A stretch of 64,000 nucleotides of DNA. It comes from an uncultured bacterium. Lineage in GTDB: Bacteria > Actinomycetota > Acidimicrobiia > Spongiisociales > UBA5794. Numbering within the stretch: position 1 is the stretch's first letter; each line of letters begins with the position of its first letter. Below, one piece after another: positions 1 to 64,000 of the stretch. The position numbers and the translations under genes are program-made. The notes under the pieces are model-generated. The model did not search any database. It was given only the letters and a program-made list of their open reading frames with translations, and was not told the DNA's origin. Where the stretch lies: assembly GCA_963801165.1 (NCBI GenBank), contig CAWDDT010000005.1:96001-160000 (forward strand). The letters run 5' to 3'.

Positions 1-1
1 G

Positions 2-622
<621 letters not shown>

Positions 623-677
623 GATGTGGTCCTCTCGCGGCGTTTTCTTCTCGTCGCGCTCTATCTTCCCCCCCGAC

Positions 678-1091
678 ATGACACAACAGCAAACCTACGA
701 CGAGCTCCAGGCGTATCTCATCGAGAGAGCGCACCTCCAATTCATCATCCAGCACGCGGTCGATGCGTGGGCGGCCCAACATGCCTCAGCCGAAACAAAA
801 CCGATCGGGCTGACGTTTGCGCTCGTTGGGCTCTACCTCCACGTCGAGCGGAGGGCTACCGGCCGGTGGGTCCAGCAAGTGCACATGCGCTTGGGTCGAC
901 GCAAACGAGAATGGCCCTCCTTCCCGATACCGGCCGATCGGGGCACCGTGACCGTGCTCGACGTCATGGCGAGAGATCCGGGCCCGGAGCGGTACCGGGC
1001 CATCGACGACTGGTGCGCTTCGGTGTGGGAGGCATACGCCGACAGCCATCAAGCGGTCGAAGACCTCCTAACCGATTACGAGATCATCTGA
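678..1091 (+). CDS. Conserved hypothetical protein, DUF5946-like
   Basis: FIIQHAVDAWAAQH...GLTFALVGLYLHVE...W motif pattern; ATG at 678 chosen because the ORF-track start overlaps the divergent gene. Confidence 0.7.
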   Translation: MTQQQTYDELQAYLIERAHLQFIIQHAVDAWAAQHASAETKPIGLTFALVGLYLHVERRATGRWVQQVHMRLGRRKREWPSFPIPADRGTVTVLDVMARDPGPERYRAIDDWCASVWEAYADSHQAVEDLLTDYEII

Positions 1092-1120
1092 CCCCGGTGC
1101 TGCCGAGTAACGTGGCCGCC

Positions 1121-1594
1121 ATGAGACCGAGCTGGGACGAGTACTTCCTCGAGTTGGTCGATCAGGTGGCGACCCGCGCAACCTGTGACCGCGGCAAGAG
1201 TGGCTGTGTCGTCGTGCGCAGCAAGCGCATCATCTGCACCGGGTACGTCGGCTCGCCTTCGGGGATGCCACACTGCGACGAGGCCGGCCACGATCTGAAG
1301 AAGGTCATGGACGACGATGGCACCGTACGTCAGCACTGTGTCCGCACAGTGCACGCCGAGCAGAACGCCATTGTGCAGGCGGCGCGCTACGGCCTCCAGC
1401 TCGACGGGACCACCCTGTATTGCTCGATGGAGCCATGTCGAGTATGCGCCATGCTGATCGCAAGCGCGGGGATCTCCAGGGTCGTTGCCAGGCGCCGCTA
1501 TCACGCAGGCGGGGACACTCCCGAAATCCTCTCTGCCGCCGGTGTCGACCTGGACATCCTCGAGGACGTGGTGGAGCAGTACGAGGGGCAGTAG
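1121..1594 (+). CDS. dCMP deaminase / ComEB-family Zn deaminase
   Basis: MRPSWDEYF start, HAEQNAI and PCRVC zinc motifs. Confidence 0.92.
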   Translation: MRPSWDEYFLELVDQVATRATCDRGKSGCVVVRSKRIICTGYVGSPSGMPHCDEAGHDLKKVMDDDGTVRQHCVRTVHAEQNAIVQAARYGLQLDGTTLYCSMEPCRVCAMLIASAGISRVVARRRYHAGGDTPEILSAAGVDLDILEDVVEQYEGQ

Positions 1595-1880
1595 CCGTCA
1601 GACTGCCGACGGGTGGATCATATCCTCAACCGCTGCCGCGTAGATCTCAGCATCGGGAGCGTGCCCGAAACAGATCGGCGCCCTATGAACCGCACCCGTC
1701 TCTGTGTGCAGCTCCACTAGCCTGGTCGCGTCGACTGAAGGGTGGCTAGGGTTCCGCTCGCTCCGGCGGGGTCTGGTCCGAGCGCCACGGAAGGCCCGAT
1801 GCGGGCTCGCACCTCACTGGACAAAAGCCTCGAGGGGATAGGTCGGCACGATTGAACGTGTGCCGACAATGGAGCCCTGC

Positions 1881-2786
1881 ATGTCCAGCCAACATCGTGC
1901 CCTTCACCTCAGAGCCGTTGCCGCGGCCCTGCTCGTCACCTTCCTGTGGAGCTCCTCCTGGGTGCTCATCCGGTGGGGGTTGGACGACGAGGCATTACAG
2001 CCGGTCACCTTTGCGGCGCTTCGCTACGGGCTGGCTGCCCTATTGCTCATCGGCTGGGTCGCTTCGAAGCGGCCCCTACGACAAACCATCTCCGGTCTCG
2101 ACCGCAGATCGCTCGTTCAGATCATCATCCTCGGCGTGGTCTTCTACACGATCACCCAGGGTGCCCAATTCGTCGCTATCGACAATCAACCGGCGGCGAC
2201 AACGAGCCTCGTCCTTTCCTGGAGCCCATTGCTGGTCGCCGCTCTGGGATCGCTGTTCATCGCCGAGACCGCGACCCGGCGGCAGATCGCAGGGGCGCTA
2301 CTCGTCGCTGCCGGGGCATGGGCGTACTTTGCGGGCGATCTCGGAGCGACCGCCCTTGGGATGATGGCGGCTCTGATCGCAATGGCAGCCAACGTCGCCA
2401 GCTCGCTGCTCGGCCGAAATGTCAACCGCCGGGCCGACTGTCCCCCCGTTGTCGTCACCGCAATCAGCATGGCCGTCGGTGCTGCCCTCCTTGTCGCTGT
2501 TGGCATCGGCACCGAAGGCATGCCTGCTGTCTCGGCACGAGCCTGGCTGATCATCGGCTGGCTCGCCGTGGTCAATACTGCTTTGGCGTTCACGCTCTGG
2601 AACTACTCGCTACGCCGGCTGTCCGCTCTCGAATCGACGGCGATCAACAACACAATGCTGATCCAGATCGCACTGCTGGCGTGGATCTTCCTCGACGAGA
2701 ACCTCGGCATCGCCGAGATCACAGGAATCGTCCTCGTCTCGATTGGTGTGCTCCTGAGCCAGGCCGCCCGCACGCGAGCCACCTGA
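1881..2786 (+). CDS. DMT/EamA-family transporter
   Basis: About 10 hydrophobic helices in two EamA repeats (LWSSSWVLIR...P.TFAALRY); start could be 1860 or 1869. Confidence 0.88.
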   Translation: MSSQHRALHLRAVAAALLVTFLWSSSWVLIRWGLDDEALQPVTFAALRYGLAALLLIGWVASKRPLRQTISGLDRRSLVQIIILGVVFYTITQGAQFVAIDNQPAATTSLVLSWSPLLVAALGSLFIAETATRRQIAGALLVAAGAWAYFAGDLGATALGMMAALIAMAANVASSLLGRNVNRRADCPPVVVTAISMAVGAALLVAVGIGTEGMPAVSARAWLIIGWLAVVNTALAFTLWNYSLRRLSALESTAINNTMLIQIALLAWIFLDENLGIAEITGIVLVSIGVLLSQAARTRAT

Positions 2787-2847
2787 GATCCCGTTCTGGC
2801 GTCGCAGACCGGAAAATGTTCCGGTCTGCGACGCCAGAATGGACGAG

Positions 2848-5496
2848 TTAACCCTTTTCGTTGAGAACTGCCTGGGCCGCAGCCAGACGGGCGACGGGCA
2901 CCCGGAACGGCGAGCAGCTCACGTAGTCGAGACCGAGTTCGTGGCACAGATGCACCGACTCTGGATCGCCACCGTGCTCACCGCAGATACCGATCTCCAT
3001 GCCGGGGCGGGTCTTGCGACCGCCGTCGACCGCGATCTTGATGAGACCGCCGACGCCGTCACGATCCAGCGTCTGGAACGGGTTGACCGGAAGGACGCCC
3101 TGATCGACGTACTGGATGAGGAAGCTCTTCTCGGCATCGTCACGGCTGATCGCAAACGTCGTCTGCGTCAGGTCGTTGGTGCCGAATGAGAAGAACTCGG
3201 CCTCGGTAGCAAGCTGATCGGCCGTCATCGCCGCACGTGGTGTCTCGACCATGGTGCCGACCTTGTAGTCGACCTTGACCCCGCGGGCCTCCATGACCTC
3301 TTCCGCCACCTCGACGATGAGCTTCTTGAGCAGCTTGATCTCGTTGACGTGAATCGACACCGGGATCATCACCTCGGGCATCGGCGTGGCACCGTTCTCC
3401 TTGGCGTCACAGGCCGCCTCGATGATTGCCCGCGCTTGCATCCTCGAGATCTCCGGCATCAGAACGCCGAGCCGAACGCCCCGGAAGCCGAGCATCGGGT
3501 TCTCCTCATGGAGCTCGTAGACCCGGGCCAGGATCTTCTCCAGCCGGGCGATCTCTGCGTCATCGGTTGCGGCGGCAATCTCACTCGTCAGCTCTTCTGC
3601 GCCGGGCAGGAACTCGTGCAACGGCGGGTCGATGAGACGGATGATCACGGGCATGCCGGACATCGCTTCGAACAGACCACGGAAGTCCTCACGCTGGAAC
3701 GGCAGCAGGACATCGAGTGCTTCCTGACGCTCCTCGACCGTGTCGGCGAGGATCATCTTTTGCACAGTGGGGAGCCGCTCTTCCTCGAAGAACATATGCT
3801 CGGTGCGACACAGACCGATGCCCTCAGCGCCGTAGTCACGGGCACGATTGGCATCGACCGGGTAATCGGCATTCGCCAGCACCTTGAGACGCCGGATGTC
3901 ATCAGCCCATCCGAGCAACGATGACAGCCAGTGGTCGTTGATGTCGGGAACGAACGTCGGCAGCTGGCCGAGGAAGACCTCGCCGCCTGTACCTTCGATG
4001 GAGATGAACTCGCCCTCGTTGATGACCCGACCACCAATCGACATGTTCCGGGCAGTGAGGTCGATGTTGAGCTCGGCGATACCAACAACGGCAGGTTTGC
4101 CGAATTGACGGGCTACGAGAGCAGCGTGGCTGGTACGGCCACCACGGCTGGTCACTATGCCCTTGGCAGCCAGCATGCCGTGCACGTCATCGGGCTTGGT
4201 CTCGGGCCGTACCAGGATGACGTCCTTGCCCTCGTCAGCCCACTCAACCGCCTGGTCTGCGTCGAAGGCGATGATGCCGACGGCGGCACCCGGAGAGACG
4301 TTGAGGCCCTTGGCGAGCAGGTCGCCCGCCTTGCGCGACTCGACGCTGAACTGCGGGTGGAGGAAGAAGTCGATCTGATCCGGGGTGACCCGTCCGACTG
4401 CTTCTTCCTTCGAGATGAGGCCCTCTTCGGCCATCTCGACCGCGATACGAACCGCAGCCTGTGCGGTGCGCTTACCGTCACGAGTCTGGAGCAGCCAGAG
4501 CTTGCCGCTCTCGATGGTGAACTCCATGTCCTGCATGTTCCGGTAGTGCTTCTCGAGCTGGTCGGCGGTTGCCAGCAGCTCGTCGTAGATCCCGGGCATG
4601 TTCTCCTTCATGTCGTCCAGGGTGAGCGTCGCCCGGATACCGGCAACGACGTCCTCGCCCTGGGCATTCATTAGGTAGTCGCCCTCGATGTGGTTGTCTC
4701 CGGTCGCACCGTGACGTGACATGGCAACGCCGGTACCGCAGTTGTCGCCCAGGTTGCCGAAGACCATCGTTTGCACGTTGACGGCAGTCCCGAGGTCGTG
4801 GGGGATGTGCGACGCGTTGCGGTAGTCGATGGCCCGCCTGCTGTTCCACGACCTGAAAACGGCCTCGACGGCGAGCTTGAGCTGTGCGTCCGGATCCAAC
4901 GGGAACTCGGGCGTTACCTCGAGGAAGCGCTCCACGATCTCCTGGAGCGACTCGGTGGAGAGATCGGCATCGATAGCGGCACCCGTCTTCTCACGGAACT
5001 CAGTGAGGATCTCCTCGTACGGCTCGTCCGGCTTGTCGAGAACGACCGAACCGAACATCTGAATGAGCCGGCGGTAAGAGTCATAGACGAAGTGGGCGTC
5101 GCCACTGATGTCGACCAACGACTCGGCTACCTCATGGTTGAGGCCGATGTCGAGAACGGTGTCCATCATCCCCGGCATCGAGAACTTGGCACCGGAGCGG
5201 CAAGAGACGAGGAGCGGGTTGCTGGGATCACCGAACTTCTTGCCGGTCTTCGCCTCGATCGTGGCGAGCGCCTCGGCCACCTGATCCCACATCCCTCCAG
5301 GTACCGTGCCGGCATCGCTGTAGGCGTTGCACGCCACGGTCGTGATCGTGAACCCGGGTGGCACCGGAACGCCCAACCTGGCCATGTCGGCGAGGTTCGC
5401 GCCCTTACCGCCGAGCAGACCGCGGACACTGTCCCAATCTCCGACGAGAGCCTCCGCTTCCGAGACCTCGTCGAAGGTATATACCCACTTCGTCAT
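2848..5496 (-). CDS. ppdK: Pyruvate, phosphate dikinase
   Basis: LLGGKGANLA, PLLVSCRSGAKFSMPGMMDT, phospho-His TSHAA, GIGLCRTEHMFF, SFGTNDLTQ, ICGEHGGDP; GGAG RBS before ATG 5496. Confidence 0.97.
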   Translation of the reverse strand: MTKWVYTFDEVSEAEALVGDWDSVRGLLGGKGANLADMARLGVPVPPGFTITTVACNAYSDAGTVPGGMWDQVAEALATIEAKTGKKFGDPSNPLLVSCRSGAKFSMPGMMDTVLDIGLNHEVAESLVDISGDAHFVYDSYRRLIQMFGSVVLDKPDEPYEEILTEFREKTGAAIDADLSTESLQEIVERFLEVTPEFPLDPDAQLKLAVEAVFRSWNSRRAIDYRNASHIPHDLGTAVNVQTMVFGNLGDNCGTGVAMSRHGATGDNHIEGDYLMNAQGEDVVAGIRATLTLDDMKENMPGIYDELLATADQLEKHYRNMQDMEFTIESGKLWLLQTRDGKRTAQAAVRIAVEMAEEGLISKEEAVGRVTPDQIDFFLHPQFSVESRKAGDLLAKGLNVSPGAAVGIIAFDADQAVEWADEGKDVILVRPETKPDDVHGMLAAKGIVTSRGGRTSHAALVARQFGKPAVVGIAELNIDLTARNMSIGGRVINEGEFISIEGTGGEVFLGQLPTFVPDINDHWLSSLLGWADDIRRLKVLANADYPVDANRARDYGAEGIGLCRTEHMFFEEERLPTVQKMILADTVEERQEALDVLLPFQREDFRGLFEAMSGMPVIIRLIDPPLHEFLPGAEELTSEIAAATDDAEIARLEKILARVYELHEENPMLGFRGVRLGVLMPEISRMQARAIIEAACDAKENGATPMPEVMIPVSIHVNEIKLLKKLIVEVAEEVMEARGVKVDYKVGTMVETPRAAMTADQLATEAEFFSFGTNDLTQTTFAISRDDAEKSFLIQYVDQGVLPVNPFQTLDRDGVGGLIKIAVDGGRKTRPGMEIGICGEHGGDPESVHLCHELGLDYVSCSPFRVPVARLAAAQAVLNEKG

Positions 5497-5686
5497 ACTT
5501 CTCCACCTATCGCTAGGGATTGCGCGTTCATTGGGGGTCGTTTGTGGGCCACAAAAACCCACGACACCACACCAGCAAACCCCCATTGGCGCAAGGGTCG
5601 AGCGCCACTGAAGATGTGCCAATTGGCCCGTTTCGGGCAAACCATCAAGTCGTACGGTAACAAGGTTACCGAGAGGAGAATCGGCT

Positions 5687-6841
5687 GTGAGCGAGATGTA
5701 CGTCTCGGGCCAGTCGGGTATCGGCCGTTTGATTCAAGCGTTGGCAGACAGTGGTCACCGCGTGATCGGGCCGAGAATCCGCAACCAGGCCCTTGTATAC
5801 GATGAAATCGCAGCACTCGACGATCTCCCCAAAGGGTGGACCGACGTGCAGGAGCCGGGGCACTACCGCCTCGAGCACCGCGGCGGTGAGAAGCTCTTCG
5901 GGTATGTCGTTGGTGCCGCGAGCTGGAAGCAATACGTGAACCCGCCCGAGGCGGTCATCTGGTCGGGCACCCGCGGGAAGGAAGGATTCACTACTGACCC
6001 GAGCCCGGCGCCTGTCAAATACGCCTTCTTTGGAGCCCGCCCGTGTGAGCTGGCCGCAATGCGCATTCTCGACGATGTGTATGCCGGCAACGACGGCGTG
6101 CCCGCGCTCGGCGGCTATACCGCGACGCGGGCCGGCGTGTTCGTCGTCGCCGTCAACTGTGGCGAGCCCGGTGGGAACTGCTTCTGTTCCTCAATGGGAA
6201 CAGGACCAACGGCGAAAGCGGGCTTTGACATCGCGATCACCGAGATCACCCACGACGGCAACATGCGCTACTTGCTCGAGAGCGGCAGCGACAAGGGCGC
6301 CGCGATGCTCCGCAGCCTCGAAGGCATGGAGACGGCGACCGACGCCGAGATCGAGTCCGCAGAGGCAATGCTGGCTGCGGCAGCCGAGAACATGGGCAAG
6401 ACCCTCGACACCGAGGACCTGCCCGGCCTGCTCAAGGGCAATGCGCTCAACCCCCGCTGGGAGAGCGTCGCCGACCGCTGTCTGGCATGCGCCAACTGCA
6501 CCATGGTGTGCCCCACCTGCTTCTGCAACACCGTCGACGACAACCTGGCGCTCGATGGTTCGCAGGCCACCAGGACACGCAAGTGGGACTCCTGCTTCAC
6601 CCTCGGCTTCTCGTACATGCACGGGCAGCCGATGCGAGAGCCGGTTGCGGCACGATACCGTCAATGGATGACCCACAAGCTCGCCACGTGGGTCGACCAG
6701 TTCGGCGAGATGGGCTGTGTCGGGTGCGGGCGCTGCATCACATGGTGCCCGGTTGGTATCGACATCACCCAGGAAGCGGCCGCAATCAGACGGGCCGACC
6801 TGCGTGACACCCAGATCAAGGTGGGAGGCGTAACGCCATGA
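5687..6841 (+). CDS. Group 3b hydrogenase beta subunit (HydB/AsrA-like 4Fe-4S dicluster protein)
   Basis: [47 protein letters not shown]; GAGGAG RBS. Confidence 0.9.
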
Positions 6842-7296
6842 GTGAACTAGTCGCAACACTGAGCGACCACGACTTCTTCCGGGGTATGAGCGAGGCCCAT
6901 CTGGCGAAGCTCGCCGGCGTCGCCACCGAGATCGAGGTCGAGGGTGACAAGGTCCTCTTCGGAGAGGGCGGCACCGCCGATGCGGCGTATGCCATCGTCT
7001 CCGGCTCGATTGCACTCGAGCTGAGCGTCGCCACCCGGCAACTCATCGTGCAAACGCTGCACGGCGGAGAGATGCTCGGATGGAGCTGGCTGTACCCGCC
7101 CTATCGGTGGTCTTTCAGCGCCGTCGCCAACGATCCGGTGCATCTGATCCGATTCGAGGCCGAGCAACTGCGCGATATGTTCGATAACGACTGCGCTCTC
7201 GGCTACGAGGTGATGAAGCGGTTCGCCGGGGTCATAACCAGCCGTCTGGCCGCAACTCGACTCCAACTGGTGGATTTTTATGGAAACGCTAACTGA
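6838..7296 (+). CDS. Stand-alone cyclic-nucleotide-binding domain protein
   Basis: [16 protein letters not shown]...[19 protein letters not shown]; no HTH (152 aa); overlaps both neighbours. Confidence 0.85.
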
Positions 7297-8128
7297 GCCC
7301 GCCGTCATCGATCAGATGACACCAATCCCGTTCCGCGTACGCGGTGTGCGCGAGGAGCTTCCGCACACGTTCACGTTGGAGCTGGAGCCACCCGACGGCA
7401 GCTTCGAGTTCCTTCCCGGGCAATTCACGATGGTCTATGCCTTCGGTATCGGCGAGGTGCCGATATCGATCAGCAGCAGCGCCTCGAAGCCGGGGACGAT
7501 CCTGCAGACCATCCGGCGCACGGGTGCGGTCACCCACGCCCTCGGCCGGCTCAAGTCCGGTGACTATGTCGGCATCCGCGGTCCATTCGGGACACCGTGG
7601 CCGCTTGACACGGCCAGGGGAGGCGATCTGTTGATCATCGGTGGTGGCATCGGCCTGGCGCCGTTGCGCCCCGCCATCTATCACGCCATCGAGAACCGTG
7701 CCGATTACGAGCGGGTTGTCGTTCTCTACGGCACCCGGACCCCGGACGACATCCTATTCGAGAAGGAGTTGGCGGCCTGGGGCGAGCGTACCGACGTCAC
7801 AACCATGATCACCGTCGATGCCGCCGACCGTGGCTGGCACGGCTCAGTCGGAGTCGTCACCCGTCTCATCGGCCGTGTCGGCTTCGATCCCGCGAACACG
7901 ACGGTGCTGGTCTGCGGCCCCGAGATCATGATGACGGTCACGGCACGGCGTCTCATCGAGGGATCCTCGGTGGAGCCTGAGAACATCTACGTGACCATGG
8001 AGCGCAACATGAAGTGCGCCATCGGGGTGTGCGGCCACTGCCAGTTCGGCGAGAAGTTCATTTGTACCGACGGGGCGGTGTTCCCGTACCCGGAAGTCGG
8101 GCATCTCTTCGACATAAAGGGAGTGTGA
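7280..8128 (+). CDS. Group 3b hydrogenase gamma subunit (FAD/NAD(P)-binding, 2Fe-2S)
   Basis: [51 protein letters not shown]. Confidence 0.92.
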
Positions 8129-8129
8129 G

Positions 8130-8921
<792 letters not shown>

Positions 8922-8923
8922 TC

Positions 8924-10228
8924 ATGACGTCAGAAGTGAGAAAGCTCGACGTTGACTACATCGCCCGCGTCGAAGGCGAGGGCGAAATGCACGTCAAGGT
9001 CGTCGACGGCAAGATCGAAGACGTCTGGTTTGGCATCTTCGAGCCACCCCGCTTCTACGAGGCGTTTCTCGAGGGCCGGCCGTTCTCGGATGCACCGGAC
9101 ATAACGGCACGCATCTGCGGCATCTGTCCGATCGCCTATCAGATGAGCTCGACGCATGCGATGGAGTATGCGTTCGGTGCGTCGGTCACCGGCCAGCTCC
9201 GTGCGCTGCGCCGCCTCATCTATTGCGGTGAATGGATCGAGAGCCACGTGCTGCACATGTTCCTGCTCCACGCCCCGGACTTCCTCGGGTATGAGAGCGC
9301 CGTGCACATGGCGGCGGACCACAGGGACGTTGTCGAGCTCGGTCTGCGGCTGAAGAAGGCGGGCAACGCGATTGTCACCGTCGTCGGCGGCCGGGAGATC
9401 CACCCGGTCAACGTCAAGGTCGGCGGTTTTTACCGGGTCCCGACCAAGCAGGAGCTCGAGACGCTGGTCCCGGAGCTGGAGTGGGCACGTGAAGCTGCAA
9501 AGCAGACGATCAGGCTCGTTTCCGGATTCACCTTCCCCAAGGTGGAGCAGGACTTCGAGTTCGTCTCGTTGAGCCACCCGTTGGAGTACCCGTTCTGTGA
9601 AGGCCGGATCGTCTCCAACAAGGGTCTCGACATTGCCATCTCCGAGTGGAACGACTACTTCCTCGAGGAGCACGTTGAGCGCTCGAATGCGCTGCATTCG
9701 CGTATCCGCTCGCGCGGGGCGTATCACGTCGGCCCACTGGCCCGGTACGCCAACAACTTCGAGAAGTTGACCCCGGCGGCACGAGATGCTGCTCTCGAGG
9801 CGGGTCTTGGCCCGGTTGAGCTGAACCCGTTCAAGAGCATCATCGTGCGCGGTGTCGAGACGCTCTACGCGGTCGAAGAGGCGCTGCGGATCATCGATCA
9901 ATACGAGGAGCCGGATCGCCCCGATGTCGAGCTGAACATTCACGCCGGTGTCGGGCACGGTGCTTCCGAGGCGCCCCGCGGCATGCTCTACCACCGCTAT
10001 GAGGTGGACAATGCCGGCCGGATCTTGAAGGCGCAGATCGTGCCACCAACGGCGCAGAATCAGCTGACGATCGAGGACGACCTGCGGGCGGTGCTCGAGG
10101 AGTCGCTGGATCTGCCCGACAAGGAGCTGACCTGGGTGCTGGAGCAATCGATCAGGAACTACGACCCCTGTATCTCGTGTGCGACTCACTTCCTGAACGT
10201 GAAAGTCGACCGGATCACCACTAAATAG
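8924..10228 (+). CDS. [NiFe]-hydrogenase large (alpha) subunit, group 3b
   Basis: RVEGEG, L1 motif [11 protein letters not shown]2 motif [12 protein letters not shown] followed by a short cleavable tail. Confidence 0.95.
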
Positions 10229-10253
10229 TGGACCCTACGGCGGTGATGAGCTG

Positions 10254-10730
10254 ATGGGAGGAGGAGCTCCGTCCACCGATGGAGCGCACGCAGTCGTTAT
10301 CGGCGTCGGCAATCGCTGGCGCCGGGACGACGCAGCCGGGATGGAAGTTGTCGACGCGCTCCAGGAGCGCGTCGACGACTCGGTCATCCTGGTCGAGAGC
10401 GGCGGTGAACCGGCCCGGCTGCTCGACGCCTTCGCACTCGCTCGCCGTGTCGTCATGGTCGATGCGGTGGTCACCGGAGCCGAGCCCGGGACCATCCACC
10501 GTTTCACCGACGCGGATCTGCCACAGCGGATGGGGATCGGGCAGTCGAGCCACCTGGTCCAGCTCGTCGAGAGCATCCAGCTGGGCAAATTGCTCGGCAA
10601 GCTCCCCAATGGGCTCACGCTGATCGGGATCGAGGCAACGGATTTTGGCAACGGGGAGGGCATGACGATCCCGGTCGAATCTGCCATTGCCGTCGCCGTC
10701 GACGCGGTGCTGGCCGAGCTGGCAGGCTAA
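10254..10730 (+). CDS. Hydrogenase maturation endopeptidase
   Basis: VIGVGNRWRRDDAAG, VDAV, PGTIHR, SSH motifs; directly follows the large subunit. Confidence 0.9.
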   Translation: MGGGAPSTDGAHAVVIGVGNRWRRDDAAGMEVVDALQERVDDSVILVESGGEPARLLDAFALARRVVMVDAVVTGAEPGTIHRFTDADLPQRMGIGQSSHLVQLVESIQLGKLLGKLPNGLTLIGIEATDFGNGEGMTIPVESAIAVAVDAVLAELAG

Positions 10731-10789
10731 CGCAGCGTTTCCTGCGGACCATCGCAGCCCTCACGACGGCTGTCCTGTCGCAAATTCGA

Positions 10790-11821
10790 TCAGGTGCGGC
10801 CGATCGTGCTCTCCCGGATCACCAGCTCGGCTTCGAGCTGGATGGCCGACGCGGGCGCCGAGCCATCGCGCACCTCAGCGAGCAGCGTGCGCACAGCGTG
10901 CCGCCCGATGTCCATCAGCGGTTGCAGCACCGAGGTGAGCGGTGGGGCGAACCACGCCGCCTCTTCGATGTCGTCAAACCCGGCAACGGCGATGTCCTCG
11001 GGAACGCGCAGCTTCCGGCCCCGGATCGTGTGCATCGCACCCAGAGCCATGCGGTCGTTGCCGGCGACCACTGCATCAATGTCCGGCAGGCGGTCGAGCA
11101 GGGCGCTCATCGCGTCTGCTCCGCTGCTGGGAGACCAATCGCCCTCCTCGCACAGCTCGAGAGTCGGTTCGAAACCGTGCTTGGCGAGCCCGCGCCGCCA
11201 GCCGTCCCGCCGATCTTCGGCCTCATGCCAGCTCAGCGGTCCCGAGATGTGTGCGATCCGGGTGCGCCCGATCGACACGAGATGATCGACGACGCGTTCG
11301 GTCGCACCGGCGTTGTCGACAACGACACTCGAGTAGCGGTCCGACACACCGGCCTTGACGAACACCACCGGCTCGAACTGCTCCGACAATGCGGCACGGA
11401 TCCGGTCGACGATCTGGCCCACTGCCGGAACGGACATGATGATCCCATCAACGTGACGCTCGATAAGCGCTGAGATTGCCGGCCGCGGGTCGTCGAAGCT
11501 CTCACGCTCGGGGAGCTCGGCAATCAGCACGGTCATCCCGAGTTGGGTCGCTTCATCGACGATGCCCCGCAGGGTCAGTGCGGTGCCCGTGTAACCCATG
11601 CCGGCAAGCAGTACCCCGATGGCATTGCTGTGTCTGGCGACCAGGGTTCGCGCCACCGCGCTCGGTTTGTAGTCGAGTGCAGCGATGGCATCGGCCACAC
11701 GCTTTCTCGTATCCGGGGCCACGTCGGGCCGATCGTTCATGACGCGGGAGACAGTCTGGGTCGAGACACCACAGTAGGCCGCCACATCCTTGATTGTGAT
11801 TCTCCGACCCGACCCGTGCAT
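10790..11821 (-). CDS. LacI-family transcriptional regulator (probable arabinose repressor)
   Basis: ITIKDVAAYCGVSTQTVSRVMN HTH, YKPSAVAR hinge, sugar-binding domain; divergent from araB. Confidence 0.92.
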   Translation of the reverse strand: MHGSGRRITIKDVAAYCGVSTQTVSRVMNDRPDVAPDTRKRVADAIAALDYKPSAVARTLVARHSNAIGVLLAGMGYTGTALTLRGIVDEATQLGMTVLIAELPERESFDDPRPAISALIERHVDGIIMSVPAVGQIVDRIRAALSEQFEPVVFVKAGVSDRYSSVVVDNAGATERVVDHLVSIGRTRIAHISGPLSWHEAEDRRDGWRRGLAKHGFEPTLELCEEGDWSPSSGADAMSALLDRLPDIDAVVAGNDRMALGAMHTIRGRKLRVPEDIAVAGFDDIEEAAWFAPPLTSVLQPLMDIGRHAVRTLLAEVRDGSAPASAIQLEAELVIRESTIGRT

Positions 11822-11880
11822 CTTCACTCCTGCTCTGCCTGGGACCAGACCCTCTGTAGATTACCTCACACTACTAGGCT

Positions 11881-11908
11881 ATGTTATCGTTAACGGGAGC
11901 GTTAACAT
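11881..11908. promoter_or_regulatory. Tandem LacI-type operator, copy 1
   Basis: ATGTTATCGTTAACGGGAGCGTTAACAT; its reverse complement matches the sites at 15892 and 15981 at 24/28 each. Confidence 0.75.
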
Positions 11909-11939
11909 GATGCTTGCTCGAGCGGAAGGGGAAACGGCG

Positions 11940-13610
11940 ATGGATCCCGAGCAACCGGCGGTCATTGGTGTCGATTACGGCACATCGAGTGCACGGGCCG
12001 TCGTCGTGGACACCGCCACCGGCCGGGAGCTCGGTGAGGGCGAGTATGCCTACCGGCACGGCACCGACGGTGTCATCACTGATACGAGGGACGCCCACCT
12101 CGCCCGCCAGTCCGCACACGACTACATCGACGGGCTCCGCGTATCTGTCCTGGGTGCGCTCGAGACAGCAGAAGCCGCCGGTTTCGACCGATCCAGGGTC
12201 GTAGGCATCGGCGTCGACACCACCGGATCGAGCCCCATCCCGGTCGACGCCGCAGGCGTGCCGCTCGCTCTAGACCCGCGCTTTGCGAACGATCCCAACG
12301 CCATGACGTGGTTGTGGAAGGACCACACCTCCCACGCCGAGACCGCCGAGATCAACAAAACCGTGCTTCGGGACCGCCTCCCCTACCTCGGCCCGTGCGG
12401 AAGCACCTACTCGAGCGAGTGGTACTGGGCCAAGCTCGCCCACTTCCTCCGGACCGCCGATCCCGGGGTCCGGGCCGCGGCGGGCGGATGGGTCGAGCTC
12501 GCCGACTTCGTACCAGGCTATCTGGCGGGTCGACTCGATCCCGCCACGATGGCTCGAGGGATCTGCCCCGCCGGGCACAAGGCCATGTACGACACTGAGT
12601 GGGGCGGGCTGCCCTCGGCCGATTTCCTCGACTCGATCGAACCCGGGATGGCGGCCTTCCGCTACACAACCACGGCCCAGGCATCGGATACCTCCATCGG
12701 TGGGCTCACCGACGAGCTGGCCGCCGAGCTCGGGCTCCGACCGGGAATCGCCATCGCCGCCGGTGCTTTCGACGCTCACACCGGTGCGGTCGGCGCCGGG
12801 GTGTCGGAAGGGACGCTCGTCAAGATCATCGGCACCAGCACATGCGATACGACGGTGGTCCCGGGCGATCGACCGCTCATCGCCGGTTTGTGCGGGAGTG
12901 TCCCCGATTCGATTATCCCCGGGATGGCAGGTCTCGAGGCCGGGCAGTCGGCCGTTGGGGACATTTTCAACTGGTTCGCCTCTTCGCTGGCACCGGGCGA
13001 CCAGGGAACCGCGGCCCGGCTCGACGAACTGGCGGCGCAAGCTGAAGGAATCCCGCCGGGCGCCAGCGGGCTGCTCGGGCTCGACTGGCACAACGGCAAC
13101 CGGTCCGTCCTCGTAGATCCACTGCTGTCCGGGGCCATGATCGGGATGACCCTGTCCACGACCGCAGCCGAGTTCTATCGGGCGCTCGTCGAGTCGACCG
13201 CCTTCGGAGCGCAACGCATCATCGAGCAATTCGAGTCGAACGGGGTGCCGATCCGGCGCATCGTGCTGAGCGGCGGCATTTCCAAGAAGAGCCCGCTGCT
13301 GGTGCAGATCTACGCCGACGTCACCGGCCGCAGGGTCGAGCTGGCGGGAACTTCACAGACCTGTGCCGTCGGTGCAGCCATCCTCGCCAGCGTCGCCGCC
13401 GGCGTGTATGGGACCACCGGGGAAGCCCAGAAGGCCATGGTCCCGGAACCAGCGGGTGTCGTCGAGCCGAACCCGGAGGCGGTGGCGGTCTACAAAGAGT
13501 TGTACCCGCTCTACCGGAAGATCCACGACGCGTTCGGGGTACACGGCCCGAGCGATCTCTACGACTTGATGAAAGACCTGCAACGCATCCGCAGCGAGGT
13601 CACCCGATGA
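11940..13610 (+). CDS. araB: L-ribulokinase (FGGY kinase)
   Basis: IGVDYGTSSARA, GIGVDTTGSSPIPVD, LWKDHT, YSSEWYWAK, LEAGQSAVGDIFNW, LDWHNGNRS. Confidence 0.93.
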   Translation: MDPEQPAVIGVDYGTSSARAVVVDTATGRELGEGEYAYRHGTDGVITDTRDAHLARQSAHDYIDGLRVSVLGALETAEAAGFDRSRVVGIGVDTTGSSPIPVDAAGVPLALDPRFANDPNAMTWLWKDHTSHAETAEINKTVLRDRLPYLGPCGSTYSSEWYWAKLAHFLRTADPGVRAAAGGWVELADFVPGYLAGRLDPATMARGICPAGHKAMYDTEWGGLPSADFLDSIEPGMAAFRYTTTAQASDTSIGGLTDELAAELGLRPGIAIAAGAFDAHTGAVGAGVSEGTLVKIIGTSTCDTTVVPGDRPLIAGLCGSVPDSIIPGMAGLEAGQSAVGDIFNWFASSLAPGDQGTAARLDELAAQAEGIPPGASGLLGLDWHNGNRSVLVDPLLSGAMIGMTLSTTAAEFYRALVESTAFGAQRIIEQFESNGVPIRRIVLSGGISKKSPLLVQIYADVTGRRVELAGTSQTCAVGAAILASVAAGVYGTTGEAQKAMVPEPAGVVEPNPEAVAVYKELYPLYRKIHDAFGVHGPSDLYDLMKDLQRIRSEVTR

Positions 13611-14311
13611 CAGCTGTTGCCGACCTCCGCGAGTACGTGTGTGGGCAGAATTCCCGCCTTCCTGCCGAGGGTCTCGTCTCGCTCACCTGGGGAAACGTGA
13701 GTGGGCGGTCCGGCGATCTGATCGCGATCAAGCCGAGCGGCGTGCCCTACCCCGGGATGACCCCCGACGACATCGTCGTGCTGGATCTCGATGGCAGCGT
13801 CGTTGCCGGGCGGCTGCGGCCGTCGATCGACACCGCGACCCACCTCGAGCTGTACCGGGCCTTTCCCGAGATCGGTGGAGTGGTCCATGCCCACAGCACC
13901 TACGGGACCGCCTTCTCCCAGGCAAGGCTCCCCATCGAGTGTCTCGGCACCACCCATGCAGATCACTTCAACGGGCCCGTACCGGTTACCCGGCCACTCA
14001 CCGCAGCTGAGGTGGCCACCGAGTACGAAGCCAACACGGGCCGGGTGATCGTCGCCCACTTCCGCAGCAACGGGATCAACCCGATGCACGTGCCCGGGGT
14101 GCTCGCTGCCGGTCATGCTCCTTTTGTCTGGGGTACGAACGCGGCGAACGCTGTCGACAACACGGTCGCTCTCGAGGCGAGCGCACGGATGGCCCTCCTC
14201 ACCGGCATGCTCACTTCCAATCACCCGGTCCCGCTCGAGGACTGGATCCTGGCGAAGCATCATGAACGCAAACACGGCGCAAACGCTTACTACGGACAGG
14301 GGAAATCATGA
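13607..14311 (+). CDS. araD: L-ribulose-5-phosphate 4-epimerase
   Basis: [48 protein letters not shown]. Confidence 0.95.
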
Positions 14312-15810
14312 TCGATCCCGGCAGCTCGAACCTCTGGTTCGTAACGGGGAGCCAACATCTTTACGGAGATGAGACACTCGCCCTCGTTGCGGACAACAGC
14401 CGCCAGATCGCAACCGCGCTGAACGAGAGCCCGCACATCCCCCTCGAGATCGCGGTCAGACCGGTGATGACGGGCAGCGATGGCATCGCCGCCCTGGTGC
14501 GGGAAGCCAACGCGGACCCGCAGTGCGCCGGCTTGATTCTCTGGATGCACACATTCTCTCCGGCCCGTATGTGGATCCGTGGTCTCGAGGAGCTCAACAA
14601 GCCGTACCTGCATCTCCACACCCAATTCGCCAGGGACCTGCCGTGGGCAACGATCGACATGGACTACATGAACGCCCATCAGTCCGCCCACGGAGACCGC
14701 GAGTTCGGCCACATCGCCAGCCGGCTCCGATCGCGACGCAAGATCGTCGCCGGCGACTGGTCGGAGACACGGGTCGCCGAGAGGATCGGTGCATGGGCAC
14801 GCGCCGCCTTTGCGGTGGCCGACGCCGCCACCGCTCGCATCGCCCGCTTCGGCGACAACATGAGAAGTGTTGCGGTTACTGAAGGTGACAAGGTCGAGTT
14901 CCAACGTGTCTTCGGATACGACGTCGAGGGCTACGGGCTCGGTGACCTCGTCGCCCACATCGAGAGGTTCGGAGACGCCGCCATCGACGCCCTCTGTGCC
15001 GAGTACGACGACACGTATGAGATGGCGGCGGAGCTGCGCCCCGGCGGCGACCGTCGCCAGTCGCTCCGGGACGCCGCAGCGATCGAGCTGGGATTGCGGT
15101 CGTTTCTCGAGGAGGGCCGGTTTGTCGCCTTCACGGACACGTTCGAGAACCTCCACGGTCTCAAGCAGCTCCCCGGTATCGCGCCACAACGCATCATGGC
15201 CGACGGCTACGGCTTCGGCGCCGAGGGCGACTGGAAGACGGCCGCGATGGTACGAGCAATGAAGGTCATGGCGCACGGTCTCGAAGGCGGCACCAGCTTC
15301 ATGGAGGACTACACGTACCACCTCGACCCGGACGGCTCGTTCGCTCTGGGTGCCCACATGCTCGAGGTCTGCCCGTCGATTGCGAAGGGAACCCCCCGCT
15401 GTGAAATCCATCCGCTTTCGATAGGCGGCAAGGAGGATCCGGTGCGCCTCGTGTTCAACGCCGCCCCCGGACCAAGCGTGAACGCCTCCGTCGTCGACCT
15501 GGGAGATCGTTTCCGTATGACAGCGGCCAGGGTGGAGGTCGTCGACCCACCCGCGGCAATGCCCAACCTGCCGGTGGCGCGATCGGTGTGGAAACCGGAG
15601 CCCGATCTTCCCCGGGCCGCCGAGGCCTGGATCCTCGCCGGCGGCTCGCATCACTCGTGTCACAGTCGTGCGCTCACGGTCGAGCACCTCGAGGACTATG
15701 CCCGTATCGTCGGCGTTGAGCTGATCACGATCAACGAGTCCACGGACATGCGAGATCTGGAGAGAGAGTTGTTGTGGAACGACGCTTCGTACAGGTTGCT
15801 GGGGAGATGA
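14308..15810 (+). CDS. araA: L-arabinose isomerase
   Basis: [63 protein letters not shown]. Confidence 0.97.
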
Positions 15811-15891
15811 CAGTGTCGGTGACACTCGCCGGCTGAGATCAGAAACGGGAGGAGGACCCGGGACGGTTAGACAGATTCAACCCAGAACATA

Positions 15892-15919
15892 ACGTTAACG
15901 TTCCCGGTAGCGATAACAT
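15892..15919. promoter_or_regulatory. Tandem LacI-type operator, copy 2
   Basis: ACGTTAACGTTCCCGGTAGCGATAACAT upstream of the ABC operon. Confidence 0.72.
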
Positions 15920-15980
15920 CGTGGCGCGCAGGGAAAACGCGACGAAGGCACCCGGCCAGGCTAGACATGTAGTTCACATG

Positions 15981-16008
15981 ATGTTAGCGTTCCCGTTAAC
16001 GATAACGG
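15981..16008. promoter_or_regulatory. Tandem LacI-type operator, copy 3
   Basis: ATGTTAGCGTTCCCGTTAACGATAACGG. Confidence 0.72.
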
Positions 16009-16112
16009 AGCTTGGCTCACGAGATACGGGGCGGCTCATTCCCACATCGCGTCGAGCGCGAAGACAACGGACATTCCCGAATCGGGATGAGGAAGATGGG
16101 AAGGAAGGTCAT

Positions 16113-17192
16113 ATGACACTAAGAAGAGACAAGCGGTTTGCGTTCGTGATTCTGCTTGCCGTTTTGGCTCTGGCAGCCGCCTCCTGCGGAGGAGATAGCA
16201 CAGAGTCATCGACAACCACCACGAGCGGAAACGCGGAAACCACCACGGCTGCCCCCGACACCGGGCAAGCAGCAGGCGCCGGGTTCTGTGCGAACACCCA
16301 CATAGTGTTCTTCCCCGGCGGGCCCGAAGGTGGCCCGTTCGCCACGGTGGTATACAACGGAGCAGTGAAGGCACAAGAAGTGCTCGGCGCTGACGTCGAC
16401 TACGTATGGTCCGACTGGGATCCGGAGAAGATGCTGACCCAGTTCCGTGAAGCCGTTGCGACCCACCCCGATGGCATCGCCATCATGGGTCATCCAGGCG
16501 ACGATGCCTTTGCTCCACTCGTTGACGAGGCAGAAGCAGCCGGCATCATCGTCACCAGCCAGAACACAACTCTGCCCACGATCGAGGCGAAGTACGCCAG
16601 CAACGGCTTCGGCTATGTGGGTGCCGAGTTGTATACGGCCGGTCACTCGCTTGGCGCCGAAGCGGTTGCCGAGTTCGGCCTGGCCGCCGGCGACCGGGCC
16701 ATGGTCTGGGGTCTGCTGGCGCAAGCCGGACGTGGCGAGCGGACAAAGGGCGTCATCGACGCACTCGAGGAAGCGGGCCTCACGGTCGACTACCTCGAGA
16801 TCGACGACGCTACCAACGCCGATGCCGCAGCAGGCACCGCGACGTTCGTTGGTTATGCCTCATCACATCCGGACGTCAAGTTGGTCGTCACCGATCACGG
16901 CGCCTTGACCGCCGCGCAGCAGACCTACTTCGAGGCTGCAGGTCTCGGACCGGATGATGTGTATGGCGCCGGCTTCGACCTGAGTGCATCGACGGTGGAA
17001 TCGATCAAGGCCGGCTGGACCGACCTGGTCATCGATCAGCAGCAGTATCTGCAGGGATTCTTCCCGATTCTGCAGATATGTTTGACCAACAACTATGCGT
17101 TCACCGGTCTCCATATCGACACCGGCGCGGGCTTCGCCAACGCCGGCAACGTCGATCTGCTCGCCGACCTGGTGACACAGCAGATCAGGTAA
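16113..17192 (+). CDS. Monosaccharide ABC transporter substrate-binding lipoprotein
   Basis: Lipobox LAAASC, Thr-rich linker, RbsB-like fold (PDGIAIMGHPGD, IDQQQYLQG). Confidence 0.9.
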   Translation: MTLRRDKRFAFVILLAVLALAAASCGGDSTESSTTTTSGNAETTTAAPDTGQAAGAGFCANTHIVFFPGGPEGGPFATVVYNGAVKAQEVLGADVDYVWSDWDPEKMLTQFREAVATHPDGIAIMGHPGDDAFAPLVDEAEAAGIIVTSQNTTLPTIEAKYASNGFGYVGAELYTAGHSLGAEAVAEFGLAAGDRAMVWGLLAQAGRGERTKGVIDALEEAGLTVDYLEIDDATNADAAAGTATFVGYASSHPDVKLVVTDHGALTAAQQTYFEAAGLGPDDVYGAGFDLSASTVESIKAGWTDLVIDQQQYLQGFFPILQICLTNNYAFTGLHIDTGAGFANAGNVDLLADLVTQQIR

Positions 17193-17235
17193 CAACGGCT
17201 CGGCTCGATTGCGGCCGGGACAGAAGAGCGAAAGG

Positions 17236-18084
17236 ATGTTTGGACAGATGTCTGATAAGGATGCTGGGATAGACCCGGCGACTCCGCGCCTCGAGCTGCG
17301 CGGAGTCAACAAGCAGTTTGCCGGAGTGCAAGCACTGTCCGACATCAACTTCCGTCTCGGCCGCAACGAGATCGTCGGTCTCATCGGCGACAACGGCGCC
17401 GGTAAGTCGACGATGATCAAGCACATTTGCGGCTACCACTCCCCCGACAGCGGCGAGATCTTGTTCGACGGGGTTCCGGTACACAACCTCACCGTCGAGC
17501 GCGCTCGCGAGCTCGGGGTGGCGGCCGTCTATCAGGAAAGAGCACTGGCCGACCTACAGACCCTGTGGCGCAACATCTTCATAGGTCAGGAAATCCAGAC
17601 CCGCTTTGGATTTCTGGACGTGCGCAAGATGCGACGTGAGACCCACAAACTCATGCTCGAGTCGATGGGATTCACCTCGACCGCGGTCACTCCCGAGTCG
17701 GTCGTCAAGAACTTCTCGGGTGGCGAGAAACAAGGCATCGCGATCACCCGGGCACTCTATTTCGACGCCGACATCCTCATCCTCGATGAGCCGGCCGTCG
17801 GGCTTTCGATCAAAGAGACCGACAAGCTGCTCCAGTTCATCCAGTCGATCAAGAAAGCCGGGAAAGCGGCGATCCTGATCGATCACAACATATTCCACGT
17901 CTACGAAGTCGCAGACCGGATCGTGGTGCTTGATCGAGGCAAGATTGCCGGTCGTTTCCGGCCGAAGCACCGCAACGTGATAGAGCTGACCGAGATCATG
18001 CGCGAGATAGCCGAGACAGGTCACTCGTCCGTACCGGACGACCCGTACGAAGAGTCGGTGTCTGATACGGAGGAGACGGCATGA
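17236..18084 (+). CDS. Sugar ABC transporter ATP-binding protein (single NBD)
   Basis: Walker A GDNGAGKST, FSGGEKQ, ILDEP. Confidence 0.93.
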   Translation: MFGQMSDKDAGIDPATPRLELRGVNKQFAGVQALSDINFRLGRNEIVGLIGDNGAGKSTMIKHICGYHSPDSGEILFDGVPVHNLTVERARELGVAAVYQERALADLQTLWRNIFIGQEIQTRFGFLDVRKMRRETHKLMLESMGFTSTAVTPESVVKNFSGGEKQGIAITRALYFDADILILDEPAVGLSIKETDKLLQFIQSIKKAGKAAILIDHNIFHVYEVADRIVVLDRGKIAGRFRPKHRNVIELTEIMREIAETGHSSVPDDPYEESVSDTEETA

Positions 18085-19115
18085 ATGGCTCGATGACCGA
18101 CGCCGACCAGGCTGCCCTCGACGAGGCGGCGTGGGGTCGCGGGGTCTCCCTCCTACACGATCCGAAGCGCTTTGCTAGCACCTATGCGGGCCAGCTCGGG
18201 ATAACCGGAGCGTTTCTGCTGCTCTGGATCGCGTTTCTGGTCACGGCTCCGGACACATTCACGCACATTGAGATCTATGCCGCGTTTGCTGCGACTATCC
18301 CTCTCTTCGGTATCGTCGCGATGCCGCTCACCATGGTGGTGACCGCGGGTGAGATCGACCTGTCCTTTCCTTCGACTTATGCGCTCGGCATGGTCGGATT
18401 CGTGCTGACATGGGAACACACGGGCAACGTCACGCTGGCGATCGCAGTCGCTCTTCTAATCGGTGCCGTCGCCGGGCTGATCAATGCCTTCGTCATCGTC
18501 CAGATCGGGGTACCGGCGCTCGTGGCTACCATCGGCACCCTCTTCTTCTTCCGGGGCCTGTCGCTGGTAGTGATCGGCGGCAGGAACATCACTCTGATAG
18601 ACACCCGGCCCTCGATTCTCTTCCGGCTGTTCGTCGGGGAGCTATACGGGATTCCGATGCAGTTCTTCTGGCTGCTGCTAGCGGCCGTGGCCACCTGGTT
18701 CCTTCTCAATCGTCACAAGTACGGCGCCGCCCTCTACGTCATCGGCGACAACGCCGAGACGGCCGAGCTCCAGGGCATAAAGACAAAACAGGTGCGTCTC
18801 ATCCTGTTCATCCTCGTTGGAGTTGCCGCCGCGTTCTCCGGGATCCTGTCGAGCCTGTTCATCGTCTCTTTCTTCCCGTCGGTCGGCGATGGTCAGCTGC
18901 TACCAGCCCTGGCTGCTGTGTTCGTTGGAGGCACGTCGGTCTTTGGCGGCAAGGGCACCGTGTGGGGAACCTTGCTCGGCGCCTTCATGATCGGAACCAT
19001 CAACGCCGGGATTGTCGCCGCCGGTCTCACCGGGTTCTACACCCAGCTCATCTACGGTGCCGTCATCGTCGTGTCGGTCTCCATCCACGCGATGGTGCAG
19101 CGACGTTTCGGGTGA
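18081..19115 (+). CDS. Sugar ABC transporter permease (RbsC type)
   Basis: GEIDLS, YVIGDN..AELQGI, AAVFVGGTS..GGKGTVWGT. Confidence 0.93.
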   Translation: MNGSMTDADQAALDEAAWGRGVSLLHDPKRFASTYAGQLGITGAFLLLWIAFLVTAPDTFTHIEIYAAFAATIPLFGIVAMPLTMVVTAGEIDLSFPSTYALGMVGFVLTWEHTGNVTLAIAVALLIGAVAGLINAFVIVQIGVPALVATIGTLFFFRGLSLVVIGGRNITLIDTRPSILFRLFVGELYGIPMQFFWLLLAAVATWFLLNRHKYGAALYVIGDNAETAELQGIKTKQVRLILFILVGVAAAFSGILSSLFIVSFFPSVGDGQLLPALAAVFVGGTSVFGGKGTVWGTLLGAFMIGTINAGIVAAGLTGFYTQLIYGAVIVVSVSIHAMVQRRFG

Positions 19116-19116
19116 T

Positions 19117-19938
19117 CTAGGCCACAACCGCCCCGGGTCCCACCAGGTGAACGGGGATCCCAAGCTTCTCCAACGAGACGACCAACTCGGCGGGCGCGGC
19201 CGCGTCCGTGATGACGGCATCGATCCGATCGGTTCGGCAGAAGGTCGCCACCGCCGCCCGGCCCCACTTGGTATGGTCGACGATCGCCACGACCCGGCGC
19301 GCCGTGGCGACCATGGATCGCTTGAGCTGGGCCTCTTCCTCCATGGAGTCGGACAGCCCCGACTCGATCGTGAAGCCGGCGGCACCGACAAACGCGGTCT
19401 GAACGTTGACCTTGCGGAACATCGCTCCACCGAGATGACCCAGCAGCGAGAGCGCCTCGGGCCGGAGACGCCCGCCCGGCATGAGTACAACGATCCCGGG
19501 ATGACTGGCAAGCTCCGCGGCGATCCTGATGCCGTTGGTGACCACGGTGAGCGCCCGCCAGCCGTCACGATCGCCCAGGTGACGAGCAACGTATAGGGCG
19601 GTCGTGCTGGCGTCGAGAGCGATGCCTTCGCCGTCTACCACCAGACCTGCGGCGAACTCGCCGATCTGTGATTTCTCCTCCCGCTGCAGCAGTTCGCGGA
19701 CGTCGAAGGCGAGCTCAGGCCGGTTGCGTTCGACCGCGATCGCCCCTCCGTGCGTCCGCACCAGGCGCCGCTCCGACTCGAGAAGAAGGAGGTCCTTGCG
19801 GATCGTCACGGCCGACACGCCGAACCGGGCTGCCAGATCCGACACCCGGGCCCGACCCTCCACCTCGACGAGGGCCGCTATCTGCTGCTGCCGCTCCTCG
19901 GCAAACACGCTATCGGATTGTCCTGCAGTTGTGGCCAT
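19117..19938 (-). CDS. DeoR/GlpR-family transcriptional regulator
   Basis: EERQQQI...FGVSAVTIRKDL...RTHGGA, LDASTT, VVTNG, VDHTKWG. Confidence 0.93.
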   Translation of the reverse strand: MATTAGQSDSVFAEERQQQIAALVEVEGRARVSDLAARFGVSAVTIRKDLLLLESERRLVRTHGGAIAVERNRPELAFDVRELLQREEKSQIGEFAAGLVVDGEGIALDASTTALYVARHLGDRDGWRALTVVTNGIRIAAELASHPGIVVLMPGGRLRPEALSLLGHLGGAMFRKVNVQTAFVGAAGFTIESGLSDSMEEEAQLKRSMVATARRVVAIVDHTKWGRAAVATFCRTDRIDAVITDAAAPAELVVSLEKLGIPVHLVGPGAVVA

Positions 19939-19948
19939 GTCGCGCACC

Positions 19949-21676
19949 CTAGCCGGAGGATTGTTTATCGACTTCGAGGCCATCACGCCTCCCGGCGTCG
20001 CGCAGCAGAGCCTCTTCAGCGGCCCTGGTCCAACGTCCACCGTCTAGCGCCGCCGCCACCGCAGGCACACGGTCCTGGAGCCGGGCAAGCGAGGTGAGCC
20101 CGAGGTTCGGGAGCGACGGGTAAACGATGATCTTGCCCGACGAAGTGCGAGCCTCGATGGCGGCCATGGCGTCGGCAAAGCCGGCGAATCCCGTCACCAT
20201 GTCCAACGAGATGTTGGTGTCGAGCTGGCCGCTCTCCACCTTCCGGAGGACGGCCTTCATGTCGTCGATCTTCGAGCCGCTGGTGCCGACGAAGTAGCAG
20301 CCGTTGGCGACGTACCGGTTCAAGTCGATCTCGGCCCGGGTTCCGACGGCGAAGCCGGCGAAGATGTTGATCCGGCCGTGCCTGCCCGCAAGAGCGAGTG
20401 ACCGGGCAACGAGTGCCGGCGCGGGCACCAGCAAGGCCACATAGCTGAACCCGGCTTCGAGCTGGGTGGTCGCGCTGTTCACAACCGTAAGGGCGACGTT
20501 GCGTTCGGCGGCGAGCGGCGCGGCCAGGTGCTCGAGGTGGGCGAGACGGGAATCATCGACGTCGACGGCGGCCACCGTGAGGTCCTGCCAGCCGCCCGAG
20601 ATGGAGCGAACGACATGCATCGAGCCCATCGGGCCTGCGGCGCCGATGACCGCGACCCGATCGCCGTCGCAAAGCTCGCCGTTTGCCGGAATTTCGCCGT
20701 AACCGTTCGCCGCCGAACCGGACGAGGTACCGGTCCAGCGGGTCAGGTCGTAGTGGATCCGACCCACGTCAACGGAGACCGGCCGGTCGATCAGCCGGCC
20801 GCCGGTGACGATGTCGATCACGCCGTACGGAGCCAACAGATCCTGAAGCTTCTCGATGACATTCGCTCTGGTCCCGAAGTACACGACGTCGTCGAAGGTC
20901 TGGGCGGGCAGCTCGTCGAGGCCAGCAGCTGCGGTTGCGGGCAAGGCGCCACTCTCGACCGCCGCGCCGGCGGCGAGGACAGTGGTGACCGACGCCGGTG
21001 GGCTAGCGGCCAAGAGTGTGCCAAGGCCATCGACAACGTGACCATCGTCCGCCACCACAAGAAGGCGACCACCGGCGAGAAGGTGGTTGCGTTCCTTGTA
21101 GGCATAGGCGGCTTCGACACAGGCCCAGGGCTCGACGAGCGCGATCGCGGAAGCGCTTGGTCCGTCACCAACCGGCAGCAGGAACCGCTCTCCAGTCTCG
21201 GGCTCCATGATGACCCGCTCGTCGAGCAGCACGTACTCCTGGAGCCCGCCTTCGAAGTTGTAGCCGAAAGCCGCGTTGGACACGGCGGTCGGTAGGTGCC
21301 GGTAGTCGGTCTCGACGAGCACACGCTCGCCCACCTCGTGGTGGCGCACCTCGTCGCCGACGGCGACGATCCGGCCCACCGCCTCGTGACCGGGAACTGT
21401 GGGCTTGGTGCCGGGGCAATACGAAGGGATCTCGGCCAGCACCCCTGCCGGTAGACCGGAGCGGACCTCACTCTTGCGCGGGTGGCTGGTGTAGGCGTGG
21501 AGGAGCTTGGTGTCCGAGAAACAGATCCCGCACGCCTCGACTTTGACGAGGATCTGGGTGGGTCCCACCGTCGGCACCGGCTTGGCACGGTTGTGGACGA
21601 TGTCGTTTGGACCGACGAACTGAATGGCGTGCTCGGTCTCTGGGATGTCGGGGGCACTCGCCCGCACTGTGCTCAC
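19949..21676 (-). CDS. Zn-dependent medium-chain dehydrogenase, L-sorbose-1-phosphate reductase-like, elongated (575 aa)
   Basis: CGICFSD and PGHE catalytic Zn ligands, GYNFEGGLQEY, EPWACV, GAAGPMG nucleotide loop, GTSGS. Confidence 0.8.
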   Translation of the reverse strand: MSTVRASAPDIPETEHAIQFVGPNDIVHNRAKPVPTVGPTQILVKVEACGICFSDTKLLHAYTSHPRKSEVRSGLPAGVLAEIPSYCPGTKPTVPGHEAVGRIVAVGDEVRHHEVGERVLVETDYRHLPTAVSNAAFGYNFEGGLQEYVLLDERVIMEPETGERFLLPVGDGPSASAIALVEPWACVEAAYAYKERNHLLAGGRLLVVADDGHVVDGLGTLLAASPPASVTTVLAAGAAVESGALPATAAAGLDELPAQTFDDVVYFGTRANVIEKLQDLLAPYGVIDIVTGGRLIDRPVSVDVGRIHYDLTRWTGTSSGSAANGYGEIPANGELCDGDRVAVIGAAGPMGSMHVVRSISGGWQDLTVAAVDVDDSRLAHLEHLAAPLAAERNVALTVVNSATTQLEAGFSYVALLVPAPALVARSLALAGRHGRINIFAGFAVGTRAEIDLNRYVANGCYFVGTSGSKIDDMKAVLRKVESGQLDTNISLDMVTGFAGFADAMAAIEARTSSGKIIVYPSLPNLGLTSLARLQDRVPAVAAALDGGRWTRAAEEALLRDAGRRDGLEVDKQSSG

Positions 21677-21689
21677 ATTGAACCTCCGG

Positions 21690-23741
21690 TTAGCTGAGCA
21701 TCACCTGGCCACCGGTCACAGGTATGGCCTGGCCGGTCTCGTAGCGTTGCGCCACGACGTAGTAGATGGCCTCCATCACATCTGCCGGGGTACAGCCGCG
21801 GCCCATCGGGACCTTCGCCTCGTAGGCGTGGCGCACGTCCTCGATGGTCTTGGCCCCGGGCACTTTGCCCTCGCGCAGGTACTGGACAAAGAGCCCGCTC
21901 TCCGGGTCGGACCAAAGCGGGCCGTCGAGAAAGTTGCCCGGGCAGATCGCGTTGACCTTGATGCCGTCGCCAACCAACTCGAGTGCAAATGACTGGGTCA
22001 GGCCGATACCGCCGAACTTGCTCCCGGCGTAGGCGCTGTTGCGACTCGATCCGACCAGACCCGACTTCGAGTTGATCTCGATGATGTCGCCCCAGTAGTC
22101 GGGCTTGGTGCGGTGCTGCCGGGCGAGGATCGGGGCGCCGTTGCGGACGCACACAAAGAAACCGCGGTAGTTGACCCGCGTGACGGCATCGAACTCGGCT
22201 ACCGGGAGAGACGTAACACCGCCGGCCTTCAGGATGCCGGCATTGGAGATTATGAGATCGAAACCGCCGAAGCGACGGACGACTTCGTCGAAGCCGGCCG
22301 CCACCGACGCGTCGTCGGTCACGTCAACCGCCAGGGCCATGGCCCTTCCCATGCCGGAGCCGGCCGCAAGAGCCTTCGCCTCGGATTCCGCTTGGGCCGC
22401 GTTGAGATCCGCAAGCACCACGTGCGCCCCTTGGGCGACGAGGTCGCCGGCGATGGCCAATCCAAACCCCTGGGCGGCGCCTGTGACGACGGCGACCATG
22501 CGATCGGCGCGCCCCGGCCGGGCCGATCCCGCGGCGACCCGGCGGCGATCCTCCCCGGCTTCCCGGAGCTCGATGAACTTGCGCTCGTCCTCGGCGAGGG
22601 GTCGGATGCCGCCGAGCCCGGCGGCCAGTGTCGCCACCCGGACTGCATCGAGGTAGACGTCACGCACCACCTCGGCCCGGCCGATCGACGATCCCGCGGC
22701 GAAGAGACCCAGGTTGGGAACCACAACAACAGCGGGCTTGTAGCCGTGATCGCGTTCGAAGTCCTCGATGGCGGCTAGGACATCTGCGGCGAGATCACCG
22801 GCATCGAGGGTTCCGTCTGGACGCGGCTGGACCGGCTCGAGTATCAGCGGACATGATCCGGCGTAGACGATCTGGTCGGGGGTCAGCGGTCCCCGGGTGA
22901 GCAGCTTGTCGCCTGTAACGGGATGCTCGATCCGGGCGGCAAGAGAGCTGCCGTCGAAAGTGACTATCTCGAGTCGCGCACCGGTGGCGAGGGCGGCCCG
23001 TAGCGTGGGCCCGATGATGCGGACTGCCGCGGAGGCGACCGCGGGTTCCAGCGCCGGCTCGGCCCTACCCGTCTCCGCATTTCCGAGCCGATCACCTATG
23101 GCGCCGACGATCCTGCTGGAAATGCGGTCGATGTCGTCCGGGCTATCAGCAGCGACGATGAGCCCATGGTTCTGGAGCAGGAGTGCCACCGGCTCCGAAA
23201 CGCCGGTCCCGGCCTCGTGCTCACGCAACATCGCCCGGATCCGCCGGGCCAGGGGGAGACCGGGATTGGTGTACGGGATCCAGAGAACCTCGTCGCCGAA
23301 CAGCTCGGCGGCGAGATCTCGACCCCGGCTGCTGCAGGTCAGTGCGTTGATCGTGATCGGGTGGGTGTGCAGCACGTACCGCTGCGGGAGGAGGGCGTGG
23401 AAGAGGAACTCGCCCGAGAGGCGCCGGCCGTCACCGGGCCCGATCCCTGCCGCGACGGCCACCGCAATGGCCTGGTCGGTGTCGCCGGCGGGACCGGGCC
23501 GCTCCGGGGCATCGAGTAGGTCCAGCAGGGGCCGCAGCTCCAGACCGATGAAATCCTCGACCGTCAGGGTGGACAGCGGTGCTCCGCTCGGCTTGATGTA
23601 CAGCACACCGTCCGCCTTGACCGAGCTGTTGCCGATAACGGCCCGCGATAACTCCGGATCGAGGCCGTAACGGTGGGAAACCTCGACGATGGCAGCCAGC
23701 GCATGCGGCAGAGGGTTCTTGCTCATGGTCTGCTCGCTCAC
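21690..23741 (-). CDS. Fusion of class II aldolase/adducin domain and SDR (sorbitol-6-phosphate dehydrogenase-like)
   Basis: N-terminal GNSSVK, IKPSG, HTHP, LQNHG, TPDQIVY; C-terminal TGAAQGFG, NAG, NSKSG..GS..NSAYAGSKFGG. Confidence 0.85.
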   Translation of the reverse strand: MSEQTMSKNPLPHALAAIVEVSHRYGLDPELSRAVIGNSSVKADGVLYIKPSGAPLSTLTVEDFIGLELRPLLDLLDAPERPGPAGDTDQAIAVAVAAGIGPGDGRRLSGEFLFHALLPQRYVLHTHPITINALTCSSRGRDLAAELFGDEVLWIPYTNPGLPLARRIRAMLREHEAGTGVSEPVALLLQNHGLIVAADSPDDIDRISSRIVGAIGDRLGNAETGRAEPALEPAVASAAVRIIGPTLRAALATGARLEIVTFDGSSLAARIEHPVTGDKLLTRGPLTPDQIVYAGSCPLILEPVQPRPDGTLDAGDLAADVLAAIEDFERDHGYKPAVVVVPNLGLFAAGSSIGRAEVVRDVYLDAVRVATLAAGLGGIRPLAEDERKFIELREAGEDRRRVAAGSARPGRADRMVAVVTGAAQGFGLAIAGDLVAQGAHVVLADLNAAQAESEAKALAAGSGMGRAMALAVDVTDDASVAAGFDEVVRRFGGFDLIISNAGILKAGGVTSLPVAEFDAVTRVNYRGFFVCVRNGAPILARQHRTKPDYWGDIIEINSKSGLVGSSRNSAYAGSKFGGIGLTQSFALELVGDGIKVNAICPGNFLDGPLWSDPESGLFVQYLREGKVPGAKTIEDVRHAYEAKVPMGRGCTPADVMEAIYYVVAQRYETGQAIPVTGGQVMLS

Positions 23742-24988
23742 GCCACCACCGCCGTGCTCTGTGCGCTCGCAATCACTTGCTCCCCGAGCTCGCGGAACCA
23801 GCGGATCCGCGTCTCACCGTCGGTGAACCCGGTGGCGAGCTGCCCCCCGGCGTCGACGTAGCCGGGCCGGTCTGTCTGGCGCAGATGTTGATGGGCCGCG
23901 ATCACGCAGGTTGCTTCCCAGAATGTCGTTCGGGCCATGTCCGACGGCGCGACCCCGCCCCGGCAGGCCGGCGTCAGGGGGATCATGCGCTGGGTGTTGT
24001 GCTCGGTGCCGGCCAGCACCAGTATCCCGGCCTCACGAAGCACGGATACGTATCGATCTACCGTCTCAGGGGCGTTGCGGGCCGGAATCAGCTCGGCGCA
24101 GTAGACGCCCCGATCGAGCAGCGCCTGAGCCAGCGCCACCGGCGGGTCCTCGAAGGGGCACACCGGTTCCGCGCCGTCGGCGAGGATGGGATAACAGGGA
24201 ATCCCGTCCAGCTCCAGCACGAGCCGATAGGCGTCATCGAAAGATACCTCGGCGTCCGGTACGAAGGCGGGCCGGCCGGCCTTCATGAGCTTGGAGCGGA
24301 TGGCGTTCTGAAGAGCGATCGGGTCGGTGACGATGGTCGGGTCCGCGGCAGATCCCAGCAACGCCGCCAGCACGGTCCCGCGCTCCCCGGGATCAAATTG
24401 CGCGTACACGCTCTCCTGGAGGGCACGGGCGAGATGGCGCTCCTGGAGCGAGACCCATCCGGCGGGGACACCGCTCCTCCTCGCCACATCGCCAACGATG
24501 TTCTCGATGGTGGGCGGCTGGTCGATACCGGCCGCGAGCCCGAGATCGGTCAGCCGGGCCGCCATCGCGTTCATTCGCTTCTCACTCGAAGCGCGGATCT
24601 TGTCCAGGAGGCGTGTCGCCACCAGGCCCGGGGCCCTGTAGCCTGCCATTGCCTTGCCGCACATGTAGGTGCGGCCCGGGTTATCCGGATCGTTCACCAG
24701 AACGCCTTCGGCCCGCAGATCTTCCTGGAGGGTGATGATCTCGGTGCCGAAGAGCGGAGCGATGCGAGCGGCCGCACACGCCCGGGCGAAACGGTCATAG
24801 ATGCTGAAATCGAAGTAGTTGGAGGCTCCGACCGCGACCACGCCTTCGTCTCGGGCACGGTTCACAACGGCCTCCACGTCCTCGAACGCCGAAAAGTTGG
24901 GCGGCAGGTGCACGTGCGCATTGACGGGCCTCGGACCCGGTTCCCGGTCGATGGAGTGTGAACTATTGTCGAGGGCGGTGCGTGTCAC
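23738..24988 (-). CDS. PHP-fold metallohydrolase of unknown function
   Basis: NAHVHLPPNFS, FGTEII, NDPDNPGRTYMCGK, ERHLARA, ELIPARN, GTEHNT. Confidence 0.75.
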   Translation of the reverse strand: MTRTALDNSSHSIDREPGPRPVNAHVHLPPNFSAFEDVEAVVNRARDEGVVAVGASNYFDFSIYDRFARACAAARIAPLFGTEIITLQEDLRAEGVLVNDPDNPGRTYMCGKAMAGYRAPGLVATRLLDKIRASSEKRMNAMAARLTDLGLAAGIDQPPTIENIVGDVARRSGVPAGWVSLQERHLARALQESVYAQFDPGERGTVLAALLGSAADPTIVTDPIALQNAIRSKLMKAGRPAFVPDAEVSFDDAYRLVLELDGIPCYPILADGAEPVCPFEDPPVALAQALLDRGVYCAELIPARNAPETVDRYVSVLREAGILVLAGTEHNTQRMIPLTPACRGGVAPSDMARTTFWEATCVIAAHQHLRQTDRPGYVDAGGQLATGFTDGETRIRWFRELGEQVIASAQSTAVVA

Positions 24989-25191
24989 GGGCCGCAGCTC
25001 CGGTCAGGGTCTCGCCGGCAACGTCTTCGGAGCGACACCGGCTGGCTTTCGACTATTTACGATTCGTTACTATTGTCTTATACTACGACATGAATTTGAC
25101 GGTCACAACCACCGAATCGAAAGAATATGAAATCGCTCTCCCCGACCCGGAAACGGTCCGGGAACGGCTATCGACCCCATCGAGGTGAGAA

Positions 25192-27498
25192 ATGATGGCG
25201 ACGGAGACTGCATATCGGAGCGACACCCGGCCCGGCTTTGCACCGTTCGAGGTGTCGCTGGGCTCGATTGGAGGCTTCGTCTACACGGGCGATCTCAGCT
25301 CGGAGCTCGGTGCCGGCCGCCTCACCCCCGCGTCGACACTTGATCTGCTCGACGACATGCTCGCGATCCGTGAGCTCGAAGAGATGATCGTCCGTCTCCG
25401 CTCGGGTGGCTACGACCCGCTACCCGGCTACGACTACCGGGGCCCCACCCACGTCTCCATCGGCCAGGAAGCGAGCGCCGTGGGGGCCTCGAGCGTCCTC
25501 CGCCTCGATGACCATGTCACCAGCAGCCACCGCGGACACGGCGACGCGATCGCAAAGGGTTTCTCAGCGATGCGGGCGATGACGGACGATCAGCTGCGGG
25601 CGCGAGTACCCGGCGCGAGTGCAAACAGCCATGACGACCTGCTGGCGGGTGCTCTCGAAGAACATGTGTACCGGGTAATCGCCGAGCTGTTCGGCAAGGA
25701 AGAGGGATACTGCAAGGGCCGCGGTGGGGGCATGCACATCGGTGACTTCTCCACCGGTCACCTGGGCGCCAATGCCATCGTGGGTGGCAGTGTGCCAATC
25801 GCAACGGGTGCGGCGATGGCTCTGCGTTACCAGGGCTCCGACCGCGTTGTGTGCTGCTTTGCCGGTGATGGAGCCTACGCAAACGGCGTCGTGCTCGAAT
25901 CCCTCAACTGGGCCGTTCAGGAGCAATGGACAAACCACCTGGCCGGCGACCACGCCGGCGGGTTGCCCGTCATCTTCTTCGTCCAAAACAACCATTACGG
26001 CATGACCCACCGCACCGATGACGAGGTCATGGGCGTAAGCCATCTCGCCCGCCGCGGCGCCGGCTTCGCCGAGAACAACATGCACGCCGAGACGGTGAAC
26101 GGTATGGACGTTCTGGCGGTTCGCGACGCGGTCACCCGAGCTGTGGCTCTGTGTCGTGAAGGCGAGGGTCCCGTCCTCATCGAGGCGAGCACATACCGCT
26201 ACTACGGGCACTCTCTCTCGGATCCGCGCAACGAGTATCGGACCCGGGAAGAGGAGGCTGCCTGGCGTGCAGTCGATCCAATCGAGCATCTCAAGAGACA
26301 GCTCCAAGAAACGGGCGCGGCCGACGAAGCCACGATTGCCGCGGTTGTGGCCAATGCCAGGGATCGGAACGCCCGCGCCGCTCTGCGCGCTTCACAGGCC
26401 ACCGATCCTGATCCGGCCGACGTCACCCGCTACCTGTTCACCGACACTGCCGCGGACGTGGTGCCCGAACCTGACCGGGTGGTTGCCACCCTGGCGGACC
26501 CCCCGGTGGCCGCCCGCGGCCCGGACGGCGAGATCAGCTACAAGGATGCCCTCCGCGATGCCCTGACCGAGGAGATGCTGCGCGACCGGCGCGTCATTGC
26601 CTACGGGGAGGACATAGCCGAGTATGGCGGTGCCTTCAAGCTCACCAAGGGGCTTCTGGAGACATTCGGCCGACAGCGCATCTTCAACACCCCGATCTCC
26701 GAAGCATGTATCTGCGGGACCGCGGTCGGTGCCTCGATGGTCGGGCTACGGCCGGTCGTCGAGTTGATGTACATGGATTTCGCTCTCATGGCCTCGGACC
26801 AGATCGCCAACCAGGCGGCCAAGTGGCACTACATGTCGGGGGCGCAGACCGAGGTGCCGCTGGTAATTCGCGCTTCTGTCGGCGCCGGCAAGGGCTACGG
26901 AGGCCAGCATTCCCAGTCGCTCGAGAGCGTCTTCACCCACATCCCCGGCATCTACGTCCTGTATCCGGCAACGCCTGGCGATGCCAAGGGCCTTCTCAAG
27001 AGCGCGATCAGGGACAACAACCCGGTTCTGTTTGTCGAGAGCCAGGGCCTGTATGCGACCAAGGGATTCGTCCCGGAGGGTGAGGTCCTGACGCCGATCG
27101 GCGTCGCCCGCGTCGCACGGGAGGGCTCGGACGTCACCATCGTGGCCTGGGGCCCGGCCGTCGTCGACGCCATGAAGGCAGCCGATCGCCTGGCTGCCGA
27201 GAGAAGCATCTCGGCCGAGGTCATCGACCTGCGCAGCCTCTTCCCGCTGGACATGGAAACCGTATTGAACTCGATCGCCAAGACGGGGCGCGGTGTCGTT
27301 GCCACGCAGGCGGTCCTCACCGGCAGCTTCGTCAACGAGATCGTGGCTCGCATCCAGTTCGAGGCATTCGACGAGCTAGATGCCCCCATCGCCCGCGTTG
27401 GTGCCGCTTTCGGCATCAGCCCCCAGGCCGAGGGACTCGAGCGGGCCTTCCTGCCCGACGCCACGACCATCTTCGACGCGGCTGCCGGCCTCCTGTGA
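25192..27498 (+). CDS. TPP-dependent dehydrogenase E1, alpha+beta fusion (acetoin/2-oxoacid dehydrogenase family)
   Basis: HVSIGQEA, SHRGHG, GRGGGMH, GDGA...NN TPP motif, YRYYGHSLSD; beta half YGEDI, NTPISE, GGQHSQ, EVIDLRSL. Confidence 0.9.
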   Translation: MMATETAYRSDTRPGFAPFEVSLGSIGGFVYTGDLSSELGAGRLTPASTLDLLDDMLAIRELEEMIVRLRSGGYDPLPGYDYRGPTHVSIGQEASAVGASSVLRLDDHVTSSHRGHGDAIAKGFSAMRAMTDDQLRARVPGASANSHDDLLAGALEEHVYRVIAELFGKEEGYCKGRGGGMHIGDFSTGHLGANAIVGGSVPIATGAAMALRYQGSDRVVCCFAGDGAYANGVVLESLNWAVQEQWTNHLAGDHAGGLPVIFFVQNNHYGMTHRTDDEVMGVSHLARRGAGFAENNMHAETVNGMDVLAVRDAVTRAVALCREGEGPVLIEASTYRYYGHSLSDPRNEYRTREEEAAWRAVDPIEHLKRQLQETGAADEATIAAVVANARDRNARAALRASQATDPDPADVTRYLFTDTAADVVPEPDRVVATLADPPVAARGPDGEISYKDALRDALTEEMLRDRRVIAYGEDIAEYGGAFKLTKGLLETFGRQRIFNTPISEACICGTAVGASMVGLRPVVELMYMDFALMASDQIANQAAKWHYMSGAQTEVPLVIRASVGAGKGYGGQHSQSLESVFTHIPGIYVLYPATPGDAKGLLKSAIRDNNPVLFVESQGLYATKGFVPEGEVLTPIGVARVAREGSDVTIVAWGPAVVDAMKAADRLAAERSISAEVIDLRSLFPLDMETVLNSIAKTGRGVVATQAVLTGSFVNEIVARIQFEAFDELDAPIARVGAAFGISPQAEGLERAFLPDATTIFDAAAGLL

Positions 27499-27533
27499 GA
27501 TCCAAAGAGTTGAGCTAGAGCTGAGGAGTACCG

Positions 27534-28841
27534 ATGGCGCATCCGATCCTGATGCCGAAGCCGGGCCAGATGACCGAGGAGTGCACGATCGTCGCCTGGA
27601 ACAAGAAGCCGGGCGACCCGGTCCACCGGGGCGACATCCTCTTCGAGATCGAGACCGACAAGTCGGACATGGACGTGGAGGCGTTCGAAGAAGGTGTCCT
27701 TTTGAAGACGTACTTCGAGGAGGGAGACACGGTCCCGGTGAACAGCGTGGTGGCCTATGTCGGCGAGGCGGGCGAAGAAGTGCCCGACGTGGCCCCGTCG
27801 GCGCCCGCCGCGATCGAGCCCTCCGCCACGCCACTACCGCCGGGTCCATCGCCGGATCTCACCGGCGCCCCCGTTGCGACCGCGGCCGTCGCTCCTCCTG
27901 TGGCCGCGGTCGCCCCACCCCTGTCCACCGCAACCTCGAGTCGGGAAGATCGGCTGCGCATCAGCCCGCGTGCCAGCAGGCTCGCTGCCAGCACCGGCAT
28001 CGACCCGCGCACGATCTCCGGCACGGGCCCCGAAGGCCGCATCACCGAGCGCGATGTGCAGGCCGCACTCGACACCCGCTCCTCGGGCCAGCCGAGCGCG
28101 ACGCCGGCACCCTTTCCCGCCCACATCCCACCGGCGGTCGTCAGTGAAGACGAGGAAGGTCCCCGGGCCATGAGCCGCATGCGGCAGGTGATCGCCGAGC
28201 GGTTGACGTACTCGGCGACAACGGTTCCGCACTTCACCATGACCGTCAACGTGGATATGACCAGCGTCCTGACTCTCCGTACCGAGCTGAAAACCACCGG
28301 CACCCAGTTGAGCCTCACCGACTTCATCCTGGCAGCGACAGCGCAAACCCTCGCCGAGTTCCCGGAGGTCAACTCGCGCACCGACGGGGCTTCCGTGTGG
28401 ATCCGGAACCGGGTCCATCTCGGCCTTGCCGTTTCTGTGCCCAACGGGCTGGTCGTGCCGGTAATCCGTGACGCCGATCGGCTCTCCTTGACCGAGCTCC
28501 ATGATCGGGCAGGTGCGGTCGCGGTGGCGGCCCGGGAGGGAACCCTCTCACCAGACGACATGACCGGCAGCACCTTCACCGTCTCCAACTTGGGGATGTT
28601 CGGCGTCGACGAGTTCACCGCGATCATCAATCCCGGAGAGTCGGCCATATTGGCCGTGGCCAGCGTCGTGCCCACCGCGGTAGCGATCGGCGACGGGCTG
28701 GCTGTACGGCAGGTCATGAAGCTGACTCTCTCTGCCGATCACCGGATCATCGATGGCGAGCTGGCTGCCCGTTTTCTCAGCTCCCTCCGGCGCCGGCTCA
28801 CCGACGTCGAAGCCTTCCGTCTAGACGCACTCAACTCTTAG
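27534..28841 (+). CDS. Dihydrolipoamide acyltransferase E2
   Basis: Lipoyl motif EIETDK, peripheral-subunit-binding domain (ISPRASRLA...GTGPEGRI), TFTVSNLG, catalytic DHRIIDG. Confidence 0.93.
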   Translation: MAHPILMPKPGQMTEECTIVAWNKKPGDPVHRGDILFEIETDKSDMDVEAFEEGVLLKTYFEEGDTVPVNSVVAYVGEAGEEVPDVAPSAPAAIEPSATPLPPGPSPDLTGAPVATAAVAPPVAAVAPPLSTATSSREDRLRISPRASRLAASTGIDPRTISGTGPEGRITERDVQAALDTRSSGQPSATPAPFPAHIPPAVVSEDEEGPRAMSRMRQVIAERLTYSATTVPHFTMTVNVDMTSVLTLRTELKTTGTQLSLTDFILAATAQTLAEFPEVNSRTDGASVWIRNRVHLGLAVSVPNGLVVPVIRDADRLSLTELHDRAGAVAVAAREGTLSPDDMTGSTFTVSNLGMFGVDEFTAIINPGESAILAVASVVPTAVAIGDGLAVRQVMKLTLSADHRIIDGELAARFLSSLRRRLTDVEAFRLDALNS

Positions 28842-28854
28842 GATGGCCCGGGGT

Positions 28855-29178
28855 TCACTCCACCTCGCCCTCGTCGAACTCGATGTCGTAGAGCGCCGCG
28901 CCGAGTGTCTTGCCGTGGCGGTCCAGGTAGAGCGATGTGTTCACCGTGTCGCCGGGGTGCCGCCTGCACACGAACAGAACAGTGGCGATCTTGGGAAGCT
29001 CGTGCCTCGCCTCGACACCGGCGATACGCCCGTCCAGGTGCCGAGTGGCGACCTCGCTGGTGAGACGTTCGGCCAGCAACTGGTAAGCCTCCTGGTCATG
29101 GCAGGTGACCGAGATGGTGGTAAGCGGACCCTTGTCACCGGTGCGGACGTGGGCGATGTCACGGAGCAACCTGCTCAC
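28855..29178 (-). CDS. AtuA-related small protein (C-terminal domain type)
   Basis: LRDIAHVRTGDKG...SLYLDRHGKTL; GTG overlaps the upstream TGA. Confidence 0.8.
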   Translation of the reverse strand: MSRLLRDIAHVRTGDKGPLTTISVTCHDQEAYQLLAERLTSEVATRHLDGRIAGVEARHELPKIATVLFVCRRHPGDTVNTSLYLDRHGKTLGAALYDIEFDEGEVE

Positions 29179-30494
29179 ACCGGTACCCCCGGAGTGACGG
29201 AGACCTGCGGCGTGACGGCATCCCGTGCGACCAGGGTCGACACGATCCCGATCGTCTCCTCGATGCGGGTGCGCACACCGCCTCCACCGGCGGGACCGGA
29301 GGTGTATAGCGCCAGCACCTCCTCGGCCACCCGCTCGGCGGCGACCCTGTCGGTGACCCGGGCGGCGATCCGGACCCGACACCCCGGGGCGGACCACCGG
29401 TCGGTACCGAGATCGAGAACCTCCGTCTTGGCGACCTCGAGCCTCAGCTCGATACCGCCGGGGAGACGGTCCCTGACCAGCTCGCACGCCAGTCTCCCCC
29501 GTTCAACGGCCCCCCGACCCGCGTAGGAGATCTCGCCTTCGACGGTGCAGCCTGCTCGATACCCAACGCTCACCTTCAGCTGCTCGGGACGGCTGCTCCC
29601 CCGCGCCCCGTCGACTCGTACTCGATCGTCTCCCTGATCGGCGACATCGACATTGGAAAAGTCGGCGATCACATCAGGAGTTACGTACGCATGTGGGTCG
29701 GTGATCTCGTACATCAGCTGCTCGATCACCGTGTCCCTGGTGACCATCCCGCCGGTGTCGTTCAGCTTGGTGACGACCGCCGAACCGTCGGCTGCAACCT
29801 CGGCGAGTGGATACCCGACATCGGCGAGGCCGGGCACCTCCCGGAGCGGCGGGTCGGCGAAGTAGCCGCCGGAGACCTGGGGACCGCACTCGAGCAGATG
29901 ACCGATCACCGTGCCCCGAGCCATGAGATCGAAATCGCCGCCGTCCCATTGGTGCGCGAGCACGAGGGGGGCGAGAAACAGGGACGGGTCGGCGACGCGA
30001 CCGGTCAAGACCACTTGGGCGTCGGTCCGCAGTGCTCCGAGTAGATGCTCTGCACCGAGGTAGGCGTTGGCGGACACGATCTCACCGTGCGCCTCCAGGG
30101 GCAGGCCGTCCTCAATGGCGGGCGCATCGGGATCGATGAGTGTCAGCACATCGTCACCGGTCAACGCCGCTACCCGAACGGCGATGCCCAGCTCACGTGC
30201 GATCCCGGCGGCCACCCGGGCCGCCCCCTCGGGGTTGGCGGCCCCCATGTTGGAGATGAGCCGCGTCTGGCCCCTCGCCAGAACGGGGAGGAGTTGCCGC
30301 ATTCGTTTCCTCAGCAGCGGGTCGAACCCGGCGTCCGGGTCGGCGAGACGCCGCAACTGGGCATCGGCGATGGTGCGCTCAGCGAGACATTCCAGCACGA
30401 GGAAATCGAGCTCACCCCGCTCGAGCAGGTCGAGCGCCGGCGGGAGCCGATCTCCCGAAAAGCCAGCCCCACAGCCGATTCTCACGTGCGTCAC
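29175..30494 (-). CDS. Acyclic terpene utilisation AtuA-family (DUF1446) protein
   Basis: RIGCGAGFSGDR, ECLAERT, NMGAANP, SANAYLG, TGRVADPSL, GHLLECG, EQLMYEI.DP..Y.TPDV, GPAGGGG. Confidence 0.9.
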   Translation of the reverse strand: MTHVRIGCGAGFSGDRLPPALDLLERGELDFLVLECLAERTIADAQLRRLADPDAGFDPLLRKRMRQLLPVLARGQTRLISNMGAANPEGAARVAAGIARELGIAVRVAALTGDDVLTLIDPDAPAIEDGLPLEAHGEIVSANAYLGAEHLLGALRTDAQVVLTGRVADPSLFLAPLVLAHQWDGGDFDLMARGTVIGHLLECGPQVSGGYFADPPLREVPGLADVGYPLAEVAADGSAVVTKLNDTGGMVTRDTVIEQLMYEITDPHAYVTPDVIADFSNVDVADQGDDRVRVDGARGSSRPEQLKVSVGYRAGCTVEGEISYAGRGAVERGRLACELVRDRLPGGIELRLEVAKTEVLDLGTDRWSAPGCRVRIAARVTDRVAAERVAEEVLALYTSGPAGGGGVRTRIEETIGIVSTLVARDAVTPQVSVTPGVPV

Positions 30495-30555
30495 GCCCGC
30501 CACTGTACCTCGCCGCGGGCTACGCTCCCACCGAGTCATTGAGAGGAGAACCGCG

Positions 30556-31317
30556 GTGCCGGCGCAGTATCAGATCAGCTCGGTATTCGACGGCATGGCC
30601 GCCGTGATCTTCGACCTCGACGGTGTAATCACCGACACCGCGTCCGTGCACACGGCAGCGTGGACCCAGCTCTTCAACGGGTACCTGGAACAAAGGGCCC
30701 GTTCCGACGGCACGGATTTCGTGCCGTTCACGGGCGACGACTATGTCTCGTTTGTCGACGGCAAACTGCGCTATGACGGTGTGAAGTCGTTTCTCGAATC
30801 GCGCGGCATCGACCTCCCGTATGGCGATCCCAGCGACAGTCCCGACCAGGAGACGGTGTGTGGTCTGGGGAACCGGAAGAACGGTATGTTTCGTCGTGCC
30901 CTCGACGAGGAAGGCGCCGAGGTCTTTCCAACGACGGTGACCTTGATCGAGCGGCTCCGCTCGATGTCGGTCAAGACCGGCTGTGTATCCTCGTCGAAGA
31001 ACTGCCGCTTGATTCTCGGATCGGTCGGTCTGCTCGCCAGCTTCGACGCCATCATCGACGGGCGGGACGCAGAGGAGGGTGGCATTCCCGGCAAGCCGGC
31101 GCCGGACACCTACCTCGAGTGCGCCCGCCGGCTCGGTGTAGAGGCGGGGGACGCGGTGGTGGTCGAAGACGCCATCTCGGGGGTTGCCTCAGGTGCCGCC
31201 GGCGGGTTTGGCCAGGTGATCGGGGTCAACCGGAGGGCGGGCCGCAGTGAGCTGCTGGCCGCCGGCGCAACCGTCGTAGTCGACGACCTCGGGGAGCTTC
31301 TCCAACCAACGGCTTGA
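30556..31317 (+). CDS. HAD-IA hydrolase, beta-phosphoglucomutase family
   Basis: FDLDGVITDTASVH, VDGK.RYDGV, SSSKN, GKPAPD, VEDAISGV; GAGGAG RBS. Confidence 0.88.
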   Translation: MPAQYQISSVFDGMAAVIFDLDGVITDTASVHTAAWTQLFNGYLEQRARSDGTDFVPFTGDDYVSFVDGKLRYDGVKSFLESRGIDLPYGDPSDSPDQETVCGLGNRKNGMFRRALDEEGAEVFPTTVTLIERLRSMSVKTGCVSSSKNCRLILGSVGLLASFDAIIDGRDAEEGGIPGKPAPDTYLECARRLGVEAGDAVVVEDAISGVASGAAGGFGQVIGVNRRAGRSELLAAGATVVVDDLGELLQPTA

Positions 31318-31382
31318 CCCGCCATACCGGGCGCACCATCCCGTCTCCTGAGCGCATCTGCACCCGTGAACCACATCTGGCC

Positions 31383-31445
31383 CTTGCATTGGTCTCTTGC
31401 ATTGGTCTATTTCACACGTATACTAAAAGTATTGCACAAGTGTGA
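31383..31445 (+). promoter_or_regulatory. Probable sigma70-type promoter of the padR-sulfatase operon, overlapped by repeats
   Basis: TTGCAT (31397) - 16 bp - TATACT (31419); 13-bp tandem duplication; ATACT-aaa-AGTAT inverted repeat. Confidence 0.55.
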
Positions 31446-31463
31446 TACCTCGGAGAGGCGGGG

Positions 31464-32123
31464 ATGAGCCGAACAAAGCTGGAGCTGATCTTGCTCGGAG
31501 TCCTGCTGCAACGGCCGCAGACAGGCTATGACCTGACCGGATTCATGGACAAGGCCGGCCGATTCATGCGCGACAACACGTCGATGACCCAGGTGTATCG
31601 ATCCCTACGACAGATGGAAGAACTCGGCTGGCTCACCCACACCGTCGAGCCGAGACCGGGGGCGCAGGACGCCAAGCGCTACGCCGTCACCGACGAGGGT
31701 CACGACACCTTCATCCACTGGCTGAACGAGCCCTACCGCCCTTCGGAGCAGCCGGGTGGCGGAGCCTTCTTCACCCTGCTGCGCTTCCGCGCCACATATA
31801 TAGGAGTCGACTCCGTACTGGACCTCCTCGACACCGAGATCGCATATCGCAAGACGCAGATCGCAACGAACCGGTACCGCGACCGGACCGAATGGGTCGA
31901 CACGACCGTGTCCTTCGACGATGAACTGGCCGGCGCCGTCATGGACTGGATCCACCATCGAGGCGCCGACCGCATGGACCGACATCTCGAGTCCTGCCTC
32001 GAGCTGAGGGCAGCTCTAGCGCATGGCGAGCTGCCACTCGACAGTTGCCCCAATCCGCTGCTCCGCACCGGCGAGTACCGCGGTCCCGAGCTCACCCCCG
32101 CCATGGAGAGGAGCGCCCGATGA
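31464..32123 (+). CDS. PadR-family transcriptional regulator
   Basis: LLGVLLQRPQTGYDL, QVYRSLRQMEELGW, KRYAVTDEG. Confidence 0.9.
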   Translation: MSRTKLELILLGVLLQRPQTGYDLTGFMDKAGRFMRDNTSMTQVYRSLRQMEELGWLTHTVEPRPGAQDAKRYAVTDEGHDTFIHWLNEPYRPSEQPGGGAFFTLLRFRATYIGVDSVLDLLDTEIAYRKTQIATNRYRDRTEWVDTTVSFDDELAGAVMDWIHHRGADRMDRHLESCLELRAALAHGELPLDSCPNPLLRTGEYRGPELTPAMERSAR

Positions 32124-33886
32124 GAGCGATCATCCTGATGTACGACAGCCTCAACCGGCACATGTTGCCGCCGTACGGCGACACTTTCGTGCAGACTCCC
32201 AACTTCGAGCGTCTCGCCGAGCGCACCGTGATGTTCGACAACTACTACGCCGGTTCGATGCCGTGCATGCCTGCCCGCAGGGAGATGCATACCGGCCGGT
32301 ACAACTTCCTCCACCGCAGCTGGGGACCCCTCGAGCCATTCGACGACTCGGTCTTCGAGATGCTGAAGAACGCCGGAATCCACACGCACCTGGCTTCCGA
32401 CCACCCCCACTACTGGGAGGACGGCGGGGCCACCTACCACACCCGCTATTCGACGTGGGAGTTCTTCCGCGGCCAGGAGGGTGATCCGTGGAAGGGTGTC
32501 GTTGATGCACCCCCCGACGAGATCGGCGGGATGTTCGGTCGGATGCGACGACAGGATGCGGTGAACCGCTCGTACATGCCTACCGAGATGGACCATAACC
32601 AGACGCAGACCGTCGATGCCGGCATCCACTTCCTCGAGACCAACGTCGGCGCCGACAACTGGCTTCTCCAGCTCGAGCTGTTCGACCCGCATGAGCCTTT
32701 CTTCGTGCACGAGGACTACAAGAAGCTCTACGCCGACGACTACGAGGGACCCGAGTTCGACTGGCCCCCGTACAGCAAAGTCACCGAGGGGGCGGACAAG
32801 GCCAAGCACGCCCGCAACGCCTACGCAGCCCTGGTGACGATGTGCGACCACTCGCTGGGCAGGGTGCTCGACTTCATGGACGGCCACGACATGTGGGACG
32901 ACACCATGCTGATCGTCAACACCGATCACGGCTACCTGCTCGGTGAGCACGGGTGGTGGGCCAAGGGTGTGATGCCCTGGTACAACGAGCTGGTCCATCT
33001 CCCCTTCTTCATCTGGGACCCCCGCACCAGGGGGCGGGAGGCTCACTCGACTGTGTTGGCTCAGACCATCGACCTGGCACCAACACTTCTCCGCTATTTC
33101 GGTGTCGAGCCGACCGCCGACATGCAGGGACACGACCTGGCAGAGGCCTTGAACGACGGCGTGCTCCCGCGTGAAGGTGGCCTCTTCGGCTTGCACGGCG
33201 CGCATGTGAACGTCACCGACGGACGGTGGGTCTACATGCGGGCCGCCGACAATCCGGAGAACGCTCCGCTCGAAGAATTCACGCTCATGCCGACACACAT
33301 GCGTTCCCGCTTCCGCCCATCCGAACTCGCCGGGTGGGAGCCCGCCGAACCATTCTCCTTCACCAAGGGCGTGCGCACGATGAGGGTGCCGGCGGGTTCG
33401 CCGTTCATCAATCCATGGCAGCACGGGACTCTTCTCTTCGATCTGGAGAACGACCCGGAACAGAACCACCCGGTCATCAACGACGAAGTCGAGCTTCGCA
33501 TGCTCGGTCTTCTCGTCGATCTCATGCGCGCCACCGACGCCCCGCAGAGCCAGTTCGACCGCCTCGGGCTCCCCGCCACAGGGGCGCCGACCGAGGCTCA
33601 CTTGCGTGTCGCCACCGACGCCGGGCGGGCAGCCGAAACCGCCGAACCGGTGCCACCGGTCGAAGGCCTGACGGCGGCACCGATCCTGCAGATGCCGTTG
33701 GCGGTGGCGATCGAGGACCCGGTGTCCGGCCCGATCCTCAGGGAGTACGTTGCCGATCTGGTCTCGAGCGAGTTTCTCACGATCGCACCAAACGTCAGCG
33801 TGCTCGACCTCGTGGCGAGAGCACAGCTCCCGGTGGCGACACTGCGGGAGATTGATGCCCGGCTCGCCCGCTCCCGCCGTCGGTGA
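32120..33886 (+). CDS. Cys-type (formylglycine) sulfatase with C-terminal extension
   Basis: YDSLNR, CMPAR..MHTGRY (CxPxR), FDPHEP, NTDHG.LLGEH, LFDLENDP; no signal peptide. Confidence 0.92.
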   Translation: MRAIILMYDSLNRHMLPPYGDTFVQTPNFERLAERTVMFDNYYAGSMPCMPARREMHTGRYNFLHRSWGPLEPFDDSVFEMLKNAGIHTHLASDHPHYWEDGGATYHTRYSTWEFFRGQEGDPWKGVVDAPPDEIGGMFGRMRRQDAVNRSYMPTEMDHNQTQTVDAGIHFLETNVGADNWLLQLELFDPHEPFFVHEDYKKLYADDYEGPEFDWPPYSKVTEGADKAKHARNAYAALVTMCDHSLGRVLDFMDGHDMWDDTMLIVNTDHGYLLGEHGWWAKGVMPWYNELVHLPFFIWDPRTRGREAHSTVLAQTIDLAPTLLRYFGVEPTADMQGHDLAEALNDGVLPREGGLFGLHGAHVNVTDGRWVYMRAADNPENAPLEEFTLMPTHMRSRFRPSELAGWEPAEPFSFTKGVRTMRVPAGSPFINPWQHGTLLFDLENDPEQNHPVINDEVELRMLGLLVDLMRATDAPQSQFDRLGLPATGAPTEAHLRVATDAGRAAETAEPVPPVEGLTAAPILQMPLAVAIEDPVSGPILREYVADLVSSEFLTIAPNVSVLDLVARAQLPVATLREIDARLARSRRR

Positions 33887-33986
33887 CTTATTGCCGCACC
33901 CCGGACGGCGCAGGTTCATCGTCACCACCGGTGACCGGACGGCGATACCCTCACCGCATCGAACGAGGGCGGATCGGGAGTTGTGA

Positions 33987-35396
33987 ATGACAACCGAAGC
34001 GAGCAAGAGCAGCGCCGTGGCCGCATCGGACCTCAAGGTGTGGTCTCCGGAGTTCGTCCATGTGCTGGCGAAGCCGACCGGTGCGATCTGCAATCTGGGT
34101 TGTAGCTATTGCTATTACCTGGACAAGGAGGCGATGTATCCGGGCGACCGGTTTCGCATGTCGGACGAGGTCGCCGAGGAATACGTCCGGCAGACGATTG
34201 GGATGCACCGCACCCCCGAGGTGTCGATCTCGTGGCAGGGTGGCGAGCCCACGCTCATGGGAGTGGGCTTCTTCGAGAAGGTGATGGCGCTCGAAGAGAA
34301 ATACCATCGGCCGGGGCAGAAGATCCTCAACACGATCCAGACCAACGGCACGCTACTGACCGATGAATGGGCTGCGTTCCTCGCCGAGCATGACTTCCTC
34401 GTCGGGATCAGCATCGACGGGCCGCAGCCACTCCACGACGCCTACCGGGTGGACAAGCGGGGTGGCGGCTCGTTCGAGAAGGTGATGCGCGGGCTGCGGT
34501 TGCTGCAGAAACACGGGGTGGACTTCAATATCCTCACTACCGTCAACCGTATCAACGCCGACTATCCGCTCGACGTCTACCGGTTCCTGCGGGACGAGGC
34601 AGGCGCCGACTGGATCCAGTTCATCCCGATCGTTGAGCGGGTCGATGAATCGGGACGCCCGGCGGACATGACGGGCACATTGGTTTCCGATCGGTCGGTG
34701 CGTGCCGGACAGTTCGGCGAGTTCCTCGCCACAGTCTTCGACGAATGGGTTCGCAACGATGTCGGCAAAGTCTTCGTGCAGACCTTCGAAGCGGCGGTCG
34801 CCAACTGGGCGGGGATGCCATCGTCGGGCCTCTGCGTGTTTGACGAGACCTGTGGCCGCGGCGTCGCTCTCGAGCACAACGGTGATCTCTATTCCTGTGA
34901 TCACTATGTAGACCCCGACTTCCGTCTCGGCAACATCACCGAGACCCCGATCGGCGATCTCGTCTCGTCCGAGAGACAGCATCGGTTCGGGATGGACAAG
35001 CGCGACTCTTTGCCTGCGTTCTGCCGCAGCTGCGACGTCCGGTTCGCCTGTCACGGTGAATGCCCGAAGAACCGGTTCATCACAACACCAGACGGCGAGC
35101 CCGGTCTCAACTACCTGTGCGCCGGCTACAAGAGGTTCTTCCATCACATCGACCGGCCGCTACGGCTCATGATCGACGTCCTCCGATCCGGTCGGCTCGC
35201 CGCATCCGTGATGGATGTCCTGACAGCCGAAGACGCCGCCTTCGAGAAGGCCCTCCGCCAAACCGGTAGGAACGACCCATGTCCCTGTGGCAGCGGTCGG
35301 AAGACAAAACAATGCCACGGTGCGCCGCCCGACGCCACCACCAAGCCGATATCGATCCAACCGGCGCCGCCCCGCCCCCCGATCAGATCGGCGTAG
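33987..35396 (+). CDS. Anaerobic sulfatase maturase (radical SAM/SPASM) with C-terminal SEC-C motif
   Basis: [37 protein letters not shown]....[29 protein letters not shown]. Confidence 0.95.
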
Positions 35397-35906
35397 AGGC
35401 CTGTATGCCCACCAGGAGTTGTTCGGTCACGCCGAACACAAGGTTCCTGCGTCCCGGGGTTCGCTCGGAGAGGGAGCGCCAAACCTGTGGGCGGAATCCA
35501 TCTGTTGTCATCCGTTGCCGGAGAGGCTGCCAAGTTGTTGGCTGAGCTCGTCGCTGTAGAGATAATCCTCAGCCGGGCAAGGCGTTTTCCGAAAGACGCA
35601 CTGGCTCGACCGCCGACTTGTTCTTCGCGGGGTTTGGGGTGAACAACAGCGCGTTCTACGAGGACACAGAAGCCCGGGTATGAATCTTTGAGGGTGTCGT
35701 AGTCGCGCTGCGGGCGCACGCGACTCAAGCGGCTTTGGACGACCTAATCGCCCTCGCATCCGGACGAAGCGCGTCGATGGTGTGTTTGTCCCGGGCCAGC
35801 AACCGGCTAGGAGGGTGGTGATCAATCGCGGTGAAGGCTCGCAGTGCCCGAGAAATCATCGTCTTCGAGACATGCCATCGAGCCTGAACTCGAATTCAGC
35901 ACACTC

Positions 35907-37310
35907 CTAAGCGCGGAACACCTTGGCGAGGACTTCGCGGACCTGGGGGGTGAATTGCTCCTCGATCTGTGATGCGGCGACATCAGCCTCGGCGGCGACG
36001 CTCGCCAGCTCTTCCTCGATCCGCCGGAGACGGGCGTAGAACTCTTCAGGGGGGATGCGCAGGAACCAGGGGCGCAGGTCGACGAGGACGAGCCGGCACC
36101 ACCACGGGAGCCTCGTATACTCCGCGCCCAAGGCGATCGCGCCACCCGCCGCCGAGCTCTGGGTGAAGTTGGGCGTGTCCCTCGCGTCCTTCACCATATC
36201 GGCGTAGCTGAACGCCTCGGACGCGGCGATCTCGCCGTTGTGGTCGGTGTCGGGATCGAGCGAGAGCGCGCCGCCGAAGCAGTCGTGCCCGGCCTGTGCG
36301 GCGACCCAGTCCCGGGCGAACGGGTCCCAGTTCCCGTCAGCCGTGACGTAGGAGTTGTTCGGCTCGGTGGCCGCCGAGGCGACGCTCGTGGCGTCGGCGG
36401 GACTTTGGTCGATGATCGGTTGGTTGAACCCTCCCGCGTGGCATTGCTCCATCATCACGATCAGCTTGCGGAACTCTGGTAGCTCGCCCAGCTTGGCCGC
36501 GAAGTCGTTGGCGTAGTAGCCGTCCCAGTTCGGATATGTGCAGAGGTTCGCGGTACCCGCCGTACCGTCCCACCCGCCGTGGTTGTTGGTGTGGATGAGC
36601 AACAGATCGTCGCGCTCGATTCTGCCCTTCAGGGTGTCAACGACTCCGTCGAGGGCTGCACGCGTTCCCGAACCGTTGATCTGGATCCGGTAGTTGGTGT
36701 TGTCGCCGGGCCACTGGCTCTGGACCCCGTCCTGGGTGTTGAGGGTTCCGTCGTAGCTAAGCGAGTAGATGTTCCCGGGCTCGAAACCGTAGGTGTCGAC
36801 CAGCGTCCGGTAGAGGAACTCCATGTCGTTGAGATGGCGCTTGTTCGTCATCCCTGCGTACAGCACGGCGTAGCGAGTGCCGACCGTCCTCCTTATGCAC
36901 GGGAAGATTGGTTGGGGGCGGAAGACCAGATCGTCGACGTAGCGAACCGGCTGGTGGAACGCGCTGAGCGTCTCGGGCGGTGCCTTCACCCAGGGCGGAA
37001 ACACGGCGGGCACGACGCGGTCGAGCTCACCGGTCTTGGCGTCGTGGAGTAGGTAACGGCAGTCATGGGCGAAGTTGGCCATGGGATCGTCGTCGGCGAA
37101 GACCAGCACGCTGGCGCGGGTCGCCCTGATGTTCTGCCGGCGCGGCCCGATCAACGTCCCTCGCCGGATGATCCTCTCATCGAGATGGAGGTTGGTGGTG
37201 GCCCGTTGGTGGTGGGCGAGAGCCGCAAACGCCTGTTCTCGAACGTTGGCCCACAGCTCGCTCCGGTCGATGCGGGCCCTGGTGTTTCTCCTGGGTGGGT
37301 TCTCCGGCAT
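35907..37310 (-). CDS. Clan CD cysteine peptidase (C13 legumain-like/caspase fold) with uncharacterised N-terminal domain
   Basis: YAVLYAG first strand, RHLND..FLYRTL, LLIHTNNHGG (catalytic His), IVMMEQCHAGGF (catalytic Cys), DTDHNGEIAASE Ca-loop-like motif; GGGAG RBS before ATG 37310. Confidence 0.8.
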   Translation of the reverse strand: MPENPPRRNTRARIDRSELWANVREQAFAALAHHQRATTNLHLDERIIRRGTLIGPRRQNIRATRASVLVFADDDPMANFAHDCRYLLHDAKTGELDRVVPAVFPPWVKAPPETLSAFHQPVRYVDDLVFRPQPIFPCIRRTVGTRYAVLYAGMTNKRHLNDMEFLYRTLVDTYGFEPGNIYSLSYDGTLNTQDGVQSQWPGDNTNYRIQINGSGTRAALDGVVDTLKGRIERDDLLLIHTNNHGGWDGTAGTANLCTYPNWDGYYANDFAAKLGELPEFRKLIVMMEQCHAGGFNQPIIDQSPADATSVASAATEPNNSYVTADGNWDPFARDWVAAQAGHDCFGGALSLDPDTDHNGEIAASEAFSYADMVKDARDTPNFTQSSAAGGAIALGAEYTRLPWWCRLVLVDLRPWFLRIPPEEFYARLRRIEEELASVAAEADVAASQIEEQFTPQVREVLAKVFRA

Positions 37311-37321
37311 GTTTCTCCCTC

Positions 37322-37687
37322 CTAGATCTCGGCGGCGGCAAGCACCGCGTCTGGAACCGACGGGGCCCGGTAGAGCACCCGCCATTCATACGGATCCGCG
37401 TCGCCCGCTCGGCGGAACGGCGGCAGGTGCGCATCCACCGTCCTCACTTCGCCGGACGCACGGCTCACGAGGACGAACAGCGCCGGATGGCTCCAGTTCG
37501 CCATCGGATCGAGGTCAACGAACGCCATCAGTGCGTCCCATGGGCTCGTGAATGCCATTTGGGGAAACTCGAGCATCGAGCCCGAGGCGACCGGTGTCAG
37601 TGCCACATAGACAGCGCAGTTGCACAAAGTCTCCGGGGAGAGCACGGCCATCACGGCTGCTCTGAGGTCTTCATCCGTGAGCGACAT
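37322..37687 (-). CDS. Hypothetical 121-aa protein homologous to the N-terminal domain of the downstream peptidase
   Basis: FVDLDPMANWSHP...GEV...PPF aligns with FADDDPMANFAHD...GEL...PPW; ends 11 bp before the peptidase start. Confidence 0.75.
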   Translation of the reverse strand: MSLTDEDLRAAVMAVLSPETLCNCAVYVALTPVASGSMLEFPQMAFTSPWDALMAFVDLDPMANWSHPALFVLVSRASGEVRTVDAHLPPFRRAGDADPYEWRVLYRAPSVPDAVLAAAEI

Positions 37688-38060
37688 TGATAACACCCAC
37701 CCCGGGGAGCGTCGTAGGTCTTGGTCCACCGAGCCCGTGCAGCCAGGCATCGGTATCCCGTACGCACGCCGTGAGAATGGTCATCCCTAGAGGCCCCTCC
37801 TGATGGCGGTGGTGCCGTATTCGGGCACCGAACGACGAGTGAACCGTACGTCGGAGACCAGCTCCGTGTCAACAGAAGGTGAGCCTTCAATCCTGTTTCG
37901 GATCACGTCGGCGCGGAGGTTCATCGCCGGTCCCGCGGCGGATCGCCCAGCAGTTTCACCTCGCGCTCTAGGTCACCGAAGAGCCGCATGTCGGCCGTCT
38001 TGACAGCTTTCGCCTGCACATGCTGTCAGGGAAGACGCTTCAAACAAGCGGTCGGGTCGA

Positions 38061-38135
38061 TGTTTGCTCCCGGGGAGATCGGTGACAGATCGTTCCGGAC
38101 ACATGTGTGACAGTGTTCCGGGGAGATGTGTGACA
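38061..38135. mobile_element. Orphan IS terminus, IS481-family-like (TGT end plus three 20-bp subterminal repeats); no transposase
   Basis: TGT at 38061, then TCCCGGGGAGATCGGTGACA (38068), TTCCGGACACATGTGTGACA (38093), TTCCGGGGAGATGTGTGACA (38116). Confidence 0.6.
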
Positions 38136-38440
38136 TCACCGAGCCCACCAGCCGGGTCACAAACGCTACGGAACTACCACAACATCTGCCACCAGTATCA
38201 ATCAGGCACGTCTCTTCTCGGGTAGTCGAACACCGACTGTGGCTGGCGGCGGCCATTCCTCGACCGGTCGAGAGCGGGCCTCTCCGCCTCGGTGCGTCGT
38301 AGGGCTCGGTGTTGTCAAGGTCAGCCGAGGGCTCGCATCCCGGACGGTCGTGCCGCGCCCCTGCGCAGGATCTCCCACCGACAGTCTCAGCAGAGCAGGA
38401 GCCCAAACGGCGTTCTCGCGGCAACTCACCTTGCCGGTGG

Positions 38441-39952
38441 CTACTCCTGGCCGGCCAGCTCCGCCTCGAGCAGGTATGGAACGTCCTGGACCTGACTCGC
38501 CGAATCGAACACCATCGCCGGTCCGGTGCTCCCAGCAGCCCGGACCCATCCGGGGTCACCGCTGTCGATGAAACGAACCCACGCTCGGTGCATGGTATCG
38601 GCAAGCTCCTGCGGAGGTTCGGCTCCGAGAACCTTCCGGACCCCCTCCGCGTCCAGGAGATCCCACACGAAAGGCAGCTCAGAGCAATGGAACGCCAAAC
38701 CCATGACCGGCGACACCCAGCGGAAGTCATAGAGCCACGTGCCGGCCGCGGTCGGGTCGGTGCGGGCCGCCACGACATCGAGCAGGGGGATGCGGAACAT
38801 CCGCTCGCTTATCAGCTGGCCGAGCACCTGCCCGCCATCGAACCCAGGGAACTGCCCCCGGAACACCCCGGCGGTCTCGGCATCGAGACCGGCTGCGGTC
38901 AGCAGGGACACAGCATCATGCCCCGACAACGAGTCGCGTAACCCATCCATCACCATGGTGAACTCGTGGGCATTGGCACCAAGCAGCAGAGGTTTGTCGC
39001 TGCCGACGCCTTCCGAGATCATCACCGGTGCACCTCGCGGAATCAGCGTGTCGTCGACATGGGGCACAAACGGCAGATTGTCGCCCGGCTCTCCGCCCGC
39101 CATCGCCCGCACCAGGGCGACCGCCCGATTGTCGGCGGACCCCTCCACGTCGGGATGGGCATATAGCTCGGCCTGACCGTCGAGGATCTGGTCCTCCGAC
39201 AGCGTCGACCAACCGGCTCTCGTTGCGGCGACCCCCATCCTTGTGGCAAAGCGCATTCCCAGCTCCCGTGCCGCCGCGAGGGGGCGATGCCGAATCACTC
39301 CGGACTCGGCGATCGCATGGGCGAACAACCGCTGCGAAGACGGCGTCGTCAGCAGGGTCAGCACCGCACTTCCCCCTGCCGACTGACCGGCAATGGTGAC
39401 CCGAGCCGGATCACCGCCGAAGGCTTCGATGTTCTCCTGCACCCATTGGAGAGCGGCAATCTGATCCAGAACCCCGCGGTTCGCCGGAGCATCCTCGATC
39501 CATCCAAAACCATCAAACCCGAGACGGTACGAGACCGAGACGGTGACCACTCCGTCGCGGTTGAATGACACGCCGTCATACCACGGGCTGGCCGGCGACC
39601 CGGCAAAGAACCCGCCCCCATGAATCCACACCAGGACCGGAAGACGGGCATCGCTGTCGGCCGGAGCGGGTGTGAAGACATTGACGTTCAGTGTCGAGTC
39701 ACCGGCAATCGAAGGCTCCGGGATCGTTGCCACCGGCCCAAACGGTCTGCGCTGCGGGGTTGATCCATACTCGCCGGCGTCGCGGATATCCGTCCACGGA
39801 GGGTGAGGGTGGGGGGCATCGAATCGGCGGTCGCCGACCGGAGGCGCCGCAAACGGAACACCGAGAAAAGCGGCGGAGCCCGATCTCCAGACGCCACGCA
39901 CCCGGCCGGTGCGGGTCGAAACTACGGGACGGGCCTCGGCAACATTGGTCAT
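38441..39952 (-). CDS. Type-B carboxylesterase/lipase
   Basis: FLGVPFAAPPVG.RRF, LPVLVWIHGGG, YRLG, nucleophile GQSAG, AFHCSELPF. Confidence 0.93.
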   Translation of the reverse strand: MTNVAEARPVVSTRTGRVRGVWRSGSAAFLGVPFAAPPVGDRRFDAPHPHPPWTDIRDAGEYGSTPQRRPFGPVATIPEPSIAGDSTLNVNVFTPAPADSDARLPVLVWIHGGGFFAGSPASPWYDGVSFNRDGVVTVSVSYRLGFDGFGWIEDAPANRGVLDQIAALQWVQENIEAFGGDPARVTIAGQSAGGSAVLTLLTTPSSQRLFAHAIAESGVIRHRPLAAARELGMRFATRMGVAATRAGWSTLSEDQILDGQAELYAHPDVEGSADNRAVALVRAMAGGEPGDNLPFVPHVDDTLIPRGAPVMISEGVGSDKPLLLGANAHEFTMVMDGLRDSLSGHDAVSLLTAAGLDAETAGVFRGQFPGFDGGQVLGQLISERMFRIPLLDVVAARTDPTAAGTWLYDFRWVSPVMGLAFHCSELPFVWDLLDAEGVRKVLGAEPPQELADTMHRAWVRFIDSGDPGWVRAAGSTGPAMVFDSASQVQDVPYLLEAELAGQE

Positions 39953-39991
39953 TGTTCAGGGCTCCTTGACTGAGATATCCACAACACGCTC

Positions 39992-40318
39992 CTAGCGGGC
40001 GAGCCAAATGAAAGCGGCAACCAGCGTGACCGTGGCCCCGCCTGCGGTGATGACAACTAGAGCGAGATTGAGCCTGCCATCGGGCAACTCACCCTCGCCA
40101 TGACGCAGGAACGCCAGCGTCCTGCGTGATCGCCTGGCGGCGAGCAACCCACATGCCAACCCGGCGACCGTGCCCACTCCCGCCAGGACCGCTCCCCCGC
40201 TTCCCAGCACGCTGGGAAGAAGACGCAGACCCACCAATCCGCCGACGACGATCGAGAGGGCAGTTCTCCTCCAAGCGAGATCGGTCCGTTCCGGCTGCAG
40301 CCCGGGGTCGTACATCAT
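39992..40318 (-). CDS. DUF202 (YidG/YidH-like) membrane protein
   Basis: DPGLQPERTDLAWRRTAL; three TM segments. Confidence 0.88.
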   Translation of the reverse strand: MMYDPGLQPERTDLAWRRTALSIVVGGLVGLRLLPSVLGSGGAVLAGVGTVAGLACGLLAARRSRRTLAFLRHGEGELPDGRLNLALVVITAGGATVTLVAAFIWLAR

Positions 40319-40761
40319 GGCTTGAAGTCCACAATGACACCCAAAAGCACCAGTCCGGCGAAGACCCCAACTGATATCACCAGCGGCAACGTAAGACGAG
40401 GCGACGGCAGCGGATCGTCACAGCGCATCGCGGCCTCCACCGACGCCCAATGCCCCCAGGCGAACACCGGAGTGGCTACTCCGAGCAAGAGCAGCAGCGT
40501 TGCACCGCCCAAACGCAGTACCGGAGGACCCGGGAGCTCGAGAGCAGCAACCGCTACACCTCCAGCGACGAATGCGAGGCCGGTGCGGATCCACGCCAGA
40601 AACGTTCGCTCGTTCGCAAGGCTGAATCTCGGATCCGGCTCAACACCCTGGCGATAGACCCGGGCAGGGAAGCGCCGCGCCGGCACCCCACCGAGACGCC
40701 GTGGCAGCTCCGGTATTGCGGCACCCTCACCGCTTCCCAATGGTCCTTCGTAATCCGCCAC
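40315..40761 (-). CDS. YidH/DUF202-family membrane protein
   Basis: EPDPRFSLANERTFLAWIRTGLA. Confidence 0.9.
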   Translation of the reverse strand: MADYEGPLGSGEGAAIPELPRRLGGVPARRFPARVYRQGVEPDPRFSLANERTFLAWIRTGLAFVAGGVAVAALELPGPPVLRLGGATLLLLLGVATPVFAWGHWASVEAAMRCDDPLPSPRLTLPLVISVGVFAGLVLLGVIVDFKP

Positions 40762-40764
40762 TCG

Positions 40765-42270
40765 TCACTCCGGCTCGGGCATGCCCGGCAGTTGGAGCCA
40801 TTTGATCTTGGGGATCTCCGGTTGTGGTGCGACGACAACGTCCTCGACATCTGCGGGGACCGGCTGCGAAGGATGCGGGGCATCGCCGAGCCGCGCCTGT
40901 TCGCGCCACATAGCGCTCTTCAATTGCTCTCGGATGTCGCGATACTCGGGATCGTCGTAGACGTTGTTGACCTCGTCGGGGTCGTTCTCGAGGTCGTACA
41001 GCTCCCACTCGGGCGGGAACTTGAGGAAGAACAGAGTGAACGGAAGCCCGAAACCGTCGTTGTAGTAATAGATGAGCTTGTACCGCTCGGTGCGGTAGCC
41101 GTAGTGGGCCGGCGCCTTGTGGATGATGTCGTCGTTCTCCCAGTACCGGTAGTACACGCCCTCGACCGGCGGTAGGTCCTGCTCTCCGACGAGGTCGGGC
41201 CAGAAGCTGCGGCCCTGCATTTTCGGGTGGTGCTCGACACCGGCGGCGTCGAGGATCGTCTGGGCCATGTCGACGTTGCTGACGATGCCGTCAAAGGCGC
41301 GTCCGGCCTCGAGTTTGCGTGGGTAGCTGAGCAGGAAGGGCATCCGCAACGACTCCTCGAACATGAGTCGCTTGTCGAACCAGCCGTGATCACCTAGGAA
41401 GAATCCCTGGTCCGACGAGTAGATGAGCAGGGTGTCGTCGAAATCCGCACGGTCACGCGACCAGTCGATGAGCCGGCCCACGTTCTCGTCGATCGATTCC
41501 ACACAGGCCAAGTAGTCCTGCATGTAGCGCTGGTATTTCCACACCGCCATGTCCTCATACGAGAGCCCCTCGGGGGGGTCCTCTTTGAGGTCGTCGGTGG
41601 TTAGGTGGTCGGCTACCCGCATCGCCGCCCTGCGGGCCGACGCGCTCCGAGTCGAATAGTCGTCCCAGAATGTCCTCGGGAGTGGTACCGGATCCTCGTA
41701 CATCACCTTGTGCTCCGGCTTCGGCTCCCACGGACGGTGCGGCGCCTTGTGCCACACCAGCATGCACCACGGATCGTCGCCTTCGAGCGACTCGACCCAA
41801 TCAGTGGCCAGGTCCGTAATGATGTCGGTGGCGTACCCCTCGACCGTCCGCGCGCCGTCTTCGGTGATGAAGGTCGGGTTCCAGTACTCGCCCTGGGCGG
41901 GCACGATATCCCAATAGTCGAACCCCACCGGGTCACTGACACCGCCGTGACCCATATGCCATTTACCGATCATCGCCGTCTTGTACCCGGCCGCCTTCAG
42001 CTGCGAGATGAATGTCGGCTGGCTGGCGTCGATCGGGGTGAACAGCGAGTACACGCCGTTCACGTGGCTGTAGGCGCCGGTGAGGATCGACGCCCGCGAC
42101 GGTGAGCACAGCGAGTTGGTGACAAAGCAGTTGTCGAGACGAAAGCCGTTTGTGGCGATCTCGTCGATACGTGGTGTCTGATTGACCACCGAGCCGTACG
42201 CCCCGATCGAATGGGCGGCATGGTCGTCGGTGAGGATGAAGATGATGTTGGGACGGCGCTCCGTGCTCAT
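40765..42270 (-). CDS. Cys-type sulfatase, carbohydrate-sulfatase-like
   Basis: RPNIIFILTDDH, CSPSRASILTG, IGKWHMG, HKAPHRPW, YSSDQGFFLGDHGWFDKR, ELYDLENDP; GAGG RBS before ATG 42270. Confidence 0.93.
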   Translation of the reverse strand: MSTERRPNIIFILTDDHAAHSIGAYGSVVNQTPRIDEIATNGFRLDNCFVTNSLCSPSRASILTGAYSHVNGVYSLFTPIDASQPTFISQLKAAGYKTAMIGKWHMGHGGVSDPVGFDYWDIVPAQGEYWNPTFITEDGARTVEGYATDIITDLATDWVESLEGDDPWCMLVWHKAPHRPWEPKPEHKVMYEDPVPLPRTFWDDYSTRSASARRAAMRVADHLTTDDLKEDPPEGLSYEDMAVWKYQRYMQDYLACVESIDENVGRLIDWSRDRADFDDTLLIYSSDQGFFLGDHGWFDKRLMFEESLRMPFLLSYPRKLEAGRAFDGIVSNVDMAQTILDAAGVEHHPKMQGRSFWPDLVGEQDLPPVEGVYYRYWENDDIIHKAPAHYGYRTERYKLIYYYNDGFGLPFTLFFLKFPPEWELYDLENDPDEVNNVYDDPEYRDIREQLKSAMWREQARLGDAPHPSQPVPADVEDVVVAPQPEIPKIKWLQLPGMPEPE

Positions 42271-42290
42271 TCGGTTTCCTCTCGTATCGC

Positions 42291-44009
42291 TCACCGCGCC
42301 GCGTCCCACAGACCGCAATACGGGTCGGCCGGGCTGATGCCGGTGAACTCGGCTCTGCCCAGCAACCGCTCCACCACCGCGTCGATCACGGGCACCGAAG
42401 ACGTGTAGCCGTTGATAAACGTCTTGACCATCGGCACGTCCTGGAGGTGATATGGATTGTCGATCGAGATGAAGAGGGTGGGAATCTCCTCGACGAGCCG
42501 GGGCACATCGAACCCCATCGGGTTGCCCCAATTGATCCTCACGGTCGTCTGGTTGCTGGCGGTCTTGATGCTGGCGAGGTAGACGATCATGTCGTACCCG
42601 GCTATCTGCGCAAGTGGATCCATCAGCTTGGCCCATGCCTCGGGACCGGTCGCCTCGGCATAATCGAAGGTGTCGACATCGAACCCTTCCCCCGTGAGCG
42701 TCTCGACAAAGTACCCGGCCACGCCACCGCCCTCGTCCATGTATCCGCCGACGTCTCCGAGCACGTACAGAAGGATCTTGCGTTGGCGCTCGGGTGAGAT
42801 TGGGAGCAAGCCCTGGGTGTCCCGCACCAGCGTGATAGCTCGGTCGGCGCATTCACGCGCCCACGCCTGGTGATCGTCGCAGCCGACGACGGCCAGGGCC
42901 GATTCGTCGGGAACCAGCGTGCCTTCGGCCTGCTTGCGGTGCAGACCGAGCGACGCCTTCAGACTGAGGATGGCGGTGACAGCCTCATCCAGACGCTCCT
43001 TGGTGAGCGCACCGCGTTCGAGACCGTCGAGCATGAACTGGTAGTCCTGAGCCAGGTTCGCGGCAAACAGGAATATGTCGCTACCCGCCATGATCGCAGC
43101 CGGCACGGCATCGGCGCGGCGCATCGAAGCCATCATCCCGGCCATCGCCGTGGCATCGGTCGTCACCACGCCGTTGAAACCGAGCTTGCCACGGAGCAGG
43201 TCGATGGTGATCTCGGGGGCCAGCGTCGACGGCTTGATGTCGGCATCGGCTATCCCCGGCCGCAACAATCGGGAGTAAGCAGGCTGCATGATGTGTGCTG
43301 CCATCACACCGTCTGCTCCCGCATCGATCATGCCCTGGTAGACCGTGCCGAAGGTGGCATCCCAATCGGCAACGGAAAGGCCGTTGACGCTCGCCACCAG
43401 GTGCTGGTCGCGGCCGTCCACCCCATCGCCGGGCCAGTGCTTGAGCGCCACCGCAAGCCCGGCCTCCTGGAAACCCTCCATACACGCGTGGGCGAGGCGG
43501 AGTACCCGGTTGGGATCGGAGCCGTAGGTCCTGGTGTTCGTTATCGGGTTCGCCGGGTTCGTGTCGATATCAATCACCGGGGCGAAAGCCCAGTTGCAGC
43601 CCACCGCCGCACCCTCACGTCCTGCCACCAGACCGAGGTGGTATGCGTGCTTCTCGTCGTCGGTGGCCGCGATGCCGTACTGGCTGGAGAAATTGGTTCC
43701 ATCGAGAGCTATGCCGTCACCGCCACGCTCGAGATTGGCCGCCAGCAACAGTGGAACCGAAGCCGACTCCTGAAGCACACGGTGCAGGTGCTGGACCTCC
43801 TTGGCCGCAAACGGTCGCGCCATGAAACCAGCGGGTTCGATGCCAACCTCGCGGATCGCATTCAGATTGACCTCGGGGTCGGGGTCGGTGACCACGAGCA
43901 CGAAGAGCTGACCGACCTTGGTGGCGAGGTCCATCCCGGCCAGCGTGTCCTCCACCCAGGCAACGTCTTCGTCGCTGAGCTCGAACGGCGGGGCTTTCGG
44001 GTCGATCAT
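42291..44009 (-). CDS. GH3 glycosidase, Nag3-like (possibly a phosphorylase)
   Basis: NLERGG, NWAFAPVID, KHWPGDGVDGRDQH, LLRGKLGFNGVVTTDAT; ATG overlaps the upstream TGA. Confidence 0.9.
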   Translation of the reverse strand: MIDPKAPPFELSDEDVAWVEDTLAGMDLATKVGQLFVLVVTDPDPEVNLNAIREVGIEPAGFMARPFAAKEVQHLHRVLQESASVPLLLAANLERGGDGIALDGTNFSSQYGIAATDDEKHAYHLGLVAGREGAAVGCNWAFAPVIDIDTNPANPITNTRTYGSDPNRVLRLAHACMEGFQEAGLAVALKHWPGDGVDGRDQHLVASVNGLSVADWDATFGTVYQGMIDAGADGVMAAHIMQPAYSRLLRPGIADADIKPSTLAPEITIDLLRGKLGFNGVVTTDATAMAGMMASMRRADAVPAAIMAGSDIFLFAANLAQDYQFMLDGLERGALTKERLDEAVTAILSLKASLGLHRKQAEGTLVPDESALAVVGCDDHQAWARECADRAITLVRDTQGLLPISPERQRKILLYVLGDVGGYMDEGGGVAGYFVETLTGEGFDVDTFDYAEATGPEAWAKLMDPLAQIAGYDMIVYLASIKTASNQTTVRINWGNPMGFDVPRLVEEIPTLFISIDNPYHLQDVPMVKTFINGYTSSVPVIDAVVERLLGRAEFTGISPADPYCGLWDAAR

Positions 44010-44977
44010 GTTGGGTCTCCTTGTGTTTGTAGAGCGTGGAGGGCGAGCTTCGCCCACAAATCCTCGAGAAGCAGACGGTTGTCGAGCGAGGTGTACACGC
44101 GCAGAGGCCGTCCGTCGTGTCGCGGCTGGTAGCCGCCCGTGCCGGTCATACGGGGACAGCCTTTGACGATGTGTCTGCTCGAGGAGGGCGCGGGCTCGAA
44201 CGACGATTGCAGTGCAGTAAGAAGCACAAGAGGGCTGTCCCCGAGAATGTACGTCTCCCCCAGATTGAGTCCGTGGTCCCCGGCGGCCACGGTGACGTCG
44301 GCCAGAGACTGGAACAGGTGGTGGCCGAGTGAGCCGTGCGGCGCCATGTGTAGCCGCATCTCCGCCCACGACGCCAGCGTGGTGCGGTATACGTCTCTCG
44401 GAACCTGCCAGATGGGCAGATCCGACTCGTTGAAGACCACCTGGGCGGCGAGCGGGTCGATTGCAGTGTTGTACTCGACGACGTCGCCCCCGGGGGGTGG
44501 CTCGGCCATCCCTGCATGCTCGCACCCGCCGATCCAGATGAGTATCAGACGATCGGCGATGCGGGGTTCCATGAGCCATGCCGAGGCAATCTCGGTGAGC
44601 CCTCCCCCGCAGGTCACGAACAGCGGGAGGTCGGTGTCGTCACGCATCGCCTCGGCCACGATCACCTCAGCGGCGGGGCTCGGCGCCGGGGTGTCGATCT
44701 TTGACAGCGGCGTATTCGCCCCGGCGACAACGCGAACGTCATGGCGGTGGCACAACTCTGCCACCCTCCCGGCCGCCGCAGCGGCATGGTCGGCGGTAGC
44801 GTCGGAAGTGTCGAAGGGATCGCCGAAACGCAGATGGGAGCCGATGACGGCAGCCACGTCGACGCTCGGGCTCAACAGCAAGTGCGCCAGCTGCACGAGA
44901 CCGTCGGGATCGCCTCCGTAGTCGTTGTCGGAGATGATCCGCATGCGCGGGCGGGTCGACCAGCGCTCAACCGACAT
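44006..44977 (-). CDS. Nucleoside-hydrolase-fold protein
   Basis: IISDNDYGGDPDG, CGGGLTEIASA, WIGG, EYN..IDP.AAQVVF, LGDSPLV. Confidence 0.8.
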   Translation of the reverse strand: MSVERWSTRPRMRIISDNDYGGDPDGLVQLAHLLLSPSVDVAAVIGSHLRFGDPFDTSDATADHAAAAAGRVAELCHRHDVRVVAGANTPLSKIDTPAPSPAAEVIVAEAMRDDTDLPLFVTCGGGLTEIASAWLMEPRIADRLILIWIGGCEHAGMAEPPPGGDVVEYNTAIDPLAAQVVFNESDLPIWQVPRDVYRTTLASWAEMRLHMAPHGSLGHHLFQSLADVTVAAGDHGLNLGETYILGDSPLVLLTALQSSFEPAPSSSRHIVKGCPRMTGTGGYQPRHDGRPLRVYTSLDNRLLLEDLWAKLALHALQTQGDPT

Positions 44978-46440
44978 CGCCGCTGCCCTCCTCGTGATAC
45001 CAATCGAATCCGAGCTCCCCTGAGACGCAGTACATTCCGGCGACACGGCCAGTGAATGAACCGGTTGGCTCCGCCGTGAGGAACCGGCCGTCGAAGACAG
45101 CCACGTCAGAAGGACCGGCGTCGCCGACAAACCCCAGAGCGATCAGGTCCGACGTGATGATGAACTCACCGTCCGTTTTCCGGGCCTCGACGAAGAGCAC
45201 GACGGGCCCGGGCGGTAGAGGCATGCGACGCTCGTCGGTGATCGTTGCCAGACGGGCCCGGGCGACCACCTCAGCCCCGTTGACCTCGATGTCGTAGTGG
45301 TGGTCCTCGTCATAGCGAAGGCTCAGCCCGCCCACACCTGTGCGATCCGAGATCGACGCGCTCGATGCGGGCGTCGAGACAACACACCCGACGGCCGATG
45401 AACGTAGGCACCAAAGCGTCCATAGTCCGGCCCTCTCCCTCGATTCTGACCAAGCCGGCGTCGAGCATGGCGACCTCTCTAGGCAGACGCCGCACGCCAA
45501 TCCACTCGAGCCCGAGATCGTCCCCGTCGAAGTCATCGTGGAATACGGGCGGGCGAACTGTATCGGGGAGGACAACCGGCTCCACCACCGGCCAGCCGTC
45601 GACCCAGTCGACGCCGGTGATGAAGCTCTCCCGCCCCAGCGGCGAGAACGACGCCCTGCCCCCCGTGGTTCGAGTTCCCAGCATCACCATGCGCCAGCTG
45701 CCGTCGGGCGCGGCAACGAGGTCGCCGTGACCCGTGCTCTGGACCACCCGGCTCGTACCACTTGCGGTGAGGATCGGGTTGTCGGGGCACGGCACGAAGG
45801 GTCCTGTAGGTCTATCCGACCGGGCGATGCTCACCGAGTGCCCCCGCTCGGTACCGCCCTCGGCGATCATCAGGTACCACCAATCGCCGACGTGGTACAG
45901 GTGTGGCGCCTCGGGGAACATCAGCCCGGACCCCGACCACAGAGAGCGCGGCCCCTCGAGGGCTCGTCCGGTCTCGAGATCGATCCGTACTTGCTGGATG
46001 CCGAGATGCTGGAAGCCTGCGCCGAGCAGAAGCCCGGAGAAGGTCAGGTAGCACGTGCCGTCGTCATCCCAGGCAAGGTCCGGGTCGATGCCGTCGATGT
46101 CGCGTAGCAGTACAGGGTCGCTCCACGGTCCGGCAGGATCGTCGGCTGTGAACACCATGTTGCCCCTGCCCATGGCATCGGTAACGATGAGGACGAACCT
46201 ACCGCCGTGGTACCGGATCGTGGGAGCCCATATCCCACCGGCGGTTCGCACTCCTTCCTCGAGGATGCCTGGCCTGTCGATCACGTTGCCGATGAGCTCC
46301 CACTCGGTCAGGTCGCGGCTGTGGTAGATGGGCAGACCGGGCTGGTATTCGAAGCTCGATGTCGCCAGGTAGTAGTCCGCCCCGACCTTCACCACCGACG
46401 GATCGGGGTTGAATCCGGGAATGATGAGATTCGACTTCAT
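44967..46440 (-). pseudogene. GH43 beta-xylosidase/arabinofuranosidase, frameshifted near 45330-45365 (pseudogene or assembly error)
   Basis: Catalytic domain in 45310..46440 (PGFNPDPS, WAPTIRY, GIDPD, PEAPH, AEGGT); C-terminal domain (GGLSLRYDE...GSFTGRVAGMY) continues in another frame to 44967; total 1474 nt = 3n+1. Confidence 0.75.
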
Positions 46441-48866
46441 GGGACGAGCTCGATCGCTGCGGTCGCCGGCGTGTCGACAACACTGAATCCGGCCAGGATG
46501 GCAAACGTGCCCGGCTCGAATTGCCAGCCGCCATCGAAGTGAGCGAGTTCCCTAGAGGACACCTCGATCTCGATATCGGCTGTCTCGCCGGGTCCAAGCT
46601 CGATCTCGGAGAAGCCGATCAACCATCGTGCCGGTCTGTCAACCGAGCTATCCGTACGCTCGCCGTATAGCTGGACGACCTGTTTCCCGGTGCGCTCGCC
46701 CGTGTTGGTGAGACGCACGCCTACCACGAATGAGCGTCCCGCCACCACCTGAGCCGGCAGCGTCATCGAGTCGAGCGACCACGTCGTGTACCCGAGACCG
46801 TGACCAAAGCAGTACGCAGGCTCGGCGCCGGAGCGAAGCCACCCGCGATATCCGATGTGCAGTCCCTCGTCGTACCGCACTTGTCCATCGACGGGGATCG
46901 GCCGACCGATGGGGAGGACGTCCTCCGTCGGCGGCCACGTAGTCGTCAGCCGGCCGCCCGGTTCAGCCTTCCCGTACAAGACGTCGGCGAGGGCGTGGCC
47001 AAACTCCTGACCGGGGAAATGCACGATGAGAATCGCCGGTACCTCGTCGCGCCAGGGAAGGATGACGGGAGCGCCCGAGTTGACTACCACAATCGTGCTC
47101 GGGTTGGCGGCGGCAACTGCACGCACCAGGTCATCCTGACGGCCGGGAAGGGCCAGAGTGGTCCTATCTACGCCTTCAGACTCGATCTCTGCATTCGTCC
47201 CGACAACAACAACGGCTACGTCGGAGCGAGACGCTACGGCAACAGCCTCTTCGATCAGCCGGTCGCCGTTGGACGTGTCGGGCTTCGTGCCGAACTTGAA
47301 GAACAACGCGTCGCCGAGCGCCCCCATACCCTTGAGCGGCTCCAGAACGAGCTCCAGCTCAAGCACCTGGCCCGCGGTGACACCTAGCTTCCCGCTGTGA
47401 ACCGGCGGCACGAGCAGCCCCTCGACGTCGAGCCCCGTACCCTGCTCGGGAGCATGTCGGAGAAACTCGGAACCGTCCACGGAAAGGACCGCCGGGTAGA
47501 TGCCTCCATAGGCGAGCTCGATCGCCCCGGTGAATTCCACGCGGAAACTGGTACGCAGCGAGACCGTGGCTGCATCTCCAACCGGGGCACTCCCGCCGAA
47601 GTAGGTAAGGCTCGTCAGCCGCCGATCCTCCACATGCATGGCAGAGCCGGCGGCATCGGCGAATGTCACCCTCACCCCGGGAGCCCCGGTCACCGGGTTG
47701 GTCAGATTCTCAATCGGGAGGTCGGCGATTCCCGACTCGACGATTGCCCCCAGGGCGTACTCAACGCGATTTTCCCCGACCGCCGTGGCTAGACCCTCGA
47801 GAGCGGAGACGACGTGCTCCGGTATGACGGTGGCGCTGCCTCCACCCAGGACACGAGCCATCGTGGCGTTGTGGCCGATCAGGGCTACGGTCGACTCTGG
47901 GGCAAGCGGGAGGATGCCGCTGTTCTTGACGAGTACCGACCCGGCGATCGCCGCCTCACGGGCGAATACCTTGCCATCGGTGGCCGCTGGAGTGGCCGGC
48001 GCTCCACCGACCGACTCCAGCCCACCGACGCGGGCGGCTAGGAGGAGGTTCCGCCGCACCTTGCGATCAATTGTCTCTTCAGGAATCTTCCCGGACAGGA
48101 CGGCGTCGACAAGCGCCTGGCCCCACGGTCCGTCGGGCCCGGGCATGACGAGGTCCTGTTCCTTCTCGGCACTATGGAGTGAGCGCACCGCCGTCCAGTC
48201 GCTGATCACGACACCGTCGAAACCCCATTCGGTTCTGAGGGGGTCGTCGAGCAGGTCGTTCTCCGATGAGGTAACGCCGTTGATCGAGTTGTAGGAACTC
48301 ATCACCGACCAGGCCCCGGCGCGAACCACATCCTCGAAGGGGCGCAGGTACAGCTCGCGAAGTGCTCTTTCGGCGACCACAACGTCGACCGTGAAGCGAT
48401 CTGTTTCGAAGTCGTTGGCGACATAGTGCTTGGGGGTAGCGCCGACACCGCTGTCCTGAACGCCGTCGACATACGCACACGCAAGAGCCCCGGTGAGTAG
48501 CGGGTCCTCGCTCATGCACTCGAAGTGGCGGCCGCCGTATGGAGTGCGATGGAGGTTGATGGTGGGGCCGAGAACGATGTCTACACCTTTGCGCCGAGCC
48601 TCACCGGCCAGTACGACACCAAAACGCCGGGCAAGAGCTCGGCTCCACGACGATGCCAGCGCCGTCAACGAAGGCAGACAGAGCGAGGGGTCGCGGTCGT
48701 CCCAGGTCTCACCGCGAACCCCAATGGGTCCGTCCGACAGCAGCAAGCTGCGCAGACCGATGCGCTCGAGGGGAACCGTGTTCCAGAAATCACGCCCCGT
48801 GAGCAGAGCAACCTTCTCCTCGAGCGTCAGCGAGGCGACGAGCTCGTCGATTGTCCCGGAGGTCAT
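46437..48866 (-). CDS. GH3 beta-glucosidase with PA14-like insert and FnIII domain
   Basis: SDGPIGVRG, GGRHFECMSEDP, KHYVAND, ISDW nucleophile, GGGSA, ESEG.DR, FGHGLGYT. Confidence 0.94.
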   Translation of the reverse strand: MTSGTIDELVASLTLEEKVALLTGRDFWNTVPLERIGLRSLLLSDGPIGVRGETWDDRDPSLCLPSLTALASSWSRALARRFGVVLAGEARRKGVDIVLGPTINLHRTPYGGRHFECMSEDPLLTGALACAYVDGVQDSGVGATPKHYVANDFETDRFTVDVVVAERALRELYLRPFEDVVRAGAWSVMSSYNSINGVTSSENDLLDDPLRTEWGFDGVVISDWTAVRSLHSAEKEQDLVMPGPDGPWGQALVDAVLSGKIPEETIDRKVRRNLLLAARVGGLESVGGAPATPAATDGKVFAREAAIAGSVLVKNSGILPLAPESTVALIGHNATMARVLGGGSATVIPEHVVSALEGLATAVGENRVEYALGAIVESGIADLPIENLTNPVTGAPGVRVTFADAAGSAMHVEDRRLTSLTYFGGSAPVGDAATVSLRTSFRVEFTGAIELAYGGIYPAVLSVDGSEFLRHAPEQGTGLDVEGLLVPPVHSGKLGVTAGQVLELELVLEPLKGMGALGDALFFKFGTKPDTSNGDRLIEEAVAVASRSDVAVVVVGTNAEIESEGVDRTTLALPGRQDDLVRAVAAANPSTIVVVNSGAPVILPWRDEVPAILIVHFPGQEFGHALADVLYGKAEPGGRLTTTWPPTEDVLPIGRPIPVDGQVRYDEGLHIGYRGWLRSGAEPAYCFGHGLGYTTWSLDSMTLPAQVVAGRSFVVGVRLTNTGERTGKQVVQLYGERTDSSVDRPARWLIGFSEIELGPGETADIEIEVSSRELAHFDGGWQFEPGTFAILAGFSVVDTPATAAIELVP

Positions 48867-48936
48867 GTCACCACCCCTTCCGGGGGGAAGTGAGTCCAGA
48901 TTCGCAGGAAGCGAAGGGCACCCATGCTTCGACCTC

Positions 48937-49773
48937 TCATCCGGCCGCCGCCGCGGCGAGACGCTGCCTTTCCTGCCTCCGCTCGGCTTGCCGATCAGGA
49001 TCGGGCACCGGTGCAGCCATCATCAGTCGCCGCGTGTATGGCTCCTGTGGATGCTTGCTGATCTGCTCGCCATCGCCCCATTCGACGATGCCACCGTCTT
49101 GCATGACCGCGATGCGATGGCTCAGGTAATGAACCACTGCCAGGTCGTGAGAGATGAACAGGTAGGCGACCCCGGTCTGTTTCTGTATCTCGAGGAACAG
49201 ATCGAGCACCTTGGCCTGCGTCGACAGGTCGAGCGCAGACACCGGCTCGTCACACACGATGAGCTTCGGGTCGAGCGCAAGTGCCCGAGCGATAGCGATA
49301 CGCTGCCGCTGGCCGCCGCTGAATTCCTTCGGTTTGCGGTCGGCTGCGTTCTTGGGCAGTTTGACCTCATCGAGCAGATCCCGCACCCGAGCCCTGGCCT
49401 GATCCTTGGGGACCTTGCGGACGGTCATCGGCTCGGTGAGGATCTGCTCGATCGTCATCGATGGGTTGAGCGACGAATAGGGATCCTGGAACACGACCTG
49501 GATGTCGCTGGCCATCTCCCGGCGTGTGGCCCGGTTGGCGTTGGCGATTTCCTTGCCCTCGAAGCGGATCGACCCGCCGGTGACCGGGGCCAGACCGAGA
49601 ATCCCACGACCAAGAGTCGTCTTCCCGGACCCGGACTCGCCGACGAGACCAACGCACTCGCCCCGTCGGATGTCGACCGACACATCTTTGATGATGTGAT
49701 AACCGGGGTGGCGCAGGCCACGGCCCGGATAGGTGATGTCAACGTGCTCGCAGACGCAAATGGGCTCTGTCAT
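48937..49773 (-). CDS. Opp/Dpp-type ABC ATP-binding protein
   Basis: [43 protein letters not shown]. Confidence 0.94.
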
Positions 49774-51575
49774 CGCGCTACCTCCATGCTCGGAGCACGG
49801 TACGGTTCCCTGCCTTCGGAGCCATCGAGAATCGCATCGAGGAGCGATTGGGTATATGGATGCTGGGCATCGTGGAAGATCGATCGCACCGGACCGGATT
49901 CAACGATCGTGCCGTACTGCATCACGGCGACCTGATCGCAGAGGTCGGCGACCACACCGAAGTTGTGGGTCACCAGGAGCAGAGCAACGTTGGTGTCTTT
50001 CTGTAGCTCACGTAGCAAGTCGAGCACCTCGGCCTCCACCGTCACATCGAGCGCCGTGGTCGGTTCGTCGGCGATGATGAGGTCGGCGCCACAGGACACC
50101 GCCCCCGCGATCAGCACACGCTGCGCCATGCCTCCGGACAGCTGGTGGGGGTAAGAGTCGAACGTCCGTACCGGATCGGGGATCTCGACTCGTTCGAGCA
50201 GGTCGAGGGCACGCCGGCGGGCCTCCCTCTTGTCGATCCCCAGCACCATCCTCATCGGCTCTACGAGCTGATGGCCCACAGTGAAGGTGGGATCGAGATT
50301 GCTCATCGGTTCTTGCGGGATGTAGCCGATACGGTTGCCGAGTATCTCGTGCTGCCTGCCGAGGTCGTTGCTATCTACGATCAGCGGCTGCCCATCGAAC
50401 GTGATAGAGCCGGCGAGGATGCGTCCTGTTGCGGGAAGCAAGCCCATGACACCGAAAGCGGTCTGGGTCTTCCCGGAGCCCGACTCGCCGATCAACCCCA
50501 GTACCTGGCCGCGGTGCACCGTCAGGCTCACGTCTCGCACCACGGGTGCGTACCGTCCGAAGCCATCCGGGTAACCGATGGTGAGACCGGATACCTCGAG
50601 CAGCACAGGTTGGTCCAAAGCAACTGCGGCGTGGTGGATCGGGGCGGCCTCTGGTACGGGGACGTTGGGCTCGGGAGGACGCTTGCGATCCTTGCGCCGG
50701 ACACGGGGACCGGTCGCCTCCAACTCGTCCCGAACGGCGTTGGCGAACAGGGTGAGCGCCAGCATGGTGAGGGCGAGGATGAGGCCGGGCCAGAACACCA
50801 GTAGCGGCTGGATCGTGAGCTGACGGAATCCTTCGCGCAACATGCCACCCCACGTGGCCGTGTTGGCGTCGCCGAGACCCAGGATCTCGAGGCCGGCCTG
50901 GATCCGCACTGCGATACTGAAGATGAGCCCGGCTTGAATGATGATCGGGGCTCGCACCACCGAGAGAATGTGGCGCCCGATGATCCGCGTGTCGCTCAGG
51001 CCGGTGACCCGCGCCGCATCAACGTACAGCTCGTTTCTCACTTCTCGTACCGTTCCCGATACCAACCTGTAGAAGCCGGGAACCATGAGGAAACCGAACA
51101 CCGCCATTGCCGTATATACGGACTTGCCCAGCACAACGCTTGCCGCCAGGACAACGACGATCGCCGGCATCGACATGACCAGCGAGACCACCCAGTTGGA
51201 GATGGTGTCGAACCATCCCGAGAAGTACCCGGCAATCAACCCGGTCACCGTTCCGACGGATAGGGCGATGATCATCGCCAGACCCGCCGCAGTCAGCGTG
51301 TTCTGCCCTCCGTAGAGCAGCCGCGACAACACGTCCTGGCCCGAGCTGCTGGTGCCCAACCAGTGAGCCGAACTCGGCCCGGAAAGAATGTTGGTGAGAT
51401 CCGTCGCGCCTGGATCGTACGGACTCAGTACGCGGGCGAATATGCCCGAGAGGAGAATCAGAACAAGGACGATCAACGGGATCAATGCACCTGGACGCGT
51501 CAGGATGCGCTTGACAATGTGCTCTGTTTGACCTCGCGTGTCTCCGTGGACCTCAACCGGAGTGGTGCCCGTCAT
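49770..51575 (-). CDS. Opp/Dpp-type ABC permease-ATPase fusion (DppC+DppD)
   Basis: HWLGT...GQDVLSRL, YVDAARVTG, then [25 protein letters not shown]. Confidence 0.93.
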   Translation of the reverse strand: MTGTTPVEVHGDTRGQTEHIVKRILTRPGALIPLIVLVLILLSGIFARVLSPYDPGATDLTNILSGPSSAHWLGTSSSGQDVLSRLLYGGQNTLTAAGLAMIIALSVGTVTGLIAGYFSGWFDTISNWVVSLVMSMPAIVVVLAASVVLGKSVYTAMAVFGFLMVPGFYRLVSGTVREVRNELYVDAARVTGLSDTRIIGRHILSVVRAPIIIQAGLIFSIAVRIQAGLEILGLGDANTATWGGMLREGFRQLTIQPLLVFWPGLILALTMLALTLFANAVRDELEATGPRVRRKDRKRPPEPNVPVPEAAPIHHAAVALDQPVLLEVSGLTIGYPDGFGRYAPVVRDVSLTVHRGQVLGLIGESGSGKTQTAFGVMGLLPATGRILAGSITFDGQPLIVDSNDLGRQHEILGNRIGYIPQEPMSNLDPTFTVGHQLVEPMRMVLGIDKREARRRALDLLERVEIPDPVRTFDSYPHQLSGGMAQRVLIAGAVSCGADLIIADEPTTALDVTVEAEVLDLLRELQKDTNVALLLVTHNFGVVADLCDQVAVMQYGTIVESGPVRSIFHDAQHPYTQSLLDAILDGSEGREPYRAPSMEVAR

Positions 51576-52513
51576 GACAGCCTCACTTTCGGATTGAGCC
51601 ACGCGGTGATCAGATCGATGGCCAGATTGACAATGACGACCAACACGGCCACAACAACGACCAGCCCCATCACCAGGGGGATATCACCCTGCTGTGTGGA
51701 CGTGACGGCGATCTCGCCGAGGCCGGGCAATACGAAGAGCCTCTCGATGATGATTGCCGCACCGAGCATCCCGATGAACTGCACACCAATGACCTGTAGG
51801 GCCGGGCCGGCGGAGTTGCGCAGCACGTGCTCGAACAACACCCGGCGACCCGGGACACCCCGCGCTCGCAGAGTGCGCACATAGTCGTTTTCGAGAGCGT
51901 CGCGCACCGTGCCACGGATCTGGAGTGTTGCCGCCGCCATGGCTCCGGCAGCCAGCGAGAGCACGGGTAGCGTGATGGACCTCAGCCACCCGGTCCAGGA
52001 TTCTCCGAATGGGACAAATCCGCCTGCTTTGAACCAACCGAGCTTGACTGCAAACAGAGTGATTACAGCGAAGGCAACGAGGAATCCCGGGATGGCGAAC
52101 CCGGTGAGCGCGACGCCTTGGACGAAGCGGTCAACACCGCCGCCGCGGACGGCTCCGATGACGCCGAGGACCACCGCGATGAGGACCGCAACCAGCATTG
52201 CACCGATCACGATCGTGAGTGTGATGGTGAGTCGGCGGCTGATCGAGTCGAAAACTGTGGACGGAGAGAACCAAGACCTCCCGAAGTCACCCGTGACTGC
52301 GTTGCGAAGCCACGCCCAGTACTGCTCCAGCACCGGTCGGTCGAGTCCGAGCTGCTTGGTGAGCTGCTGGACCTGTTCCTCGGTAGCATTCATCCCCAGC
52401 TGGTTGCGAGCGATGTTGCCCGCCCCGAGCGTCAGCAAGACAAAGGTCACTGTTGACACTCCAAGGAGTAATACGACGCCTGCGCCGACGCGTTTGGCAA
52501 TGTACCTGAGCAT
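51572..52513 (-). CDS. Opp/Dpp-type ABC permease (DppB)
   Basis: LGLDRP..EQY, GDFGRS, DYVRTLRARG, IERLF.LPGLG; GGAGGAG RBS. Confidence 0.93.
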   Translation of the reverse strand: MLRYIAKRVGAGVVLLLGVSTVTFVLLTLGAGNIARNQLGMNATEEQVQQLTKQLGLDRPVLEQYWAWLRNAVTGDFGRSWFSPSTVFDSISRRLTITLTIVIGAMLVAVLIAVVLGVIGAVRGGGVDRFVQGVALTGFAIPGFLVAFAVITLFAVKLGWFKAGGFVPFGESWTGWLRSITLPVLSLAAGAMAAATLQIRGTVRDALENDYVRTLRARGVPGRRVLFEHVLRNSAGPALQVIGVQFIGMLGAAIIIERLFVLPGLGEIAVTSTQQGDIPLVMGLVVVVAVLVVIVNLAIDLITAWLNPKVRLS

Positions 52514-52537
52514 GGTCTCCTCCTCCACGATGTGGTC

Positions 52538-52565
52538 TTGGAGCCCCCGCTGCCGGGGGCTCCAA
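52538..52565. other. Intercistronic stem-loop after the SBP gene (mRNA-stabilising or partial terminator)
   Basis: TTGGAGCCCCC-GCTGCC-GGGGGCTCCAA, 11-bp perfect stem without a U-tract. Confidence 0.6.
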
Positions 52566-52578
52566 ACCACCGTATGGG

Positions 52579-54201
52579 CTAGCCGGCTGGAGTGAAGTTC
52601 CAGATATACGGCACCGCGTTGCCGACCTGGGACTGCACATTCACGACATCCGGGTTGTACGCGTACACCTGGAGCGGGCGCATCCACGGGGCAAACCAGG
52701 CCTGCTCGAGTATGTACTCACCCAGGTCTGAGACGAGCTGGTCGTACTTGGCCGGGTCGGTCTCGTACTGGATCTGCTTGATCAGATCCGCGGAGGTCTC
52801 GTCGGTGTACTTCGCCGGGTTCCACGTGGCGTTGGGGCCGAGCATGAACTCGATCGCGTCGTAGTCATTGGCCTGCTGCTGAAGGGCCATGAAGTACGCC
52901 GGGTACTTCGGCGTCAACAAAGCGCCGATGAAGTCGGCTCCCTCGTCGACGTGGTTGACCGTGATGCCTATCTGGCTCAACGAGTCCGCGGAAATCGCGT
53001 AAATGGCTTCGTTTAGCCGACTCGAAACGGGCATGTCGAGCGTGAACCCGTCCGCATACCCTGCCTCAGCCATCAGCGCCTTTGCCGCTTCGACGTCGTA
53101 GGGATAGAAGTTCTCGAGCTCGGGGTGGTATCCCGGGCTGTTTGGGGGGAACACCTGGTTGGTGGGTTCTGCATAACCGAGACCGATCGCATCAGAGATC
53201 GCCTGGCGATCAATCACCATATTGATCGCCTGCCGCACTCTGACATCTCCGAGCGGGCTGCCCATCGAGCCGGCCCTGTCGATGAGTGAGTATCCCCACC
53301 AGTCGAGCGGCCAGGTCACCGTGGCCAGACCGGCGGCCTCGACCTCCGGCACGAGTTCCTTGCCGAGCATGATGGCACCATCAACCTCACCCGTCTTGAG
53401 CGCGTTGGCAATGGCGTTCGGGTCACCGATGACCCGAAAGACGACCTGGTCCCAATACTGCATGTCGGGGTTCCAGTAGTCGGGATTCGCGTTGAACGTG
53501 TAGAACGACCCAACCGTCGAGTTGGCGACATCCATGATGTACGGGCCGCTACCGATCGGGTTTGTCGCCTCGTCGGCGGCTCCGAAGGTTGCCGGGCTCT
53601 GCATCAGCCCAGCCGTCACGGCCAGATGGTTGAGCAGTGCCGGGTTCGGCGCCGACAGGTGGATCTCGAGCGTGAACTCGTCCACCGCAACGGCATCATC
53701 AATCAACGCCAGGAACGACGCGTTGGATCCGGTCCCATCCCTGAAGCGAATCAGGTTCTGGGCGGCGGCGTCGGCGTTGAACGGGGTCCCGTCCGTGAAG
53801 GTCACGTCGTCACGCAGGTGCATGGTGAGCACCGTGTTGTCTTCGTTGTAGGACCAGTCTGTCGCCAGCCATGGCTCGAGCTCGCCTTCGGGCGTAGCCC
53901 GCACCAGGCCGTCGTATACAACCTGATACTGCTCGGCGTTCTGGCCAAACCGTGACTCCGCCGCCGTCCAGCTGACCACGTCAACGATCACAGCTAGTGT
54001 CAGGGTGCCGCCATGCGCCATGGGCGCAGCCGTCGATTCAGCAGAGGTGCTGCCGGTTTCGCCATTGGTTGCCGTGGTGGTTGTCTGACTGCCGGAATCC
54101 CCTCCGGCTGTCGTGGTGGTCTCGCCTGAGTCGCTGCCGCCGCAAGCGGCGACGACGAGGGCGAAGACCACCAGCACGGCGATTGCCTTCAGTTTTCGCA
54201 T
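52579..54201 (-). CDS. Family-5 ABC substrate-binding lipoprotein
   Basis: Lipobox VAAC, Thr-rich linker, PWLATDW, LRDDVTFTDGTPFNA, PIGSGPY, VRQAI. Confidence 0.93.
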   Translation of the reverse strand: MRKLKAIAVLVVFALVVAACGGSDSGETTTTAGGDSGSQTTTTATNGETGSTSAESTAAPMAHGGTLTLAVIVDVVSWTAAESRFGQNAEQYQVVYDGLVRATPEGELEPWLATDWSYNEDNTVLTMHLRDDVTFTDGTPFNADAAAQNLIRFRDGTGSNASFLALIDDAVAVDEFTLEIHLSAPNPALLNHLAVTAGLMQSPATFGAADEATNPIGSGPYIMDVANSTVGSFYTFNANPDYWNPDMQYWDQVVFRVIGDPNAIANALKTGEVDGAIMLGKELVPEVEAAGLATVTWPLDWWGYSLIDRAGSMGSPLGDVRVRQAINMVIDRQAISDAIGLGYAEPTNQVFPPNSPGYHPELENFYPYDVEAAKALMAEAGYADGFTLDMPVSSRLNEAIYAISADSLSQIGITVNHVDEGADFIGALLTPKYPAYFMALQQQANDYDAIEFMLGPNATWNPAKYTDETSADLIKQIQYETDPAKYDQLVSDLGEYILEQAWFAPWMRPLQVYAYNPDVVNVQSQVGNAVPYIWNFTPAG

Positions 54202-54275
54202 TTCTCCTCCGTAGGTCGTTTCCTTGATTGGTACCGACCGGCAGACGCCGGTCTCTCCGGGTTGTGGTCTCTGGC

Positions 54276-55301
54276 TTACCCCACCTTCGGAAGGCTCCTC
54301 TCGGTGGATACGGTTGAATCTCGCACCACCAGCTCCGGGGCAAACGAAATACGCCGATGGATGTGATCTGGTTCGTTTGCCTCGTTGACAAGCAGCTCGG
54401 CGGCGGCGGCACCGATGGCTGGGGGCTGTCTGATGGTGGTGAGGGGGACGGTGGCGATCTCGGCAAAGATGATGTCGTCGTACCCGATCAGGGCGATGTC
54501 CTCAGGAACACGACGACCGCGCTCGATGAGGCCACGAAGAACACCGAGAGCCGTCAGATCGTTTGCGCAGAAGACGCCATCGGGCTCGTACGCGAGGATG
54601 GCGTCGGTGGCAGCGTGACCGTCGATGCCGGTGAGGTTGTCGACCCAGACGACCTCGATCACGACGTCGTCACGATCGGCCGCCGCCGCACGGAGCCCGT
54701 CCAGCCGAAGGTTGGCGAAGTCCAGGTCGCGTGGGCCCGTCACGAACACGATCCTGCGGCGGCCGATCTCGAGGAGGTGTTGGCCGGCGAGCCGTCCACC
54801 ATCCATCTGATCGATATCGGTCGAGCAACCCTCGGTTGTCGAACTGATGCCCCCGACATATGCGAACGACATGCCCCGAGCGCGCATAGCCTCGATCCGA
54901 GGAGCAAGCTCCTCGGTGAAGATCGGCGGGAGGACGACGCCCGCCACGCGGAACTCCTCCAGTTGCAGGAGTTGGCGCTCAACACGTTCGAAGTCAAACC
55001 CGGTCCCGGCGACGACGGCGGAATAGCCGTACGTGGCCAGTGCCTGCTCGGCGGCTTCGACGTATGCGGTAACGAAGGGGTTGGCGTAGTCGACCACCAG
55101 CACCCCCATCACTGTGCTCTTCTTCGCTCGCAAACGTGAGGCGGAGGCGTTGCGCACGTACCCGAGTTCTTCGATGGCCGTCAAGACGGCCCGTCTCGTA
55201 GGTTCGGCGACGGATTCGGGCCGGTTCAGCACGTTGGAGACGGTTCCCAGCGACACACCGGCTCGCATGGCAACCTCACGAATGCTGACGGCCCGTTTCA
55301 T
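54276..55301 (-). CDS. LacI-family transcriptional regulator
   Basis: SIREVAMRAGVSLGTVSNVLN, GYVRN, FCANDL.ALG, IGYDDI, LTTIRQP. Confidence 0.93.
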   Translation of the reverse strand: MKRAVSIREVAMRAGVSLGTVSNVLNRPESVAEPTRRAVLTAIEELGYVRNASASRLRAKKSTVMGVLVVDYANPFVTAYVEAAEQALATYGYSAVVAGTGFDFERVERQLLQLEEFRVAGVVLPPIFTEELAPRIEAMRARGMSFAYVGGISSTTEGCSTDIDQMDGGRLAGQHLLEIGRRRIVFVTGPRDLDFANLRLDGLRAAAADRDDVVIEVVWVDNLTGIDGHAATDAILAYEPDGVFCANDLTALGVLRGLIERGRRVPEDIALIGYDDIIFAEIATVPLTTIRQPPAIGAAAAELLVNEANEPDHIHRRISFAPELVVRDSTVSTERSLPKVG

Positions 55302-55403
55302 CACGACGGCACCACGCTCCCTGCGCTCCCGAACCCGCCGACGCTGTGACTGACCACAGACACTGTCTCCTCCCGCATCTTCGGTCTCTCCTCCAACCGT
55401 TGA

Positions 55404-55417
55404 TTGAAACGTTTCAA
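55404..55417. promoter_or_regulatory. LacI-type operator
   Basis: Perfect palindrome TTGAAACGTTTCAA upstream of the LacI/ABC/GH operon. Confidence 0.75.
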
Positions 55418-55503
55418 CCATAGCGCAGGCGAAACGGTCTTGTCTAGGGGAAATAATGACCAGCCCTCCATACAAACACGGTACAAGAGGCTGCGCGCTG
55501 AGC

Positions 55504-55517
55504 ATGAAACGTTCCAT
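55504..55517. promoter_or_regulatory. LacI-type auxiliary operator
   Basis: ATGAAACGTTCCAT, 100 bp from the first site. Confidence 0.6.
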
Positions 55518-55633
55518 CGTGTTCCGTCTGCGCTCGCCCAACCACGCGGAGTCCTCCCATGAGATCCTCGTCTCTACGGAAGCGCAGCAGGAGTTCGGCA
55601 GAGCCGAGCCCTCGGCTCTGCCCCCGGGACCTC

Positions 55634-57955
55634 CTACTCGGGTGGCGGGAACAGCGGTGCCGGCCGGGGCGGATCGTCGGCAGATGGCCGGAAACGACAC
55701 GCGAGGTCGTGAACACCGGCGCCGACCTCCTCCATCGAGCTCCCATCCGGCATCTCGACCTCGGCCACGACGCCGTCGGGGACCTCGAGGTGGAGCCGGA
55801 ACTCGTCGCCGGCCCGATCCCATCTCACCCGGGCTCGCCCGGTGGGCAACTCACGGCTCGCTTCGGCGTAGCTGAGACCACCACCCGGTAGCGGGCGTAT
55901 CGCCAGCCTCGAATATCCCGGTGCCGCCGGGCCGAGACCGGCCACCCGCCGGTGGAGGAACGAGGCCACGGCCCCGAGGGCGTAGTGATTGAAGGACGTC
56001 ATCTCCCCCGGATTCACCGACCCGTCCGGGAGCATGCTGTCCCAGCGCTCCCAGATCGTCGTCGCTCCCATCGTCACCGGATAGAGCCACGAGGGAACCT
56101 CGGTCTGCAGCAGCAGGTGATAGGCATCGTCGGGATACCCGCCATCCACCAGGGCGTCGCAAACGAGTGGTGTCCCAACGAAGCCGGTGCCGATGTGGAA
56201 ACCGTCTCGCTCTACGAGATCACGCAATCGGCTAGCCGCCCGAGCCCGATGGTCTGCGGTTGACAGCAGGTCGAATTGGAGCGCAAGTGCGTACGCCGTC
56301 TGCGAGTCGCTCGCCATCAGACCATTTGGTGTGACGAACTCGGCCTGGAATGCTTTCCGGATTGCCACGGCCAGTCTGCCATACCGGGCGGCGTCGGCAT
56401 CCTCACCGATCACTCTCGCAACCTGGGCGACGAGCCCGGCGCTATAGGCGTGATAGGCCACTGCCACTAGCTCCGGGCTGGTGCGCCCGGACGCAGGACG
56501 ATCGGGAGGGGCGATCGGATCCAGCCAGTCCCCAAACTGGAGACCCGGTTTCCACAGCAGGTCGTCGCCGGCCAGGTCGGTGATCTGATCGACCCAGGAG
56601 CACATGCTCGTGTACTGGCGGCGAAGCACCGCGGGATCGCCGAAATGCTGGTAGAGCAACCAGGGTACGACCACCGCAGCGTCGCCCCACGCCGCCATCG
56701 GCACCGGGGGAATCATCAGTTGCACCCATGGCACATAGATCGGCACCGTATCGTGCTCGATCTGCTCGGCGGCGAGATCCTCCAGCCAGGATTCGATCAT
56801 GGATGCACAGTCGAAAAGGAAGAAGGCGGCGTCGCCAAAAACCTGGAGATCTCCCGTCCAGCCCAGCCTCTCGTCACGCTGCGGGCAATCGGTCGGAATG
56901 TCGACGAAGTTGCCCCGTGCGCTCCACCGTGCGTTCTCGTGGAAACGGTTCAGCAATGCGTTGGAGCATTCGAACTCCCCCAATTCATCGAAGTCGGTGT
57001 GGCACACGACGGCACGCAAATCATCAGACGTCAGTTCCCCGGGCCAGCCTTCGATCTGCGCATAGCGAAACCCGTGGATCGTGAACCTGGGTTCCCACGT
57101 CAGCGCATCTGCGCCGCAGATGATCCGGTCGGTAGCTGCCGCTCCCCGCAACGGCCGGAACGCGGGCTCGCCGTGCTCCAGCACCTCGGCGTGCCGGACC
57201 GTGATCGTTCTCCCCGGCGCCGCCGGCACTTCCATCTGGAGCCGCCCGGCGATGTTCTGACCGAAGTCGACGATCGCCCGGCCCGATTCTCTGTAGTCGA
57301 TCGACACCGGAGCAATGGCTTCGATGCGCCGCACCGGCGGGCTCACCGGCACAAAGAGCGGGCGGACATCGAAAGGTCTCGCCTCGACACCGGACCAATC
57401 CGAATCGTCGAAAACGGGCTGCGACCATGCCGGGTCTAGCCGGGCGGCATCCAGTGTTTCGCCGTCGTAGAGACTGGAGGCGACGATCGGGCTGGGGTCT
57501 GCGCTCCAACCCTCGTCGGTGACGACCCGCGTCACCGTCCCGTCCGGGTGTGTGATTGCCAGCAACGCGATAGGTCCGATTTCTGAGCCGTAGATCTCAC
57601 GCACGCCGCCGCCGAAGCCGATACGGCCCCGGTACCAGCCTTCGGCGACCGTGACACCGATCGCATTCCGCCCGTCGGACAGCAGCGGGCCGACGTCATG
57701 GTGGATCAGGCGGTGGCGGTGGTGGTAGCTCGTCCAGCCGGGCGAAAGCACGTGGTCACCGACAACCGAGCCGTTGATCTCTGCCTCGAACACACCGCAG
57801 GCCGTCATCCACAGGTCCGCTGTCACGACCGGTTTGGGGAGCGTGAACGACGAACGGAACCTAACCGGCTGTGAGACAGGAGGCGGGGACCCGGCCCAGG
57901 CGGCAACAATGAGCCGCGGCTCCCAATCGAGTGGGTAGGGCTGTTGCGGGGCCAC
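55634..57955 (-). CDS. GH78 alpha-L-rhamnosidase
   Basis: LSPGWTSY, DFGQN, FTIHGFRY, PTDCPQRDERLGWTGD, FGDWLDP, GATTIWERWDS, SFNHYALGAV. Confidence 0.94.
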   Translation of the reverse strand: MAPQQPYPLDWEPRLIVAAWAGSPPPVSQPVRFRSSFTLPKPVVTADLWMTACGVFEAEINGSVVGDHVLSPGWTSYHHRHRLIHHDVGPLLSDGRNAIGVTVAEGWYRGRIGFGGGVREIYGSEIGPIALLAITHPDGTVTRVVTDEGWSADPSPIVASSLYDGETLDAARLDPAWSQPVFDDSDWSGVEARPFDVRPLFVPVSPPVRRIEAIAPVSIDYRESGRAIVDFGQNIAGRLQMEVPAAPGRTITVRHAEVLEHGEPAFRPLRGAAATDRIICGADALTWEPRFTIHGFRYAQIEGWPGELTSDDLRAVVCHTDFDELGEFECSNALLNRFHENARWSARGNFVDIPTDCPQRDERLGWTGDLQVFGDAAFFLFDCASMIESWLEDLAAEQIEHDTVPIYVPWVQLMIPPVPMAAWGDAAVVVPWLLYQHFGDPAVLRRQYTSMCSWVDQITDLAGDDLLWKPGLQFGDWLDPIAPPDRPASGRTSPELVAVAYHAYSAGLVAQVARVIGEDADAARYGRLAVAIRKAFQAEFVTPNGLMASDSQTAYALALQFDLLSTADHRARAASRLRDLVERDGFHIGTGFVGTPLVCDALVDGGYPDDAYHLLLQTEVPSWLYPVTMGATTIWERWDSMLPDGSVNPGEMTSFNHYALGAVASFLHRRVAGLGPAAPGYSRLAIRPLPGGGLSYAEASRELPTGRARVRWDRAGDEFRLHLEVPDGVVAEVEMPDGSSMEEVGAGVHDLACRFRPSADDPPRPAPLFPPPE

Positions 57956-58026
57956 GGTGCTCCTCGATGCGGACGGGCTACCGATCGTAGCTCCACGCGC
58001 TCTCGGACTGCCGTCGCATAGAGTCC

Positions 58027-59178
58027 TCAGGCAGCGCGGGCGAGGATGCGCGCGAGCTCAGCTCGATCGAGTGGGATCGGGTTGCCCTTCATGCTGCTGG
58101 AGCGCAATGCGCCTTCGCAGATGCCCTCGTACATGTCGGCTATGAGGCCATAGTCGCTTAGCGATGGCACACCGAGGGACTCTGTCAGATCGAAAAGCCA
58201 TGTGACCGCCGCACGAGGATTCGCATCAGAGTCTCTTGTCAGCCAGCGGGCGACCCGGGCGAACCTAGGCAACACGGGAGCATTCGCAGCCTCTGCCGCA
58301 CTGATGTTGGCGTCGAAGACCGGGGCAAGTAGGCATCCACAGGCAAGACCGTGGGGCACGTGGAGACGGCCGCCGAGCACACCGGCGAAACCATGGACCG
58401 CGCCGAGCCCTGCGTTGGCAAGGACAATCCCGCCATAGAGGCTCGCCAGCGACATATCGAGCCGAGCATCCAAGTCGTCACCGTCGGCGGCGGCGCGCTG
58501 TAGCGAGCGAGCTGCCCGTCTGATCCCGTCCTCGCAGAACGGATCAACCAGCGGGTTCGCCCGGAGAGAGACGTACGACTCGAGCAGGTGCGTCAAGGCA
58601 TCGAGGCCACTGCTCACGGTCACCGACCTCGGCATCGATTGAGTGAGGTCGGGGTCCACAAGAGCGATCGTCGGCACCATGAATGGGCTGCGCATGCTCA
58701 CCTTGACGGCGTGCTTCTCCGACAGCAGGACCGCGTTCTTGGTCGCCTCGGACCCGGTCCCGGCCGTGGTCGGGACAGCGACATGGGGTACAGGCATCGT
58801 AGTAAGCGGCTTACCATCGCCGATAACCTCGAGGTACTCCATCACGTCGCCCGGGTTGCTGAGGAGAGCGGCAATGGCTTTCCCCGTGTCGAGCACGCTC
58901 CCGCCCCCGATCGAGACGACGAGATCACAGCCGGGCCCGCGGGCGATGTCGGTGCCCCGCTTCACGTCCTCGACGGTCGGCTCGTGACCGACGCAGAACG
59001 AAATGACGGCGACGCCGGCGGCTTCCAGACCGTCGATCAGGGGTTGCTGACGGAGTGGCTCCTTGCCGGTGACGACAAGAGCCCTGCTACCCAGGGAGGC
59101 CGCCCGCGTCCCCAGCTCAGCGGACGCCCCTACCCCGAAGACGATCTTTCCCGGTAGTACCAGTTCGAACGTAGCCAT
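58027..59178 (-). CDS. Iron-containing alcohol dehydrogenase
   Basis: GGGSVLDTGK, PTTAGTGSE, DALTHLLE, GAVHG, HGLAC. Confidence 0.93.
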   Translation of the reverse strand: MATFELVLPGKIVFGVGASAELGTRAASLGSRALVVTGKEPLRQQPLIDGLEAAGVAVISFCVGHEPTVEDVKRGTDIARGPGCDLVVSIGGGSVLDTGKAIAALLSNPGDVMEYLEVIGDGKPLTTMPVPHVAVPTTAGTGSEATKNAVLLSEKHAVKVSMRSPFMVPTIALVDPDLTQSMPRSVTVSSGLDALTHLLESYVSLRANPLVDPFCEDGIRRAARSLQRAAADGDDLDARLDMSLASLYGGIVLANAGLGAVHGFAGVLGGRLHVPHGLACGCLLAPVFDANISAAEAANAPVLPRFARVARWLTRDSDANPRAAVTWLFDLTESLGVPSLSDYGLIADMYEGICEGALRSSSMKGNPIPLDRAELARILARAA

Positions 59179-59267
59179 CGCCGCGACGATAGCTGCCGCC
59201 CCGGCTCTCCCTATTCCGGCGCACTTCCGCGGCCCGGGGAACGTAGCCTGTCCGTAAGTTCACGAAG

Positions 59268-59302
59268 AAAGGCCCGGGGCATCGGATGTGCCCCGGGCCT
59301 TT
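59268..59302 (-). terminator. Intrinsic terminator downstream of the YceI gene
   Basis: AAAGGCCCGGGGCA-TCGGATG-TGCCCCGGGCCTTT, followed by a U-rich tract on the minus strand. Confidence 0.8.
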
Positions 59303-59313
59303 GATCACTTTGG

Positions 59314-59856
59314 TCAGGCCTTAGCGGCCTCGAGCTCGATCTCGATGGTCACTTCCTTGCCAACGAGCCAGCCGCCGGCCTCGAGAGGGGCGTTCCAGGT
59401 GAGCCCCCAGTCCTCACGGTTGATCTTTGTGCTCGCCGAAAAGATGGCCTTCTCATTCCCCCACGGGTCCTGAATGACGCCGGCGAACTCCATGTCAAGG
59501 GTGACCGGGCGGCTCTCGCCGCGAATGGTCAGTTCGCCGTCGACCGCGTAGCCGTCACCGGTGACACGAACGGTATTCGAGTTGAATTCGAGTGTGGGGA
59601 AGTTCTCTACGTCGAGGAAGTCCGGGGAACGAAGATGGTGGTCGCGGTCGCTCGCCCCGGTGTCGATGGATGCGGCGTCGATGGTGACATTCACCGACGA
59701 GTTCTCCACCGGATCGGCGACATTGATGGTTCCCGAGAAAGTCCTGAAGCTGCCCCGGACGCGCGCTGCCATCAGATGCTTGACCTTGAAACCCACCGTC
59801 GTATGTGCGGTGTCGAGGCTCCATGTCCCTGTTGCGGGAAGGGTAAGTGTGCTCAC
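59314..59856 (-). CDS. YceI-family protein
   Basis: GTWSLDTAHTTVGF.VKH, RD.HLRSPDFLD, GELTIRG, DPWG, INREDWGLTWN. Confidence 0.95.
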   Translation of the reverse strand: MSTLTLPATGTWSLDTAHTTVGFKVKHLMAARVRGSFRTFSGTINVADPVENSSVNVTIDAASIDTGASDRDHHLRSPDFLDVENFPTLEFNSNTVRVTGDGYAVDGELTIRGESRPVTLDMEFAGVIQDPWGNEKAIFSASTKINREDWGLTWNAPLEAGGWLVGKEVTIEIELEAAKA

Positions 59857-59894
59857 GACATTCCTTTCTAGTTGACTGCTAAGATAATGATACC

Positions 59895-59916
59895 TCAGAT
59901 ATCTGACAAGTCAAAT
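59895..59916. promoter_or_regulatory. Probable MarR operator between the YceI and MarR genes
   Basis: Palindrome TCAGATATCTGA overlapping TGAC-AA-GTCA in an AT-rich divergent promoter region. Confidence 0.5.
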
Positions 59917-59938
59917 GTTTCTTGGTAAGATGATTTCG

Positions 59939-60406
59939 ATGACCGCCGCAACCACCCACAAAGCAATCGCCGACGAGCGAATCGGCCAGTTCGGTTTGTT
60001 CGTCGAGGCGGGCCGGCGTCTCGCCAGGATCATGGAAGCCTCGCTGCTGAATGCCCACGGCATGACGTCGATCGAGTTCGAGGCACTCCTTCGGGTGGCC
60101 AGATCGCCTGAGCATCGGATGTCGATGGGGCAGCTTGCCGAGCAGATGGTGCTCACCTCGGGTGGGGTCACCCGCCTCATCGACCGGCTGGCAGCAGACG
60201 GGCTCATCGCCAGGGTGAGTTGTCCCAGCGATCGACGGGTCCAGTGGGCGCATCTCACCAAGGCGGGAACCGAGAAGATTGTCGGCGTCGCCGAGACCCA
60301 CCTGGCCGATCTGGACGAGCATTTCTTCTCTGCCATGACGACCGAGGAGTTGGAGACAATACTCCCGGTGCTCGACCGGCTCCGCTCCGCCTGCACTGAG
60401 CACTGA
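59939..60406 (+). CDS. MarR-family transcriptional regulator
   Basis: EFEALLR, TSGGVTRLIDRL..DGLI.R, DRR, LTKAG. Confidence 0.92.
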   Translation: MTAATTHKAIADERIGQFGLFVEAGRRLARIMEASLLNAHGMTSIEFEALLRVARSPEHRMSMGQLAEQMVLTSGGVTRLIDRLAADGLIARVSCPSDRRVQWAHLTKAGTEKIVGVAETHLADLDEHFFSAMTTEELETILPVLDRLRSACTEH

Positions 60407-60604
60407 GACCCGCCGAAACGCACCGGGCGGGACGTCGTCGCACGCCACATCGCCAAACCTGCGGGTGAGCAGCCGGATCTGCACTGATCGCCTGGCATTT
60501 CAGGGTCTTGACAGACGGCCTACCGCCTCGGGACCAATGGGCCTACCGGTTGGGCCGACCCAGTCGCAATCATTGAATGCACTCCACTAGCTGAGGAGCT
60601 GATT

Positions 60605-63600
60605 TTGACTGCCCAAAACATCATGGTCGATGGCAACGAGGCCGCCGCCAGGATCGCCCACGCGCTTTCCGAGGTAATCGCCATCTACCCCATCACGCCT
60701 TCATCACCCATGGGCGAGCTCGCCGACTCCTGGTCGCAGAACGGTCAGACCAACATCTGGGGCGTCATCCCCGACGTGACCGAGATGCAGAGCGAGGGCG
60801 GTGCCGCCGGGGCCGTACACGGAGCGCTCCAGGCCGGCTCGATGTGCACCACCTTCACCGCCTCGCAGGGCTTGCTGTTGATGATCCCCAACATGTACAA
60901 GATCGCCGGTGAGCTGACCCCGGCCGTCTTCCACGTGGCCGCCCGGACCATCGCCACCCACGCCCTCAGCATCTTCGGGGACCATTCAGACGTAATGGCC
61001 ACCCGCCAAACCGGATTCGCCCTCCTCGCCTCCTCTTCGGTGCAAGAAGCTCACGACATCGCCCTGGTCGCCCATGCCGCGACCTTGCGGGCCCGGGTCC
61101 CGTTCGTGCACTTCTTCGACGGGTTCCGGACCTCCCACGAGGTCAAGAAGATCACGGCGATCGGCAAGGACACGATCAGGGCCATGATCGACGACGACCT
61201 CGTCACCGCTCACCGGCTGCGGGCGCTCAACCCCAACGTCCCCAAGCTCCGGGGAACCGCCCAGAACCCGGACGTGTTCTTCCAGGCACGGGAAGCATCG
61301 AACCCGTTCTACGACTCCACACCGGGCATCGTCCAGGAAGAGATGGACAAGCTGGCTGCCCTCATCGGGCGGCACTACCACCTGTTCGACTATCACGGCG
61401 CTCCCGATGCTGAAAGGGTCATCGTGTTGATGGGCTCCGGTGTCGGCGCGGCCAAGGAAGCAGTTGACCACCTCGTCGCCGCAGGCGAGAAGGTCGGCAT
61501 GGTGACGGTCCATCTGTACCGGCCGTTCTCCGTCGATCACTTCGTCTCGGCGCTGCCGGACACGGTCAAGCAGGTAGCTGTGCTCGACCGTACCAAGGAG
61601 CCCGGGGCGATCGGTGAGCCGCTCTATCTCGACGTCGTCGCCGCTTTTGCGGAGAAGGGCGGAGGTCCCCGGGTCATCGGCGGCCGCTACGGCCTCTCGT
61701 CGAAGGAATTCGACCCGGCGATGGCGATGACTGTGCTCGACGAGCTCGCCAAAGACGAGCCCAAGAAGCATTTCACCATCGGCATCACCGATGACGTCAC
61801 CAACCTGAGCCTGCCGGTCGAGCGCATCTGGCGAGAGCGTGCCGATGTTGTCCAGAGCGTCTTCTTCGGCCTCGGCGCCGACGGTACGGTCGGCGCCAAC
61901 AAGAACTCCGTGAAGATCATCGGTGAGAACACCGACAGGGCGGCGCAGGCCTACTTCGTCTACGACTCGAAGAAGTCGGGTGCGATGACCGTGTCCCACC
62001 TGCGCTTCGGCCCGGGCGAGATCGACTCCACCTACCTGATCCGCAAGGCGAACTTCGTGGCTTGCCACCAGTTCAACTTCATGGACAAGATCGACGTTCT
62101 CGACGTCGCCGATGAGGGAGCGACGTTCCTGCTCAACAGCCCGTACGGCCCGGACGAGGTGTGGGACGAGCTCCCCGCCAATGCCCAGCAGCACCTCATC
62201 GACAAGAAGCTGAAGTTCTACGTCGTCGACGCCACCGCCGTTGCCGGAGAAGCCGGTCTCGGCCAGCGGGTCAACACCGTGCTGCAGACCTGTTTCTTCG
62301 CCCTGGCAAACATCCTGCCTCATGACGAGGCAATCGCTGCCATCAAGAACGGCATCAAGAAGGCATACGGCAAGCGGGGTCAGGTCATACTGGACAAGAA
62401 CTACGCCGCCGTCGACTCGTCGCTTGCAGCCCTCGCCGAGGTGACAATCCCGAGCGAGGTCACGTCGACCAATCAGTTGCTGGCTCCGGTACCTGCCGAC
62501 GCACCGGATTTCGTCCAGCGCGTCACCGGCATGATCGCTGCCGGCAAGGGTGACCTGCTGCCGGTGAGCGCGTTGCCCGTTGATGGGACCTTCCCGACCG
62601 GAACGACACAATACGAGAAGCGCAGCATCGCCCTGGAAATCCCGATCTGGGACCCGGAGATCTGCATCGACTGCGCCCGGTGTGCGCTGGTCTGCCCACA
62701 TGCCGCGATCCGCATGAAGGTGTACGACCCCGCGATCGCAGCCGGCACACCCGACGGCTTCCGCACCAAGCCGTGGAAGGGCCGCGACTTCGAGGGCATG
62801 AGCATGACCATCCAGGTTGCGCCCGAGGACTGCACAGGGTGCGGCGTCTGCGTCAACGTGTGCCCCGCCAAGAGCAAGTCCGAGGTCAAGCACAAAGCCA
62901 TCAACATGGAACCCAAGATGGACCATCTCGACGTCGAGAAGGAGAGCTACGAGTTCTTCCTGTCGATCCCGGACTGGGACCGCACCAAGACCGACCCGGC
63001 GACCGTCAAAGGCTCCCAGGTGCTCAAGCCACTCTTCGAGTACAGCGGCGCCTGCGCCGGTTGCGGCGAGACGCCCTACGTCAAACTGATGAGCCAGATG
63101 TTCGGCGATCGGATGATCGTCGCCAACGCCACCGGTTGCTCGTCGATCTACGGCGGCAACCTGCCGTCAACACCATGGACGGTCGACGAGAACGGGCGGG
63201 GACCGTCGTGGTCCAACTCGCTGTTCGAGGACAACGCCGAGTTCGGCCTCGGCATGCGTCTCGCGGTGGACCACCAGACCGTGATGGCGCAGGATCTCCT
63301 TGCCGAACTGGCGCCCGAGATCGGCGGCTTGGCAGGTGAGATCCTCGATGCCGACCAGTCGTCTGAAGAGGGCATCGCCAAGCAGCGCGACCGCGTAGTC
63401 GAGTTGAAGCGTGTTTTGGCCACGACGGACAGCCCACTGGCCAAGCGTCTCGACACACTCACCGACTATCTGGTCCGGATGAATGTCTGGATCATGGGCG
63501 GTGACGGTTGGGCATACGACATCGGGTTCGGCGGTCTAGATCACGTCCTCGCATCGGGCAGAGACGTCAACATCCTCGTACTCGACACCGAGGTGTATTC

Positions 63601-64000
63601 GAACACCGGCGGTCAGGCTTCCAAGTCGACTCCGAGGGCAGCGGTCGCCAAGTTCGCTGCCGGCGGCAAGGCGACGATGAAGAAGGATCTCGGGATGATC
63701 GCCATGCTCTACGGCGACGTATACGTGGCGCAGGTGTCGATGGGCGCCAACATGACCCAGGTGGCCAAGGCCTTCGCCGAGGCGGAAGCCCACCACGGGC
63801 CATCGCTGATCATTGCCCTGAGCCCCTGCATCGCCCACGGCATCGACATGTCGACGATGATGGCGCACCAGAAGGAAGCAGCCGATTCCGGCTACTGGCC
63901 GCTCTACCGGTACAGCCCGGAGGAGGCTGCCGCCGGGCGTCCCGGGATGAAACTCGACAGCAGGGCACCAAAGATGTCCTTCCGGGACTTCGCCAAGTCC
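60605..64000 (+). CDS. nifJ: Pyruvate:ferredoxin (flavodoxin) oxidoreductase, partial (runs off the window)
   Basis: TTG start after GAGGAG; DGNEAAA, YPITPSS, EMQSEGGAAG, GLGADGTVGANKN, two CxxCxxCxxxCP motifs, GACAGCGETPY, GGDGWAYDIG; missing from the ORF track because there is no stop. Confidence 0.97.
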   Translation, partial: MTAQNIMVDGNEAAARIAHALSEVIAIYPITPSSPMGELADSWSQNGQTNIWGVIPDVTEMQSEGGAAGAVHGALQAGSMCTTFTASQGLLLMIPNMYKIAGELTPAVFHVAARTIATHALSIFGDHSDVMATRQTGFALLASSSVQEAHDIALVAHAATLRARVPFVHFFDGFRTSHEVKKITAIGKDTIRAMIDDDLVTAHRLRALNPNVPKLRGTAQNPDVFFQAREASNPFYDSTPGIVQEEMDKLAALIGRHYHLFDYHGAPDAERVIVLMGSGVGAAKEAVDHLVAAGEKVGMVTVHLYRPFSVDHFVSALPDTVKQVAVLDRTKEPGAIGEPLYLDVVAAFAEKGGGPRVIGGRYGLSSKEFDPAMAMTVLDELAKDEPKKHFTIGITDDVTNLSLPVERIWRERADVVQSVFFGLGADGTVGANKNSVKIIGENTDRAAQAYFVYDSKKSGAMTVSHLRFGPGEIDSTYLIRKANFVACHQFNFMDKIDVLDVADEGATFLLNSPYGPDEVWDELPANAQQHLIDKKLKFYVVDATAVAGEAGLGQRVNTVLQTCFFALANILPHDEAIAAIKNGIKKAYGKRGQVILDKNYAAVDSSLAALAEVTIPSEVTSTNQLLAPVPADAPDFVQRVTGMIAAGKGDLLPVSALPVDGTFPTGTTQYEKRSIALEIPIWDPEICIDCARCALVCPHAAIRMKVYDPAIAAGTPDGFRTKPWKGRDFEGMSMTIQVAPEDCTGCGVCVNVCPAKSKSEVKHKAINMEPKMDHLDVEKESYEFFLSIPDWDRTKTDPATVKGSQVLKPLFEYSGACAGCGETPYVKLMSQMFGDRMIVANATGCSSIYGGNLPSTPWTVDENGRGPSWSNSLFEDNAEFGLGMRLAVDHQTVMAQDLLAELAPEIGGLAGEILDADQSSEEGIAKQRDRVVELKRVLATTDSPLAKRLDTLTDYLVRMNVWIMGGDGWAYDIGFGGLDHVLASGRDVNILVLDTEVYSNTGGQASKSTPRAAVAKFAAGGKATMKKDLGMIAMLYGDVYVAQVSMGANMTQVAKAFAEAEAHHGPSLIIALSPCIAHGIDMSTMMAHQKEAADSGYWPLYRYSPEEAAAGRPGMKLDSRAPKMSFRDFAKS

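Follow-up and report, generated by a model that had tools for sequence, protein, structure and literature searches.

Which compound is broken down by a block of six genes that sets a PHP-fold protein, an aldolase-SDR fusion, a long MDR and a DeoR-family regulator opposite a divergent E1-E2 pair? The block lies in a 64,000-nt stretch of bacterial DNA (hereafter the window), and a sequence-only reading had assigned it to the redox processing of a rare sugar or polyol, followed by a TPP/lipoate-dependent cleavage that yields an acyl-CoA and an aldehyde. Here we propose, with a probability of roughly 0.4, that it may constitute a self-contained, DeoR-controlled lower pathway, in which a 6-deoxy-L-ketohexose 1-phosphate would be converted into DHAP and pyruvate, and the latter into acetyl-CoA via an atypical E1/E2. 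No published description of this route or gene set was found in the literature searched; as far as the searches show, the block is an apparently undescribed unit, a variant of RhaEW-type deoxyhexose catabolism.

Organization of the Six-Gene Block

The block was confirmed at 19117-28841 (9.7 kb; Table 1). The tight coupling of its four minus-strand genes, divergent from the fused E1 and E2, is present as had been described. The PHP and aldolase-SDR genes overlap by 4 nt, a 13-nt gap separates the latter from the MDR gene, and the MDR and DeoR genes overlap or lie a few nt apart. The DeoR start is likely the ATG at 19983, which GGGAGG precedes. The gap between E1 and E2 is 35 nt. No kinase, PTS or E3 was found within 19117-28841, in agreement with the earlier description; the closest kinase, a ribulokinase, belongs to a separate araBDA operon (11790-13610). 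A plus-strand ORF following E2 (28843-29526) was rejected as probably spurious, since it is antisense to AtuA and an AtuA-ferredoxin-like gene.

Table 1. Positions of the block features and of the two genes beyond E2.
Feature	Position	Strand	Description
DeoR-family regulator	19117..20040	-	last gene of minus-strand operon; PF00455 157 bits, PF08220 52.7 bits
Long MDR, 575 aa	19949..21676	-	atypical Zn-dependent dehydrogenase; ADH_N 59.2 bits, ADH_zinc_N_2 31.6 bits
Class II aldolase + SDR fusion, 683 aa	21690..23741	-	Aldolase_II 65.8 bits, adh_short 149.1 bits
PHP-fold protein, 416 aa	23738..24988	-	first gene of operon; PF02811 24.1 bits (below cut-off 26.4)
Divergent regulatory spacer	24989..25191	.	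common to PHP operon and E1-E2
Fused E1 alpha-beta, 768 aa	25192..27498	+	E1_dh 189.8, Transket_pyr 148.1, Transketolase_C 106.1 bits
E2 dihydrolipoyl acyltransferase, 435 aa	27534..28841	+	2-oxoacid_dh 254.2, Biotin_lipoyl 58.3, E3_binding 46.7 bits
AtuA-ferredoxin-like gene	28855-29172		antisense to + strand ORF 28843-29526
AtuA	29175-30539		antisense to + strand ORF 28843-29526

The divergent region, noted earlier as AT-rich and about 200 bp long, measures 203 bp at 54.7% GC with a 105-bp core at 41.9%, against 66.4% for the cluster. A core of ~120 bp is alignable with the corresponding spacer of two related loci, L001 and L002. The spacer holds a 10-nt inverted repeat (25057-25066/25113-25122) and the sole sigma-70-like match in 18900-29400 (25056-25084, plus strand), a count at chance (1 found, 0.9 expected). 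The DeoR protein reached the cut-off of no NCBIfam equivalog (best AgaR, 196.7 vs 260); in 23 of 80 related loci, a match of 60-76% identity that spans half of the query or more adjoins the trio described below or the ABC transporter of that trio. With weaker matches counted too, the family is present in 27 of the 80.

Conservation and Apparent Gain of the Block

The PHP protein, the RhaEW-like aldolase-SDR and the long MDR are a trio that does not come apart: of 301 genomes from the class of G002, the same 19 carry each of them. The fused-E1/E2 subfamily nearly always accompanies them, an E1 orthologue being present in 18 of these 19 genomes versus 16 of the 282 others. Among 80 PHP-anchored loci, the aldolase-SDR or the MDR is adjacent in 67 and both in 59. 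When linkage was counted within 10 kb, E1 or E2 flanked 39 of the 67 core-bearing loci (both in 32; Actinomycetota, 13/13) and 0/13 PHP loci without this core. Of five genomes examined in which no E1 flanks the PHP locus, four carry E1 (77-83% identical), two of them placing it just beyond the flank. The relatives behind these counts are non-independent, and incomplete MAGs are frequent among them.

The co-conservation presumed by the sequence-only reading stood from the side of the trio only. Sixteen of the 34 E1-positive genomes have no MDR, aldolase-SDR or PHP protein, and a trio gene was found in only 14/80 E1-anchored metagenome loci and in 0/11 E1-anchored loci whose flanks each extend 7 kb or more; the last count implies that E1/E2 must have an MDR-independent substrate. 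Some E1/E2 units free of the trio have a DeoR (33-36% identical to that of the window) or SorC regulator to themselves and lie near genes for transaldolase, split transketolase or a PfkB kinase. Such units and genomes would suit a distinctly unlikely explanation, in which E1/E2 is a sugar-phosphate-regulated PDH isozyme with its own function, placed beside the trio just through shared regulation or co-transfer, and the trio by itself leads, in the manner of RhaEW, to L-lactate, which LutB/LutC-like genes of the window genome (C9:357766-359584) could oxidise. The near-constant presence of E1 in trio genomes argues against it, as do three further observations: the trio and E1/E2 remain neighbours through at least four gene orders and across four phyla; the E1 of the window, of L001 and of L002 no longer has a regulator gene to itself and has the conserved spacer in common with the PHP operon; and the block is present or absent in one piece.

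This last behavior was seen within the genus. No DNA match to 19117-28841 was detected in 12 same-genus genomes, though the flanks match, and a syntenic contig of G678 reads LacI-araBDA-ABC-X-AtuA-PadR with the block missing. No other carrier of the PHP protein was found among 300 genomes of the window genome's class and 400 of its phylum. The block is a real, conserved unit that was apparently gained as one piece.

Trio Enzymes and Their Sugar Context

The aldolase-SDR fusion is, judged by homology, a paralogue of RhaEW. As in RhaEW, a class II aldolase domain is fused to an SDR with catalytic motifs intact: all of 16 sequences keep H125, H127, H192, E111 and S558-Y571-K575. A PDB search matched 5o3z at E 2.1e-48. 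Unlike RhaEW, the fusion passes no bifunctional aldolase/SDR model at its cut-off (TIGR02632, 283.8 vs 567.75 bits), so it need not act as RhaEW does. It is just 26% identical to a second fusion of the genome, which passes NF006196, and always occurs with the PHP-fold protein and the 575-aa MDR, nearly always with the fused-E1/E2. RhaEW (YuxG/Caur_2283) has the demonstrated products DHAP and L-lactate and forms an L-rhamnose pathway with RhaI and RhaB, according to the abstract and selected passages of the report (Rodionova et al. 2013, PMC3870299), which make no mention of the PHP-fold protein, the 575-aa MDR or the fused-E1/E2. A DeoR-type regulator and a CUT2-type ABC transporter are shared with that system, and related loci add RhaI and a rhamnulokinase-like kinase to the shared features.

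RhaI, which scores 550.8 bits against a cut-off of 531.35, was found in 26 of the 80 PHP-anchored loci, an FGGY kinase, rhamnulokinase-like by family scores, in 35, and a RhaD-like aldolase in 15. FucI occurs in L001, L008, L025 and L033 (68-69% identical to that of the window genome), and L035 carries part of the gene; the closest relative, L001, has FucI and the kinase directly against E2. These are the only repeated sugar-specific neighbours of the trio. Together with the RhaEW homology, they speak against the earlier view that the substrate is a rare sugar or polyol and that the gene set matches none of the rhamnose pathways. The window genome itself encodes FucI (1034 bits, cut-off 775) and an FGGY kinase on contig C3; neither RhaA nor RhaI was found, and no stand-alone FucA or RhaD is among its five class II aldolase-family genes.

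A module for another sugar or polyol, as first proposed, with an incidental link to rhamnose and fucose genes, is very improbable, given these neighbours, the rhamnulose-1-P aldolase fusions that are homologues of the fusion, and a genome with FucI and kinase and no other candidate aldolase. In its favor, no fucose or other deoxy-sugar genes adjoin the block in the window, 16/67 core loci have neither E1/E2 nor isomerase/kinase in the flank, the SDR half is likened to sorbitol-6-P dehydrogenase (NF009050, 231.2 vs 307 cut-off), and the MDRs recall polyol dehydrogenases, as follows.

The name SorE-like, given earlier to the MDR, was not borne out, as the best NCBIfam matches, Tdh (49.7 bits) and IolM (47 bits), are both far below their cut-offs. 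C52, H97, E98, E182 and a GAAGPMG motif are invariant in 18 orthologues, and the four residues are taken to be zinc ligands. The AF2 model (pLDDT 70.7) displays two Rossmann-like blocks (200-320 and 340-465), indicating a predicted extra Rossmann-like domain of ~200 aa. Its best fold matches are L-threonine 3-dehydrogenase 5kia, RspB 4ilk and butanediol dehydrogenase 6ie0 (E about 1e-12); the best match to PDB sequences reached just E 8e-9. By family matches, the MDR and an accessory MDR2 are likened to polyol dehydrogenases, a galactitol-1-P 5-dehydrogenase model being among the MDR2 matches.

The PHP protein has 1695 homologues among 8000 scored candidates; most of the 120 listed have no source name, and every name given is 'hypothetical protein'. 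A profile search against PDB sequences gave no significant match (best E 0.92). The AF2 model (pLDDT 85, pTM 0.86) matched 3o0f (VIA Z 23.5, 281 residues aligned) and RNase AM 9etk (VIA Z 23.2), with 277-281 residues aligned at rmsd 3.0, and 3e0f by Foldseek (E 7.8e-10). It predicts an unnamed family with the barrel and helical insert of TrpH/YciV-type PHP phosphoesterases (BAD_1165 3e0f/3o0f, RNase AM 9etk, Cv1693 2yb1). In contrast to these, the protein is 12-17% identical, below the Pfam cut-off and without significant sequence match to solved chains; an invariant Asn aligns to their second-strand His in the sole HMM alignment obtained, which has low confidence; and its neighbours point to sugar catabolism instead of the processing of nucleotides or RNA. 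Of the earlier label PHP hydrolase, the structure matches sustain the fold and not the hydrolase function. The protein could be a metal-dependent hydrolase acting on a phosphate ester, or could aid C-C cleavage.

E1-E2 Complex and Proposed Pathway

The block resembles heterotetrameric PDH in its TPP-binding E1 domains, its E2 with lipoyl, E3-binding and catalytic domains, its use of an E3, and its E1 beta half, which passes a PDH E1-beta subfamily model (NF006667, 354.1 vs 321). It differs from PDH in that alpha and beta are fused, and the alpha half falls below both PDH equivalog cut-offs, contains three insertions, each lying between conserved E1alpha motifs, and carries HR for YR. The insertions and HR are common to actinobacterial module E1s and absent from the genome's three E1 paralogues. 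An E1 tree places 30 module E1s to one side of a branch supported by an SH-aLRT of 100; the fused E1 is thus assigned by phylogeny to an atypical subfamily of TPP-dependent dehydrogenases. E2 (TIGR01349, 324.3 bits, below 445) contains IETDKS and DHRIIDG, read as the lipoyl-lysine and catalytic motifs. The sole E3 match in the genome is at C4:667899-669272. Also unlike PDH, E1/E2 is encoded in sugar operons that have DeoR or SorC regulators, and a canonical PDH E1alpha/E1beta/E2 is encoded elsewhere in the genome (C11 E1alpha, TIGR03181 428.9, cut-off 411.35), so the block would supply an extra complex. The same holds for five E1-only genomes, since each has 2 to 4 E2-catalytic-domain loci, one adjoining a module-type E1. 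The alpha insertions and the failed cut-offs argue for a substrate other than pyruvate.

The acetoin dehydrogenase enzyme system with butanediol dehydrogenase is AcoABCL/BdhA. Similarly, an MDR of threonine/butanediol dehydrogenase fold adjoins E1 and E2 here (E3 too in relatives), and a 6-deoxy sugar is butanediol-like at its methyl end. Unlike that system, no curated acetoin model matched (NF011457 only on the E2 lipoyl end, 85.3 vs 307), block-type E1/E2 occurs also without the MDR, and the substrate would be a sugar phosphate. A weaker rival near the earlier idea, and an unlikely one, is acetoin-type ketol cleavage of the 6-deoxy-ketohexose 1-phosphate. The MDR would oxidise the C5-OH to a methyl ketol, E1/E2/E3 would cleave C4-C5 to acetyl-CoA and a four-carbon aldehyde phosphate, the SDR would convert this aldehyde to 3-oxo-tetronate 4-phosphate, and the class II aldolase-type domain would decarboxylate the latter to DHAP; lactaldehyde, lactate and pyruvate would never be formed. 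Such a route would give four of the five enzymes a family-typical role. It agrees with the atypical alpha half, the canonical PDH elsewhere, the nearest MDR folds, which include enzymes acting on CH3-CHOH groups, and the MDR2 match, and a decarboxylase of 3-oxo-tetronate 4-P exists in the class II aldolase family (NCBIfam NF043034). L-Fuculose-1-P and L-rhamnulose-1-P, which differ at C4 only, would converge on one product. The one-sided E1-trio link weakens it, the aldolase domain matched only bifunctional aldolase/SDR models and not NF043034, and we know of no TPP/lipoate complex whose substrate is a sugar phosphate.

The lower pathway that we prefer would serve L-fucose in the window genome and, in relatives, L-rhamnose, L-fucose or both. 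L-Fuculose 1-phosphate, formed by FucI and the FGGY kinase of contig C3, would enter the pathway and would probably also act as the DeoR effector. DHAP would be released when the aldolase-type domain cuts C3-C4, and the methyl-bearing three-carbon half would become pyruvate by two NAD-dependent steps. The MDR would oxidise the CH3-CHOH secondary alcohol, acting either on the uncleaved sugar phosphate or, once cleavage has occurred, on the C3 product, and the SDR the aldehyde carbon, as in RhaW. The atypical E1 alpha-beta/E2 with the borrowed genomic E3 would convert the product to acetyl-CoA and CO2, for a net yield of DHAP, acetyl-CoA, CO2 and 3 NADH. Against the lower pathway count the lack of a role for the PHP protein, the absence of fucose genes next to the block, and the RhaD-like aldolase beside the trio in 15 loci, which would make one aldolase redundant. 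The housekeeping PDH could take the pyruvate, which leaves the near-obligate E1/E2 partnership unexplained, and to our knowledge no Zn-MDR oxidises lactate. Counted in its favor are a FucI and kinase in a genome without stand-alone FucA/RhaD, the intact catalytic motifs and architecture of all the enzymes, and the homology to RhaEW with its products DHAP and L-lactate.

Gene Organization and Origin of the Block

Gene calls and family matches recovered the six-gene set that had been read from the sequence alone, comprising four minus-strand genes, whose neighbours overlap or sit at most 13 nt apart, and the plus-strand genes of a fused E1 and an E2. The AT-rich divergent region claimed in the sequence-only reading was likewise confirmed as a 203-bp spacer between the minus-strand genes and E1, with a core of 41.9% GC versus 66.4% for the cluster. 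This spacer core is conserved in the closest relative (locus L001) and in a second related locus (L002), and E1 of all three loci is without the regulator gene that precedes E1 elsewhere. Both domains of the DeoR family were detected in the regulator of the block, namely the HTH domain PF08220 (52.7 bits) and the C-terminal sensor PF00455 (157 bits).

Genes of the block in the window, with their positions and strands
Gene	Coordinates	Strand	Remark
PHP-like protein	23738–24988	−	first in transcription order
Class II aldolase-SDR fusion	21690–23741	−	second in transcription order
575-aa Zn-MDR	19949–21676	−	third in transcription order
DeoR regulator	19117–20040, start probably 19983	−	last in transcription order
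Fused E1 alpha-beta	25192–27498	+	TPP-binding domains
E2	27534–28841	+	lipoyl, E3-binding and catalytic domains

An AtuA gene (29175–30539, minus strand) and an AtuA-ferredoxin-like gene (28855–29172, minus strand) converge on E2. A 227-aa ORF located after E2 (28843–29526, plus strand) gave no family match, and it is probably an antisense artefact to these two genes. AtuA and the HAD hydrolase downstream were considered as members of the module and rejected, as they are not conserved beside it (AtuA in 0 of 80 loci). On the upstream side, LacI, araB, araD, araA and an ABC transporter are located convergently with the block. The araBDA genes constitute a genuine L-arabinose operon (ribulokinase 594.7 vs cut-off 428; AraD 292.1 vs 257; AraA domains present). 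The araBDA-ABC operon was ruled out as a part of the block, because its orientation is convergent to the block and congeners lacking the block retain it.

No DNA match to 19117–28841 was obtained in 12 same-genus genomes, but the flanks of the block do match them, with DNA identities of 77–78% for araBDA, 94% for the ABC transporter and 81% for AtuA. A contig of the same-genus genome G678 exhibits the order LacI-araBDA-ABC-X-AtuA-PadR, in which the block is absent. Since the block is missing from congeners whose flanks match, the regulator, the PHP-fold protein, the fusion, the MDR and E1/E2 were gained or lost as one piece; this block-wise presence and absence shows the module to be mobile, or subject to loss, as a whole. 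The PHP-fold protein was found in none of the other genomes sampled from the class (300) and from the phylum (400) of the window genome. Between araA and the block, the ABC transporter genes (15921–19115) share 94–98.6% protein identity with another congener, G680 (locus L170, contig C10), and araB, araD and araA share only about 83% protein identity with G678 (DNA 77–78% in both G678 and G680). The transporter of G680 also occupies another position, which suggests that the transporter was recently exchanged or rearranged.

Aldolase-SDR Fusion, MDR and PHP-Fold Protein

The fusion proposed for the second minus-strand gene was borne out, with an N-terminal Aldolase_II domain at residues 18–203 and a C-terminal adh_short domain at 416–604. 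It scored 283.8 bits on TIGR02632, below the cut-off of 567.75, and all listed bifunctional aldolase/SDR models scored it below their cut-offs. Residues H125, H127, H192 and E111 of the aldolase domain and S558, Y571 and K575 of the SDR domain were invariant in 16 fusion sequences; the three histidines and E111 are presumably zinc ligands, as assigned after FucA-type enzymes. The SDR half was closest to sorbitol-6-phosphate dehydrogenase (5o3z, E 2.1e-48). An OtnC-like identity of the aldolase domain was rejected, as residues 1–404 matched only bifunctional aldolase/SDR models. Judged from its sequence, the fusion is a paralogue of RhaEW, the known aldolase/SDR fusion of the L-rhamnose pathway: both have the domain order, the His triad and Glu of the aldolase, and the Ser-Tyr-Lys of the SDR in common, whereas the score lies below the curated family cut-off. 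RhaEW is encoded in a rhamnose utilisation locus; no such locus surrounds the fusion in the window, and some of the related loci carry RhaI or FucI. RhaEW is reported to convert L-rhamnulose-1-P to DHAP and L-lactate in an NAD+-dependent manner (PMC3870299), and the RhaI-RhaB-RhaEW pathway described there is the known system closest to the module.

A second aldolase-SDR fusion of the window genome, in locus L081:4628–14610 (G000 C9, about 296.6–306.6 kb), passes NF006196 (912.9 vs 831). Beside it are located an MtnA-like isomerase (436.6 vs 271), an MtnK-like kinase (393.7 vs 275), an LsrF-like thiolase/aldolase (332.7 vs 297) and a sugar ABC transporter, and the group resembles a variant cluster for the salvage or catabolism of a 5-deoxy- or methylthio-pentose.

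The MDR consists of 575 aa versus the usual about 340 aa, and an extra Rossmann-like block appears at residues 200–320 of its predicted model. It contains a GroES-like ADH_N domain (59.2 bits), a GAAGPMG (GxxGxxG) motif, and invariant C52, H97, E98 and E182, which are taken to be zinc ligands. Its initial designation as SorE-like had to be dropped, since no named equivalog (SorE, Tdh, GatD) was reached and the best equivalog score was 49.7 vs 380. The nearest folds were threonine 3-dehydrogenase, RspB and butanediol dehydrogenase, and their E-values were near those of ordinary alcohol dehydrogenases.

The PHP-fold protein scored 24.1 bits on PF02811, under the Pfam gathering score of 26.4. Its model (pLDDT 85; Foldseek E 7.8e-10) possesses the PHP barrel and the TrpH-type insert, with Z 23.5 to 3o0f (rmsd 3.0; 281 residues aligned) and Z 23.2 to 9etk (rmsd 3.0; 277 residues), and superposes on the fold of TrpH/YciV-type PHP phosphoesterases, with no significant sequence match. 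A profile search of PDB sequences with this family gave a best match of only E 0.92, and in this weak HMM alignment the second-strand metal His of the PHP fold pairs with N57. The candidate metal-binding residues H25-x-H27, E83 and E329-H330 are invariant in the family, which comprises at least 1695 homologues among 8000 scored candidates. Where any of the 120 homologues listed bore a name, it was “hypothetical protein”, and matches in ESM Atlas were confined to clusters that are unnamed or labelled “DNA polymerase III family”. Homologues of 45–51% identity stand alone at nine Armatimonadota loci (L068, L069, L071–L074, L076, L078 and L080) and at one locus with no phylum recorded (L047). These ten loci are silent on the role of the PHP-fold protein, because no neighbour is conserved there; the fusion, MDR and E1/E2 are absent within 10 kb.

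Candidate Sugar Substrate

Among the best 80 of 457 confirmed relatives anchored on the PHP-fold protein, the fusion or the MDR was adjacent in 67, which are here called core loci, and both were adjacent in 59. Searches from representative loci identified as conserved neighbours an L-rhamnose isomerase (TIGR02635, 550.8 vs cut-off 531.35), a rhamnulokinase-like FGGY kinase (454.1 vs cut-off 527.95) and a RhaD-like aldolase (160.2 vs cut-off 170), together with a second MDR of 335 aa, CUT2-type ABC transporters, DeoR or SorC regulators, and E3. RhaI was located in the flank of 24 of the 67 core loci. L-fucose isomerase was present in loci L001, L008, L025 and L033 and, as a partial copy, in L035, and FucI abuts E2 in L001, the closest relative.

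The window genome (98% complete, 5.6% contamination) carries FucI (1034 bits, cut-off 775) and an FGGY kinase on its contig C3; neither RhaA nor RhaI was found in this genome, nor was a stand-alone FucA or RhaD. The class II aldolase family is represented there by five genes, which encode AraD, a UlaF-like epimerase, an aldolase-aminotransferase fusion, and two aldolase-SDR fusions. As FucI and the kinase are present and stand-alone FucA/RhaD absent, the block is likely the sink for L-fuculose 1-phosphate in this genome. An attempt to exclude a lactate route by the content of lactate-oxidation genes failed: PF01070 matches were only partial and weak, and LutB/LutC-like genes are present in the window genome, so that this content is not discriminating.

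Two further loci were observed on contig C3. L088:2778–5081 (G000 C3, 74777–77080) encodes a 767-aa protein in which a class II aldolase-family domain is joined to a class III aminotransferase (GSA-aminomutase-like, 264.4 bits). L087:3285–6401 (G000 C3, 122284–125400), located about 12 kb from FucI, contains a UlaD-like decarboxylase, an L-ribulose-5-P 3-epimerase, a 4-epimerase and a KDG-kinase-like gene behind an ABC transporter, and looks like an L-ascorbate or L-xylulose-type cluster.

Type of the E1/E2 Complex

The E1 alpha half fell below the PDH equivalogs TIGR03182 (267.4 vs 393.85) and TIGR03181 (187.3 vs 411.35), which distinguishes it from the canonical PDH on contig C11 of the window genome, whose E1alpha paralogue passes the PDH equivalog cut-off. 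The beta half passes the subfamily model NF006667 (354.1 vs 321), as does the paralogue on contig C7 (345.8), and E2 scored 324.3 on TIGR01349 (cut-off 445). Of the acetoin-dehydrogenase models, NF011457 alone gave a match, which covers the lipoyl end of E2 (85.3 vs 307), and no E1-specific acetoin model surfaced. Module E1s of Chloroflexota and Actinomycetota have in common three alpha-half insertions (about 9, 35–45 and 12 aa) and HR for YR, as judged against three other E1s of the window genome. They fall on one side of a branch with an SH-aLRT of 100, in a tree with only three outgroup rows, all long-branched. The window genome gave a single E3 match, at C4:667899–669272.

Association of E1/E2 with the Trio and the Proposed Pathway

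The co-conservation of E1/E2 with the PHP, SDR and MDR genes, as had been supposed, held in the direction from this trio to E1/E2 and only partly in the reverse direction. E1 or E2 was present in the flank of 39 of the 67 core loci (both in 32; 13/13 for Actinomycetota) and beside 0 of the 13 PHP loci without the core. At least four gene orders were found: divergent; same-strand and downstream, in the order E2-E3-E1; upstream of DeoR-ABC; and split (planctomycete). Four of five genomes with an E1-less PHP locus hold an E1 that is 77–83% identical, two copies being located just beyond the flank. Co-occurrence counts are descriptive only, because related genomes are non-independent and MAGs incomplete: among 301 genomes from the class of genome G002, the PHP-fold protein, MDR and fusion occur in an identical set of 19, of which 18 contain an E1 orthologue, and the trio is missing from 16 of 34 E1-positive genomes (15 of 33 without G850, a genome flagged unpublished). 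A trio gene was visible at only 14 of 80 E1-anchored metagenome loci, and at 0 of the 11 whose flanks reach 7 kb or more on each side.

The trio-less E1/E2 units carry their own DeoR or SorC regulator, and some of them adjoin FucI, rha genes, transaldolase, split transketolase or PfkB kinase. Transaldolase was observed at 11 such loci, split transketolase with a GntR/FCD regulator at about 8, and PfkB kinase at 6; neighbourhoods of this kind include L110:13693–14808, L131:6131–8828, L153:6465–9044 and L102:5266–6207. The idea that the module E1/E2 is the sole such complex in E1-only genomes was rejected, as 2 to 4 E2-catalytic-domain loci were present in each of five genomes.

We infer all steps of a route, at a probability of roughly 40% for the route as a whole, in which a 6-deoxy-L-ketohexose 1-phosphate releases DHAP, its methyl-bearing half becomes pyruvate, and E1/E2 forms acetyl-CoA. 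The aldolase-type domain would cut C3–C4 to give DHAP, the MDR and SDR would perform two NAD-linked oxidations that turn the methyl-bearing half into pyruvate, and E1/E2 with the single E3 would oxidatively decarboxylate the latter. This route is favoured because the one-sided dependence fits a trio feeding a complex that has other feeders too. The canonical PDH already on C11, the atypical E1 alpha half, and the lack of a role for the PHP-fold protein count against it. The fused E1 alpha-beta/E2(/E3) could alternatively be the first TPP/lipoate complex acting on a sugar-derived ketol, cleaving in the manner of acetoin dehydrogenase, which we regard as unlikely. Its substrate would be a 5-oxidised 6-deoxy-ketohexose 1-phosphate, from which the methyl end of fucose or rhamnose would pass straight to acetyl-CoA, while the RhaEW-like fusion would form DHAP from the remaining four carbons by oxidation and decarboxylation, constructing a deoxy-sugar route without lactaldehyde or lactate. 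Such ketol cleavage gives a family-typical role to more of the enzymes than the route through pyruvate does, but loses weight in view of the E1-only genomes.

L-fucose and L-rhamnose rank among the main building blocks of glycans in plants, algae and mucins, and lactaldehyde is a toxic three-carbon product of their breakdown. To our knowledge, its disposal in uncultured bacteria of peat, soil and water is only partly understood. Two of the protein families in the module, that of the PHP-fold protein (>1600 homologues) and that of the long MDR, are unnamed, and its E1 subfamily is a distinct one; by the submitters' phylum labels, the trio occurs in MAGs of five phyla, and two further phyla hold PHP homologues. 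The route through pyruvate, if true, would be a complete NAD-linked conversion of a deoxy-sugar phosphate to acetyl-CoA to add to pathway reconstruction tools, and ketol cleavage, if true, would extend 2-oxoacid-dehydrogenase chemistry to sugar phosphates. The gene set was not found described in the literature within reach, and subscription journals and supplements beyond it may hold a description; a term search for “rhamnose” in PMC9007349 gave 0 occurrences.

Other Genes in the Window

At 32045–35396, a sulfatase gene (PF00884, 119.4 bits) precedes one for a radical SAM/SPASM protein that carries a SEC-C motif at its C-terminus, and the pair is likely a sulfatase and its maturase. A 786-aa ORF (31733–34093, minus strand) that overlaps the sulfatase gave no family match. 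The region 7280–10228 contains what resembles a soluble NiFe-hydrogenase module of three genes, for an FAD/NAD-binding Fe-S subunit, an Oxidored_q6 small subunit and a NiFeSe_Hases large subunit.

Follow-up and report, generated by a model that had tools for sequence, protein, structure and literature searches.

In the genome of an uncultured bacterium of the class Acidimicrobiia (Actinomycetota), the gene of a caspase-fold protease lies directly behind a second gene, whose product resembles the N-terminal region of that same protease. This raises the question of what a free copy of the domain does beside the enzyme. The window referred to here is the whole stretch of DNA that was analysed, 64,000 nucleotides of contig CAWDDT010000005.1, and its numbering is used throughout. 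An initial annotation of the window had proposed that the small protein acts in trans on the protease, as inhibitor, adaptor/activator or substrate, by binding through the shared domain, and had related such proteases to defence and cell death.

Two adjacent genes with a shared domain

The small gene (37322-37687, minus strand) encodes 121 amino acids and lies upstream of the protease gene (35907-37310, minus strand; 467 amino acids plus stop) on the same strand, both as called from open reading frames. The spacer (37311..37321, minus strand), read from the sequence as TAG-GAGGGAGAAAC-ATG, measures 11 bp, as annotated initially, and carries a GGAGG-type ribosome-binding site; the Shine-Dalgarno site, GGAGGGAG, overlaps the TAG stop codon of the small gene and precedes the ATG of the protease gene. 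The small ORF has an alternative start, an ATG at 37750 that would give 142 amino acids; the 121-aa form is preferred because relatives begin at its start position.

The pair is flanked by stretches without a credible ORF, 35397-35906 (510 bp) and 37688-38440 (753 bp), in agreement with the approximately 500 and 750 bp of non-coding DNA described before. The upstream one (37688..38440), where the promoter of the module presumably lies, contains short direct repeats of families D1 and D3 at 38070-38139. No Rfam family was matched in either flank, and a promoter and terminator scan returned none on the minus strand near the module, nor any sigma-70-like site on that strand. A c-di-GMP riboswitch was absent as well: none reached the gathering score in 34 loci, and the region in the window had none at E<=0.1. 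A tRNA-Arg called by ARAGORN at 36077-36151 was discarded as a false positive, since its coordinates lie within the protease ORF, which is conserved, and Rfam has no tRNA at this position. A search for integration marks (flanking direct repeats, tRNA) yielded none that was convincing, and no insertion-site boundary could be drawn by synteny with five relatives, all of which had the neighbouring anSME gene; the carboxylesterase neighbour had weak matches in three of them and none in the other two.

The relation between the two proteins was evident by several methods. BLASTP aligned the two proteins over residues 22-110 against 7-94 (21/89 identical, E = 2e-7), an HMM built from 14 free small proteins alone matched the N-terminus of the window protease at 4.3e-17, and a 63-sequence profile run against the whole genome produced two hits and no more, one to the small gene (9.7e-39) and one to the protease N-terminus (6.0e-19). 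The 121-aa protein is a paralogue of the N-terminal domain of the protease, beyond chance; this had been claimed from a stretch with 16/37 identities, a figure that a recount reproduced. Paralogy and a structural model place the N-terminal domain at residues ~16-120 (36951..37265, minus strand). It spans about 105 amino acids, modelled as helices 16-29 and 33-38 and five strands, and contains the loop D75-P-M-A-N79-F80 (37071..37088, minus strand, from alignment A2), in which P76 and N79, together with the nearby H82, are invariant in 29/29 sequences. Six of 16 longer representatives scanned combined this domain with Peptidase_C13, four of the six carrying two tandem copies ahead of the catalytic domain; among C13 enzymes of prokaryotes, the small domain serves as a general accessory at the N-terminus.

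A protease of the legumain fold

The 467-aa protein is a C13 (legumain-fold) cysteine peptidase. It matched Peptidase_C13 (PF01650) over residues 147-350 with 25.2 bits against a cut-off (GA) of 22.8, a narrow margin (E 1.4e-5), and a profile of 29 family members matched plant legumains at 4.9e-8; NCBIfam gave no match to the protease. The best Foldseek matches of its AF2 model (pLDDT 82.2, pTM 0.75) were all legumains/AEPs (E 2.7e-10 to 4e-8, prob 1.00), with a TM to target of about 0.62-0.68 for mature legumains. Zymogen legumains aligned over 311-375 columns, the longest of these alignments having an rmsd of 15-24.

HMM alignment to plant VPE-gamma (5obt) assigns the catalytic domain to residues ~146-390 (36141..36875, minus strand) and pairs nkRHlnD with NYRHQAD, nnHGG with NHGG and leqChaG with LEACESG. 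The catalytic residues are His244 (36579-36581, minus strand) and Cys290 (36441-36443, minus strand), so that the His-Gly/Gln-Cys dyad is intact, as first described; H244, G245 and C290 are invariant in 29/29 proteases. In legumains, the S1 pocket is formed by an Arg-His before the first helix, a Glu after the catalytic Cys and an Asp in a lower loop. The first element has a counterpart in the invariant R158-H159, aligned to the RH in NYRHQAD. Legumains have Glu directly behind the catalytic Cys; here the position is His in 24/29 and Asn in 5/29 family members, and P1 specificity may therefore differ from that of legumains. D329, which is invariant and touches the partner's Asn64 in the complex model described below, may correspond to the legumain S1 Asp.

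Further traits noted at the outset were found again. The DxDxNG motif belongs to an EF-hand-type sequence pattern, D354-T-D-H-N-G-E-I-A-A-S-E365 (36216..36251, minus strand), which is kept in most of alignment A2, is absent in one family member (L034) and may be a calcium site. The C-terminal tail (residues 402-467; 35910..36107, minus strand) is helical in the model, with helices 402-416, 421-430 and 432-466 at pLDDT 63-80, and is preceded by a Trp-rich stretch, WWC here and WWWWC in the family consensus. No signal peptide was seen by eye on the protease, which is apparently cytoplasmic.

Conservation, linkage and spread of the pair

The small protein has 14 homologues at 39-48% identity and, in a wider search, 852 cluster representatives at E<=0.001. 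Family members are typically ~115-125 amino acids long and share invariant motifs, and conservation extends over the whole 120-aa fold, beyond any one site. The AF2 model (pLDDT 91.3, pTM 0.85) consists of a helix plus an antiparallel sheet. The small domain has no Pfam model and no convincing solved fold relative: the 121-aa protein matched no Pfam family even at E<=1 and no NCBIfam entry, a PDB sequence search with the family gave a chance-level match only (E = 1), Foldseek against the PDB gave a best E of 0.29, and VIA reached a Z of at most 5.8, short of the ~8 that the tool gives as its noise level.

On the surface of the small protein, conservation is highest in the loop D60-P-M-A-N64-W65-S-H67 (37487..37510, minus strand), which in the predicted pose enters the protease cleft. 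Its consensus in the small family is D-x-x-P-x-A-N-W-x-H, and in alignment A3 N64 is present in 61/63 sequences (the other two have Asp), W65 in 63/63 and H67 in 63/63. Among 164 domain instances in the best 150 library representatives, the N64 position holds Asn in 157 and Asp in 4.

Several apparent members of the small family were set aside. P0182 (508 aa), which joins the N-terminal domain to a C-terminal small-type copy and might have passed for a Rosetta-stone fusion, was rejected as a probable frameshifted gene model; its homology to the protease breaks off short of the Cys motif, at residue 276, and gives way to low-complexity sequence. Hits to the giant adhesin-like proteins P0243 and P0263, full of Ig and cadherin repeats, were treated as spurious, with domain E-values of only ~1e-3 to 1e-4 for P0263 and no domain below 1e-3 on re-scanning P0243. 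A ~112-aa protein (X) encoded in a four-gene variant is unrelated (hhalign probability 0.1).

Among 34 public loci, which represent many bacterial and archaeal phyla, 31 have a free copy adjoining the protease gene. On the strand of the protease gene, 19 copies lie upstream and 11 downstream of it, so that 30/34 loci have the two genes adjacent on one strand; a single copy is downstream in the opposite orientation. No free copy was found in the remaining three loci (L023, L030 and L033). Recurrence of stand-alone copies, which the initial annotation had proposed to test for the directly upstream position, was confirmed beside the protease. Given these different arrangements, adjacency has survived several gene-order changes. 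In a tree, 32 free copies and 35 N-terminal domains were split by a single branch (support 100/97), all N-terminal domains forming one clade, and the two subtrees mirrored each other. Pairwise identities of the two proteins were correlated with r = 0.88 over 30 pairs (a length filter removed 2 of 32), a value that none of 2000 permutations reached. The free copy and the fused domain arose by one old duplication, followed by co-inheritance.

Searches of 40 close relatives and, at E<=1e-20, of 400 other genomes from the phylum did not find the protease. Gene tree and taxonomy disagree, Bathyarchaeia being nested with Geobacter and Chloroflexia, and on an archaeal plasmid the pair has ParA and IS5 as neighbours. 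Plasmid pMETHO01 of Methanomethylovorans hollandica DSM 15978 carries a pair. The pair looks to have spread between distant bacteria and archaea.

Predicted binding, rival explanations and meaning

In models of the complex, ipSAE reached 0.80, 0.79 and 0.79, against 0.00 for the best of three controls; the mark applied is reached by 116/157 solved complexes and by 2/215 mismatched pairs, a rough calibration since own alignments were used. The runs shared at least 95% of contacts, and partner pLDDT was at least 88. The interface comprises 67-71 contacts and involves D60, M62 to H67, H87, L88, F91, P112 and others of the small protein, with exosite contacts from residues 87-95 and 112-117, and N243-H244-G245, E288-Q289-C290-H291, N319 to V322, D325 and D329 of the protease. 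The lowest-error pairs join N64 with S320, H244, C290 and D329. Nine interface residues of the enzyme (N243, H244, G245, C257, E288, C290, S320, D325 and D329) are invariant in 29/29 proteases; the invariant Arg158-His159 is absent from the named contacts. The model suggests that the small protein covers the catalytic cleft and presents Asn64, P1-like, beside His244 and Cys290. Modelling, proposed initially as a check, supports binding and a trans-acting inhibitor or substrate. Binding through the shared domain finds no support, all named protease contacts being at residue 154 or beyond, in the catalytic domain, and none in the N-terminal domain. The predictor may retain some memory of a solved legumain-cystatin complex; the small protein, however, has no detectable likeness to cystatins.

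The role that we consider most likely for the small protein, on the basis of this model, is that of a substrate-like, active-site-directed partner and propeptide-like inhibitor, and a two-gene module in which such a plug keeps the protease silent is a reading with a somewhat better than even chance. The free paralogue would bind to the catalytic domain in its folded state and insert its rigid hairpin loop D-x-x-P-x-A-N-W-x-H into the substrate cleft, where Asn64 would take the place of a P1 asparagine beside His244 and Cys290. Acting, as we infer, through inhibition rather than turnover, the partner would be a canonical tight-binding inhibitor that holds a cytoplasmic protease silent. As the fused N-terminal domain carries the same invariant loop, it might serve the same site in cis or between protomers and confer zymogen-like latency; such autoinhibition, in cis or in trans, is conjecture, since no residue of the N-terminal domain contacts the partner in the model. 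The enzyme would then become active once the plug is lost, cleaved or displaced.

The predicted pose alone cannot separate an inhibitor from a substrate, and with Asn64 next to His244 and Cys290 it would serve equally well if the small protein were a true substrate or precursor, cut after Asn64, whose fragments or whose disappearance as an intact protein carried the function; Asn79 in the N-terminal domain would likewise be an autoprocessing site. The near-invariance of Asn/Asp at the Asn64 position suits this explanation, as does the cleavage of cystatin E by legumain after Asn39 at low pH, described in passages of PMC4506564. By contrast, the predicted interface is broad, with exosite contacts, the whole 120-aa fold is conserved and not just a site, and the loop is a short hairpin turn within a rigid domain (pLDDT 91). 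These are features of a canonical inhibitor rather than of a processing site, and we regard the substrate role as unlikely. Some plant C13 enzymes and human legumain are asparaginyl transpeptidases, and the enzyme here might be a cytoplasmic one with the small protein as acyl donor. The bond after Asn64 would open and either close again, as a reversible latch that costs no energy, or be transferred to a different amine. This seems improbable; if true, the pair would be a prokaryotic legumain-based module for protein ligation or tagging, moving between bacteria and archaea.

A switch of the toxin-antitoxin or anti-phage kind, in which stress or infection removes a labile inhibitor and a toxic protease then cuts cell proteins, would account for a self-contained two-gene unit of variable gene order, for its extreme patchiness and departure from taxonomy, and for its presence on an archaeal plasmid; a STAND NTPase (L006), SIR2 (L007) and a TIR protein (L028) are neighbours at a few loci. 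However, PADLOC-DB 2.0 holds no family matching either protein at E<=1, neighbouring genes differ widely and are mostly ordinary metabolic or transport genes with no recurrent defence gene, pattern-based scans of viral contigs revealed no relatives of either protein, and in composition the pair is not distinct from its surroundings. The defence or cell-death role suggested initially is therefore not supported, and the switch appears less likely again than a substrate role. Homotypic domain pairing is common in caspase regulation, and this precedent, with the paralogy of the two domains, would favour an adaptor or activator that pairs with the protease N-terminal domain through the shared fold. 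Yet the confident interface lacks N-terminal domain residues, and surface conservation of the small protein is highest at the loop entering the cleft, which leaves homotypic pairing very improbable. Finally, GC-rich DNA gives many spurious ORFs, and the small ORF might have been a functionless chance ORF or a decaying partial duplication. This is refuted by the conservation data (invariant motifs at near-constant length, linkage to the protease in 31/34 loci, a clade of its own mirroring the protease tree), to which the confident model (pLDDT 91) adds; the initial annotation was right to treat the gene as real. A weak further point is that short RNA-library contigs cover the small ORF: the two genes are covered by only five read-length contigs, from three RNA libraries, which may contain DNA and in which uncovered parts of genes carry no meaning.

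Among known systems, the enzyme is closest to legumain, asparaginyl endopeptidase and plant VPE (MEROPS C13, clan CD), with which it shares the Pfam C13 match, the fold and the RH, His-Gly and Cys motifs. It differs in being prokaryotic and apparently cytoplasmic, no signal peptide being seen by eye, in having an extra folded N-terminal domain that eukaryotic legumains lack, in the His or Asn after the catalytic Cys, in a short helical tail with no clear equivalence to the LSAM-type prodomain that caps the active site of legumains, and in a weak sequence likeness to solved legumains, at best the 4.9e-8 obtained with the profile. The P1 residues of legumain are Asn and Asp according to passages of a review (PMC4357240), the two residues found at the partner's contact position here. 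In complexes of legumain with cystatin E/M or cystatin C (PDB 4n6o) and with mycocypins, a folded inhibitor sends the Asn of an exposed loop into S1 and adds an exosite, much as predicted for the small protein. For cystatin E, passages of PMC4506564 describe substrate-like binding, with Asn39 of the reactive-centre loop in S1 and an exosite loop alongside, and a bond that is cleaved and religated. Unlike the cystatins, to which it has no sequence relation, the small protein is paralogous to a domain of the very enzyme beside which it is encoded, and its loop forms a beta-hairpin turn in which the P1' residue is an invariant Trp. By eye, its 121 amino acids contain no Q-x-V-x-G of the cystatin superfamily (MEROPS I25), for which no Pfam match was obtained at E<=1 either, and the fold likeness is at noise level in VIA (designed cystatin fold Z 5.0, stefin Z 3.4).

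In gene layout, the module resembles SpeB-Spi of Streptococcus pyogenes, for which Kagawa et al. 2005 is reportedly the source: there, too, the neighbouring gene encodes a small free protein that is akin to the N-terminal pro-region of the protease. SpeB-Spi is not known to work through a substrate-like Asn loop. SpeB also differs in belonging to clan CA (C10) and being secreted, whereas the protease here is of clan CD (C13) with no secretion signal, and there is no sequence relation. In passages of PMC2873492, Spi is described as a propeptide analogue, adjacent to and co-transcribed with SpeB, and is thought to guard the cytoplasm. By analogy, the module is most likely comparable to SpeB-Spi in its gene layout and to cystatin E-legumain in its binding mode. 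The VIA list for the small protein was led by PepSY-like, cystatin-like and M4-propeptide chains, all at Z <=5.8 and hence below noise level (PepSY-type 4exr and 5boi 5.8, 2gu3 5.0, M4 propeptides 4.0-4.1), and Atlas gave a PepSY cluster at TM 0.43. Pfam describes PepSY domains as protease-propeptide or inhibitor modules. Their helix against an antiparallel sheet, like that of YpeB, YpmB and thermolysin-type propeptides, recalls the small protein, which however has no Pfam PepSY (PF03413) match at E<=1, and this likeness is a lead only.

Literature searches found no description of the pair, as the initial annotation had also stated, and on the modelled evidence the two genes appear to form a protease-and-inhibitor module not described before. 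C13 peptidases of prokaryotes are many, the present one alone having 851 full-length relatives at E<=0.001, but they have hardly been studied. If the inhibitor role is true, this enzyme would be the first of the prokaryotic legumain type with a cognate protein inhibitor. The small protein would also define a new inhibitor and prodomain family, whose 852 cluster representatives have neither a Pfam model nor a solved relative, and its mode of action would mean that plugging of S1 by an exposed Asn loop, the device of cystatins on legumain, also arose through duplication of the enzyme's own N-terminal domain. The pair is a testable handle on how a caspase-fold protease is kept harmless in the cytoplasm, and it could serve engineering as a compact protease/inhibitor set, C13 enzymes being already sought as peptide ligases. 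Its jumps across phyla and domains make one ask which selective advantage a protease latch of two genes confers.

Organization of the gene pair

The small gene (37322-37687, minus strand, a 121-aa ORF) precedes the protease gene (35907-37310, minus strand, a 467-aa ORF) by 11 bp as read from the sequence, and its stop codon overlaps a GGAGG-type ribosome-binding site that precedes the protease ATG. An alternative start at 37750 would extend the small ORF to 142 aa; its relatives start where the 121-aa form does. No credible gene was found in the flanking 510 bp (35397-35906) and 753 bp (37688-38440), neither of which matched an Rfam family, and no difference in base composition was observed between the pair and its surroundings. 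Short direct repeats, GTTCCGG..ATGTGTGACA, occur twice, 23 bp apart, together with the palindrome CACATGTG in the 753-bp non-coding stretch, ca. 400 bp upstream of the small gene (38070-38139), and may constitute an operator. Convergent neighbours encode a sulfatase and a radical-SAM/SPASM maturase, and same-strand upstream neighbours a type-B carboxylesterase and two DUF202 proteins. The sulfatase gene (32045-33886) adjoins the sulfatase-maturase-like gene (33987-35396, plus strand), whose product carries a C-terminal SEC-C motif (PF02810, residues 428-445).

Three metatranscriptome libraries supplied five read-length contigs (151-211 nt, similarity of at least 99%) that matched the pair, three within the protease gene (36510-36660, 36826-36976 and 37057-37267) and two within the small gene (37372-37522 and 37509-37659). 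They give a weak hint that both genes are expressed, since metatranscriptome libraries can hold DNA. A tRNA-Arg (ACG) called by ARAGORN within the protease coding region (36077-36151, minus strand) is probably a false positive, because the ORF is conserved and Rfam gave no tRNA at this site (E<=0.1).

A C13 peptidase and its paralogous partner

The large protein is a C13 peptidase. It scored 25.2 bits against the Pfam C13 family (cut-off 22.8), and the profile of its 29-member family matched plant legumains at 4.9e-8, with the RH, His-Gly and Cys motifs aligned. Legumains were also the best Foldseek matches of its AlphaFold model (pLDDT 82.2, pTM 0.75), with E 2.7e-10, prob 1.00 and TM ~0.66-0.68 to mature enzymes. 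An N-terminal alpha/beta domain (residues ~16-120, hereafter N-domain) leads through a poorly modelled linker into the catalytic domain. Next in order are an EF-hand-type loop (D354...E365, recognized only by sequence pattern) and a Trp-rich stretch that precedes a helical tail. The Trp-rich stretch (residues 396-415, ~36066-36125), joining the catalytic domain to the tail, reads LPWWC here and WWWWC in the consensus of the family alignment A2.

The initial annotation had proposed that the two proteins are paralogous, and this was borne out over ~90 residues (BLASTP E = 2e-7, 21/89 identical). With free small proteins as its only input, a profile matched the protease N-terminus at 4.3e-17, and the family profile matched only the small gene and the protease N-terminus in the whole 4.55-Mb genome. 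The small protein was modelled with a pLDDT of 91.3. No solved structure was convincingly related to its fold: the best Foldseek E was 0.29, and the best VIA Z, 5.8, was below that tool's noise level; PepSY-like, cystatin-like and M4-propeptide chains ranked highest. Matches in the ESM Atlas were restricted to unnamed clusters and N-termini of C13 proteins.

Distribution, neighbourhood and co-inheritance

Together the two genes form a conserved, mobile unit. Of 7,997 scored candidates, 851 were relatives of the protease at E<=0.001; the 120 listed showed 52-72% identity, covering most of the query in almost every case, and span very different phyla. The small protein has 14 close relatives, and an exhaustive profile search yielded 852 cluster representatives at E<=0.001; 137 among the best 150 of these are at most 260 aa long. 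Scanning of species-representative genomes recovered 34 loci, belonging to Acidobacteriota, Chloroflexota, Verrucomicrobiota, Actinomycetota, Pseudomonadota, Thermodesulfobacteriota, Bacteroidota, Planctomycetota, Bathyarchaeia, Nitrososphaera and Thorarchaeota. Free copies recur beside the protease: 19/34 loci have one upstream on the same strand, 11 have one downstream on the same strand and one has it downstream on the other strand. No free copy was detectable in the remaining 3; these include L033, whose start is 50 bp away from the end of a contig, and L030, in which the protease is truncated. The protease was found in none of 40 related genomes (14 from the same genus, 10 from the same family and 16 from the same order) and in none of 400 other genomes drawn from the phylum (E<=1e-20).

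When 32 free copies and 35 N-domains were placed in one maximum-likelihood tree, a single branch separated the two sets (100/97); their subtrees mirror one another, and the tree disagrees with taxonomy. Pairwise identities of the two proteins were correlated (r = 0.88, 30 pairs after a length filter removed 2; 0/2000 permutations as high), which, the relatives being non-independent, indicates co-inheritance and nothing beyond.

Gene neighbourhoods vary widely among the 34 loci, with the sole exception of an upstream pair recurring in 7. There, a ~900-aa PETase/chlorophyllase-like protein (alpha/beta-hydrolase core at residues ~450-680) is encoded immediately ahead of the pair in the same orientation, directly before the small gene in L002, L009, L012, L013, L015 and L017 and before the protease in L021. 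In six of the 7 it is followed by a conserved 112-aa protein (MARNxLPLSHYEAE...) that lacks a Pfam family and shows no relation to the small family. Both are absent from the window. Together with the pair, these genes may make up a four-gene form of the module in which the hydrolase is a candidate substrate or co-effector. Non-recurring neighbours include a C11 clostripain-family peptidase (L016:3-926, minus strand), a NB-ARC/TPR STAND NTPase (L006:2313-4988, minus), a SIR2 protein (L007:2598-3320, minus) and a TIR-domain protein (L028:142-2394, plus). In L021, the first 1.4 kb downstream of the pair contains six tRNA genes, and in a Ginsengibacter locus the protease start is preceded, at a distance of 43 bp, by a DUF805b RNA motif (RF02914, 39.6 bits, cut-off 35.6; L019:2573-2607). 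No c-di-GMP riboswitch was detected in any of the 34 loci (gathering score) or in the window region (E<=0.1).

The pair is also present on plasmid pMETHO01 (NC_019972.1) of a cultured archaeon, Methanomethylovorans hollandica, near ParA and an IS5 transposase. A gap of 50 bp separates its small-family ORF (L038:4591-4965, VFVDLAPHANWAHPC...) from an annotated 804-aa 'C13 family peptidase' downstream; the ORF is absent from the record's gene table, a table known to be incomplete.

A predicted substrate-like partner of the active site

Prediction of the complex with alignments of both families gave ipSAE values of 0.80, 0.79 and 0.79, the best of three controls being 0.00. The ipSAE mark was reached by 116/157 solved complexes and 2/215 mismatched pairs, a rough calibration only, as own alignments were used. 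Runs agreed in at least 95% of contacts, with a small-protein pLDDT of at least 88. In the model, the small-protein loop D60, M62-A63-N64-W65-S66-H67 is placed against the protease active site, contacting N243-H244-G245, E288-Q289-C290-H291, N319 to V322, D325 and D329; error is lowest for the pairing of N64 with S320, H244, C290 and D329. All protease residues of the confident interface are predicted in the catalytic domain and none in the N-domain, a pose that lends no support to the homotypic or adaptor binding initially proposed. The most conserved residues of both families are the contact residues. Nine are invariant in the protease (29/29); in the small family W65 and H67 are invariant (63/63) and position 64 is Asn in 61/63 and Asp in 2/63. 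Among 164 domain instances, 157 have Asn and 4 have Asp at the equivalent position. These two are the P1 residues of legumains (PMC4357240).

Our reading, based on this model, is that of an active-site-directed, substrate-like partner. A canonical inhibitor is favoured, given the rigid, well-modelled fold, the hairpin contact loop, the broad interface with exosite contacts and a conservation that extends over the whole domain instead of a single site. The small protein would plug the active site through its hairpin Asn loop. Since the N-domain retains this loop (P76, N79 and H82 invariant), it may also visit an active site, in cis or between protomers. Two precedents fit this reading. Cystatin E inserts Asn39 of an exposed loop fully into S1 of legumain, which cuts and reseals the bond depending on pH (PMC4506564), and Spi, encoded by a gene adjacent to and co-transcribed with that of SpeB, inhibits this protease and is described as a propeptide analogue (PMC2873492). 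A toxin-antitoxin-like pair, to which the patchy spread across domains and the plasmid-borne copy would point, is improbable; the defence or cell-death role raised in the initial annotation found no direct support, as PADLOC gave no match, neighbours are mostly ordinary genes and pattern-based scans of viral contigs returned no relatives.

Protease/propeptide-like inhibitor pairs and Asn-loop inhibitors of legumain were already known. The small-protein family, its fold and the combination of inhibitor pair and Asn loop are not described; in agreement with the initial annotation, the literature searched, outside which most subscription journals lie, shows no prokaryotic C13 protease with such a partner. 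Four library proteins (P0219, P0224, P0234 and P0282) carry a type-IX secretion tail and two small-domain copies with no C13 domain by Pfam, and may be secreted multi-headed inhibitors. The small domain is an accessory found generally in prokaryotic C13 enzymes: it occurs together with Peptidase_C13 in 6/16 longer representatives scanned, three of them with a type-IX secretion tail (P0216, P0247 and P0251) and four with two tandem copies before the catalytic domain (the same three and P0162). Thus, 'two copies per enzyme' recurs, as two fused or as one fused and one free.
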